This document shows, one piece after another, positions 1 through 64,000 of a DNA stretch of 64,000 nucleotides (its first letter is position 1; each line of letters starts with the position of its first letter). The DNA comes from Eledone cirrhosa (Eukaryota). A program made the position numbers and the translations under genes. The notes below the pieces were generated by a model. It did no database searches. It was given only the letters and a program-made list of their open reading frames with translations, and was not told the DNA's origin. The stretch is from the NCBI GenBank assembly GCA_964016885.1, contig OZ024740.1, forward strand, positions 100,254,001 through 100,318,000, in the 5' to 3' direction.

Positions 1-994
1 GCCAGAAATCGAAAATCCATAAACACGTTAAGGCTCCGGTCGGTATTTTCTGTACACCGGACGCCCGTTTCCGGCACATTCATGTGGACATCGGGGACCT
101 TGCCCAGTCAGTGGTGGTCATACTTATCTATTGACTGTTATTGATCGTTTTTCGCGATGGCCTGAAGCCATCCCCTTAAAAGACATCACTGCTGAAACGA
201 CAACGCGTGCCCTAGTCGCAGGATGGATTTCCCGCTTTGGAGTGCCAACCATGATTACAACGGACCGTGGAAGACAATTCGAATCGAATCTCTTCTCTGA
301 ATTGACGAAGATCATTGGCGCTAAACGCATCCGAACAACTTCATATCATCCTGCATCTAATGGAATGGTGGAGCGCTTCCACCGACAACTAAAAGCCGCT
401 CTACGGACTTCTGACTCTACGCGTTGGAACGAGTACCTCCCTATTGTGTTGTTGGGGATTCGGTCATCAATAAAGGAGGATCTTGGGTTCTCCCCGGCCG
501 AATTATTGTATGGTGCTCCCCTAGCGTTACCTGGACAAATGCTTGCCTCTGTCTATCTTGCTGCACAAGATCCGCTTTCCTACGTATCTCGTCTGCGTTC
601 TTATTTTCAGGACCTGACGCCGATGGATACGAGGAAACAAACTGTAAAGTCTGCAGTCCCGAGGGATATTGCCTCGTGGACCCATGTGTTCGTAAGAAAC
701 GATGTTGTGAGACCATCTCTCACACAACCGTATTCTGGACCCTACCGTGTGTTAGCTCATTCTGATAAACATTTCACAGTAGACATTAAGGAATCCAGAG
801 AGACCATTGTGGTTGATAGACTTAAACGGGCCCACACAGATGCTCACACACCTGAGCCACATACACCCCCAATTTTCTCTTTTGCACACACACCTGTTTC
901 TTTGGCCCCCCGATCACCAAGATACAAGACCACGACCCGTTTCGGTCGAAGAGTCCACTGGCCCGAAGAACTCTTCCAAACTTTTATTATATGA
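1..994 (+). CDS. Ty3/Gypsy pol C-terminus (integrase core + GPY/F domain), cut by window start, probably frameshifted near nt 95-130
   Basis: ORF 131-994: [46 protein letters not shown] (DDE integrase), YSGPYRV; upstream RFRHIHVDI is in another frame. Confidence 0.92.
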
Positions 995-1261
995 ACTGGC
1001 CACTGGAGCCTTTTTGGAAACAAACTGTGTTAAACTGTGTACATTTAAGCTGCCCTTGTTGCAGCCCTTTGCTTTTGTCTTTCTTACGAGTTGTTGCATT
1101 TGATTGATTGTTTTGCATGTTTCTGTTGTTACATTTTTGCGTGCCTTGCCTTTTGTTTGCTGCTTGTGCAAACATTTCTTTTCTTTATTACCTATCTTTG
1201 CCTTGCTTCTCACTACATATGTTTACTTCTTCATCGATTGGTCAACTGTAGGAGGGCTATA

Positions 1262-1673
1262 TGTAGCGAAGCGACACCTGTGGTGTGATAGCTCTGACGT
1301 CACAAACGGACGTCATAAAAATAACACAGACACTCCGGCAAAAAAAAAAATGCAGAGCGACTACACGCATTTTTCTTGGAGCTGGTTGTACAAACACGCA
1401 CCAGCCATTCGTATTCTTCTGAATATGTTTGCAAGTCATAAATACACAAATACACGTCGTCTAAATAGTTTTATACTTGTATCGACCATTCAGTCTGGCA
1501 CTGCTTTGACTGATACACTCCCTTCCCTGTATATATCACATGCATGTTTGTGGTTGCGCGTGTGTGTGTGTTTATACGCGTGCTTTCATACGTGTATGTG
1601 TATATATTTCAACCATTAGTCCCTGAGTCTGTATGTACGCTAACTCCATTATCTTACAAATCCTTTTTCAACA
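1262..1673 (+). mobile_element. 3' LTR of the Gypsy element
   Basis: Purine tract AGGAGGG at about 1250-1256, then TGTAGCG...TTCAACA (TG...CA) ending against (TA)n; 5' LTR is outside the window. Confidence 0.6.
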
Positions 1674-1868
1674 TATATATATACGTATTTGTGGTCACAC
1701 ATACACTAATATGTTTGCCCTCATGTATGTACTTACGCACACATTCTTTCACTATACACATGAATTTATACACATGTATATATACACATTTATATTTGTA
1801 AGTGCATATACACACATTTATACACATCCCCTTACTATATTTCTTTATTTTTATTTTTTATACATCTC

Positions 1869-2050
1869 TTGGCAGTATCGGTAGAGGGTCGGACGCCATG
1901 CTTTCCAGCATAGTTACGTCCCTTTACGATCTGAGTTCAAATCCCACCGAGGTTGACTTTGCCTTTCATCCTTACGGGGTCGATAAAATAAAGTACCAGT
2001 AATGCAATGGGTAATTTCTGGCCTTGTGCCTAAAGTAGAAACAATTATTA
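1869..2050 (+). mobile_element. tRNA-derived Meta-type SINE
   Basis: A box TGGCAGTATCGG, B box GAGTTCAAATCC, central GCCTTTCATCCTTACGGGGTCGATAAAATAAAGTACC, ATT tail; near-identical copies elsewhere in window. Confidence 0.85.
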
Positions 2051-2125
2051 CTTTTATTTATTTTTTTTGCTCGTTAAACTTTTGCCTTTCTTGAGGAGAT
2101 TTTTCAAATATTTCACTATGTTTTA

Positions 2126-2203
2126 AATTGTCTTTTCTGATGAACGAATGCGGACGTATCTTGTATTTGTCTTATTTGGGAAACCTCTGGTAATGAGGTA
2201 ATT
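2126..2203 (+). ncRNA. Type I hammerhead ribozyme motif (family F)
   Basis: AATTGTCTTTT-CTGATGA-A-stem II-G-GAAAC-CTCTG-GTA-ATGAGGTAATT; followed by a short tail and (TA)n. Confidence 0.65.
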
Positions 2204-2329
2204 ATACAGTATTGTTTATTATACATTAAATATATATATATATATATACATACACACACACACACACATATATATATATTCCATTGTATCTCTTGAATCT
2301 TTGATGTGTTTTTACAGAGAAACTGTAGC

Positions 2330-2800
2330 ATAATATTTAATCAATAGGTCATACTGCCTGCACAGATTCTCTTAATTCTCTGGTACCATCCAATTCTATT
2401 GTTCATCATATTTGGCAAGTCAGAGGGATTGCAGTTTATGTCATCACTAATCTGCTTGATATACAGCTTGTCTTGTCATTCTCTGCTAGCTCCACCTCAG
2501 TAAGGCCTCGGGTGCCATCAACATCTTATCTCTCGTATAAAAATATAGATTTCTAGACAACATGAAAAGGAACCTCTTTCAAGCAACTGTTACTTCTGTT
2601 CTATTGTATGACTGCTTGGCATGGGCCCTTACCTCAAAACTCAAAAGGAGATTAGATGCAACCTACAGTTACATGCTAAGAGTAGCTTTGAATGTCACTT
2701 GAAGAGATCATCTGACCAATGAGTGACTGTATGTGAACTTTTGACCTGTATCAGACATCATCAAAGTGTATAGAATCATATTTGTAGTGTTTTGCTGAGA
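2330..2800. pseudogene. Decayed RTE/RTEX LINE fragment with inversion
   Basis: Plus frame about 2545-2730 reads MKRNLFQATVTSVLLYDCLAWALTSKLKRRLDATYSYMLRVALN; left part reads as a minus-strand C-terminus. Confidence 0.6.
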
Positions 2801-5800
2801 GCTAAAGTCAAAATTGTATTGCATTCCAAAATGTTAATTCGGGTTTTGATTACAAATTTAGGTTGGCAGTGGCGTTATTTTTCGTCTGAATTCTTTTAAT
2901 TAATAATTTTCATATGAATAAAATAGTTGGTTCTTAACATGCTACACAATATTAGTGTATGATTCACCTTTCTAACCCCTCTTAATAATATTATGTGGCT
3001 GTCTAGTTCCAGGTTTACCTTGAGTAAACAGAGCTATGATAAAAAAACTTAGCTGTGGTCATTTTATCTTTTTAGAAATTAGTGTCTCTTGTTTATATAA
3101 AGTGATAGGTCGTTATTTGAAGTTTAGTCCTTATCTCTGGAAGGCTAAGTGATTATACAGAAACTTTAATTGTCATATGTGTTTTAGCTGTTCCTCCCCT
3201 GCAATCGATATAGGGCTGCTAATTTTGATGTTTTGTTGTAATCAGCCCTGATTGGGCAGATCTAAGATCAAAGGTGTTCCATCTATGATGATTCCATCTT
3301 CTTGTGTATCTTAGGTAATGACCAAAATAATATCATAAAAAGTACAAGTCGCATAAATGGGGTTCCTCTGAAGAGTATTTGGAGTAATGCTGCTCAAGAG
3401 GGTGTATAGCTTGGTTATCTGGTGGTCAAGGAAACACTATAAGTAGAACAGCTACTTCTCCAAATCAAGAGATCATAATTCTGATACTAGAGACATGTTA
3501 GAATGTTTAAGGAAAGAATCACTGAGCAGATTTTACAATAAAGACAGATAGACAAACACAGAGAGAGAGATAGAGGCAAACTGTCAAACCAACATAGGGA
3601 GAGGGAGAGAAAGGACTGAACCAAACTGAGGGAGATAGCACAAGAGACAAACAGCCAAGATAAAAGTAAGAAAATCGAACCATTACTGACACTTTATTTA
3701 TTGACTCCTGGAGAAAGAAATTAGCTGTTTCTTGGCAGGATTTGAACACAGATCAAAGACAGTTAGAATGAATACTGCAAGGTATTCTATCGAAACTCTA
3801 ATGAGAGTTGCCAATTTGATATTACTTGTAAAATTCATAAGGTATTCAATAGCTGTCAGCAAGTGTTCAGTTTAATGTTGATTTAGCAGAATAATTAGAG
3901 CATTAGACATTTATTCCAGTTCTCTGTTCTCTGAGTTGAAATCTTGTCATGGTCTATTTCATCTTTCATCCTCCTTTTGGGGTCAATAAGAAAATACCAG
4001 TCTAGTGCTTTTGCAGCCCTCTCTTCTTCCAGCTGTCACATCCTACATGCTCTACTAGATGAAGTTAGAGAGGGTTAAGAGGGAATATATGTCTGCTTTG
4101 TCATCTAAAATGCTTAGCCAAAGCTTGGCATCAACTGCCAAGTCGTATGGAACTACATATGATAGATATAGTTAGATTAGTATAACTAAGAAACAACGAT
4201 ATCCATTAAGTTTATTTCAACATAATTTACTAGCTGAAGAGGAGTTTTCACTGGTAATCTCATGACACATTTAGTTAACCATTTGTTATTCACCCACCTG
4301 TGACCATTTATAGTTCTGGCATACAAAAACTCTCCTTTCTAATGTAAATTAAAACTTCATCATAATTCTATATAATTTGATTCAAACACTAACGCTTTTT
4401 TTATATAAAAATATTGATTTGCCTTCATCCTTCTTGGATCAAGAACCTGGGTTGATATAATCGGCTTTCCCCCACACCAAAAATTGCTGGCCTTGAGCCT
4501 AAATTAGAAAACATTGTTATTATTGTTGATGTTGTTGTTGTTATTATGATGTTGATGATGATGATGATAATTATTATTAATTACTTTTGCTTCCTTTATA
4601 TAATTGACTTAGGTTGGTTTACATACATTTGCAAACGAATGCAAATGGCAGAACCAATAATTGATGTCACATTCGATTGTTGTAATTTCTGAAAACCAGT
4701 CGCATAGTTGCATTAAAAGATAAAGAGGTGTTAATATATGCATAAAAGAAATTTTAAAACTGGCTTATATTAGATGCTTTTATAGCAAAGGAAATTTTAG
4801 TTTGCTATAGCCAGCTTCAGTCAGGAAAACTAAGAGAACATGTAGAAATTCATAATCCTCATTAGCTGCACTAATACACTGCCATGGTTTCAATTTTACA
4901 ATATATTTATAGCTGTGCAATCATAATTTAATATTGAGCGATCACATGTGTCATAAATGAGTGTAACAGGGATATAGATATAATTAGATCAGTCGTTAAT
5001 GATATTTCTGTAATCCATTCTGCATTTTTCTTGAAACTTTTAGAAATCATTTCCTTCTGTCAATTAATGCCAAATATAAATATAGTTAGAATAAAAATCA
5101 AACTTTCCAGTTGTTATCTTCCTCTTTCTTCTACAACAACTACAATGGTTTGCGATGGGGCCCACCCACAGCCCTGGCGAACAGAATGGAGAAGGCGATA
5201 GCCAATGAAGGAGTTTCTGTAGAGATGATAGGTCTGCTTGAAATAAAAGCTAAATCTTCCTTAAATGGCATCGCTCACAAACTCTCAAACACAAACATTG
5301 GTACACATGCACACACGCCTACATACAAGCATTTTAAAAAGACAATCCTTCAGGTAAAGCAGGGTTTTCTTTGAGGGTTCAATTACAGGTTTCATACTCA
5401 TCATGGGATCCTTTTTAAGACCAGATGCCCTTGCTGGTGTCAACCCTTTCAGTTACCTCATCTGGATACACAGAAATGTTCCCTCGTATCTAAACAGTAG
5501 AAAGATCTCATTAAATAATGTATTCCTAGATACATTATTTCTAAAACTAAAAGGTGAAGAAGACCACAGCTGGAACACTCATCGCAATGTAGTATAGATG
5601 TGAGGTTCTACCGCATTAATTTAAATGATTTTACAATTTGACTTTGTACTGGATTATCCAGTATCACTATGACTAGCCTGAGCTCAAGTTCAAATGAAGT
5701 GTAAACCTTTTGCATGGGGATTTCTTTTGCGTCCCTTTAACTTTCGCTCTTTTTGATTATTCTTTTACTTTCATGGATCTAGTCCCCTTTTTGGGGGCTC

Positions 5801-6279
5801 TGCATTTGGGTTCTTGTTCAGTAACAGAGTTTCTTTTTCAACACAGAACTCAGCAAAAGTGTCATATCTCGTAACCACCATGTTGTTTGCTCACTGGTCG
5901 GGCTTAGTAAATTAACATAGTAAATTTTCAGCATGGTTATCTCAATTATTCAAGGAATGTGACCAAAACACTTTTAACAGTAGAGTATTCAATTCCACCT
6001 GTATCTATATATACATTCTTGCACATAAAGCAAACTACATAGATGACTTAAAAGTAAAATATGCATTTGAAATTAAATCTACTTTAATTCTTAAATCATC
6101 AGTTATGCTAATTATCTGATAAAGAAAACATTTCCAATTATCAAGTTTGCTTTGTTATAACTAAGTACCATGAGTTGATGCAGGGTACAGTTATAAGCAG
6201 CATGTGCAGTACACTTACCTCCCTTCTTCTGATTACTGAATGCTGAAGCTGGTTCATTACTGCACCAACTTTTGCAATT

Positions 6280-6720
6280 CTTGCCTTTAATTTAGCCTCC
6301 ATCACTCATGAACATGGCCCCAAAACACTTGAACTTCTCTACCTGCTTCTGTGGGATTCCATTCACATGTAGAGTGCATTGCATGGGTTTTCTTGAGAGC
6401 ATAAGTGTATCAGCACTAATTTTTATTTCAACCATGCAGCATACGGCAATAAACCTATCAAGTGCAAGTCAAAGATCATCTTCTGTTGAGTAAAGTAACA
6501 CCATATTGACTGCAAATTCCAGCAGACTTATTTTACACCCAGCAGTTATGATACCACTTCCAAGCTGGCTGCACATGTCCATCCTGTTCATGTAAATAAT
6601 GAACAGGGGGAGATGACAGTATGCACCCTTGGCAGAGTCAACACCCACATTGAATGGTTTCAATGTAGCACCATTTATCCGAACACAAATACTCAGGTCT
6701 CAGGTGGCAGATAATTATAC
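6280..6720 (-). pseudogene. Decayed RTE LINE reverse transcriptase fragment
   Basis: PLFIIYMNRMD...KISLLEFA...MLSRKPMQCTLHVNGIPQKQVEKFK; related to 34030-34750. Confidence 0.65.
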
Positions 6721-8938
6721 AGCCACCAGATATGATGGTTAGACATATGAGATGAATATAATATTTATTTTAAAGAAGATTTATTTTGTTTTTATCACTT
6801 AGTTGGAAGAAGATGAGTGCTCCTCATCTTTTTCATGGCCTCTAAAATGTAAAGGATGAAGTCTTCTTCAGAACAAGGACCTCACCTAAATACTTCCAGC
6901 AGAGTGTACTCTGATAAAGGCAGCCAAGGACCATGTATTTAATTGAGTGATGAATTAAGTCTATCACACAAAACCTAGAGCAATTCATTCAACAAGCACC
7001 CATACAGTTTCAATATACCAAATTTCACTCAAAAAGCTTTGGTAGGTCCAAAAATATAGTAGAAGACACTTGTCCAACATGCCACTTGGGCCCTACGCAA
7101 AACTACAAAGTTGAGAAGCAAACTTCTTAACTATATTTACCTCAACAAATATCAGAAAGACCATTATACAAAATACAAAAATACATTCTTATTGATTAAA
7201 TGTCTAAATACCAGAGATGAATTATTGTTAATAAGATTTTGCAGACAGGCTATTAACCTCATCTTTAGAGATGAAATATTTTTTAAGTTTTTACATCTAC
7301 TTAATTAGGTTGATCTTTGCTCATCATTAAGTATTTCACTCTTAAATTTGTTTGTGATACTTTATTGAAGTGGACTCGAACTAAGAGCGTTTATTTGTAA
7401 ATTAAGGGTAGTAACCCTTAATACTTCTAATGAAATAAAGATGAAGCTAACCTTATGATATAATACGTGAAGGAAAAAGCGGGGTCTGAAGAAATTGATG
7501 ATTGCCTGAGTTGACAAAAGTTATGTAATGAAGTACATAAGTTTGGATAATGTTATCTATCATGGGTAGAAGAATAATCTGTTGGTTTCAAGGTTGTATT
7601 TTCCAGTTATTCAATCAATAGAACAACCATCCCTTGAAATTAGCATACAAGTAGCTGAGCATTTCAAATATATCTTAAGGTATTTCTAAGGTATATTTAG
7701 TGTGAGGTAGTTTATTACAATAATAGGTACAGTCCATCTGAGTGGCTTCTAAACAGTTTCCATTTACCCAATTTCTCTGACAAGCTTTAGTTGAGCCAAA
7801 GCTATATGATAAATGACACTTGCCCAAAATGGCATGTTATGAGACAAAATCTAGAACCTTATGATTCTAAAGCAAATTTCTTAATCATTTGGTCATGTTG
7901 TATCTACAGAAAACAAATATATTCAAAGGAATCTCGTGTTTCAGGTGTGAACTTACAGCTGGAGGAAATGAAATTTTCAGTTGAAAAATTCCATCCTTTT
8001 ATAAGATGGGTCAGTCCCAAAATAATTATCTTACCGGATTTCATCAACTTAACATTAAGAGAGTTTGAAAATAAAGTATGAAACCATAAACCAGGTGTTT
8101 TGCTCCTCAGTTAATACTGTAGTTATGACTGAACTAAGATAATAAATATTCCTAGTCAATATGTATGTATGCAATATGAAAATTCCCTCTGAATTAGTTA
8201 ATCACCATTCATAAGAAACTGTGTTTCACTTGAGGCAAAGAAGTGAAAGAAAGGAGAAAGAGAGAGTAAGAAAAAAGGAAAAGATTTGAATTATTTGTAG
8301 AATTTAAGTATAGCAGCATATTTTCCATTAATTCTCTATACATTGCCTCAATACAACATGATGGATGCCAGTTCCAAGTGAAGAATTCACTAATCCAGTC
8401 CATCACATTAAATAATGCCTTTGAAATGTTCAATCAACTGTGTGTTGTTCCATAACAGAATCTATGTTGTAAAAGGTGACACTTGAAGGGAATAGTTGGC
8501 AATGCATACATACATAGGTAGACATATCTAGGTAAGCATATGACTTGAACTGACTAGTTATTTCAACTCATTTTGGCTTGTGTAGCACTTAATCTGTTCA
8601 CTCTAACAGGCACTAAACTAAAATGATAAATGTAAATATACATTGTAATAAAACAATGTACATATGAATAGAGAGTGTGGTTAAGAAGATTGATTCATGA
8701 CTACGTGTTTTGGGATTCACTGGTACATTGGGAAAATATCTTCTTATATAGCCTCAGTTTGATGAAATGTGGATGATAGAAACTCAGCAGAAGCTTCTGT
8801 GTGTACATGTGTGTGTGTGTGAGTATGTATGTATGTGTGTAAGTATGTATCTGTGTATGTATGTATGTGTGTATGTTTATGTGTATGTATGTGTGTATGT
8901 ATGTATCTGAATGTAAGTATGTGTGTGTATGTATGTGT

Positions 8939-11601
8939 CATCATCATCATCGTTTAACATCTATATTCCATGCTAACATGGGTTTAGACGGGAATTGTCC
9001 CACGTGAGGCAAGATTGGTTGTCTTTCTCGTATAGGGCTATCTGGCAGGTTTTCTATGGCTGGATGCCCTTCCTAACACCAACCACATTTACAGTGTGGG
9101 GCTGGGAGGTTTTTACCGTGTTGCCTACACGGCCACATTGCAGCGTGGACTGTGTGTTTTTTTGTTGTGACACCTACACAACCTAATTTATTTAGAACTG
9201 GATGTACCAACATAACTTTACAGAGAAAGGGGTGGGGTAGATGGGTGGGGTAGGGCTAGTGGAATGGGGTGTATTTTTGGTTAAGAGGTGCCTACTGACT
9301 CTAGGTTTTGCTTTGTACTTAGGCAAGGCGGGTATTCTGTATTACTGCATAGCGCCAAAGATCTCGGTCCAGTGACATTGTCTTGGAGAGGTGTAAGTGT
9401 GTAAGGTCGGAATTTATCAAATCGTCCCAGGTTTTTCTGGGTCTGCCTACTCCGTAGCTTCCATCTATTATGATCACCCTGCACTTTTTTATACAGCTGT
9501 CATCTTTCATGCCCATCACGTGACCATACCAACGCAGTATTCCTCTTATTCCTAATATCTCACTTAGTTCATTTATGCTTTGCTGTTCATGTATATTACT
9601 ATTACACATCCAACGGAGCATGCAAGCTTCACTCATTTCCAGTCTGCACAGATCCTCAGCACACAATGCTCATGTCTCACTGCCATATAACATTCGTATG
9701 CAGGCATCATACAGTCTGCCTTTCATTTTTAGACAGAAACCTTTAGCGGCCAATAGTGGTATAAGCTCTCTGAACTTTTTCCATCCCATTCTAACTGTAG
9801 CTACTGTACTTTCAGAGCACCCTCCCCCACTCCTGATTTTGTCACCCAGTTAACGGAAGGTGTCCGCTATTTCTATAGAACTATCTGGGCAATGGAGGGA
9901 GCTAGTATCTTGTGGGCACTTGCTACTACTTATTGCACCTGAGCACCGGCCACATATAAAATCTATTTTCTTAGTTAGCTTACCTATGATCCCACTACAT
10001 CTTTTATGCACCCATACTTTGCATTTGGGACATAAAATGGAGTTTCTGCCTACTCCTTTCCTACACACTGAGCATGGCCATTTCCCAGAGGAGACCAGTG
10101 CCCTATTTTCCTTCCTACATACTAGAACTTTAGTCTTAGACAAGTTAATTTTAAGGCCTTTTGATTCTAGGCCATGCTTCCATGTTTGGAATTTCTTCTC
10201 TAGTCCAGTCATTGATTCAGTTATGAGCGTCAGATCATCTGCGTATAGAAGTTCCCATGGGCAGCCAATCTTGAACTCCTCTGTTATAGCCTGAAGGGCA
10301 ATAATAAATAGGAGGGGGCTAAGTACAGAGCCCTGATGAACACCAACTTTTACACTAAATTCTTCACTATATTCGTTGTTAATTCTAACCTTGCTGACTG
10401 TTTCTTTATACATGGCTTGTATAGCTCTCACAAGACATTCATCAACACCTAGTTTTCTAAGAGCCAACCAGATAATTGAGCGGAGGACTCTGTCAAAGGC
10501 TTTCTCAAAGTCAATAAAAGCTAAGTATAGGGGTTTACTTTTAGCTAGGTACTTCTCCTGTAGTTGTTGTACAAGGAAAAGAGCATCTGTGGTACTATTA
10601 CCTGACACAAACTCAAACTGAATTTCATCTAGATCAATTTGCTATCTGATTAGTTGTGCTATAACTTCTTCTGTGACCTTCATGACCTGGTCAATTAAAT
10701 TAATGCCTCTATAGTTTCCCCTATCTAGAGCATCTCCTTTACCCTTGTAGCAGTTAATGATGATGCTGCTATGCCAGTCATTTGGTATGACCCCATTCTG
10801 TATGACTTGGTTTACTATCCGGGTGACAATAGTGTGTCCCACCAATCCAGATGCTTTCAGCATTTCAGCAACTATCTCCGAAGGCCCAGCTGCTTTGCCT
10901 GTCTTCATATCTTTGATTGCTTTACGTATTATACTACCTTCAACTTGCACTACTGGTCCCTCTATTGAATTTCATTTGGGGCAGACTATCTTTTTCCCAC
11001 TTATTCTCCTCATTTAATAGTCTCTTGTAGTGACACTTCCAGGCTATCTTCTTATCAGTATCAGTGATGGCAAGTACACCATCATCATTAGGGACAAACT
11101 TCTTCCCAACAATATCACGGTTCTCCTTGACACATTGCCTAGCAATCCTGAACACCTCACGTTTTTGGTCCTCGCGTTGTAGAACATGCTTGAACTTTCT
11201 TTCTTCTGCTTCCCTTCTTGCGAAGTAGACTTGTCTCCTAGCTTCCCTCCTGGCCACTTGATAGTGTTCTTTACTTCCCCCATCCCGCCATACTTTCCAA
11301 GACTGCTTTTTGGCCTTGATTGACTCCTCAACCTTACTGTTCCACCACCAAGTTACTCTCCTCCTGCCTATAGGTCTGCTCCAGCCACAGATTTCATCTG
11401 TCACCTTCAGCAGGTTAAATTTCAGGAATTCCCACTGTTCTTCTATACTGTACGTCTCTAATTGCTCTTCCTTACTGTCAAAAGCATCAAGTAATATGCT
11501 TCAAATTTGTTACTGGTTGTAGGGTCCTTTAACTTCCATATTCTTCTTTTCAGGGTAGTCCTCCTCTGTTGTCGAGTATGTCTCATCCTGACTATGAGGT
11601 C
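8939..11601 (-). mobile_element. 5'-truncated, disrupted RTE LINE
   Basis: ORF pieces 10940-11404, 10642-10950, 9850-10608 (LYADD, PHD) and 9319-9666; (GAT)n tail at 8939-8951. Confidence 0.92.
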
Positions 11602-12436
11602 GTGTGTATGAGTATATGTATGTGTGTATGAGTACATGTTTGTTTTTGTCCATGTCTTATGTTTAAGCCTACCAATGTTTTTGTTTATGTCTTGTAACAT
11701 TGTAGTTTACTAATTAGATATTAACAAAATAAATGCCGGACTTAAAATGTACTAGGTTCAATATGATAAACTAAAGCTTGTTTGGTTACAATCCCAGCAT
11801 GGCCACAGTAAGAGACAAATGTTTAAAAATATTGTGATATGTGTATCATAAGTATCTGGGCTACTGAGATAATGATCAGAGGTTTATTCTTTAGCAGGGA
11901 AAATTATGGCCCTGTTTATAAGTCACTTGTGCTTCTAAAAGTATCACACTAATTCCCTGAAATCACATACTGCCAGCTTAACCTTTTAGCATTTAAACCA
12001 GCTGTATCCAGCCAGAATTCTCTCACCTCTTTATTTTTAACCTGGCCATAACTGACCAATCATTCTGATGTTAAGGTAATTTTCTCAAAATAAATAATAT
12101 CAATATCACATAGATTCAATATTATGTGAGATAATTATGTGAGGTAAAGCTTTTACCATGAAAATACAATAGTATATATAGAATAGTGTATATTCTAAAG
12201 GGTTAAAGCAAAGACATATTGAACAATGTAGTTATAGATATACAAAAAGACTTGATGGACAAACTGGAATGCATTCCATCATAGGCTTAATCAATCAGGG
12301 CTGTCTTAGACCTAAGCAACAATAATAATAACAATAGCAACAGCAAAAGCAACAACAGTAGCATCAACATCAGTCCTAACTTAACCTCTTTGTTACCATA
12401 TTTCTAATGAGATTTACTGCTTATGATTTACAAATA

Positions 12437-13378
12437 ATCATCATCATCATTGTTTAACGTCTATCTTCCATGCAAGCATGGGTTAGATAGGAATTGTCCC
12501 ATTTGAGGCAAGATTGATTGGGCGACCATGTCTCGCTCGCATAGGATTGTATCTGGCAGGTTTTCTATGACTGGATGCCCTTCCTAACACAAACCACATT
12601 TTTACAGTGTAGACTGGGAGCCTTTTTACCATGTCTCCTACACAACGATTTTACAGTGTAGACTGGGTGCTTTTTTGTCATGACACCTACGCAACCTCTT
12701 TAGTTTGGACTGGATGTTGTGGTACCAACATAAATATACAGAAAGAGGGTGGTGTTGATGGGAGTGGGAGGTTAGAGTAGGAGTAGTGGGTTGGGGTGTA
12801 TATTTGGTTAAGAGGTGCCTACTGACTGTAGACTAACTTTATACCTAGGGAAGGCAGGTCTTCTGTATTACTGTGTGGCACCAAAGATCACAATCCAATG
12901 ACATAGTCTTAGAGAGATGTAAGTATGTAAGGTCAGATTTTATCATGTGTCCCAGGCTTTTCTTGGTCTGCCTACTCCTTAACTTCCATCTATTTTGATT
13001 GCTCTGCGCATTTTTATACAGCTGTCATCTTTCATGCATATCACATGACCATACCAATCTAATCTTCTCTCAACTAAACAGTATCTGATCCCTCTTATTC
13101 TTAATTTCTCACTTAGTTCGTTTATGTTTTGCCATTCGTGTATATTACCATTACACATCCAATGGAGCGTGTATGCTTCATTCCTTTCCAATCTGCGCAG
13201 GTCCTCTGCATACATGTCTCACTGCCATGTGCCATGTAACATTGCTGTTCGTATACAAGCATCATACAATCTGCCTTTCATTTTTAGAGAGAAACCTTTT
13301 GTGGCCAACAGCAGTATTAGCTCTCTGAACTTTTTCCATCCTGTTCTAACTATGGCTACTGTACTTTCAGAGCAGCCT
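12437..13378 (-). mobile_element. RTE LINE 3' fragment
   Basis: ORF 12979-13215 (RT C-terminus), 3' UTR and (GAT)n tail. Confidence 0.88.
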
Positions 13379-14247
13379 CAAAATAATCACTAATTGGAAG
13401 GTATATTGTAATAAAACTCTCTTATTATTACGCTGGTGTTTGGGACATGATTCAACAACTGTTAATACATAAAATTATGATAAAAAGTTTTCAAATAAAT
13501 ATAAATATCTTAAAACACAGTGCTGAAGTGTGTATAGGGAAATTTAGGCTGCTTTGGTATGAAAAGGGTAATTCATTAAATTGTGTAGTGTATGCTGCAA
13601 TTTTCTTTTTTTGAAAACAAATATCCTATGCCCTAGCTTTCTCTCGCCCACCCCCACTCTTTCTTGCTTTTTCTTCCACCTCTTCCTAATCTCTCTCATT
13701 CTCCTTCATTCCCAATCTCTTTCTTACCCTCTATGAGTAAATCCTTATCATTAGAAATAGAAAGCACTACCACTTCAATTTCTCTTTCTAGCACTAAGCA
13801 CCCATGTACATATGTGGATTAAATGCTATTAAAAGTCAGATTAAATGCTTTACATCTGCGTTCAAAATCATCAAAGGGATGTGACAATAAGCACACATAA
13901 TGGGACATACACAAAATTAGTTCATACACAAAAGGAAGTACTTGTAAGAATGAGATGATTCTTACAAAGAAAAACTGTATTAAAATAGGCTGTTCATCCT
14001 CATCATCACCACCACCATCACCACCATCATTACCACATCACAATCATCATCATCATCATTGTGGTTGTACAATGCACTAGAAATGGCAGGAGTATTTCCT
14101 TATCTGAGTAACAACGAACACATTAGATGAATTAATTCTAAAAAGATGTGATTTGTCATAAATGGTATACCTTTCATCCTAAGTCCATATGATGATGGTT
14201 GATCTAGAGTTACATTACTAGTCAACACTATTATCATCACCCTCATC

Positions 14248-14410
14248 AAGGGCGGTGGATTGGCAGTATCGGTAGAGGGTCAGACGCCATGCTTTCCAGC
14301 ATAGTTACGTCCCTTTACGATCTGAGTTCAAATCCCGCCGATAAAATGAAGTATCAGTAATGCACTGGGTAATTGCTGGCCTTGTGCCTAAAGTAGAAAC
14401 AATTATTATC
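14248..14410 (+). mobile_element. Meta-type SINE with internal deletion
   Basis: Same head and tail as 1869; central GAGG...GGGGTC missing; TSD ATTATCATCACCCTCRTCA. Confidence 0.85.
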
Positions 14411-17400
14411 ATCACCCTCGTCATTATTTTCATTATTTTTACACCCTGTGCTTTATGCTGACATCGATTGGATGGGGTATTTTGAGGTGTTGTTTTATGG
14501 CTAGATGCCCTTTCTTGTGTCAATCCTATTAACCACATTTAAAAAAACATATGAATATGTTTTCTTATCCTAAAATTCGAGATAGTCACAGTATGCCATG
14601 TAATATTCAATTTAAATAAAACAATACAAATAATTATTGTTTTAGGGCTGCAACACAGAGGAGGGATATAACAGAAAGCCTGTAAGGAAGCTCTCTATGC
14701 TCCCTGCTAGAAATAGCAGCCAACGCTTCCTTGATTCATACTACAAAAACTTGTATACATTAAACAATATGGTCTGTGGTGGGTTGTGCCTCTGAAAAGG
14801 ATTTGGGGGTTATAACTGGAATGTTTTTAATGATATGTCTCCTCAATTAAGGCTCACTTGGGACTAAATAGCAACAATATGACAACAATTATGAAGGTTC
14901 TATCTTGATACACAGTGTTACAAACAAATCAGGGAAACTCAAAACATCCTTTAAAATGAAGAGCAAATTAAATTTTCTGATCCCATTTCAGGCAATAGGA
15001 AGAAACTGATTATGAATATTGATGCTGATCAAAGGTTTTACTTCATTGGTTACCTTTGTGTCCAATCTGATATCAGGGAAAACTCTAGCATTGAGTTATA
15101 ACAATAAAATCAATCTGGGATAATACATATAGGTTGTTCCATGTGTATCATCAGAACTATTTAAAAGCAACTATGTAAGCTATACAAGCCTGTACCAGAC
15201 GTTGGTGCTTGGATGGGCACTCTGAAAAATGAATGTATTTCAGAAAGTTTTTTTTATAAACGCTATTTTCTAAATATGAGGGTATACCATTGAAACATAG
15301 GAGGCAGTGACATCCTGCACCTATCATCATTAGAGGCTGGCCTGAAAACATGACCCTTTCGGATATCAAACCTCCCATTTAAGACGCTATTTTCTTAAAG
15401 TATATCTAAAGCAGTGGATCACAAACTTGTTTTGGTAGGGTTTAAGATGGTAAAATATATTAGTGATCTATAGTCAATATTCTGCAGGGAGATCAAACAG
15501 TTTTTCTCTATTGTAATTATAATCCATCGTGGTGTCATAATGAGAACTAAGTTAAGCTTTGCTTGGTATTCTAGGAGGTGCAACTCATCGATTAAAGTGA
15601 TTATGGTGATCTCTTCCCTGTTTAGTACAGAGCCAATGATGTTTGCAAGTTCCACAAAGAATTCTTCTTTCTCTTTGTCTGAATATGAGTCATTGCAGAC
15701 ACCAACCTAGGAAGACATGAATTGATGGCCTTAAGGAAACCCTGATGACGCATGACATCGACTTCCAACTTGTTGCAGAACAACAACAGCATTTACCTAT
15801 GACACCTACAACAGTACAATTAGAAAAATAAATTGAGTAAAGAAAGATGTTGCATATGGGTCTTCGATTTTCTCAAATATACCTCAGCAGAACCATTCAA
15901 AATTAACTATGTAACTCATCTATTAGGTCATTGAATCACCACTTGAAGACTTTCATGTGATGTGTATCCCAAACTTCCTTTGCCATGGAACCCTTTTACA
16001 ATTTTCCAAAAATTAAAACAAGCCATAACTAATTTTAAAAGTACATGAATCAATAATTGTTTTGGCGAGTGACTTTATTCATGTAATAAAAACATGATAC
16101 AATTGCATAAAATTTAATTAAAATACACCTTATATCACAGAATCCTAGCATTTTCCTCATAGAAGCTGCTGTGGAAAACACTGATTTAGTACAAATCCAC
16201 TTTGCACAGGCCCATCTTTCTTGAAGCTTCCTTTGTGAGGGGATTTGAACCTCAAAACTACAAGCTAACAAAACATACCCGTCTACAGTTATATCATCTA
16301 AGCCATTGTCTAGTTATAATGATAGGATATAAAAAAATAGTTTGTGGTCCAATTCCTTTTTAACATAGTCAGCTCCAGCTATCAATAATATAAGAAGTAA
16401 CAAGATAATGACAGATTTTCTATGTAGCTGTTTGTGCTGCTAAATCTCTCTCAAATGACACCGATCTTAGCTAATGTATTCCTAGATACACTATTTCTGA
16501 ATAAATGACTTGATAATGGCTGTTATACTTGTGTTCATAAGTCTACTTTATCATGACTTAAATGTTAAAAACAAAAATAGTAACAAAGGCTAGAAAGTTA
16601 TGAGATCCACATTAGACAGAATTCCAGCAAAACCATTCTGCACCAAAGAAAAGAAACCCTATATTTACCAAACCACTAAAAAAAAACTGGCTTACAGACA
16701 TGTCATGTCCTTCGTATGACTCCTGTCATCCTAGAACTTTTCAAGTATTTACCATTAAATATACTTGCTTCTTCTCTTCTTATGCACCCATCAAACCCAT
16801 ACAATGCTATTTTTTCATAGAAATGCAATTCTCTAACACTCCATATCTGATTACATTTCCCACCCAAACATTGATTTACTGAAGTTTCAACTAAATGCCA
16901 GTAGAAAATATCCTGGGGATGCCTCTTGCATGAAAAAACATAGTTATATGTGTGCTAAATATAGTGCTAAACTAAAAAGAATAATTGCTCACTTGAAATT
17001 ATATTTGCATGGTCCACCTTATTAATCACATCAGTCTTAAGAAGGAGAATCTTTATGTGGTTACTGAACCTACTAGAAATAACTATCAAACCTCTTTCAG
17101 ATTATACTCTCCCATCTTTAATAAAGGAAAGATACATTCAATTATATAGCCTTGGCCATAGTCTGAAGTAGGAACAGGCTGTCTTTGATCATAAATATGT
17201 TTGATGAGTGCTGAGTTAGGTCTAACCAACAACAATCGTGAAAATGTTCATTCATTCAGCTAGAAATATTAGCCAAATCTCCCTCAAATTGCACTATATA
17301 GTCCTAAAACAGGAGAGAATAGATTTGTTCTTAATACACGAAATCAACATTATGTTGTCCTTAATATAGCGCACCAAAAGAAAAAATGGTATCATTATAG

Positions 17401-18083
17401 CTTGAATATAGGATCTGATTACCACAACAAACATATCATCAATATTTTATTACTACTTTTGATATTATGAGTTGGATCGGACATTACAGTCCGAGTCAGT
17501 TCTTATTTGAAGGTATTATCCTCCTACTATGTGAAAGAAACACATCTAGCTGATACATACTATTTCTGGCATGGTTTCAATCATTGGATACTCTTCCTAA
17601 CACCAACTACTTTTTGGAGTGTATTGGGTGCATTTTGTCACGATACCAGCACTAGAATGGTTATCATGTCCTTAATGTGACCAAAGAATCCTCTCTACAT
17701 TGCTTTCTCAACTTTTGATCATCAATCAGTTTATTGCAAATATTTTATCATATGACCAACACTAGAAAGGTTTCTTTTTTTCCTACAAACAAACTAACCC
17801 TACTTTTAAGTCAAATAGTGAGCAAGAGTGTGAATAGAATATGAGTGATGGCAAAGCTGGAAGAGGAGAGATTATGAATAAAAGTGTGATCGGGTAAACA
17901 GAGTGATACGATGGTAAAGGAAGAATTAATAGAAGAAAGTGTGATAAATACGTGCTGTTTGTTGAATATTGGTAGCAGGTTGAAAAGATGACAATTAGAA
18001 CAATCACTATTACCATCATAACGTCAGAGATTAACAAGCAAAAACTAATTTCTTTCTCTACATATATACCATTTACTTTCTAA

Positions 18084-18200
18084 AAATAAATACAATACAA
18101 TAAAATACAATAAAATAAAATAAAATACTATAGAATAAAATACAATAGAATAAAATAAAATGAAATAAAATACAATAAAATAAATAAATAACTAAATAAA
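18084..18200. repeat. (AAAAT/AATAC)n pentanucleotide repeat
   Basis: Direct reading. Confidence 0.85.
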
Positions 18201-18672
18201 AGCAAAGCAAGAAAAATAACTAAGTTAAAGTTATCTAACCATATATGAAATAATTTGCATTGAATAAGAGAAACCAAACAATACTTTCTCAGAGTTATTT
18301 TATTTTTAATATTTCCACATATATAATTTTTTTCTTTGTTTCTTTATTATCATTTTGCTATTTTATCTTGGTGTTGTCTTGTGAATTGAGAGCAAAGTTC
18401 ATACCGTTCAGAATCTAACTTTGCTAATATTCTTTTTGATCTGCTGTTTTCTGTAAAGATTACATCTTTCAGACTGAATAATTCATTATAAAACTCACTA
18501 TTGAGTGAATTATGATAATCACTGGGCCTGGTGGCTAGTAGGTTCTTTGTTTATATGTTTATATGAAGCTTTCCTCTTATTTTCACCACTTTATATACAT
18601 GTTTGTAACTCAGTATGTATGTATACACACATATATAGGTGTATGTGTGAGGTGTGAGTGTGTGTATGTGTG

Positions 18673-19011
<339 letters not shown>

Positions 19012-19294
19012 TCCTGTGTAGGAGCATTTATGTGTGTGTATGTATATGTGTGTGAGTATTTCGAGATTGAAATCTGAAAAAACAATAAAAATTAACCCCA
19101 GTTTTTATGAATTTGAATAAACAAACAGTTAAAATATATTTACTCAGAATTCATTTACTTAAAATGTCGACATTTGGTATATGTATGTGTCTATATCTAT
19201 CTATATATGTATCTATCTATATATCTATATCTCTATATATATACATATGTACACACACGCACACACACATGCACACATACACACACACACACAT

Positions 19295-19334
<40 letters not shown>

Positions 19335-19498
19335 TTGAAATAAGTGCTTCCCAAAACAAATGACCATATTAATTATCAATCACAATTATGAGAGATGATC
19401 AAGTAATATACTTTACTTTTACACCTATTATTTTGGGTAATCGACTATTATTATATCCATCTACATTAAAACGTTTACATTTCATATATATATATATA

Positions 19499-20632
19499 CT
19501 AGCAGCTGAGCCCGGTTGCACCCTCTTTTTATTAAGTTAATAATTTGAAAAATATTATTGAAAGTTTATTATAAAGAAGCAGTTTCAGGAAAAAAAATAG
19601 AAATACGCACTTGGGGCTGGACGGCGTACAATGAGAAGTGGAGCGACGTGAAAAGCGTTGTTTGTTAACAGCGAAATAGCAATGTCGATGATATGCAATT
19701 TGAAAAATACTACTTATTGTTAGTGGTGGTTAACATGTATTAGAATTAAAATAAAAACACGCATCCCTTCTTCGCAATTTAAGCGTTTGGCGATACTTGG
19801 TTTTAGTGTCCTAAATTATCATCATCGACATTCGATTATTAGCTCCACCCACTACACGATACGTCACGACACGTCATCAGCTGCGGCTTGATTTTTACAT
19901 GTTCATTTTCTTACATGCTTCATTTTTACACGAAAAAACATTGAATTTTTAGAATAAATATTTATTAAAATATTAACAGAGAAAATTAGATTTTTGATTT
20001 ATTTTTTTAACAAAATAAATATTTATTTACAGTTTTTCACAGAAGAACTATGCTTCATTTTTACATGAATATTTATTTACAGTTTTTAACAGAAAAAAAA
20101 TTTGCTGCGAAATACATTTTTTTTTAACAGATTTACAGTTTTTAACAACAGAAAAAAAATTTCTTTAAACAATATATTGTTGCGATATACAGTTTAAAAT
20201 TGTTTCAAAACATTTACTTTCGTGACGTCTCGTGTAGTGGGTGGAGCTAATCATTGAATGTCGATGATGATAATTTAGGACACTAAAACCAAGTATCGCC
20301 AAGGGTTTTATTTCTTTTGATGGAAAACAGTGACCGTACTTCAGAATCGATTTCATAAAACGGTACTGTATGATCGTTAAATGTAGAAGGATGATGAAAT
20401 TGTAAATAAGACAAAAGTATTAGAATAGGGGAAATAACTCACCGAACGCGATAGTTTTGGGGCCCCAGGGACCACACTTTTCAAGTTAGAGATTTGAAAC
20501 CTCGTTTATTTGCTTCCTTGGCACCTTTTACTTAGGTGTGTAAATTTTCATGTCAGTCCGACCACGTCTACTACCATTTAACCGTGCACATTCGAATTTC
20601 AACCACCGCCCATTTCACAAATATATATTAGA
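19499..20632 (-). mobile_element. Non-autonomous Helitron
   Basis: Minus strand begins TC (A|TCTAATATATAT) and ends with a GC-rich subterminal segment GGGTGCAACCGGGC then CTAG|T; inserted between A and T in (TA)n; internal 85 bp inverted repeat. Confidence 0.7.
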
Positions 20633-21094
20633 TATATATATATAATTGAAAATGAATGAACAAAACACAGGAGGAAATTGTACACAGTTATGTTAGGTTC
20701 ATGTGTGTATGTTTCTGTTTATGCATTTTAAATGTTCCCACAGCTTCTTAAGTAAACAACTTTGTTTGTATATATATACATATATATATATAACCGAGCA
20801 TTATAATAAGTTTTCGGTAAACCCATATGTACATATATATATGTGTGCATGTATCTATACATACTACTGTACGTCTGTATACATATATGTATGTTCGTAT
20901 ACATACATACTTACATTTAAGTACCAACCGTACTAAGAGTGAGAAATGAAATTGCGTTTCATTCTTTTCCATTTATCGTTTTCGGTGCGCCCGGCCGGCT
21001 AACTCACTCGATATGCAAATTAGGCTGATCAGCCGTTAATATGCATAAGGAAAGTATATACTTTCAGACGTTCAACCATTTGACAGAAACCTAT

Positions 21095-21137
21095 ACGATC
21101 CTGCCGATAGCTAATAAGGTTGAAACTAGTACATCGT
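21095..21137 (+). ncRNA. Hammerhead motif, family A, core mutated (CTGCCGA)
   Basis: ACGATC-CTGCCGA-TAGCTAATAAGGTT-GAAACTAGTA-CATCGT. Confidence 0.7.
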
Positions 21138-21284
21138 TCCTGTGTCAGTGTTGTACAAAAAGGTGACGATGGTTGCCTGAACACTGTACGGCGTAATTCG
21201 GGCTGTTTCTTTGTTTACAAACAAACCGAGCATTATAATAAGTGTTCGGTAAATCCATACGTACATATATATATATGTGTGCAT

Positions 21285-24200
21285 CCACTGTTCTTCTAGC
21301 CCTCAATTTTCCCACCGTTATGGATGGATGAGCTGGGAATACACGAGCAACTCTGAATCAATAGATGAAATATGAATCTGCGAGCTACCAAGCACCCACG
21401 TGAAGCGCCAACCCAGAGACCCTCCCCTACGAGTGTCGACAAATGCCCAAAACTCCGAGTTGGTACCATCAATGTAGGCTCAATGAAAGGAAGAGCAGGA
21501 GAAATCGTAGAAATGCTAGAGCGAAAGGAAGTTGATGTATGCTGTGTGCAAGAGACTAGATGGAGAGGAGGGTCTGCTAGAGTCCTTGTAGGAAAAAGCC
21601 AGTGCTACAAATTTTTCTGGGTGGGAAATGACGATGGGATGGGTGGTGTAGGTATACTATTAGCTGACAAGTGGGTAGATAAAGTAATCTCAGTGTACAG
21701 GGTAAATGCAAGAATCATTAAACTTAGACTAGTCCTGAATAAGACAATTACCACAATAATATCAGCTTACGCACCCCAATCGGGGCTGCCAGACGAACTT
21801 AAGGATAGGTTTTATGAGTCCCTAATACACACTACTGCTCTAACAGACGACAAGGACTTCCTAATCATTGCAGGAGATTTTAACGGACACGTAGGTAAAC
21901 ACTGCGACGGCTTCAATAGAGTACATGGAGGCCATGGAGTTGGCACAAGGAATGAGGAAGGATTCAGACTTCTAGAATTCTGCGACGCCAATGACATGTC
22001 GATATGTAACACAAACTTTAAAAAACCCGACAACCACCTGATCACCTATAGATCAGGGGAGCACTCTAGTCAGTTAGATTTTATCCTCATCAGAGGACGT
22101 GACAGATGGACGGTCGTAAACACAAAAGCCTTCCCTAGTGAGGAATGTACATCCCAACATAGCTTAGTTGTCAGCGACCTCACGGTCAGAACTAGACGAG
22201 CCCTGAAACAGAGGCCAACCTGGAGAAGAAAGATCTGGAAGCTGAAAGTCCCCTCAACCAGTAAAAGATTTAAAGATATTTTACTCAACGCCTACGACAG
22301 TAAAGAAGAACAGATAGAGACATTTAACGTAGAAGAGAACTGGGAGTTCCTAAAAAATAACTTACTAGAGGCGACGGATGAGGTTTGTGGCTGGAGTAAG
22401 ACCTCAAGCAGGAGGAGAGTGACTTGGTGGTGGAACAATAAGGTAGATGAAGCAGTCAAGGCCAAGAGACAGGCATGGAAAGAATGGAAGAACGGGGGGA
22501 GCAGGGTACATTACATAGAGACCAAGAGGGAAGCTAGGCGACAAGTATACTTAGCTAGGAGGGAAGCAGAGGATAGAAAATTCAAGCATGTTTTACAACG
22601 TGAGGACCAGAAACAGGAGGTATTCAAGATTGCGAGGCAGTGTGTCAGAGATAGTTGTGATGTCATTGGAGAGAAGTGTATCCGGAATGATAAAGGTGAG
22701 ATTGCCCTCACAAGTGCTGAGAAGAAAGATGCATGGAAGAGTCATTATGATAGATTAATAAATGAGGAGAATGCATGGGAAGAAGAGACCCTACCCCACG
22801 TAGACCCTATAGAGGGACCAGCAGTACAAGTCAGCGGCAGCGTAGTAAGTAAGGCAATCAGAGATATGAAGATAGGGAAGGCAACCGGTCCATCGGGTAT
22901 AGCTGCCGAGATGCTGAAGGCATCTGGGTCTGTAGGTCACACTATAACCACACGTATCGTTAACCAGGTAATACTAGAGGGGGCCATACCAAAAGATTGG
23001 TGCAGTAGCATCATTGTCAACTGCTACAAAGGTAAAGGCGATGCACTAGATAGAGGAAACTATAGAGGTATAAAGTTGATGGACCAGGTCATGAAAGTAA
23101 CAGAAAGAGTTATAGCACAGCTGATTAGGGACCGGGTGAATATAGACGAGATGCAATTTGGGTTTGTACCAGGGAAAGGCACCACTGATGCCCTCTTCCT
23201 TGTGAGGCAATTACAGGAAAAGTACCTAGCTAAAAGTAAGCCACTCTACTTGGCATTTGTCGACCTTGAGAAAGCCTTTGACAGAGTTCCACGTGCAGTA
23301 ATCTGGTGGGCTCTTAGAAAACTAGGAGTAGATGAATGGCTTGTGAAAGCGGTACAAGCCATGTATAGGGGAGCAGTCAGCAAAGTTAGGATTGGCAATG
23401 AGTATAGCGAGGAATTTAGCGTACAGGTTGGGGTCCACCAGGGCTCTGTTCTTAGCCCTCTCCTGTTCATCATAGTCCTGCAGGCAATAACGGAGGAGTT
23501 TAAGACCGGATGCCCATGGGAACTCCTGTATGCTGATGACCTCGCACTCATAGCTGAATCTATGGTAGAACTAGAGAATAAATTCCAAACCTGGAAGCAG
23601 GGACTAGAGAGAAAGGGCCTCAAAGTCAACATGACAAAGACTAAGGTCCTTGTAAGTAGACGAGAAAACAGAACCCAGATCCCCTCAGGGAAATGGCCTT
23701 GCTCAGTATGTAGGAAAGGTGTAGGTAGAAACTCCATTCTCTGCCCCAAATGCAAACAATGGGTACACAAGAGATGTAGCGGGATCTCAGGAAGCTTAAT
23801 TAAGAATGTAGGATTCACATGCAGCAGCTGTGCTGAAACAGCAAGCAAACAGCCACAGGAAACAAGTACCACCAATCTCTGGGAGGGCCCTGTAGAAACA
23901 GTAGACAGCTTCTGCTACCTAGGTGACCGAATTAGCAACGGAGGTGGGTGCTCAGAAAGTACAATAACTAGGGTAAGAACGGGATGGAAGAAGTTTAGGG
24001 AACTACTACCACTGCTAGCTGCAAAAGGCTTCTCCCTCAGAATGAAAGGCAGACTGTATGATGCGTGTATCCGAACAGCGATGTTGCATGGTAGTGAGAC
24101 CTGGGCGCTGAAGGTGGAAGACTTACGTAGATTAGAGAGAAACGAAGCCTGCATGCTCCGATGGATGTGTAACAGTAATATACGTGAACGACAAAGCATA

Positions 24201-24797
24201 AAGGAATTGAGAGAGAGACTGAGCATAAGAGGAATCAAATGCTGCGTGCAGGAGAGGCGGTTACGCTGGTATGGACATGTGATGCGTATGAAGGATGACA
24301 GCTGCATAAAAAGGTGCAGAGCACTAGAAGTTGATGGAAACCGCGGAGTGGGGAGACCCAAGATGACTTGGGATGAGGTGATAAAAGCCGACCTTACCCA
24401 ACTACACCTCTCAAAGTCAATGACACACGACCGTGACTTCTGGCGTCACGCAGTAATACAGGGTACCCGACCTCCCATGGGTACATGCTGAAGCATATAA
24501 ACAATATGCCCCCCCCCCCCTCCACCGCAAGGTGGCCGTGGAGGTGCCACGGCAAAAAAGCACCCAGCCCACACTGTAAAGTGGACGTGTAGGCGCCACG
24601 AAAAAGCACCCAGCACTCACTGTAAATGAGGTTGGTGTTAGGAAGGGCATCCAGCTGTAGAAATCAAGCCAGATCAGTTCCTGTATGAGCAAGGCATGGT
24701 CAGCCGACCAGACACTGCCCACAACAGGACAACCCGTCTAACCCATGCTAGCGTGGAAGAACGGACGTAAAACGGTGATGATGATGATGATGATGAT
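21285..24797 (+). mobile_element. Full-length RTE-clade LINE
   Basis: 87 bp 5' UTR, single ORF, 3' UTR with about 44 bp repeats, (GAT)n tail. Confidence 0.95.
21372..24491 (+). CDS. RTE ORF: APE endonuclease + reverse transcriptase + PHD-type zinc finger (1039 aa, uninterrupted)
   Basis: GTINVG, VQETRW, SAYAPQ, AGDFNGHVG, LDFIL (EN); FVDLEKAFDRV, GVHQGSVLSPLLF, LYADD (RT); CSVC..CPKC..HKRC..CSSC. Confidence 0.97.
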   Translation: MNLRATKHPREAPTQRPSPTSVDKCPKLRVGTINVGSMKGRAGEIVEMLERKEVDVCCVQETRWRGGSARVLVGKSQCYKFFWVGNDDGMGGVGILLADKWVDKVISVYRVNARIIKLRLVLNKTITTIISAYAPQSGLPDELKDRFYESLIHTTALTDDKDFLIIAGDFNGHVGKHCDGFNRVHGGHGVGTRNEEGFRLLEFCDANDMSICNTNFKKPDNHLITYRSGEHSSQLDFILIRGRDRWTVVNTKAFPSEECTSQHSLVVSDLTVRTRRALKQRPTWRRKIWKLKVPSTSKRFKDILLNAYDSKEEQIETFNVEENWEFLKNNLLEATDEVCGWSKTSSRRRVTWWWNNKVDEAVKAKRQAWKEWKNGGSRVHYIETKREARRQVYLARREAEDRKFKHVLQREDQKQEVFKIARQCVRDSCDVIGEKCIRNDKGEIALTSAEKKDAWKSHYDRLINEENAWEEETLPHVDPIEGPAVQVSGSVVSKAIRDMKIGKATGPSGIAAEMLKASGSVGHTITTRIVNQVILEGAIPKDWCSSIIVNCYKGKGDALDRGNYRGIKLMDQVMKVTERVIAQLIRDRVNIDEMQFGFVPGKGTTDALFLVRQLQEKYLAKSKPLYLAFVDLEKAFDRVPRAVIWWALRKLGVDEWLVKAVQAMYRGAVSKVRIGNEYSEEFSVQVGVHQGSVLSPLLFIIVLQAITEEFKTGCPWELLYADDLALIAESMVELENKFQTWKQGLERKGLKVNMTKTKVLVSRRENRTQIPSGKWPCSVCRKGVGRNSILCPKCKQWVHKRCSGISGSLIKNVGFTCSSCAETASKQPQETSTTNLWEGPVETVDSFCYLGDRISNGGGCSESTITRVRTGWKKFRELLPLLAAKGFSLRMKGRLYDACIRTAMLHGSETWALKVEDLRRLERNEACMLRWMCNSNIRERQSIKELRERLSIRGIKCCVQERRLRWYGHVMRMKDDSCIKRCRALEVDGNRGVGRPKMTWDEVIKADLTQLHLSKSMTHDRDFWRHAVIQGTRPPMGTC

Positions 24798-25752
24798 ATA
24801 CATACTACTGTACGTCTGTATATATATATGTATGTACGTATACATACATACTTACATTTAAGTACCAGCCGTACTAAGAGTGAGAAATGAAATTTCGTTT
24901 CATTCTTTTCCATTTATATATATATATATAATTGTCTTACTTGAATATGCATACATAAACAATGAAGCAACGACATAGGAAGAAACTGAGCATAACAGAA
25001 ATAAAATGCAGTGTGCAAGACAAAAGACTTTGCTGGTATAGATACATGATGCATATGAATGATGATCGTTAGTTGAAAAATGCCAGATCTAAATGGAAGG
25101 AAGCTGCAGAAGAGGAAAAACTGGACAGAAATGGTGAGAGCTCTCAGAATGCTGAATCTTAAAGAGGATGCAATAAGCAGAGGAATGTTGTGCTAGGGAA
25201 GATCTTCCCCATGTACACAAGTTCGAAAAAAAAATGGTGATGCTACATATATGCATACACATGCATACTCACACACAAACACACACACATGCACTGACAT
25301 ATACATATATATATATTCTTCTTCTTCGTGCTCTTTTTCGATGGGACTTGGGTCTTCATAAGTCAGCAATCTCAGAGGCATCATCGGGTGTAGAGCCAAC
25401 CAGGTCCACCAGTACCCACTATTGCTGGCAGCCTTCTGCTAGCCCTCCGCATCCTTTAATACAAACATATATACAGATACATATATATAAATTTATGCAC
25501 AACACACCATATATATGAAGATCCAAAGTAAATTTAATTTAGACTTAACTACACTTTTTAAATTACAAGTTTTGCTTTGAAAATAAGTTTAATGAGACTT
25601 TTTCTTATTCACTATATGCACAGAAAATTATTAGAGACTTGACTTCAACCCATCTAGAAGGACAATAAATCTAAATAAAATCTTACTTAGACTGCAGCAA
25701 CCCATCCAATACATGGAGATCATTGAAAGGGGACTTTATATTATGAGGATAA

Positions 25753-25947
25753 TAATTGTTTCTACTTTTGGCACAAGGCCAGCAATTAACCAGTGTATTA
25801 CTGGTACTTTATTTTTTATCGACCCCGTAAGGATGAAAGGCAAAGTTAACCTCGGCGGGATTTGAACTCAGAATGGCAAGGGCCGTAACTCTATGCGTCA
25901 AAGCATGGCGTCCGACCATCTACCGATACTGCCAATCCACCGCCCTT
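25753..25947 (-). mobile_element. Meta-type SINE, full length
   Basis: Reverse complement of the 1869 family; TSD TATTATGAGGATAATAAT. Confidence 0.88.
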
Positions 25948-27233
25948 ATTATGAGGATAATAATGAAAATGATGTATATAATCATTGTGACTGTTTAATG
26001 TATATTTGCCATGACTGCATTGATTATGAGGCTTGATAAGGCTAATAACTGTGTCTTACACATACACTCTGTTTGGCTTGGCTTTCTAAACTTGGATGAT
26101 CTTCCTAATCCCAACCACATTTCCGCATCTACTGGGAAGTTTTTTTGGTGGTCCCAGCACTACGACCTCACACACACACACACACTTGATAATATAATGT
26201 ATGTTTATTTTAAAACATTTTGAAGACCTTTCTCTATGAGTTTTAAAGTACTGACTATGTCACTTATTTAATCTCGGCAAAAACAAAGAGAAGCAACCGA
26301 CAGCCGTTTCTCAATCGTTATGATGTATGAACATAAATAAATAATACATATATATATTTATTTATTCATTCAATTTAAACGTGCTAGTAAGCTATGAGAG
26401 ACATGGGTAGTATTGAATAATCCTTACAGTTGGTAATCAAAAAGAGCTAGTGAGACAAATATTAAAAAATAAAATAAAAAAAAATAAAAGAAAAAAACTA
26501 AAATTTAAATTTAAAAAAAAGAGAAAAGGGGAAATGAAATAAAATAACGAAAATAACATTTCAAATATTGAAGGCCAATAGGAGGCAGATTATGTCTAAG
26601 AAAATAAAAAGGAAGATAGGAAACAAGGGAAGCTATAAAACATTTAGAAGTTTCACTTGTTGAAACTTTTTGTAGTTTCCATGTCCTCAAATGTTTTGTT
26701 TATATTTGGAAGACCTGTAATCAAATATTGAACTTCCAATCTTGGTAGGTTTTTAAGGATTGGTTTATATATAAGCCATCATACATGCACCATTCTCTCC
26801 ATTCTTTGTCAGTTGATGCACTTGGAATATTGTTTTTTCTTTATAATTTACTGAAAGGCATAAGCTACCCTGTCTTTGTCTCTACATGTTTTGTTATGTT
26901 CCAATGAGCACTGGAATGAGCGGTATCAATGTTAATGTTGTCCTGATTTCCAGAGACTAAGTGGGGAGATGAGACTGTCCTTTTTCCCATTGTCTTTGTT
27001 CTGTGTGTCCCACTGTTTTGAATTTATATCCTAAAGACATGTCAGCTTTTTCAAAACTATATATATATATTAAAACAAATTTCGCTCTACATGGCTGAAT
27101 ATAATAAATGTAATTTGAGTTTTTCGAATATTAATAATAACATTCGATTCGTTTTCAATTATGCAAACAAGCCTCAATTTAAATAGCCATGTGGGTAGAA
27201 TGAACACTTCATTCTTGCTCTTATGTTGACATG

Positions 27234-27297
27234 TGAACATAACTGCAGACCCTAATGTTTCTGGGTACCACCCTTCGTCAGTACAGCTCACTGTTCA
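27234..27297 (-). ncRNA. Type I hammerhead motif (family A')
   Basis: Minus strand TGAACAGTGAGCTGTA-CTGACGA-A-GGGTGGTACCC-A-GAAAC-ATTAGG-GTC-TGCAGTTATGTTCA. Confidence 0.75.
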
Positions 27298-27354
27298 TCT
27301 GCCAAAAAGTCAGAGCTAGTGAAAATATGTGCTATTTTCAAAAATACACAGTGA

Positions 27355-27453
27355 CTGATCGGCCTGATTTGCATATTAGCAAACTGGCGGATCAACTAGA
27401 TCTACATATTAGCAGATCCACTGATCAGCCAGATTTGCATATCAGCAGACTGA
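27355..27453. repeat. 3 x 33 bp minisatellite containing the octamer ATTTGCAT
   Basis: CTGATCGGCCTGATTTGCATATTAGCAAACTGG / CGGATCAACTAGATCTACATATTAGCAGATCCA / CTGATCAGCCAGATTTGCATATCAGCAGACTGA. Confidence 0.85.
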
Positions 27454-28942
27454 CCAAGTCTTGCTCATACAAGAACTGGTTCTGACTTGATTTCTACAGC
27501 TGGATGCTCTAGCTAACACCAACCTCGTTTACAGTGCATGCTGGGTGCTTTTTCTTGTGGCACCTACACGTCCACTTTATAGTGTGGGCAGGGTGGTTTT
27601 TTCCGTGGCGCCTCCACGACCACTTTGCAGTGGGAGGGGATGGGGCATATTGTCTATATGCTTCAGCTTCGGCTTGTACCCATGGGGAGTCGGGTCTTCT
27701 GTATTACTGTGTGATGCCAGAGGTCACGGTCGTGTGTATTCGCCTTTGAGAGGTGTAATTGGGTAAGGTCGGCTTTTATCACCTCATCCCAGCTCCTCTT
27801 GGGTCTCTCCACTCCGCGGCTTCCATTGATTTCTAATGCTCTGCACCTTTTTATGCGGCTATCATCCTCATACGCATCACATGTCCATATCAACGCAACC
27901 TCCTCTCCTGCACACAGCAATTGATTCCTCTTATGCTCAGTCTCTCTCTCAATTCGTTTATGCTTTGCCGTTCACGTATATTACTATTACAGCGCCCAGG
28001 TCTCATTACCGTGTAACATTGCCGTTTGTATACACGCATCATACAGTCTGCCTTTCATTTTAAGCGAACAGCCTTTTGCAGCTAGCAGTGGCAGTAGCTC
28101 TCTGAACTTCTTCCATCCCGTTCTTACCCTAGTTATTGTACTTTCCGAACACCCACCTCTGCTGCTAATTCTGTCACCTAGGTAGCAGAAGCTCTCTACT
28201 CTTTCTACAGAGCCCTCCCAGAGATTGGTGGTGCTTGTTTCCTGTGGCTGTTTGCTGCTTGCTGTCCAAGCGCAGCTGCTACATGTGAAGCCTACTTTCT
28301 TAGTTAAGCTTCCTGAGATCCCACTACATCACTTGTGTACCCATTGTTTGCATTTGGGGCAGAGGATGGAGTTCCTACCTACACCTTTCCTACATACTAA
28401 GCAAGGCCATTTCTCTGAGGGGATCTGGGTTCTGTTTTCTCGTCTATTTACATGGACCTTAGTCTTTGTCAGGATGACTTTGAGACCCTTTTTTCAAGTC
28501 CCTGCTTCCATGTTTGGAATTTGTTTTCTAGTTCTACCATAGATTCAGCTATAAGTGCGAGGTCATCTGCATACAGGAGTTCCCATGGGCATCCGGTCTT
28601 AACCTCCTCCGTTATTGCCTGCAAAACTATGATGAACAAGAGAGGGCTAAGAACAGAGCTTTGGTGGACACAGACCTGTATGCTAAATTCCTCGCTATAG
28701 TCATTGCTAACCCTAACTTTGCTGACTGCTTCCCTATACATGGCTTGTACAGCTTTCACAAGCCAATCATCTACTCCTACTTTTCTAAGAGCCCACCAGA
28801 TTATAGCACAGGGGACTCTGTCAAAGGCTTTCTCCAGATTGACAAATGCCAGGTAGAGCGGCTTACTTTTAGCTAGGTTCTTTTCCAGTAACTGCCTCAC
28901 AAGGAAGAGGGCATCATTGGTGGCTTTTCCTGGCACAAACCC
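27448..28942 (-). mobile_element. RTE LINE fragment, same subfamily as 21285, lacking its tail
   Basis: ORFs 28469-28936 (LYADD) and 27663-27920; 3' UTR breaks off into the 33 bp repeats. Confidence 0.9.
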
Positions 28943-29064
28943 TAATAATATATATATATTGGAATTTCGTATTTCTAAAGAAATGCGGTATGTTTATAAA
29001 TAAACATTTAGAAATTCGTAGCTATGCAAAATACTATTGGCTATCGTCATCTGGCAAGGGTGAC

Positions 29065-29110
29065 AATCTTCAATGCATTTCAAACTGAAAGGGTTCTCAT
29101 CAGGACGATC
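29065..29110 (-). ncRNA. Decayed minimal hammerhead motif (family H)
   Basis: Minus strand GATCGTC-CTGATGA-GAACCCTTTCAGTTT-GAAATGCATT-GAAGATT, within a 280 bp island between TA tracts. Confidence 0.6.
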
Positions 29111-29240
29111 CCTCCCGCTCTTGAAACTGCTGAATTTTGAAAACAGGTGAGAATATATAGTTTTTCTCATCTGTGTAAATGAGGGGATTAATCTCAATAC
29201 ACATCTGTATACAACTATGCTCAACGCTGAATTATAATTC

Positions 29241-29279
<39 letters not shown>

Positions 29280-29524
29280 AGCGTGGAAGATGGACGTTAA
29301 ACGATGATGATGATGATGATGATGATATGTATATGTATGTAGATAATATTTAATATATAAATATAATATATACATATATAATATGATATATATCATATAT
29401 ATATATAAATATATATATACATATAATATATGCATATATATATAATATACATATATGATATATACATATATATATATATGATATATATATATAATATATA
29501 TATATGTATGTATATATATGTGTG

Positions 29525-29558
<34 letters not shown>

Positions 29559-30874
29559 ATATATATACATATATAATGTATTCATATCTATAGCCATATC
29601 TATATCTATATATATATATGTACATATCATCTCATCATCATCTTTTTTTTATGTGTCGAGCAACACAGTAATAAATAAATAGATAGAGAACTAGTTGTTG
29701 TGGGTATGCTGAAATTAAACCAAATTTCTGTTTCTGATGTGGGTCTTCACTGATGTAGCTTAATTTAATGAAAATGTCAATGATAAAAGCATTCTGACAG
29801 AAATAAGAGAACTAAAAAGTTAATGTAACCAAAAAATCAACAATTGCTTCATTTGAGGGAAAAGAAACCCTAAACAGTAGAATATAATATGAAGCAGTAT
29901 TGCTTTTATTTGGCATTGGCCAGAATAAATCTGAACCAATATTCTGTTCTTCTTTGTTCTTTTACATAAGCTTTCCCCCACTGCAGTGTCGTGTCTGCTT
30001 GTATTCCATAGTAGAAGGCTTTGTGATTTTTCATATATTTTTATATATTATAAGGACTATTACTGTTCAGCTTTTACTGTTTTGATAGCAAATGAGAAAA
30101 TCTTGTCAAGATAAAGTAAGTAGAACAATATCAGTAAGAATATCATATCTGCAGTGCCCCAATATGGACTTAAACCATGCTGAGATTCTGGAAGTATGTC
30201 AGTTGCATTGTGCATCAGCAGATGATTAAGAAGAATCTTGGCAATGATTTTACCAACAAGTGATAGTAAAGAGATACCACAATAGTTGTCATAAACATTT
30301 TTATATCCATTGTTGAAGAGGGGGTGAAAATTGGTGTCCCTCCAGTTCTATGAAGTCATTTTTTTCAAGAGATTGTTCTATTTACCAACTTTTTGCACTA
30401 TTTCAGCCACTATACCATCTTTCCAAGATGCTTTGCTCGTTTTCATTTGTTTCACTAATCTTAACATCTTCCAATGTGGGAGGATCATCAAGGTGTTTAG
30501 TGACAGGAGCCTACTCTATAGTGTAGGACAGAACAAAGGAGAGATACAAAATAACAAATTAGTCACTGAGGAGGTCACACAATGCATGATGAAAGAGAGT
30601 TAACAATAAATAAACAACCATCCAGTTATTAAACCAACCAACTGGAAATTTGTAGTAAATTGAAGTGAAAACCAATAGGTGCTTGTGTTTTTTTTATTGG
30701 CAACATGACCCTCCCAAAGTAAAACAATATCTCTTTCAACACGTTTACAGAAGAAATCTTGCAAAACAAATACAAGATCAAAGTATATATATGTGCATAA
30801 ATGAATACATCTTTATACACATACGCCCAACAAGAGCAGGCCTTTAAAAGTGGGCAATACACACACACACACAC

Positions 30875-30931
<57 letters not shown>

Positions 30932-30935
<4 letters not shown>

Positions 30936-31003
30936 AGTAAGTAAGACCCCGACGGCTGAGCTCAAGTCGTTTCGACGGCTAATTCTTACCACTTTTCCCT
31001 CGC
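30932..31003 (-). mobile_element. Family E fragment (3' half of hammerhead)
   Basis: Minus strand AGCCGTC-GAAACGACTTGAGCTCAGCCGTC-GGGGTC between TA tracts. Confidence 0.6.
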
Positions 31004-31036
<33 letters not shown>

Positions 31037-31049
31037 ATATATTGTCCAC

Positions 31050-31080
<31 letters not shown>

Positions 31081-31225
31081 TCAGGTTTGAGGTTCACCAC
31101 TGGATAGAGCTGGTCAATTCCGTATGTTCAATCTCAATGTAATAATATGCAGAGTACTCAACGTAAAGCAGTTCAACCGTCTTTGTTTTTGTAGTTGGTG
31201 GTGTTAGTACGGAGTTAAGTATTAT

Positions 31226-31362
31226 AATTGTTTCTACTTTAGGCACAAGGCCAGCAATTACCCAGTGCATTACTGGTACTTTATTTTATCGACCCCGTAA
31301 GGATGAAAGGCAAAGTCAACCTTGGCGGGATTTGAACTCAGATCGTAAAGGGACGTAACTAT
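31226..31362 (-). mobile_element. 5'-truncated Meta-type SINE nested in the family B element
   Basis: Reverse complement of the 1869 family; TSD AGTATTATAAT. Confidence 0.85.
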
Positions 31363-31420
31363 GAGTATTATAATGAAATGACAGGAGGCTGGATTTGTGT
31401 AAATCCTTGAAAGGTTTATT

Positions 31421-31478
31421 ATACTATGATCATTTCAATGACCAGGTTCCGTATGAAACCGGTGATATCATCAGGTAT
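31421..31478 (-). ncRNA. Minimal type I hammerhead (family B)
   Basis: Minus strand ATAC-CTGATGA-T-ATCACCGGTTTCATACGGAACCTGGTCAT-T-GAA-ATGATCAT-A-GTAT-AATAAA. Confidence 0.8.
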
Positions 31479-31605
31479 TCGAAATATAATAAGTGAATGT
31501 AATAGATAAAATCCATTGGGCTGAAAATCAAAGACCCGAGGACGACCGCCAGCCAGCATCTTCCACCTTTCAAGGATTTACACAAGTCCAGCCTCCTGTC
31601 ATTTC

Positions 31606-31637
<32 letters not shown>

Positions 31638-31638
<1 letters not shown>

Positions 31639-31682
31639 AGTATGTATACGTACATACATATATGTATACAGACGTACAGTAG

Positions 31683-31742
<60 letters not shown>

Positions 31743-32236
31743 CATGCACACACATATATATATGTATGTATGGATTCACCGAACATTTATTATAATGCTC
31801 GGTGTGTTTGTAAACAAACATCCCGAATTATATCCCGTCTGTATACATATATGTATGTACGTATACATACTTATATTTAAGTAACAGCCGTACTAAGAGT
31901 GAGAAATGAAATTTAGTTTCATTTTTTCCGTTTATCGTTTTCGGTACCCCGGCCGATTAACTCACTCGATATGCAAATTAGGCTGCTCAGCCGTTAATAT
32001 GCTTAAGGAAAGTATATACTTTCAGACGTTCAACCATCTGGCAGGAAGGTATACGTTGCTGACGATAGCTAATAAGCTTGAAACTAGTACAGCGTTCCTT
32101 TGTCAGTGTTGAACAAATGAGCAACGATGGTCGCTAGACACTGTACGGCTTAATTCGGGATGTTTGTTTACAAACACACCGAGCATTATAATAAATGTTC
32201 CTTGAATCCATACGTACATATATATATGTGTGCATG

Positions 32237-32296
<60 letters not shown>

Positions 32297-32404
32297 CTAC
32301 TGTAGGTCTGTATACATATATGTATGTACGTATACATACTTATATTTAAGTAACAGCTGTACTAAGAGTGAGAAATGAAATTTAGTTTCATTTTTTCCGT
32401 TTAT
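31638..32404 (+). mobile_element. Family A element copy 2 (inverted 5' piece + about 1.2 tandem units)
   Basis: 31638-31830 inverted; TACTAAGAGTGAG recurs at 31891 and 32360; ends CGTTT|ATATA. Confidence 0.85.
32029..32113 (+). ncRNA. Type I hammerhead with extended stem I (family A, best copy)
   Basis: TTCAAC..CTGGCAGGAAGGTATACGTTG-CTGACGA-T-AGCTAATAAGCT-T-GAAACTAGTA-CAGCGTTCCTTTGTCAGTGTTGAA. Confidence 0.88.
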
Positions 32405-32467
32405 ATATATATATATATATATACAATGATATTAAATAAATGGAAACTATATTTATAAAACCATATT

Positions 32468-32531
32468 TATTCTATTATATATATATTTCAAGGGTACCAA
32501 AAACTCTGGTACGCTTTCATCAGATAAAATA
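32468..32531 (-). ncRNA. Type I hammerhead with (AU)5 stem III (family D)
   Basis: Minus strand TATTTTAT-CTGATGA-AAGCGTACCAGAGTTTTTGGTACCCTT-GAA-ATATATATAT-A-ATAGAATA. Confidence 0.8.
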
Positions 32532-32973
32532 CAAAGAGTGTTTTACAAATTTTGACATAGCCAAGGAAACCATACCTTATCAGTTAAATTTTCTTTGGGT
32601 AGTGAGATTAAAAACGGATTTTTCAAACTTAGGGATAAATATGCAAATGAATATGTAAATAAGCTTGAGTTATATGATTGAAAAACCGTTATTTTAAACG
32701 CTATGGAAAGTCTAGATATATAATAAGAAGAGAGAAAGAAAGAAAAAATAAAAAAAATAAATAGGAAAAAGAAGAAGGAAAAGGGTAAAGGAAAAAGAAG
32801 ACCACTTATATACGTTAATTTGGGGGAAATAAATTCGAATATTTACCTATATTATGTATATACTTATATGGAGAATTACTTTTGTAAGTATTTATCTTAT
32901 TATAATATTGTAGTGGGTTAAATATATAAATATCTATATTTGTTGAATTTCCAACAAATTAAATATCACTTCT

Positions 32974-33022
<49 letters not shown>

Positions 33023-33040
33023 CGAGAGAGAGAGTGTGTG

Positions 33041-33861
33041 AGAGAGAAATGTGTTACACAGTGAGAAGTGTGTAAACAATTATTACATGTGAGTTTAACC
33101 GTTACTGTATGGAGAACAATACCTACAGGTTAGCAATTAAATAGAAAAAAACTAAGTCAGAATCAAATCTCTGAAGTAGAGTTTTAAATTACTAACCTTA
33201 TAACTATAAACTTGCTGATACGAATTTACTTCGTTTCACCACAGAAATGTGCCGTATAACAGCCCATAGGATCCTCAGTCAGCAAGTATGGGTACTGGGT
33301 CACGACACATCTAGCCTAATGGATAGAGAGCAAGCTAATAAACACGCTGCCCAGAGTAGGGCGAAATCACGTGTTATTTGCATCAAATAACGGCTCTCAT
33401 GAATTGGAGGAAAATGCTAGAGAGAGCAGCCCAACCATTTGAATTTGTTAGCTCAACCAACTGAATGGTTGGGCTGCTCTCTCTAGCATTTTCCCACAAT
33501 TCGTGAGAGCCGTTATTTGATGCAAATAACACGTGATTTCGCCCTACTCTGGGCAGCGTGTTTATTAGCTTTCTCTCTATCCATTAGGCTAGATGTGTCG
33601 TGACCCAGTACCCATACTTGCTGACTGAGGATCCTATGGGCTGTTATACCGCACATTTCTGTGGTGAAACGAACTAAATTCGTATCAGCAAGTTTATAGT
33701 TATAAGGTTAGTAATTTAAAACTCTACTTCCGAGATTTGATTCTGATTTAGTTTTTTCTATTTAATTGCTAACCTGTAGGTATTGTTCTCCATACAGTAA
33801 CGGTTAAACTCACATGTAATAATTTTTTACACACTTCTCACTGTGTAAAACACTTCTCTCT
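33041..33861. repeat. Long inverted repeat: about 400 bp arms, 24 bp spacer
   Basis: 33041-33439 is the reverse complement of 33464-33861 with few mismatches; flanked by TA/GA microsatellites. Confidence 0.93.
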
Positions 33862-34029
33862 GTGTATTTACATTTGAGCTCAGATGAAAATTCTCTGTTC
33901 TTCTTCGAGCTCATATTATTATTACTGTGAACTGCGGAATACTTTAATTCCAATCTTTGTATATATATATATATATATATATACATATATATATTTATGT
34001 GTGTCTTCATTTGATTCTTGCTCTTCTTC

Positions 34030-34750
34030 TCCCACTTATTCTTGAAAGAGTAATGAGGCAGAGGTCACAAGTGGGTCCTGTCAGAAGCAACCATCTCCAA
34101 TTGATCTAGCTGGATACCCAAGTGAGACCAACCAAGCTCATACATGTTAACCAGCCATCTTGCTCAGTGTCTACATCTGGGTCTCCTGCTGGTTGATTTT
34201 TACCTCTAAAATCTGTCCAGTGATTCATTCCTGAGACATACTAAACACATGCCCAAAGTATTGTAGCTGTGATCTCTCAATTCAGAGAAGTAGCTGCTCT
34301 ACCTGGAGTGATTCTCTGATCTCTGAGCTATGTCGTCTATTGAGTAACATTACTCCAAAGAGCCTTCAGAGAAACCCATTTCAACGACTTGTATTTGTGA
34401 TCATATTCTTTCACTCATTACCCTAGATCCATGACTCTAGGTAAGGGTTGGCATGAATACTGAATTGAAGATAATGACTTTGGCTTTTACACCTACCTCC
34501 TTTCTTTTGATTACCAAATGCTGAAACCGGCACATTACTGCAATAGCTCCTGCAATTATTCCATTTAATTCAGAACATTGAAAATGGCCCTGAGATACTT
34601 GAACGTCTCCATCTGCTTCAGTGGAGTTCCATTCAGATGTAGAGTGCAATGCACAGGCTTCCTTGAGAAGATGAGTGTCTCAGTTTTCGCAGCACTGATT
34701 TTCATATATATATAGTGGTAGAACACTAGTGCATTATATCCGCAGTAGTA
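34030..34750 (-). pseudogene. Decayed RTE LINE 3' portion
   Basis: KISAAKTETLIFSRKPVHCTLHLNGTPLKQMETFKYL; KAKVIIFNSVFMPTLT. Confidence 0.7.
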
Positions 34751-34778
34751 GAGCACTCAGTCTATGGGACAAGTTTGG

Positions 34779-34952
34779 TAGAAGTCATTCCACAACAGTT
34801 AATACACCATTTCCGAGAACAATTTGTTTCACCTCAAATGGATCATCAGCTTCGTATAAATGAGATAAAATTCAAACCGCGCTGAAGATCTGTTTGAGGT
34901 GAAACAAATTGTTCTTGGAAATGGTGTATTATCTGCTGTGGAACTACTTCTA
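34779..34952. ncRNA. Divergent pair of minimal hammerheads in a 72 bp inverted repeat (family I)
   Basis: Plus CCGCG-CTGAAGA-TCTGTTTGAGGT-GAAACAAATTGT-T-CTTGG; minus CTGATGA-TCCATTTGAGGT-GAAACAAATTGT-T-CTCGG. Confidence 0.7.
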
Positions 34953-35477
34953 TATCTATATATAAAACATAGCACACACTTTTTCCTCTCTGTTTTTCTT
35001 TGCTTTTTTCCTTAAAGCTTGCCATCATTTCGTTGGTACACAGCTATTATGCAATTTACACCTGATGTCTCTACATATAAGGGCATACATAGGCCCGCTT
35101 ACGACCACATTATCCATCTGGGAGAAATTGTGTAGATGCATTCATGTGTCTACACGATTCTACCCATGCGCTTCCATATTTGTGTGCATGCTTACACACA
35201 CACATGTATGCATGCACGTGTGTGTCAGCATATATTAATATATATGCTTGTAAGCGGATTTAAATGAAAACAACTCTGTGCCCCCTTTGACCTGTCCAGA
35301 CCTTAATTTTCACACAAAAGAGGTTAAGAAAAAAAATAATAATTAAACCATTTCCAGCCAGCATAGTATAGCAAGCCACATTGGACACTGAAATAGATCC
35401 TTTATTTTCCTTGGAAAAGGGATATTAATCTTGAAATATTAGGACATGTGAATAAATTAAGGTAAAAAGTATGTATA

Positions 35478-35510
<33 letters not shown>

Positions 35511-35540
<30 letters not shown>

Positions 35541-36343
35541 TTTACATCCGCTTTCCCTGCTTGCAAGGGTGGGACGGGTCTTATTCAGCACAGCATCTCT
35601 CCACTCGTCACGGTCCTTCGTCATCTCCACCGTGAGCTTCAACGATCTGAGGTCTGTTCTCACCAGCTCTGCCCATGTTTTTTGTGGTCTACCTCTACCA
35701 GGTCTTCCTTCAACTGGCAATTCCTGGCACTTATTCACCCATCGGTCATCCTCCATGTGCATCACATGTCCATACCACCTCAGTCTCCTCTCCCGTACAC
35801 TACATTCTATCCCTCTCAGACACAGTTTCTCTCTCAACACATTTATGCTGGGTCGTTCACGCACATTTACACTGCACATCCAACGGAGCATGCTTGCCTC
35901 ATTTCTCTCCAGCCGTCGCATATCCTCTGCAGTTGCTGCCCATGTCTCACTACTATGCAACATCGCGCTCCTCACACAGGCATCATACAACCGGCCTTTC
36001 GTACACAGGGAGAAACTCTTCTTCGTCAACAGAGGAAGCAGCTCCCTAAACTTCTTCCAATCCGTCCTTATTCTAGATACTATGGCCTCGGAACACCCTC
36101 CTCTCATGCTAATCTGATCTCCTAGGTACCGGAAGCTATCCACCACTTCTATAGCGCCCTCCTGCATCTGAAAAATGTGTCTATCAATGCGACTTCTACT
36201 GTCTAATTTCCCTGTACATCTACTGCATACATATTTCTCCCTACCTGTTAGTTTGCCTGCTATCCCGCTACATCTCTTGTGTACCCAGGATCTGCATTGT
36301 GTGCATTTTATAGAATTTATGCCAGTTCCTTTTCTGCATTCTT
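35511..36343 (-). mobile_element. 5'-truncated RTE LINE, subfamily 2 (very short 3' UTR)
   Basis: ORF 35457-36167 with a PHD remnant upstream; (GAT)n tail on (TA)n. Confidence 0.9.
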
Positions 36344-36425
36344 CATATATATATATATATATAAATAAATATATATATATATGTATATATGTATATATAT
36401 ATATATTTATATATATATATATATA

Positions 36426-36686
<261 letters not shown>

Positions 36687-37354
36687 CTTATATATATATT
36701 TATATATATATATATATATACATATATGTATATATAGAAATAAAAACTCATATATATATATGCATGCATATATATATATGCATGCATATATATATATTAA
36801 CTTAGTATTATTCCATCTCAGCATGTTAGCTAGTGTGAAGTTTCTATTTCTTTTAGGAAGTAATTCCCAATTTAGTGATTTGCTGTATAGATTTCAGTAA
36901 ACATGACAACATAAGCTCTAATTTGTCTCACAAATTTCTCAATTGTAGACTTATATAGTGAAATAGTGAAGAAATTGCATGAAATGTTCAATGAATAATA
37001 AACTATAAGACATATAAGCTAAGACTAGTGATGATTAGATAACCATGTTTTCTTGGTTTGTTTATCTTTTGGTATTATGTCTAGATCTAGTTTTTCTTTC
37101 TTAAATGATCCTGAACCAGACCACTCTTATCTAGTTTGGAGCCATGGTGTGAAATCATTAGAGTGCATTTTTCATGATTTTGATTATTTTTGTCTTCACC
37201 TTTAGATTTGCCATGATAGTATTTGTTTTGGTTAAGTTGAGGCCAAATTCCATCATGGTCAACTGTGCCTTTCCTCTTTCAGGGGCTGATAAAATAAAGT
37301 ACCATTCCAATTCCAGTACTGGAGTCCATCTAATTAACTTTCTCTTACCATTGC

Positions 37355-37465
<111 letters not shown>

Positions 37466-39148
37466 TGGCAAATGAATAGTTGCCTTTACTGTTTCTCTTC
37501 CATTACACTTTTCAACATGATCCCTTATCACTTACTCCTTCTCACTCTCTGTTTCTCCTATCATACGTTAACTCCCTTAATCCAGTTTCCCTGCTATTAC
37601 ACTCTTTTTCATTACTCCCCGATTACTCCCCTTCAGTCCCATTTCATTCCAACACTGATTCTCTCATTATATTCATTAAACTTCACCCATATTCCTTGTT
37701 TTTCATGCCATTGCTCTCCATTCTATTTGCCCTCTTGGTCACATTGACTTTGTGTCACAAGTATTTGTGTCATAATAAAATGTACATATTATACTCTGTA
37801 AAATGATTGGAGCCAATGTACAGTTGAAAAGACATTTTAGATCTGCTGAGGTCATAACAACTGCTCTTGTGCAGCTGCCATAATATGTATCCAGTAAACT
37901 ATGCAAGGTAGTTGATATAACAAAACCAGCTGTAGAGACCATGCCTCAAACCTACAAGTGTGATGTGACCCCTCTGAAGTCTATAGACAGACAGTAACTC
38001 TGAATAAGAACTAACTCAGAACATGGTATCACCAATACCTTTATAGAGTGTATACCGTACATTTAATTGTGGTATCCTAGAAAGCAATGGGTGTTGCCTA
38101 ATCAGAACCACACAACATATGCCAGGACAGCCCATCATCTCCATCGATGGAAATATAGACAGTCCAACATATGACTGTGGGGATCCTGACCAGGCAGTAC
38201 TGCCTATTGATTTAGGATTGCCTCCTCAGACGTTTTCCTGGCGGTCTGGAGGCAATCCATAATACTACATATGACACCCTAGTCTGGCTCACCAATATCA
38301 ATGTCTCTCTAATCAGTAAGCATATGTCATACAATAAGAAGATTGTGGCACCAGGATTGTGGCTTTACTGTGTATACTGGGTGCATACTATTGTAATACC
38401 AGCATTAAAAATGTTGTCATGTGCTTGATGAGACTGAAGCATTCTCTCTACCCTACAATCACCAGCCACTTTACAGGGTTCATTGAGTTTCTTTTATCAT
38501 GGCACCTGTACTATAGAGTGTGTCAGATCCCCGACAAGATCAAAGGATCATGTATACGCCCTGTTGTATATGTATTCATCAGCCACTCCTATTCATTAAT
38601 GTCTTTAAAGAAATTCTCCTTTCCATGCAGTCTCTGATCTCTCATAACATTTATATTTATCATCAACTTGCTTATTTTCTCTAGTACCGGGTGTTTCCAG
38701 TTATCGCAATCATTTAACATCTTCATGAGGTGACTCTTCGTTGTAGGCTTAAAATGATGATGATGGCGGGGGATGTGGGATTGAGGGGGGAGGTAGGAGT
38801 TGAGTTTGGTGTGATGGTATTTCAAGGAATATATAACATCAGATGAGAACAGGGAAAGCAGCTTCTTTTTAACTTTTTCCTCTGATAAAGATAGAGCAAT
38901 GCCTATATTTGCTGCTGGTCTGCTTAGATCAGTAAATCAATATGGGTGCTGTTTATTTATCTTCAACTTCTGGTGGTTTAGAAAACTTCGACTGGAATAG
39001 AATTATTGAACAATCAGTGTAGTATGGACAAACAGAGGGTGGAGAGCTAGATAGGCTATTTGGCATGACTCAACAATTTTGAAAGGCCCTACTTTTCTAC
39101 ATTTCTAGTCCTTTTATTCTATTGCACTACTTGTATATACATCATGTA

Positions 39149-39194
<46 letters not shown>

Positions 39195-39340
39195 ACATCT
39201 TTAATAAACGAAGCCAAATCTTAAATATTTGACTTAATTACTTTATTTTACATTACTCCGGAGTAACCAAAACAACCTGCGTACTTTGTCGAGTGCTCCA
39301 ATCTGCATATTTAGGTGTCTGTAAACAACCAACATATACT

Positions 39341-39402
<62 letters not shown>

Positions 39403-39594
39403 GTACATATATATATGTATACAGACGTACAGTAGTATGTATATATATACATACATGCACACATATATATATGTACGTATGGATTTATCGAACATTTATT
39501 ATAAAGCTCAGTTTGTTTGTAAACAAACATCCCGAATTAAGCCGTACAGTGTTTAGCAGCCATCATTGCCCTTTTGTTCAACACTGACAAAGGA

Positions 39595-39637
39595 ACGACG
39601 TACTAGTTTCAAGCTTATTAGCTATCGTCAGGATCGT
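39595..39637 (-). ncRNA. Hammerhead motif, family A
   Basis: Minus strand ACGATC-CTGACGA-TAGCTAATAAGCTT-GAAACTAGTA-CGTCGT. Confidence 0.82.
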
Positions 39638-39905
39638 ATACCTTCCTGCCAGATGATTGAACGTCTGAAAGTATATACTTTCCTTATGCATATTAACGGC
39701 TGTGCAGCCTAATTTGCATATCGAGTGAGTTAATCGGCCGGGTGCACCAAAAACGATAAACAGAAAAATTGAAACGAAATTTCATTTCTCACGCTTAGTA
39801 CGGCAGTTACTTAAATATAAGTATGTATACGTACATACATATATGTATACAGACGTACAGTAGTATGTATACATAGATGCACACATATATATATATGTAT
39901 ACATA

Positions 39906-40243
39906 TTCCTCATTTCTAGTACCAAACCCATAGCCTCCATGGATTTCGTCGTAGCCGTCACAATGTTGTCCAACGTGACCGTTTAGGTCGCCTGCAATAA
40001 TTATATAGTCACTGTCGGTTATTTGGGAGGTAGTGAGCATCAGTGTCTCATAGAATCTGTCTTTTATAGTGCTGGGCAGTCCGGATTGGGGTGCGTACGC
40101 GGATATTACTGTCACCGTAGTTCTATTGAGGACAGTCCTATGCGAGCAAGACAATCACTCTTGCCTCAAGTGGGAAAACCCCCGTCCAAACCCATGCAAG
40201 CGTGGAACACGGACGTTAAACGTTGATGATGATGATGATGATA
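39906..40243. mobile_element. 5'-inverted RTE fragment
   Basis: 39906-40130 minus-strand EN coding (SAYAPQ..GTRNEE) joined to a plus-strand 3' end with (GAT)n; about 36 bp duplicated flank TATGTATACATAGATGCAC... Confidence 0.8.
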
Positions 40244-40369
40244 TGTATACATAGATGCACATATATATATATATATATGTACTCAATATGCAAATTAGGC
40301 TGCTCAACCGTTAATATGCATAAGGAAAGTATATACTTTCAGACGCTCAATCATCTGGCAGGAAGGTAT

Positions 40370-40412
40370 ACAATCCTGACGATAGCTAATAAGCTTGAAA
40401 CTAGTACATCGT
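40370..40412 (+). ncRNA. Hammerhead motif, family A
   Basis: ACAATC-CTGACGA-TAGCTAATAAGCTT-GAAACTAGTA-CATCGT. Confidence 0.8.
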
Positions 40413-40651
40413 TCCTTTCTCAGTGTTGAATAAAAGGGCAACGATGGTTGCTAAACAATGTACGGCTTAATTCGGGATGTTTGTTTACAAACGCACCGAG
40501 CATTATAATAAATGTTCGGTGAATCCATACGTACATATATATATGTGTGCATGTATGTATATATATACATACTTATATTTAAGCAACAGCCGTACTAAGA
40601 GTGAGAAATGAAATTTCGTTTCATTTTTTCCGTTTATATATATATATATAT

Positions 40652-43556
40652 ATCATCATCATCATCATCATCATCAACGTTTAACGTCCGTGTTCCACGC
40701 TTGCATGGGTTTGGACGGGGGTAGTCCCACTTGAGGCAAGAGTGATTGTCTTGCTCGCATAGGACTGTCTGGCAGGTTTTCTACAGTTGGATGCCCTTCC
40801 TAACACCAACCACATTTACAGTGTGGGTCTGGGAGGTTTTTACCGTGTTGCCTACACGGCCACATTACAGCGTGGACTGTGTGTTTTTTTGTCGTGACAC
40901 CTACACGATCTCATTTGTTTCGGCCTGGATGGCGCGGCACCAACATAACTTTACATAGAACGGGGTGGTGTGGATGGGGTGGGGGTGGTGGTGGTGGGAC
41001 GGGGTGTATTTTGTTAGAGATGCCTACTGGCTGGAGTAGGTTTTACTATATATTTAGGTAAGGCGGGTCTTCTCTGTTACTGAGTACCGCCAAAGGTCTC
41101 GGTCCAGTGACATTGTCTTGGAGAGGTGTAAGTGTGTGATGTCGGAGTTTATCAGCTCGTCCCAGGTTTTTCTAGGTCTGCCTATTCCGTGACTACCGTC
41201 TATCTTTATTGCCCTGCACTTTCTTATACAGCTATCGATTTTCATGCGCATCACGTGTCCATACCAACGTAGCCTTCTCTCGAGTAAACAACATCTGATC
41301 CCTCTTATCTATAATTTTTTCCTTAGTTCGTTTATGCTTTGCCGTTCACGTATATTACTGTTACACATCCAGCGGAGTATGCAAGCTTCGTTCCTCTCTA
41401 GTCTGCGTATATCCTCTGCACACAATGCCCAGGTCTCACTGCCATGCAGCATTGCTGTTCGTATGCAGGCATCGTACAACCTGCCTTTCATTTTTAGGGA
41501 GAGCCCTTTAGCAGCTAATAGTGGTATAAGCTCTCTGAACTTTTTCCAACCAGTTCTGACTCTAGCTACAGTACTTTCAGAGCACCCTCCCCCACTGCTG
41601 ATTTTATCGCCCAGGTAACGGAAGCTGTCCACTATTTTTATAGAACCCTCTGCGCAATTGAAAGAGCTAGTATTTTGTGGGCACTTGCTGCTACTTATTG
41701 CACCAGAACACCGGCCACATGTAAAATCTATGTTCTTAGTTAGCTTACCTGTGATCCCACTACATCTTTTATGCACCCATACTTTGCATTTAGGACATAA
41801 AATGGAGTTTCTACATACGCCTTTCCTACACACCGAGCACGACCATTTCCCAGAAGGGATCGCCGCCTTGTTTTCTTTCCTACAAACTAGAACTTTGGTC
41901 TTAGCCAGGTTAATTTTAAGTCCTTTTGACTCTAGGCTGTGCTTCCATGTTTGGAATTTCTTCTCTAGCTTGGCCATTGATTCCGCTATGAGTGTCAGGT
42001 CGTCTGCGTATAGGAGTTCCCATGGGCAGCCTGTCTTGAACTCCTCTGTTATAGCCTGAAGGGCAATAATAAATAGTAGGGGGCTGAGAACAGAGCCCTG
42101 ATGGACGCCAACTTTTACGCTAAACTCTTCACTATATTCGTTGTTAATTCTAACCTTGCTGACTGTTTCTTTATACATGGCTTGTATAGCCCTCACAAGC
42201 CATTCGTCAACGCCTAGTTTTCTAAGAGCCCACCAGATAATGGAGCGGGGGACTCTGTCGAAGGCTTTCTCCAAGTCGACAAAAGCTAAGTAGAGGGGTT
42301 TACCTTTAGCTAGGTACTTCTCCTGTAGTTGTCGTACTATGAAAAGAGCGTCTGTGGTACTTTTGCCTGACACAAACCCGAACTGCATTTCATCTAGGTC
42401 AATTTTCTCTCTGATTAGTTGCGTTATTACTTTTTCCGTGACCTTCATGACCTGGTCGATTAATTTAATGCCTCTATAGTTACTCCTATCTAGGGCGTCT
42501 CCTTTACCCTTATAACAGTTAACGATGATGCTGCTATGCCAGTCCTTCGGGACAACCCCATTCTGTACGACTTGGTTAACTATGGGGGTGACCATGGTGT
42601 GTCCCACCGTGCCAGATGCCTTCAGCATCTCAGCAATTATTTCCGAAGGCCCAGCCGCCTTACCCGTCTTCATATCCTTGATTGCCTTACTTATTATACT
42701 CCCCTCGACTAACACTGCTGGTCCCTCTATTGGGTCGATACGGGGGAGACTGTCTTTCTCCCATTTATTCTCCTCATTTAGTAGCCTTTCATAGTGACAC
42801 TTCCAAGCTACCTTCTTATCAGCGTCGGTGATGGCAAGTCTGCCATCGTCGTTTAGTACACACTTCTCCCGACAATATCACGGTTTTCCTTGACGCATTG
42901 CCTAGCAATCCTGAACACCTCACGTTTTTGGTCATCGCGTTGTAGAACATGCTTGAACTTTCTTTCCTCAGCTTCCCTTCTTGCTAAGTACACTTGTCTC
43001 CTAGCTTCCCTCCTGGCCACTTGATAGTCTTCTCTACTTCCCCCATCCCGCCATACTTTCCAAGCCTGCTTTTTGGCCTTAATTGACCCCTCCACCTTAC
43101 TGTTCCACCACCATGTTACTCTCCTCCTGCCTACAGGCCTGCTCCAGCCACAGACTTCGTCTGTCGCCAACAGCAGGTTTGCTTTCAGAAATTCCCACTC
43201 TCCCTCTATATTGTCCGACTCTAAATGTTCTTCCTTACTGTCGAAAGCATCAAGTAATATGCTTTGAAATTTATTCCTGGCTGTGGGGTCCTTTAGCTTC
43301 CATATTTTTCTCCTGAGGATAGTCCTCTTCTGCTGTCGAGTACGTCTCGTCCTGACTATGAGGTCGCTAATTATCAGTCTATGTTGGGAGGTGCATTCTT
43401 CATGGGGGAGGAATTTAGTGTTTACAACAGACACTCTGTCACGTCTTCTGGTAAGGATATAATCTACCTGGCTTGTGTGTTCCCCGGATCTATAGGTGAT
43501 CAGGTGATTGTCACGTTTTTTGAAGTTAGTGTTACAGATAGTTAGGTTATTTGCAT
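40652..43556 (-). mobile_element. 5'-truncated RTE LINE with few disruptions
   Basis: ORFs 42853-43434, 41309-42715 and 41054-41254; (GAT)n tail on (TA)n. Confidence 0.93.
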
Positions 43557-43563
43557 GACCCTC

Positions 43564-43636
<73 letters not shown>

Positions 43637-43949
43637 GTATATATATATATATATGTCTATATATATATATGAATATATATAGATAAACAAATAAATAGAT
43701 ATATATATAAATATATATATATATTTATATATATATATATATAAGTATATATATATATATATATATATTTCGTTTCTGAATTTGTTTAGCAAGATTCTTT
43801 ATCTGAAAACATGTGTTGAAACCGATATTGTTATACTTTGGGAGGGTCATGTTGTCAATAAGAAACACATGCACTAGTTGCTTTCACTTCAATTTATTAT
43901 AAATTTCCGGTTGGTTTCTTGATGATGATGATGATATATATATATATAT

Positions 43950-44081
43950 AACAAAGACATTGTGGTAAGGAGCCAGATGGACCTTAACGCACCAGAGTAC
44001 TCAATACTTAGGGTAGTAGAGTGGGAAATAGGAAAAAGTAACACCCCAACGGCAGAGCTCAAGCCGTTTCGACGGCTATTT
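43950..44081 (-). mobile_element. Family E element
   Basis: Minus strand begins AATAGCCGTC-GAAACGGCTTGAGCTCTGCCGTT-GGGGTG, then the family tail to (TA)n. Confidence 0.7.
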
Positions 44082-45364
44082 ATATATATATATACCCACA
44101 ATCCATACATAAATCATATGCATTTTGCCCTGAATACTAATACTTAATAAAACTTATGGATTAGGATCTCTGCTTCACATCATGCCCAAGCCCAATGCTT
44201 GCTTTGGGGGGGGGGGGGGGGGGGGGGGGGCTTGATCTCACGTTTATCTTGTGTTTATTCCCAACTTTGCATGTGGCTTAGTATAGATGCTCTAAGAGAA
44301 TAGGTAGAATGCCTTCATGACAAATAAATGAAGACAAGAAAGTGAAGAGCAAGAAAGTTATGCTAATGATAGTCAAATGTTAGTATTTGTCATATGTTTG
44401 CCTATTAATTGGATAACTCCACATGAAGTGAGAATGGTTATCTATTTATTCTGCTAGATTAACTGAGATAAGTAATTGCACATTTTCTAAACACATCATA
44501 TCAATGACAATGTTTAAGCTTTTCACATTCAACAATTTATTGATAATTACTGGTCTAATTATGTAAATCAGTGAACTATTGATTTTGGTTATAGCCTTTT
44601 CATATGAAGGTGGTCAATCTGGTATTACAGTGTCTGGAGATTTATTCTAGTTCACTACACTCTGAGTTCAAATCATACTGAAGGGCAATTGGCTCTGCAG
44701 CTTTTGGAATTAATAGTACCAACCAAAGCCAGTGCAGACCCATCTGCAACCAACTGTCACATCCTTGATTTTCAAACGAAGCAAGAGGGGAAGATTGGCG
44801 AGAGTGCTTGTAACTGCACAAGTATCTAAAACCCTTAGCTTGAGCATAATACTAAGTCGTCATCTTTGATTGTGAATCAAGGCCAAAGTTTTCACTTCAC
44901 ATAGTTTTATTATTTGCTCAAGAAATGCATGACTTTCATTTTCCTTTATCTACAAACTTAAGGTTTTGATACATCTGTAATTATGATTTGTTCAATATTC
45001 TTAGTTTTTCTAATCTAACTTATCACTCTCCATACTTCTTTGCAATTAATATTAGGTATCTCAACTCATATAGTGCTTGCCCTCTGATACTACACTATTT
45101 TCAAGCTTATACACTTCTAATAAACATTACCATGTTATCAAAGCTGATGATGATGCTACTCGAATCAAATGAGCCAATGAGGAAGTCTCTATATAATCAT
45201 GTGAATTATTCAATATTAATTTTAATGATTTTCTTAGAGGAAACCATGCTGCTTTCTCTCAAATTGTTGAAATATATTTCTGATGCCAACTTGTCCTGCA
45301 ATAGAGACTAGATATCTGAACACACACACAAACACAGACACACATACACACACACATATATATA

Positions 45365-45981
45365 AGACCCAGACCCCCCATGTAAATGGGTCGATGTATA
45401 CATCTTATATGCACAACTTTCCCCCACCCTTTCCATACATCCCCATGCCCTAACAACCCTTCCCCACCCTCCCAAGTCCCCAGTCCAAACAGTAAAGTAG
45501 TTGTGATGACATCATGAAAAAAAGTGCCAAGCCCACACTCTAAAGTGATTGTATAGGTGTCATGTCAAAACACCCCAGTCCACATTGTAAAGTAGTCGTG
45601 TAGGTGTGATGACAAAAAGACTCCAGCTGTCATTGTAAAGTGTTCATATAGGTGACATGAGAAGAAGTGGCCAGCCAACAATGTAAACGTGTTGTGTAGG
45701 GAACATGACAAAAACACCCAGCCCACTCTGTAAAGTGGTTGTGTAGATAACACTACAAAAAGTCCTCAGGACACACTGTTTGTAGGGGTCCCAACAATAA
45801 GTGCCCAGCCCACACTACAAAGTGGTTGTGTAGGTGACACAACAAAAGCACCAGCACACCCAAAATTAGTCCTGTATGAGCAAGTCATGGTCAATGAACT
45901 TGGCTTGTCGCACAACAGGGCAACTCGCCTAACCCATGCTAGCATGAAAAATGGATGTTAAACACCATTGATGATGATGAT
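45365..45981 (+). mobile_element. RTE 3' UTR with expanded 44 bp tandem array
   Basis: About 8 diverged units of CAGCCCACACTGTAAAGTGGTTGTGTAGGTGNCAYGACAAAAAGCACC, then the RTE terminus and GAT tail. Confidence 0.75.
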
Positions 45982-47007
45982 AAATATATATATATATATG
46001 TATATGTAAAGAATGGTGTGCTTATGCACAGAGATGCTATAAAATAGCTTATAAAATAAGGTGAAGACCCATAAAGAAGGAAAAAGAAGTTGCCATCAGC
46101 CTCTATGTATATAGCACTCAGTCGTGTGATCTAGGGTAATATTCATGGTCTGTGGACATACTGGAGCACCAGCATCTTTGTTGCTACATATCATAGCTCC
46201 CCACATATGGGTGGTTTTTAATGATTTGATATTTCTGCTATTATTTGTAATTCTCACCATGATGTAGGTTCATCCATGATCTTTTGTAGGTGCTTCTTAA
46301 AGAGATTTTCATCCAGCACAAGAGATCATGTTTTCAGCAGAGTATTGATGAGATGTAGGCCTTTTAACACTAAGCTATTGCTGTATCTGGTTTTTACCCT
46401 ATGTGTGAGTGGGGGAGGGGAGGGGGGGGGGGGGCTTTTAGCACTATGCTGTAACATCTTTTATTTGGGTTGGTTCAAATATTTTATTGTGTATTGGTGA
46501 ACCATCAATCAATCAAGAGAGATGAATAGAAAGTGGGAGGCAGTGAAAGTGGGAGATAAAGCTACAGATAGTAGGAGTAAGAAAAAGCAAGACTGTGTGA
46601 TATGTATTTTCTGCAAAGTAAAACAAGGCAACAATATTACAGAATGATTAAATTAACTTATACTAGGACTAGTGTTGTTGTTTACCCCCAAGTCAGTCAT
46701 GACTATTATTAAAGCTGGTCAAATTGTGACCAGCATGCCTTTTTTTCTGACAGTGTATTTGGACCATAATGTCCAATATATTCATCTATCAAAGATGGTA
46801 GGGTGTCATATTAGTTGCAAATGTTTACATGTGGAAGGACCAAGGAGAATCACCGTTGTTGGCTCAGTTCCTCATGGTGTATGTATGCTTATATAATTGG
46901 GAGTAAAGACTGAAAAGGAAGCAGGATAGGATGGGAGAATCAAAAGCTATGAAGAAAGAAAGAGAAGCGATATACAATAGACCACACTTACACACACGTA
47001 TATATAT

Positions 47008-47595
47008 CATCATCATTATAACCATTTTACGTCCATTCTTCCACGCTAGCATGAGTTAGACGGGTTGCCCTGTTGTTGGCAGTTCCTGGTGGGCTGACCT
47101 TGTCTTATTCATACGGGAATTGATTTTGCCTCAATTTCTAAAGCTGGATGCACTTCCTAACACCAACCTCATTTACATTGAGTGTTGGGTGCTTTTGTTC
47201 CATGGTGCCTACACGACCACTTTACAGTGTGGGCTGGGTGATTTTTTGCTGTGGCACCTCCACGACCACTTTGCAGTGGAAGGGGGTGGGGCATATTCTT
47301 TATATGCTTCAGCTTCGGCTTGTACCCATGGGAAGTCGTCATCATCATCATCATCATCATTTAACGTCCATCTTCCATGCTTGCACGGGTTTGGATGGGA
47401 ATTTTCCCACTTGAGGCATGATTGGTTGTCTTGCTCGTATAGGACTGTCTGGTGGTTTTTCTACGGCTGGATGCCCTTCCTAACACCAACCACGTTTACA
47501 GTGTGGACTGGGAGGTTTTTACCGTGTTACCTACATGGCCACATTACAGCATGGACTGTGTGTTTCTTTTGTCATGACACATACACGACCTCATT
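47008..47595 (-). mobile_element. Two adjacent RTE 3' UTR fragments from different subfamilies
   Basis: Two (CAT)n tails at about 47008 and 47338, each followed by 3' UTR. Confidence 0.8.
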
Positions 47596-49979
47596 ATATA
47601 TATATATTTTCCTATCTAATTGGATCCTTGTCAGAAGGCACATATATTATCCAATCAACCATAAAGAAACATGTATTTGATGGGTATATATATCCATTCA
47701 CTCAGAGTATTATTCTGAAATGGATGAACTGATTTGCATATAATTAGCGTTCATGTTGGTAAATAAATAAGATATATATTAAGAAGTGTGTTAGCAGCTG
47801 AAGTGTATGATAAAATTGTATCTATAGAAATACAGAGTCTGTAACCAAGAGAGCACCAACGTGTATAAATATATATACATATCTAATATGTAGGCATGTA
47901 AACATGCCAGAAAATTCGAATTTCCATGTAAATTGAAAATATAATTAACACCTTTAATCGACTTTCTGGTCTATATATATACACATGATTCTATCTGCAA
48001 AATTCCATTCACAAGCTATTAGTTGACCCACAGCTATAGAGGCATCACTCAATAGGATTGAACAATATATGTTTGTTTTTATGTTTTATATCAGCCTGAT
48101 TAGACAGATCTATGATGAAATACATTCCAACAATAACCATCTCATGTATTTTAGGAATATTCTAGTACATTATCTAATGTGTCCATCCCTTTTTTAACAT
48201 AGTGGGGGATTTTGAAAGAGATTTGGCTGCTATTGCTTGGATCTTTTAATATCAGGTTGCCTTTCAAATTATTCATAATTTGAAATTTTGAATACAAGTA
48301 AAATTTATGTTGGGTGTATAAATGGGGAAAACATGGTTATGTGTCTTGATCAATGTAATATTATACAATTTTTTATGTAGTGAGATTTGAACTCATAACC
48401 AGATCAAGATATATTATACCATTATCTCTAACATCATTGATACTTGTTGCTTATTTTTCATTACATGAACAGACTTTTTAAAAAAGGCAGTCATTTTTAA
48501 ATATTGTGATTCCTGCAACTAATTTCTGAATTAAATGCAAAACTGAAGATATTTAACATAAATAAATATATAAACAGATGGATAAATGGAAATGAATAAC
48601 TTTTCTTTTCATTGAATTTAAAGTCGAAATATCAACGAAATCTTTTACATTAATTTAAAATAAAGAAGTCTTTTTATATAGCTTATAAATTATATCTGTT
48701 CACATGCTTAAAACTTTTCTACCATTTAGAGATGAATGGAATAGTTAGAAATTAGTAATTCTATCAAAAGAGCAATAAATCCTAAATCAGAATGTTTTTC
48801 TTGTTTTGTATAATTTTTCTAAACCATTATATGAAACCATTATATTAATTCAATTAATTTATTTTAATGAACAAATAATTTAAACTCAATCTCTTTTAAC
48901 CATGCATGTTTAAAATAAAATAGATATTTTAACCTTTCAAAAGCTAAACGATGTAAACAAAAACAACAACAACTAGAACCTAAAAGAAATATAAATTTTA
49001 AAAAATTACATGCAGATCGAGAACATTGATCAAAATAATGTTATTTTCTAATTTTCTATATTTATTCGCCTTTTTCTACATTTATTCGCCTTATTTAACA
49101 ATTTTTAATCAACTGACATTTCCCTTTTCAATCATTATTTTTTCTGTTTTTATTTTATTTTCCAATTTTCTTAAATATTTTCTTTTCATATTTTCCAATA
49201 TTTTTTTTATTTTCTGAATTTCAGTTTATTTTACAAATATATTTATTTATATATTTATTCATTTGCATAATAATTCTAGCTGATACTACGAAAACTACAA
49301 TAATAACATTTGGATATACTAAGAACATAATGCAATTTTGTATACATAGAAAAATATGCACCATTGCGACTACTACATTAGATTATGCTACCACATTATA
49401 ATATATATATATATATATATATATTGTCCATGATTATATAAATTGTATTTACATGAACATTGACAATATCTTATTGTAGAGTTGTATTTCATCACTAGCA
49501 TTATTTGAAAATGAAAGAGTACGGGTATGTACATGTGTGTGTGTGTGTTTGTGTGTGCATGCATGCATGCATATGTGTACCTTCTTATTACTAAATTACT
49601 TCTGTTCATCTGACACATATAATGATTGCTTTCTCTGGCAGCTTTCCTATGATCCCACAACACTACACGCATATCCAAAGTTTACTCTAGGTTCACTGTA
49701 TGAAATTTCTACCCACATTTCAAGCAGGAACATTTCCCCTGTGTTGTCAGTGTCTTGTCCTCTTTTATCCTTACTAAATCTGTAATCTTTGTTAAGTTTA
49801 CTTAGAAGATTTTGGTTTCAAATTTTGCTTCCATGTCTAGAATTTTGTAAATTTTCTTCAGCTGCTACTATAAGAACTAAGATATCAGTAGGACTAGGTT
49901 ATTCCTTATGCAAAATATGCAGATACTTAGAACATCAAATGAAGAAGTGCACCATTTTATTAAAATTAAATGTAATTGT

Positions 49980-50240
49980 CACTGTAAAGGGTACATGTAG
50001 GTGTCATGACAAAAAGCACCCAGTACACACTGTCAAGTAATCGTGTAGGTGTCACAACAAAAATTAACCAGCACACACTGTAGGTCTAGTTGGTGTTAGG
50101 AAGAACATCCAGCCATATAAACCAAGCCAAAACCAGTTCTGTATGAGCAAGACATGGTCATTGGAATTGGCTTTTCTCACAATGAGGCAACTTGTCTAAT
50201 CCATGCTAGCATGGAAGAATGGACATTAAAAGATGATAAT
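49980..50240 (+). mobile_element. RTE 3' UTR fragment
   Basis: 44 bp units, GTTGGTGTTAGGAAG, CCATGCTAGCATGG terminus. Confidence 0.75.
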
Positions 50241-50919
50241 GAGGAGGTGCACCATTATCTTTTAAGTGCTTAAGCTCTCAAAACAATTTAATCTGGCCCC
50301 GGATGTTAGTATGCATGAGTTCTCACAGACAGCTGGCCTGAAACACCTTTGTAATATATATCAGAGAGAGCTGGAAACAGAATCCTAAAGAACATCTAAC
50401 TGCATATTAAATTCTTTGCAAATTTCATTGTTTAGTGCACCTCTGAAAAGACACACTTTTGGGATAGATAAACCATGTTCCTGCATGTCATAAGGAAGGA
50501 TTTCAATTTTGTTAGATCTCATTACTAAAGCATATCCATTTGCATGGGTTGCATAGGTTTTTTTCCAGCTTCCTTCCACCTACGGAATGTTTTCATCATT
50601 TCCTCTGTGTGGTACAGTGTTTTGAGATCTGTTCCCACCACTTCTGCTCAAGTCTTCCTTAGTCTGCCTTATTACAGCTTCCTTCCATTGGAAACTTCTG
50701 TCACATCTTCACCCACCAATCGTCATTCATATGCAACACATGTCCATAACAGAGCAGTCTTCTCTCTTGTCCACGGCATTTGATTTTTCATATATCCAGT
50801 TTTTCTTTTAGTTATACTTTTACTGGTTGTTTCAACAATAGAGTTGAGGGAAACACTTCATGGAGCAATGTACACAGTATATTGACAATGTAGAAAATGA
50901 CATGTAGAAAAGCATATTG

Positions 50920-51190
50920 CTAATGATGGGACATTTTTGAACACTCATCATCTTAAACAGACATTCAACATGATTTAAAAATCGTGAGCCACATGAAAGA
51001 TTTACAAAAAGACTGGGAAACTGCTTCAAGTGTCTTAGCTGTAGATTCCCTGACATTCATGCAAAAATATGTCAAGACTCATTGCAAAAATATGTCAAGC
51101 TTGGTAAACATTTCAGAACAGTTCTAGCAAGTTTGGAAACATTGTGTGATAAAAGAACATGTTTATAGCATAAAGTCTACTTGAGACTAT
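50920..51190 (-). pseudogene. Probable mariner transposase N-terminal relic
   Basis: Minus frame reads KSFMWLTIFKSC*MSV*DDECS, resembling mariner W..RFK.GR.S.EDD.RSGRP. Confidence 0.4.
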
Positions 51191-51557
51191 ATTTATGATC
51201 ATCAGCTTAAAATCACAGCATGAGCAGCCTGTAGAATTTCTTATATAAAATGATTGTGTATATATATAAATATATCATTATCATCATCATCATCATAAAT
51301 ATTTAGTGTTCATTTTTCCATGCCTGCGTGGGTTATATATGTATATATTTCATTTATGTTAGGTTGATTACCAATGAGTAGAACTCGTTGTTCGGGTTGG
51401 TAAACGATGATGCAACAAATTAAGCACTCAACAATAAGCAAATCATTCATTTTAGTTGGGGTACCAGTGGTTGGTGCAGGAATGGAGTAAAGTATGCGTT
51501 AAAACAACAACAGAAGGCTGGACTGGGAAATTTACTTTAGAATTTTAATCCTGTGAA

Positions 51558-51633
51558 AGCACTATACATATTTCTATGGCTGAGCTCTATCATCTAATTT
51601 TGATGTAAGACTAAACAATTTCATCAGCTGTTA
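51558..51633 (-). ncRNA. Diverged family B hammerhead with long stem II
   Basis: Minus strand CTGATGA-A-(about 45 nt hairpin)-A-GAA-ATATGTAT-A-GTGC, followed by the family B tail CAGTCCAGCCTTCTG; stem I is weak. Confidence 0.55.
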
Positions 51634-52405
51634 TTTGCCGAATTATATAAGATTAGGTTGAACAGAAACAGAGAATAAAATATAGAAGATACAAAGAAAA
51701 TAGTAAATATAAAATAAAGGATCAATTTGATTTGGGTGCCACCTGCTAATTAAATGTTATATCAATAGCAGACAATACCCGAATGTCACGTGATCAGCTA
51801 GTGTCAGACATGCGGGCTGGTAGGCATGGTGGAGGTGGTGTGGATTGTCAAGAGGCAACTGGAATACATCCATCCTTAGAAAATGCCATTCATTAATTAC
51901 AGCCAAGGCTTCTCTGTTGCAGAGATCAAAGAGTATTAAACTGGTGGATGTCAGTCCAAAATATCAGCCTACCCTGACGGCATGTATTTAAAGTGTCAAA
52001 TTACTATAGATAGGATCTATGTAAAAAGAATATTAGTCTCCTGATATTTTCATAGCAAAAATATGTTTTCCACATAGCATGAATCTGTTCTTGTTCCACA
52101 TAATGATATAATTATGATTGCATATATTTCACCCATCTCAAGAAAATGTCTTCCTGTACCGCTCTTATGTCTTCCTGTTTATGAAAGGCAATGTTTAGTC
52201 GTAATGTTTTCGAAATATTTACACTTCTATGTCTACAGATGAATTTTTCTCAGCAGAAATTCTTTGCGTAATCTGTAATCTGAACTAATAATGAATATTT
52301 GCTCTACCGGTTTATACATACTTATATATATATATATATATATATAATCCTTATGAATCCCTCTTCGGATTTTACTCTTTGCATTTATTATTACTATATG
52401 TGGCT

Positions 52406-52588
52406 TGGCAGTATCGGTAGAGGGTCGGACGTCATGCTTTGACGCATAGAATTACGGCACTTTCCATTCTGAGTTCAAATCCCGCCGAGGTCAACTTTGC
52501 CTTTCATCCTTACGGGGTCGATAAAATAAAGTACCAGTAATGTACTGGTGAATTGCTGGCCTTGTGCCAAAAGTAGAAACAATTATTA
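52406..52588 (+). mobile_element. Meta-type SINE
   Basis: As 1869; TSD TTATTACTATAT. Confidence 0.87.
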
Positions 52589-53206
52589 CTATATATAGTC
52601 TAACCCATGCTAGCGTGGAAGATGTACGTTAAACGAAGATGATGAGATTATGATACATACATATTATACACACACACACGCGCGCGTGCATGCACATATC
52701 ATCATCATCTTTGTTTAACGTTCATATTCCACGCTAGCATGGGTTAGATGGGAGTTGTCCCACTTGAGGCAAGGTTGGTCGGGTGACTGTGTCTCGCTCA
52801 TATAGGACTATCTGGCAGGTTTTCTTCAGCTGGATGCCCTTCCTAAAACCTATATATATATATATTTGTTGTCCATAGAGTCTTTATGGATGAGATGAGG
52901 TGTCCCTGACCAACTAAATCTTAGATCACAACAATCCACTTATTTATGCTAGCATGAAATATGGTTGCAAAATGATGAAGATGATGAAGATGATGTTACT
53001 AGTTGCAAGATCTGAAAAATCATTATTCAATTTAGCAGGTGATATATCAATGAAAGTAGAGTATAGATATTATTCATGAATAATATATATGTGTGTCTTT
53101 ATTCGTACACATGCACACACACACACACATACACACATATATATACACATATACATTTCACTTGCATTGAAGGTAACTTTACATCAGTAGCATATGTATA
53201 TATGTG

Positions 53207-54018
53207 TGTCTGTTCAGGGAGCTAATGCCACTGCTAACTGCAAAAGGCTTTTCACGCAAAGTGAAAGGCAGACTGTATGATGTGTGCATACGAACAGCAA
53301 TCTTACATGGTAGTGAGACCTGGGCGCGGTGCATAGAAGACTCACGTAGATTAGAAAGAAACGGATCTTGCATGCTCCGATGGATGTGTAATAGTAATAT
53401 ACGTGAACGGCAAAGCATAAACAAACTGAAAGAGATACTGAGCATAAGAGGAATCAAATGCTGTGTGCAGGAGAGGAGGATGCATTGGTAAAGACATGTG
53501 ATGCATATGAAGGATGACAGCTACATAAAAAGGTGCAGAGCACTAAAAGTTGATGGAAACCATGGAGTGGGGAGACCCAAGAAGACCTGGGACAAGGTAA
53601 TAAAAGCGGACCTTGCCCAATTGCACCTCCCAACGGCAATGACACAGGACTGAGACCTCTGGTGTCATGCAGTAATACAGAAGACCCGACTTCCAAGCCA
53701 AAGCCTAAGCATATAGACAATATGCCCTCACCCCCTCCCACTGTAAAGTGGTCGTGGAGGTGTTACGACAAAAAAGTACCAAGACCCCACTGTAAAGTGG
53801 ACGTGTAGGCGCCACGGGACAAAGCACCCACCACTCACTGTAAATGAGGTTGGTGTTATGAAGCGCCTTCATCTGTAGAAAGCAAGCGAAAATCAGTTCC
53901 CAGATGAGCAAGACAAGGTCAGCCAACCTAACATTGCCCACAACATGACAACACGTCTAACCGATGGTAGCATGGAAGAATCAACGTAAAACGGTGATGA
54001 TGATGATGATGATGATGA
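53207..54018 (+). mobile_element. RTE LINE 3' fragment
   Basis: ORF 53204-53491, 3' UTR and (GAT)n tail. Confidence 0.88.
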
Positions 54019-54159
54019 TATAGATATATATATATATATATATATAAATACATATGGCAACTACTGGCTCTGGCCACCTTCAAGTCTTAAACATTTCTCT
54101 CTACTTTTCAGCCCCTTGGATTGTGTCTACCATTTCTATATTTATTAGATAAATTTTGT

Positions 54160-54219
54160 AACGCCTGATGATGTCACCGGATTCCTACAGAACCCGGTCA
54201 TTGAAATGTGCATAGTGTT
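54160..54219 (+). ncRNA. Minimal type I hammerhead (family B)
   Basis: AACGC-CTGATGA-T-GTCACCGGATTCCTACAGAACCCGGTCAT-T-GAA-ATGTGCAT-A-GTGTT, then AATAAA. Confidence 0.78.
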
Positions 54220-55395
54220 TGTAATAAATCTTTAAGGAATTTCACCAGTCCAGCCTCCTGTCATTTTACTCAATTATGTTTATATATACACACACGCACA
54301 TATATATATGTATATATATATATATATATGATGTCACACTCCTCATGAATAGTACTAGTAACATGTAAACTGGACAGCCTGTTACATTGTTTGGTTGTCA
54401 GCAATCAAACTGGCAATCCTTGGTAAAGCGTGTGATTTTACAACAGCTTGCATAATGATAAATACAATCTGTCAAAGAACAAACAAAATCTGGAGAATCA
54501 ACAGCCAACTATTAATCTGTATATAGGAATGTGCATATATGTGTATTTGCAAATGTATATAAATTCAGATGGGAATTGGAAAAAGAAAAATTAAAATCTG
54601 CAGTATATGTAGTTTTCAGCTTTTTTATTAATGTTTTTTTTTTAGTGTTGTTGCTAGTGTAATGCATTTGAACATTTAGAGAAGTGCCACTTGTCTCACA
54701 AACGTTTATCACTATAAAATAGTATGTGTTGGTAATTTGTATACACTATTTCTTTTAATATTCTAGCGTAAATCTTGAGAGCAATCACACACACACATTT
54801 TTACATAAAATCCCAAACAATCATACACACAAGCACACGCATATATGCATACAAAAATTGTAAACAGAGGAATATCTAAAGTTATCGATTGCAAGTAATT
54901 TCTTTCAAGAAAACAATAACATTTAAAATCAAATCAAATGAGATTTGCCATCATCAAAAAAACTATCAAACGGACTCAGTGCAATAAAGAATTTAAAAAA
55001 AGAGTGTGATTGGTGTGATAAGGAAGATGTTGGTGATGTGATGAAATATATATAACCATAGAGAGAGGGGGAGAAAGAGAGACAGAGAAGGAGAAAGATG
55101 TTAGAGAAGCTATTAATACAAGATAAGATTTCGAGATATATTTTTGATGAAGATGGTAAAAACCAAAATGTGGAATCAATAAAGCAATACAAATAAAAAA
55201 AGTAAGAATTGCAATATTAATTTGATACTAAAATAATGATATGTATGTTTGGTGTGTTTTTGGCTAGTTTAAGCTTGTTGTACTTTTCTGGTGGGTAGGG
55301 TTGTGCGAGTTAAAAGTATATATATATTATATATATGCATATATATATATATATCTACATGTGTGTGTGCATGTAACGGATAAACAGAAATAACA

Positions 55396-55431
<36 letters not shown>

Positions 55432-55631
55432 GGAGAAAAAGTGAAAGTCATGATTACATATGGAGAAAAAGTGAGGGTCGTGATTACATAATGAATACAA
55501 CTGTATTGCAAGTATGAAATTACCTTATCAGTTAAATAGCTGTTGACATTTATACACATAAATATCTAATCCAACCAAACATTAATAATTACCTACACAC
55601 AGATAAAGATACACACACACATAGATATATG

Positions 55632-55682
<51 letters not shown>

Positions 55683-55698
55683 GTATATATATATATGT

Positions 55699-55816
55699 AT
55701 ATGAATGTAAATATAGTGTATTTTGCAATACACTGTATGCTTAATTAAAAGCATTTCGAAATGCTTTTAATTAAGCATACAGTGTATTGCAAAATACACT
55801 GTATATACATTCATAT
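55699..55816. repeat. Spacer-less near-perfect palindrome centred on TTCGAA
   Basis: Centre 55757/55758; each arm reads CGAA-ATGCTT-TTAATT-AAGCAT-A-CAGTGT outward. Confidence 0.9.
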
Positions 55817-55848
55817 ATATATATCGCTATTTCAGAGCACCAATTCTG

Positions 55849-55895
<47 letters not shown>

Positions 55896-55896
55896 A

Positions 55897-56078
55897 TAGG
55901 AATAAGTACGACCCCGACGGCAGAGCTCAAGCCGTTTCAACGGCTATTTCTGGATTCGAAACAGCTTGAGCTCTGCCATCGGGGTCATAACTTTTCCTAT
56001 TACCCACTCTACTACCCTAAGTATTGGGTACTCTGGTGCATTATGGTCCATCTGGTTCCTTACCACAACTTCTTCGTT
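55897..56078 (+). mobile_element. Family E element with fold-back
   Basis: Inverted piece 55897-55955, then the sense strand from TCGAAACAGCTTGAGCTCTGCCATCGGGGTC to (TA)n. Confidence 0.75.
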
Positions 56079-57046
56079 ATATATATATATATATAGTATT
56101 AAGGGTACTATTTATGGTTATGTATGCAATAAAAACCTTTAATGGTAATATATTATATATACACAAACCCTAAATAGTGAGAGATAGTCATTAATTACTA
56201 TCCTATTACCAGTAAGATAAATAGCTCAATGTAATAACATCATAAATGGGTAACATACTCTAGATATTAGTTATAACTTCACATGATAGGCACGTATTTG
56301 AATCACCATTAATGTAGTTTAGCATAGTAATGTAACTAAGATAACTAGCTAGTTACCTCCCCTTACGCATTAATTCCCCTTAGTCATTCAGGCACTTCCG
56401 GAATCTGGACAGCATGATATATTAATTAAGAACCGACTGGATACGGTTTATAGCTTGACTATATGCTGAACCACCGCGAATTATACAATAGACGCGTGTT
56501 CTCTATATATATATTGCGTCTCATGGATTATGTGAGTGGTGGTGTGAGCAAGGACAGTGGTACGGCCTTGCCTACGATACAATAAGGTTTATAGTATGTT
56601 GAAGGTTTTTGATATTTTGGTGTTTCCCCGCATCCGAGACTGTATATCATACAGATGTATGAGAATAAATGACTTAATAATTCAGCCTACATAATAAGAT
56701 CGATTGCCAGCTTCAACTGCCTGACCCTGCAAATATCATTCTGATGCACTCTAATCATGTATAGATAAGACACGCGTGCATGCTACACGGGAGATTGTTT
56801 CATACACTGACTGACTACTCTAAGCTTTCCTCTTGCTTTATCTTCATAGACTGCCAACGCTTCATGTTTATCTTTATTTTCACTCTTATTTTCACTCTTG
56901 TTTTTATTTTATTTTTATCCTGTAACCTTTATATGTAAATTGCCATGCTATATCATTTGATGAATGTCACCCCACTGTTGATCAATATGCGCATATGTTT
57001 TATGTGTCTCTAGGGTTGAAAAGGAGGTCAAGTATGTTATAAACAG

Positions 57047-57095
57047 TTGCTCCGAAGAATCCAAACCTCGGTTTGGAGGAAACAATTGTAAGCAA
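57047..57095 (+). ncRNA. Minimal hammerhead variant (family G) at the 3' end of a 1 kb non-coding island
   Basis: TTGCT-CCGAAGA-A-TCCAAACCTCGGTTTGGA-G-GAA-ACAATTGT-A-AGCAA overlapping AATAAA. Confidence 0.68.
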
Positions 57096-57150
57096 ATAAA
57101 TGACTTAAACTGAACTTTGATGACTGTAATCTCTCTCTCTATATATATAT

Positions 57151-59915
57151 ATCAACATCATCATCATCATTTTACGTCCGCTTTTCCCTGCTTGCAAGGG
57201 TGGGACGGGTCTTATTCAGCACAGCATCTCTCCACTTGTCATGGTCCTTCGTCATCTCCCCGGTGAGCTTCAACGATCTGAGGTCTGTTCTCACCACCTC
57301 CGCCCATGTTTTACGTGGTCTACCTCTACAATGTCTTCCTTCAACTGGCATTTCCTGGCACTTCTTCACCCATCGGTCATCCTCCATGCGCATCACTTGT
57401 CCATACCACCTTAGTCTCCTCTCTTGCACACTACATTCTATCCCTCTCAGACACAGTTTCTCTCTCAACACATTCATGCTGGGTCGTTCACGCACATTGA
57501 CATTGCACATCCAACGGAGCATGCTTGCCTCATCTCTCTCCAGCCGTCGCATATCCTCTGCAGTTGCTGCCCATGTCTCACTAACATGCAGCATCGCGCT
57601 CCTCACACAGGCATCATATAACCGGCCTTTCGTACGCAGGGAGAAACCCTTCTTCGTCAGCAGAGGAAGCAGCTCCCTAAACTTCTTCCAACCCATTCTT
57701 ATTCTAGATACTATGGCCTCGGACCCCCCCCCTCCCATGCTAATCTGATCTCCTAGGTACAGGAAGCTATCCACCACTTCTATAGCACTCGCCTGCATAT
57801 GAAAAATGTGTCTACCAATGCGACTTCTACTGTCTAATTTCTCCTCGGTTATGACTTGGAGGACTATAATGAACAAGAGCGGGCTGAGGACCGAACCTTG
57901 ATGTACTCCTACTTGTATCTGGAATTCCTCACTAAACTCCATTACTACCATCACTTTACTGACAGTACCTCTGTACAAAGTTTGCAAAGTCCTCACAAAC
58001 CATTCCTCAATATCTAGTTTCCTTAGGGACCACCAGATGACAGATCGGTGTACCCTATCAAAGGCCTTCTCTAGGTCAACAAAGGCTAAGTAAAGTGGCT
58101 TATTTTTCTCTAGGAACCTCTCTTGTAATGGTCTCACCAAGAAGATGGCATCTGTTGTACTCTTCCCAGGCACAAAACCAAACTGCATCTCATCTAGTTT
58201 GACCTTTTCTCTAATTAGTTGTGCTAATATCTTTTCTGCCACTTTCATAACCTGATCCATCAGTTTTATACCCCTATAATTGCTCCTGTCAAGAGCATCC
58301 CCTTTACCTTTGTAGCAATTTATGAGAATACTGCTGCACCAGTCTTTGGGTATGACACCACCATATATAACCTGATTGAGGATGCGTGCAACCAGTTTAG
58401 TGCCTACGTTCCCTGATGCCGTCAGCATCTCAGCAACTATCCCCCATGGTCCAGCAGCCTTACCATTTTTCATTTCCTTAATCGCCTCTTGGACCCTATA
58501 TTCGTCAATCTTAATCAGTCGGATCTACTGAGGGTAATTTCTCTCTCTCCCATTCGTTCTCCACATTCATCAGTCACTCATAATGACATTTCCAGGCCAC
58601 CTTTTTGTGATCATTCGTGACACTAAGTACACCGGCATCATTCCGGACACATTTATCTCCAACAACATCCTGATATGCATTGACACACAGCCTTGCAATT
58701 TGGAACACCGCAAGCCTCTAATCTTCCCGTCGCAGAGCATTGGCAAACCACCTACTCTCAGCGTCCCTGCGTGCTAAGTACACCTAACGTCTAGCTTCTC
58801 TCTTAGCGGCTGTATATCTTTCCCTACTGCTACCCTTTTTCCAAGCCTTCTATGCTAGTCTTTTGTCTCTAATGGCCTTATCTACTGTGCTGTTCCACCT
58901 TAAGGTCACTCTCTGTTTGGTTGGAGTTCTGCTCCATCCACATGTTTCATCAGTAGCCTGCAGTAATTTGTCACGTAAGAAATTCCAGTTATTATCTATG
59001 TCATACATCTTTAAATCGTCTTCCTTTTCGTCATACACAACTTGAAGTGCTTTCCTAAATTTGTATTTTAGTGAAAGGTCTTTTAGCTTCCAGACCTTTC
59101 TTCTCCACACCTTCCTGTATGTCTCATTCCATCTCTTGCTTACTGAGATATCACTAACGACTCACCTATGCTGTGGGGATACATTCTTCCCCAGGGTATA
59201 CCTTGGTATTAGACACTATCTGCTTGTCCCGCTGCCTAACTAGTAAGAAGTCAATCTGGCCTATGTGCTCGCCAGATTTATAGGTTATTAGGTGGTTGGC
59301 AGGTTTCTGGAAGTTAGTGTTGCAAATAGTCAGTGTACTTGCATCACAAAATTCAAGAAGTCTCACTCCTTCTTCATTTCTTGAGCCGTAACCGTTCCCA
59401 CTATGTACCCCAGTGTAACCATCCTGGATCTGTCCAACATGACCATTGAAGTTCCCTGCTAGCATAACGATGTCTCTGTCCTCTGTCATTGCGGTTGTTT
59501 GTAAAAGTTGCTCGTAAAAGCAGTCTTTCTCATCTTTGCCTAGGCCTGCTTGAGGAGCATAGGCAGAGATGATTGTCAGTAGTCTCCTGCCTACGACTAA
59601 TCAAACTTAATTATTCGATTACTAACTCGAACTACCTCTATTGTCTTATTTATCCATCTCTCCGCCAGGAAAATGCCTACTCCACCTAACCCATCATCCT
59701 CACCTACCCAGAAAAGCTTATAGCTAAGATGTTTGCCTACGACTAGTCTCGCAGAGGCACTTCTCCATCTCACCTCTTGCACGCAGCACACATCCACCTG
59801 CCTTCTCTCCAGCATCTCCGCTATTTCAGCAGATCTACATCTGAGAGTGCCAACATTAAGTGTTGCAATTCTGAGATGCAACGTCTTCATATTTTGTTGT
59901 TGTTCCTATTTATTT
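57151..59915 (-). mobile_element. Near full-length, disrupted RTE LINE, subfamily 2
   Basis: ORF pieces 59597-59890 (ATLNVG, VQEVRW), 59166-59489, 58850-59110 and 57172-58473; GAT tail. Confidence 0.92.
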
Positions 59916-60351
59916 GTTGCTGTGCTGATAAGCGTTTTGGCATTGATACACTGGTTGGATGCCCTTCCTAACACCAGTGCCACTTTACAGTATGGACTGG
60001 GTGCTTTTATTTGTGCCACCAGCACTAGAGAGGATGTCTTACTAGACTCAAGGGCCCTCTCTACCCCTCCATTTTACAGCAGGGGCATGAAAAAAAAACA
60101 CTTATTGACACGACACACACACACACACTCACACACCAACACTCATGCATACAAACTACAAACACACACGCCACTGGCACACCAACACTCATGCATACAA
60201 ACAAACACACAACTCACATACATACATACATATATATATATATATTACCGTCAGTACTGATACAAAATCAAAATCATGCCAACTGTTGACTTTTCCCAGT
60301 CCAGTTCAGTTTTTATATAATAATAATAATAATTGTTTGCTTTACGCTGGT

Positions 60352-60505
60352 AATGGTGGTGGTGGTGGATGGTGGCGGTGGTAGTAGTGGTGGTGGTGAA
60401 AGTGGTAGATAGTGTCAGTGATGGTGGTGAAGGCGGTGGGGGTGGTTGTTGTGGTGGTGAAGGTGGTGGATGGTGTCAGTGATGGTGGTAATGGCAGTGT
60501 TGGTG
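60352..60505. repeat. Degenerate (GGT)n repeat
   Basis: Direct reading. Confidence 0.85.
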
Positions 60506-60617
60506 GATGTATATATATATGTATATATATATGTATATATATATGTATATATATATATGTATAAATATATATATATGTATTTATATGTAAATATATATAT
60601 AAATATATATATATATA

Positions 60618-60674
<57 letters not shown>

Positions 60675-60860
60675 AGTTAATATCCCCACAGGTACTAAGT
60701 ACCCCTGGAAATATATAGGGTGTCTATGATACAAGGGTTGTTCCATGGTATTAATTTGACATTCCAGAACTATGAAATTGAGATAAGCAGAACAGGCGAG
60801 ATTCAAACAATTTTTTTAAATAAATAAAAAAATATAATTTAAATATTTACCTATTCCAAT

Positions 60861-60944
60861 TGCTTTTACCGAACGGTTTCACTTCACAAAAGATTGGAGA
60901 TCCCTACGGACTTCCAATGGAAAAGTTTAGATCATCAGAAAGCA
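60861..60944 (-). ncRNA. Type I hammerhead (family C)
   Basis: Minus strand TGCTTT-CTGATGA-T...T-GAA-ACCGTTCGGT-A-AAAGCA. Confidence 0.82.
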
Positions 60945-61394
60945 TTTTCCTTTCCTAGGACAAAAAGTCCCAGGAACGGCAAAATATATCGCCATCTGCC
61001 AGCTACCACAGGATTGAATGGGGCCGAAAATTGGACCTATGCGTGAACCACCCGTAGTAGAAACAGAAGTAAACATAGACGTATTGTCTACCTCGCCACT
61101 AAAAATAGTAGCTAATAAAACAACGGATTTGTTCTCTACATAACGGAGAATATTAAAAGAAGTTAATGTCCCCACAGCTACTAAGTACCCCTGGAAATAT
61201 ATAGGGTGTCTATGATACAATGGTTGTTCTATGGTATTAATTTGACATACCAGAACTATAAAATTGAGATAAGCGGAGCAAGCAAAATTCAAACAATTTT
61301 TTTAAATAAATTAAAAAATATAATTTAAATATTTACCTATTCCATTTGCTTTTACCGAACGGTTTCACTTCACAAAAGATTGGAGGAAAGAAAA

Positions 61395-61478
61395 TGTTTT
61401 CTGATGATCTAAACTTTTCCATTGGAAGTCCCTAGGGATCTCCAATCTTTTGTGAAGTGAAACCGTTCGGTAAAAGCA
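61395..61478 (+). ncRNA. Type I hammerhead (family C, inverted copy)
   Basis: TGTTTT-CTGATGA-T-CT..ATTGGAAGTCCCTAGGGATCTCCAAT..AG-T-GAA-ACCGTTCGGT-A-AAAGCA. Confidence 0.82.
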
Positions 61479-61560
61479 ATTGGAATAGGTAAATATTTAA
61501 ATGATATTGTTTTATTTATTTTAAAAAATTGTTTGAATCTTGCTTTCTCCGCTTATCTCA

Positions 61561-61682
<122 letters not shown>

Positions 61683-61953
61683 GTAGAATAACAATACAAC
61701 AAGAGGAACATAATAGTACCACTGACAATGTTGCAGATGTGCAACGAAAGAACCTTATTAGACTATATATATGTGTTTATATCTATATTATATCTGTATT
61801 TTTGACCGTTGTTCACTCAAGGTAAACATTGAGAACCGAATGAATTAACTATGGAGATATAAAAGATACAGAAGCGAAAACCAACCAAACAGTGAGTGTG
61901 TTCTGTTATTATTTCTGGCAATATTATTACAACAATATGATCCTCCCCAAGTA

Positions 61954-62024
<71 letters not shown>

Positions 62025-62893
62025 TCATCATCATCATCATCATCGTTTAAAGCCCAATTTCAATGCTAGCACGAGCAGGAAGGGCTGACCTTTTGGGAAA
62101 GAATCAAATCAGAAGACCATGTTTGTTCATCCAAGGCTGATTTTGGCCTTGTTTCCACAGTTGGGTGTCCTTCCTAACGCCAAACACACACTCACACACA
62201 CTTCAGCATTTAGTCACAGAAGTTAAGCAATATCAACAAATATTACATAACTGAGCACATCTTCAGAGAGTAATCACCTACCCTGAAATGGAAACGTTTG
62301 TCTAAATGTCTCATACAAATACAGTCTATGCCATCACTTAGTGTAGCTGTTTCAGACTGGAAATGACATATGACCTCGCCCAAAGAAGTGGTCAGTCAAA
62401 AACTGATCATTGTGAGGGAAAATGCTGGAATGAAATTTAAAAAATGAATACAAGCCAAAGTTTTCAACCAGGTTAATTATGTAAAGATCAAAGACAGAGT
62501 TGCCAAAAAATATATAAATTAAACGAAAATAAAAATAAAAACGTTCACCTTATATTCAAAAGCAAGTCCATCACATGAGAGAAAAAAGAAATATTGATTT
62601 ATGAAGTTAGTCGATGAATGAACATGAAGATGGGGTTGTATTATTACTTGATTGAATTAATTTCTCTTATGTGTATTTCCATAATATCAGCACGTTTTTG
62701 CTATGTAATTGTAGAATAGACTGAAATGGCTTCTTTAGACAGTATTTTGCATGTAGTCAAAGTTTACACAACAAAAAATGATAAAGTTGCAGATATGGTT
62801 AAAGCATGAGGAAAGAGGTCTTGAGATCTAGCAGTAATATTTTTTCTCTTGCATGTCAAATTTGGAGGAATATTCTATATGTATATATTATAT

Positions 62894-63097
62894 CAGCATG
62901 TCAAAGATGCGGACCGCAGGCCACATGCAGCCCTTTACATGCACACCTGCAGCCTACACAAAGGTTTTTACAGCGCAAGCATGTTTTATCTTGGTAAAAT
63001 TAGTTGTAATGTGCACAATTAGTTGTCGTGTGTGGCCTTCAGACAATACATATGAGACACATGTGGCCCTCGGGCGACTCTCAGTTTGACATGCTTG
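62894..63097. mobile_element. hAT (Charlie/Buster-like) MITE
   Basis: TIR CAGCATGTCAAA / TTTGACATGCTTG; 8 bp TSD TATTATAT; subterminal GCGGCC-type motifs. Confidence 0.85.
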
Positions 63098-63545
63098 TAT
63101 TATATCATATCGATCCTACTGGCATTCCAAGGGGAGGGTAGAAACATAATGTGCAGAGATGTTCTCGACTTTGCTTATGTGTATAATAAAGGTAAGTAAG
63201 TCCTGTGCTGCTATTAGACCACAGCTGAAAGCAGTAATCTAAACAGCTCAAAACAAATCATTTCCAAAGTGGCAGGACAACTGTCAGATTTCTCTTTGTA
63301 AATGTTCTCAGTACACAGCCACATACCACTGACAGTTCGTTGACACTTAATGAATATCTATAGAGAAGCATGCCTGTGTAGGAATAGCTATGCTCAATGT
63401 TTTCAATTGTTTTCCTGTTTGGAGCAAGGTAAGAACATTTTCTTGTGGTTACTCTTTATCATAAAGGACATGAAATTTTGCTGCACAGAACGACATGTTA
63501 TGCTGGTTTTCTCAGTTATATATAGAGCTGAGTGTCGTTATAGAG

Positions 63546-64000
63546 CAGGGGTCACCAAACTTTTTTCACAGTGGGCCGGATAACTGAAAGAATGACGAGC
63601 GCGGGCCGCATAATCATTCTGTTCAATACTTGCAAGCCAGAACGAAAGCTTTGGAAAAAAAGACGAAACACTACGTTTAGCATTCCATGTTAATCATGGG
63701 TGAGTGGCGTGCAATGCACAAAAAACAAAGACAACCAACATATTTATTTACTAGAAAGTTATCAATGAAGGCGACGTTAGCACAAATATAGTTACATCAG
63801 ACCTAGTGTGCACATATCCGAATCTTACAAACTAAGCAGCAAAAAAGGTTAGTGCGATTTGTGAAACTGACGTTTGGCTTTCAAGATATCATCAATGTTT
63901 GGTTTGGAATTGCTGCATCCAAATATTCATCAGTCAATCTCGTTCGATGTGTTGACTTCACATACTTCATTTTTGAAAATGTTTGCTCACAGACATAAGT
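63546..64000 (-). mobile_element. 3' end of a hAT (Charlie/Buster/SPIN-like) transposon with decayed transposase C-terminus
   Basis: TIR CAGGGGTCACCAAAC after TTATAGAG; minus frame TYVCEQTFSKMKYVKSTHRTRLTDEYLDA (hAT dimerisation domain), frameshifted. Confidence 0.85.

Follow-up and report, generated by a model that had tools for sequence, protein, structure and literature searches.

Long and short 3′ ends of a retrozyme-like repeat in Eledone cirrhosa suggest insertion by Penelope-type enzymes

Results

Three loci of one tandem unit

The window, a 64,000-nucleotide stretch of Eledone cirrhosa contig OZ024740.1, holds three loci of a repeat that we call family A, at 20792-24917, about 31638-32404 and about 39396-40637, and thus bears out an earlier sequence-only reading of three loci derived from one tandem unit. 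The unit is about 428 bp long, has 36% GC, is non-coding (longest ATG frame 58 aa) and carries one type I hammerhead (HHR) motif. Locus 1 begins as a 5′-truncated partial tandem on the plus strand (20792..21284; unit positions 243-428, then 1-301) with an AT run upstream, and finishes at 24796..24917 (+, unit 312-428), where its long (L) end passes into (AT)n. These parts are split by a LINE that inserted later (21285..24795, +), which has a (GAT)n tail and an open frame at 21369-24491 (+) for a 1040-aa protein with AP endonuclease, reverse transcriptase (RT) and PHD finger. Locus 2 pairs an inverted arm (31638..31830, −; unit 217 to about 369), which runs into (AT)n at the short (S) end, with a direct arm (31836..32404, +; unit 329-428, then 1-428) that runs into (AT)n at the L end. 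Within the direct arm, the sequence ATGCAAAT at 31971..31978 (+), which we take to be an octamer element, lies in register with a sister family, B; a promoter role for it would be a guess. The stretch of about 60 nt between the S and L ends, the tail (32342..32404, +), contains a predicted stem-loop (32331-32404, −14.1 kcal/mol). In locus 3 the inverted arm (39396..39894, −) stops in an AT run a few bases before the S site, and the direct arm (40281..40637, +; unit 30-428) reaches (AT)n at the L end; between them lies a short LINE-derived piece with a (GAT)n tail (39895..40243), flanked by an AT-rich duplication of about 35 nt. Each window locus has at most one HHR per strand, and the three are dead-end copies.

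Genome-wide, the exact 31-nt core of family A occurs 10,046 times, compared with 0 for the reversed control. Copies were mapped with a masked query, as an unmasked query was swamped by AT-run matches. They lie in AT runs, mostly as dispersed partial tandems with 5′ truncation or as inverted arms placed head to head; long arrays are few, and L152, L153 and L157 among them hold 16, 14 and 6 HHRs. A further trait of non-LTR retrozymes was found in 9 of 65 sampled loci, as well as in L151-L153 and L157, and in none of the three window loci. Units within arrays diverge by up to about 10%, and their higher-order arrangement, for example ABAB in L151, is a sign of duplication at the DNA level. The identity among units that rolling-circle copying would leave was not seen, and the arrays are compatible with a circle without proving one.

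Two end sites separated by about 60 nt

Family A copies end at two sites. Among 105 arms in 65 position-ordered loci, 92 end in two windows that make up 13% of the unit, 46 at L and 46 at S, with an AT run within 30 nt in 79 of the 92 cases. Arm-end classes were set by a position-only rule, which replaced an earlier classifier that had given 38 L, 31 S, 35 other and 1 edge, with L+S in 16 of 32 pairs and none L+L or S+S. The sequence-only reading had proposed identical 3′ ends for all sense copies. The three plus-strand copies of the window do end at CCRTTT|(AT)n, no more than 2 nt from where it had placed them, but both minus-strand arms end some 60 nt sooner, either at TACTT|ATAT or a few bases short of that site, and with S as common as L the idea of a single 3′ end is not borne out. 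Inverted arms had not figured in that reading.

The two ends are coupled. The position-ordered loci contain 32 head-to-head inverted pairs, of which 23 are L+S, 1 is L+L, none is S+S and 8 are unclassed (p=1.4e-6). Coupling was weaker in similarity-selected loci, with 10 L+S, 3 S+S, 1 L+L and 3 unclassed pairs (p=0.08). Exact end patterns occur 2,184 times for L and 2,743 times for S across the genome. Both start sites have 2-7 nt of TA microhomology; as a cause of the ends, TA microhomology alone was rejected, given that another site in the unit, the 6-nt TATATA, was used 12 times, compared with thousands.

The 5′ side is different in character: starts are scattered and 47 of the 105 arms exceed one unit. 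Only 1 of the 105 has its 5′ end within 4 nt of the cleavage site, compared with 2.2 expected, and for this lack of a pile-up a cleaved linear monomer was rejected as template. Two further claims of the earlier reading are supported here, namely that the end sequence continues internally into the next unit and that a tandem type I hammerhead retrozyme was copied from RNA of more than unit length.

The arms of one insertion carry matching subfamily alleles. At subfamily-diagnostic columns they agree at 830 of 915 positions in inverted and 618 of 653 in tandem configuration, compared with 58% between loci. Divergence is only moderately lower within a locus (5.9-6.9%) than between loci (9.9%).

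The hammerhead motif and its conservation

Cores of HHR-like motifs lie at +21101, +32059, +40376 and −39631. A descriptor scan returned five motifs in the window, three of these four together with two from other families, compared with 0-1 in each of 20 Markov sequences. The sequence-only reading counted four ribozymes; four HHR-like motifs are indeed present, but three carry a rare variant, a C·C mismatch at the base of helix I, so that only the 32059 copy looks intact. This helix I defect was absent from that reading. Motif 2 (32059..32089, +) is the one motif of the window in which both core and helix I are intact. It comprises CUGACGA, a helix II of U·U plus 4 bp, GAAA and a palindromic ACUAGU helix III, with a putative cleavage site GUA|C after 32089, and is enclosed by an extended helix I (32028..32114, +) of a 6-bp proximal stem, an internal loop and three further helices. 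Motif 1 (21101..21131, +; predicted cleavage point after 21131) is degenerate, with A6 changed to C and a helix II mismatch besides the C·C; motif 3 (39601..39631, −) has the C·C, and motif 4 (40376..40406, +) adds a second helix I mismatch to it. The stem I of ACGATC/CATCGT that had been assigned to these three copies holds only in part, since one has ACGATC/CGTCGT and another ACAATC/CATCGT.

Most sampled copies share with the 32059 copy the CUGANGA and GAAA boxes, the NUH site and three helices with an open helix I. The exact core is present in 115 of 164 copies, and the G2.1-C1.1 pair in 96 of 102. The ACGATC form sets C opposite C beside the cleavage site, where those 96 copies have G; it has 11 exact matches genome-wide, 3 of them within the window. 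The extended stem noted earlier (CTGGCA/TGTCAG, TTCAAC/GTTGAA) does exist in the sequence, and as a predicted fold it is recovered for two of the four copies, with z of −2.3 and −2.0, whereas z is +0.9 and +0.5 for the remaining pair. The sequence-only reading had further suggested that loop 1 may dock with loop 2.

Searches of the window at E≤1 and of the 181-nt stretch 31980-32160 at E≤10 found no Rfam hammerhead family, and the Rfam matches obtained were rejected as low-complexity noise of microRNA type. Covariation was not above shuffles (295 of 500), with 3 of 29 pairs altered on both sides; a single helix I pair alters in many copies (U·G in 30, A-U in 24 and G·U in 9 of 68). The HHR layout is retained in sister family B, whose sequence is different (E 0.027 and 1e-4). 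In public contigs, whose kind is unrecorded, common variants occupy 36 variable places, of which 2 fall within the 31-nt core, at N7 and in loop 2. The core is thus fixed across subfamilies while the flanks vary, which suggests selection on the ribozyme in source elements. Motif shape nevertheless predicts activity weakly, as 8 of 9 predicted retrozyme dimers failed to cleave in vitro in the accessible part of Li et al. 2026 (bioRxiv 10.64898/2026.07.22.740005).

Autonomous Penelope-like elements in the same genome

The genome contains autonomous elements with RT and GIY-YIG domains (RT and/or GIY-YIG by Pfam), that is, Penelope-like elements (PLEs). Their copies, too, end at two sites, which lie about 65 nt from each other, and 8 of 10 divergent pairs are L+S. 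One of them, L081, has a pLTR, a 938-aa ORF and a second pLTR, and offers an apparently intact candidate enzyme. The proteins fit the order RT, CX2-5CxxC linker and C-terminal GIY-YIG, with the linker found in 5 of the 7 checked. Judged by this motif as Craig 2021 describes it (bioRxiv 10.1101/2021.04.23.441226, as far as accessible), the candidate driver is probably of Neptune type; the ESM Atlas entry for L081 gives GIY-YIG/HTH_animal clusters without clade names.

A PLE with a pLTR homologous to family A was not found by BLAST in 40 GIY-YIG loci, taken from 150 matches listed (10,596 candidates), nor by covariance model in 42 PLE loci; in both scans the matches were inserted family A or sister copies. 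Aligned with six PLE windows, the tail gave similarities too weak for naming a partner, the best of 18 comparisons having an uncorrected p=0.003. Two loci with family A near a PLE ORF, L095 and L091, were rejected as partner loci, family A being in each an insertion beyond an AT run.

Discussion

The features of family A fit membership in a known class, the retrozymes, with traits of the non-LTR type, and we consider it very probable that it is a non-LTR retrozyme behaving as a non-autonomous PLE. Its anatomy suggests that PLE-type enzymes insert it into AT runs, starting from two fixed points; this PLE link had not been part of the sequence-only reading. In the portions available to us, PMC11167929 defines the PLE tail as the stretch between two RT start sites, and by analogy the L/S span of family A is such a tail, with two internal starts of reverse transcription. 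The fixed priming site of the earlier reading accordingly stands as to its being fixed, but there are two coupled sites and together they form a known structure.

Insertion might proceed as follows. Tandem arrays would be transcribed, and neighbouring HHRs, with their weak palindromic helix III, would cleave as a dimer to yield unit or multi-unit RNA, which may circularise. A resident PLE that targets (TA)n, probably of Neptune type, would then provide the RT and GIY-YIG protein that cuts (TA)n and starts reverse transcription internally at two sites flanking the tail stem-loop. Where both target ends are extended, each would start from a different site, with RNA of one subfamily as template, which would leave an inverted pair of one long and one short arm. 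In its strictest form, which we offer tentatively and regard as less likely than not, a PLE dimer would sit on one retrozyme RNA, possibly a 428-nt circle, at sites about 60 nt apart astride the stem-loop and extend both ends of one (TA)n cut, with strict coupling of L and S.

A variant of this explanation, to which we assign somewhat less than an even chance, is that the PLE machinery copies an uncleaved linear array transcript and that neither HHR nor circle takes part in transposition. According to the accessible text of PMC11167929, PAc starts within a linear RNA, and insertion is normal in HHR mutants. Because linear RNA thus suffices for a purified PLE and HHR cleavage is not needed, a circle does not follow from a fixed internal start alone. 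Long arrays exist as possible sources, and the unit differences and ABAB pattern described above likewise suit array growth at the DNA level. Against this variant stand the fixed core amid variable flanks, with the selection on the ribozyme that it suggests, the stable predicted folding of unit-length circles (z −5 to −8 for three units, values inflated by a self-complementary AT tract) and the production of circles by related animal retrozymes, as the available part of PMC7229834 describes.

It is unlikely, in our judgement, that the inverted arm arises by fold-back, with the first cDNA priming itself and no second priming on RNA. Self-priming has been proposed for PLE inverted junctions (PMC3846280, in its accessible part), and the subfamily alleles common to both arms would be expected from it. 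A fold-back copy must, however, sit inside the first arm, whereas the arms of L105 (236-366 and 266-428) are not nested and those of L108 (101-428 as against 213-428 plus 1-369) are neither contained in the other; PAc, moreover, is described as extending both strands in vitro.

Less likely still is that family A is the solo pLTR of an unsampled autonomous PLE and not a self-contained unit: pLTR fragments of autonomous families are scattered through family A loci and the GIY-YIG loci examined were a part of those listed, but the end of the unit reads straight into its start with no ORF, and arrays reach 14-16 units. A SINE-like or satellite repeat with a coincidental HHR-like motif, moved by AP-endonuclease LINEs or DNA-level processes, is the least probable reading; LINEs of this sort are numerous and lie within two of the window loci, and Rfam gives no hammerhead, but these LINEs end in (GAT)n, a tail that family A lacks, and entered the repeat afterwards, while family A reads through its own ends, has coupled L+S ends as PLEs do and shares its HHR layout with sister family B despite the different sequence.

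Animal non-LTR retrozymes, as the accessible part of PMC7229834 has them, are low-GC tandem units of 150-450 bp that bear a single type I HHR and number thousands per genome, and family A resembles them in size, GC, HHR and copy number; its short palindromic helix III recalls axolotl HHR_Amex1, and its U·U at the base of helix II HHR_Amex2. It differs in that most of its copies are dispersed and 5′-truncated, frequently in inverted orientation, and that they have two defined 3′ ends within (TA)n; the same part of that source yielded no description of such ends. Circular RNA has been demonstrated for the animal retrozymes described there; for family A a circle is a prediction. A short palindromic helix III is also found in PLE hammerheads that act as dimers (PMC4209133, as far as accessible), so that a dimeric fold is expected; family A departs from these in its longer helix I (6 bp plus extension) and in lacking the G10.1-C11.1 pair.

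With EN+ PLEs family A shares the hallmarks given in the available text of Craig 2021 and PMC3846280, namely partial tandems, an adjacent inverted 5′-truncated copy, a one-ended tail and (TA)n bias, and in addition an HHR in the repeat and two internal RT starts. It has no ORF, and its tail is about 60 nt instead of 30-40. Its start sites carry TA microhomology, whereas those of PAc are reported as non-homologous to the target (PMC11167929, in part). Li, Clavereau and Pollet, in the accessible portion of their preprint, regard retrozymes as non-autonomous PLE derivatives, and family A agrees with theirs in co-occurrence with PLEs and in the proposed use of PLE enzymes; their link is based on co-occurrence and pLTR homology, mainly in vertebrates, whereas ours is based on junction anatomy.

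Our search of the literature, with repeat databases, subscription journals and supplements outside its scope, found no paper on a cephalopod family of this sort, and family A may be listed in those sources under another label. The word "ribozyme" is absent from the main text of PMC13282606 and PMC8967140, and 235 Rfam hammerhead matches are listed for the giant squid (PMC6962438).

Retrozymes and PLE tails are both known already, and family A is no new kind of element; its value lies in evidence and in a test system. Which enzyme mobilises animal retrozymes has so far been inferred, in the sources as accessible, via co-occurrence and pLTR homology, and here the junctions of a retrozyme carry the same signature as the autonomous PLEs of its own genome. 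The way in which PLEs build their tandem and inverted structures is stated as an open question in the part of Craig 2021 available, and the near-strict pairing of long and short ends offers a testable model of twin priming, with a 428-nt template and L081 as candidate enzyme. If the dimer model is true, thousands of genomic copies would be a record of how the PLE integration complex is arranged and directly show the use of PLE enzymes by retrozymes.

Two coupled 3′ ends of family A

The window copies of family A, a non-coding hammerhead ribozyme (HHR) retrozyme, sit on a contig of 443 Mb; the assembly (3.0 Gb) has plentiful AT microsatellites and LINEs and looks octopus-type. By self-BLAST, and by mapping against a reference unit that had been rotated, one ~428-bp unit was placed at three loci in the window; the repeat bears HHR motifs and is real, and the sequence-only reading was correct to call it a retrozyme. 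Locus 1 (20792-24917, plus strand) comprises ~1.4 units and is interrupted by a LINE, probably a young one judging by its uninterrupted 1040-aa frame (21369-24491, plus strand) with AP endonuclease, RT and PHD finger. At locus 2 an inverted arm (~31638-31830, minus strand) lies head-to-head with a direct arm (31836-32404, plus strand), and at locus 3 a short LINE piece separates the inverted (~39396-39894, minus) and direct (40281-40637, plus) arms. The plus-strand copies end where the sequence-only reading placed them, and its claim of identical 3′ ends holds for these copies; it fails overall, as the two minus-strand arms stop ~60 nt before the plus-strand end position. These two coupled ends, long (L) and short (S), are a more informative feature than the single end first described.

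The survey of ends drew on the first 100 core matches listed, all within the first 31 Mb of contig C1: 70 loci were taken, and removal of five that overlapped left 65 loci with 105 arms. Using broad end windows set after inspection of the data, 46 of 105 arms had L ends (unit positions 405-428) and 46 had S ends (345-377), while 12 ended elsewhere and one at a locus edge; an AT run lay within 30 nt of the end in 79 of the 92 L or S arms. Among 32 head-to-head pairs, 23 were L+S, one L+L and none S+S, and eight included another end, an excess of L+S over independence in these position-ordered loci (p=1.4e-6). A set of 29 loci chosen by similarity gave 17 pairs (10 L+S, three S+S, one L+L, three other; p=0.08). 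Exact end patterns occurred genome-wide 2,184 times for L, 2,743 times for S and 12 times for a control TATATA site, all lower bounds obtained with differing patterns. In the 65 loci 5′ ends were scattered, 47 of 105 arms exceeded one unit, and nine loci had an arm with at least two HHRs.

Arms of one insertion share a subfamily: at 42 subfamily-diagnostic columns, agreement was 91% for inverted and 95% for tandem arms, compared to 58% between loci. The pattern is consistent with a single template or source, though a single dominant subfamily at any given time would yield equal agreement. A fold-back origin of the inverted arm is disfavoured by the non-nested arms at two loci outside the window (L105 and L108).

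Hammerhead motifs

The four window motifs have CUGANGA, U·U with a 4-bp helix II, GAAA, palindromic ACUAGU and GUA|C, and the exact 31-nt core occurs 10,046 times genome-wide. Position-ordered loci supplied 102 copies, in which the third helix I pair was U·G in 56, A-U in 26 and G·U in 10. The C2.1 form, taken as the norm in the sequence-only reading, has just 11 exact genome matches, three of them in the window, against G2.1-C1.1 pairing in 96 of the 102 copies; three window HHRs are therefore probably impaired, leaving the locus 2 motif at 32059 as probably the sole intact copy. The C2.1 variants (21095, 39637 on the minus strand, and 40370) fall within 20 kb at two loci with differing nearest relatives, a clustering that may reflect local gene conversion or chance.

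Across 68 aligned copies the named structure was 94.9% paired, with both-side changes at only 3 of 29 pairs, not above shuffles. In public contigs of unrecorded kind, 36 places vary at ≥10%; variation within the core is limited to N7 and one loop 2 base, and partner positions 32056 and 32092 are both variable. Rfam returned no hammerhead match for the window or a 181-nt stretch around the 32059 HHR. Since short palindromic helix III motifs are described as weak monomers and good dimers in Penelope-like elements (PLEs; PMC4209133), and axolotl retrozymes of this type as having poor monomer and good dimer activity (PMC7229834), family A HHRs likely cleave as dimers.

Penelope-like elements as candidate drivers

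Published accounts of PLEs describe partial tandems, adjacent inverted copies, (TA)n bias and a 30-40 bp tail mostly at one end, and state that the formation of the tandem and inverted structures is unresolved (Craig 2021; PMC3846280). A purified PLE, whose protein is a predicted dimer, is reported to cleave and extend both strands of AT-rich DNA, to initiate at two internal RNA sites bounding the tail, and to insert independently of HHR cleavage (PMC11167929). A preprint of 2026 makes the case for animal retrozymes as non-autonomous derivatives of PLEs (bioRxiv 10.64898/2026.07.22.740005).

GIY-YIG matches are abundant in this genome (150 scored of 10,596 candidates), with several RT+GIY-YIG families among 40 loci and one complete pLTR-ORF-pLTR element (L081). 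Five of seven proteins checked have the CX2-5CxxC linker, a feature of Neptune and Nematis (Craig 2021, bioRxiv 10.1101/2021.04.23.441226). These resident PLEs bear the same end signature as family A: autonomous families also stop in (AT)n at two sites (in one family, 7 of 21 occurrences end ~72 nt beyond the HHR motif, 12 end ~138 nt beyond it and two read through), and divergent pairs in four families were L+S in 8 of 10, two of the eight being one duplicated locus. No autonomous family showed family A homology, in 40 GIY-YIG loci by BLAST or 42 loci by covariance model, and similarities in the tail between the two ends are weak. The hammerhead of one autonomous family is laid out like that of family A, with U·U next to a 4-bp helix II and with a palindromic helix III; pLTR hammerheads of L081, L099, L100 and related loci have a U3-A8 core. 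At L025:2800-2830, a pLTR stopped at its short end abuts a 5′-truncated family A copy without an AT run, in this single case a possible template switch.

Other hammerhead repeats and window features

Family B, a sister retrozyme (27060-27460; HHR 27207-27325; minus strand), has a type I HHR whose helix III segment is 8 nt long and a repeated octamer module, forms tandem and inverted copies, and ends in (AT)n; 47 matches came from 40 scored of 1,923 first-look candidates. It keeps the HHR layout and is colinear with family A over ~240 nt (score 57, against a mean of 25 and a maximum of 63 in 300 shuffles). Another HHR-bearing family (32420-32560, core at 32523, minus strand; eight occurrences in fetched sequence, two end positions ~95 nt apart) adjoins locus 2 through a common AT run at its end. 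On the left side, locus 2 shares its AT run with a small inverted-end element that has a minus-strand hammerhead-like motif with long helix II (31366-31614; also in L086), which makes three nested HHR elements at this place. A degenerate copy at 30520-30790 resembles a further HHR family with two ends ~60 nt apart (12 occurrences in fetched loci).

A divergent family A subfamily with a CUGAUGA core and 7-bp helix I forms arrays at L091:6788-8001 and L157, and matching variants occur in contigs of two other organisms. The window also holds an 824-bp palindrome of 96% identity (33041-33861) and further long palindromes (34779-34952, 55643-55881, 61257-61568), which appear foldback or MITE-like, and an open frame of 320 aa that includes an integrase core domain (32-994), likely an LTR retrotransposon fragment.

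Proposed mechanism

Family A arrays, which reach 16, 14 and six HHRs at L152, L153 and L157, may be transcribed and the transcript cleaved by dimeric HHRs; a PLE would then prime reverse transcription internally, at two sites on either side of a predicted stem-loop, with twin priming at the target. A circle and an uncleaved multimer are nearly even as the template. In a five-HHR array (L151), units follow an ABAB order, alternate units differing by 0-4 bases and adjacent ones by 14-16, for which a dimer template, local duplication or an assembly effect are alternatives. Family A could be listed in the species tables of published supplements, and it adds a member to an already known class of element.
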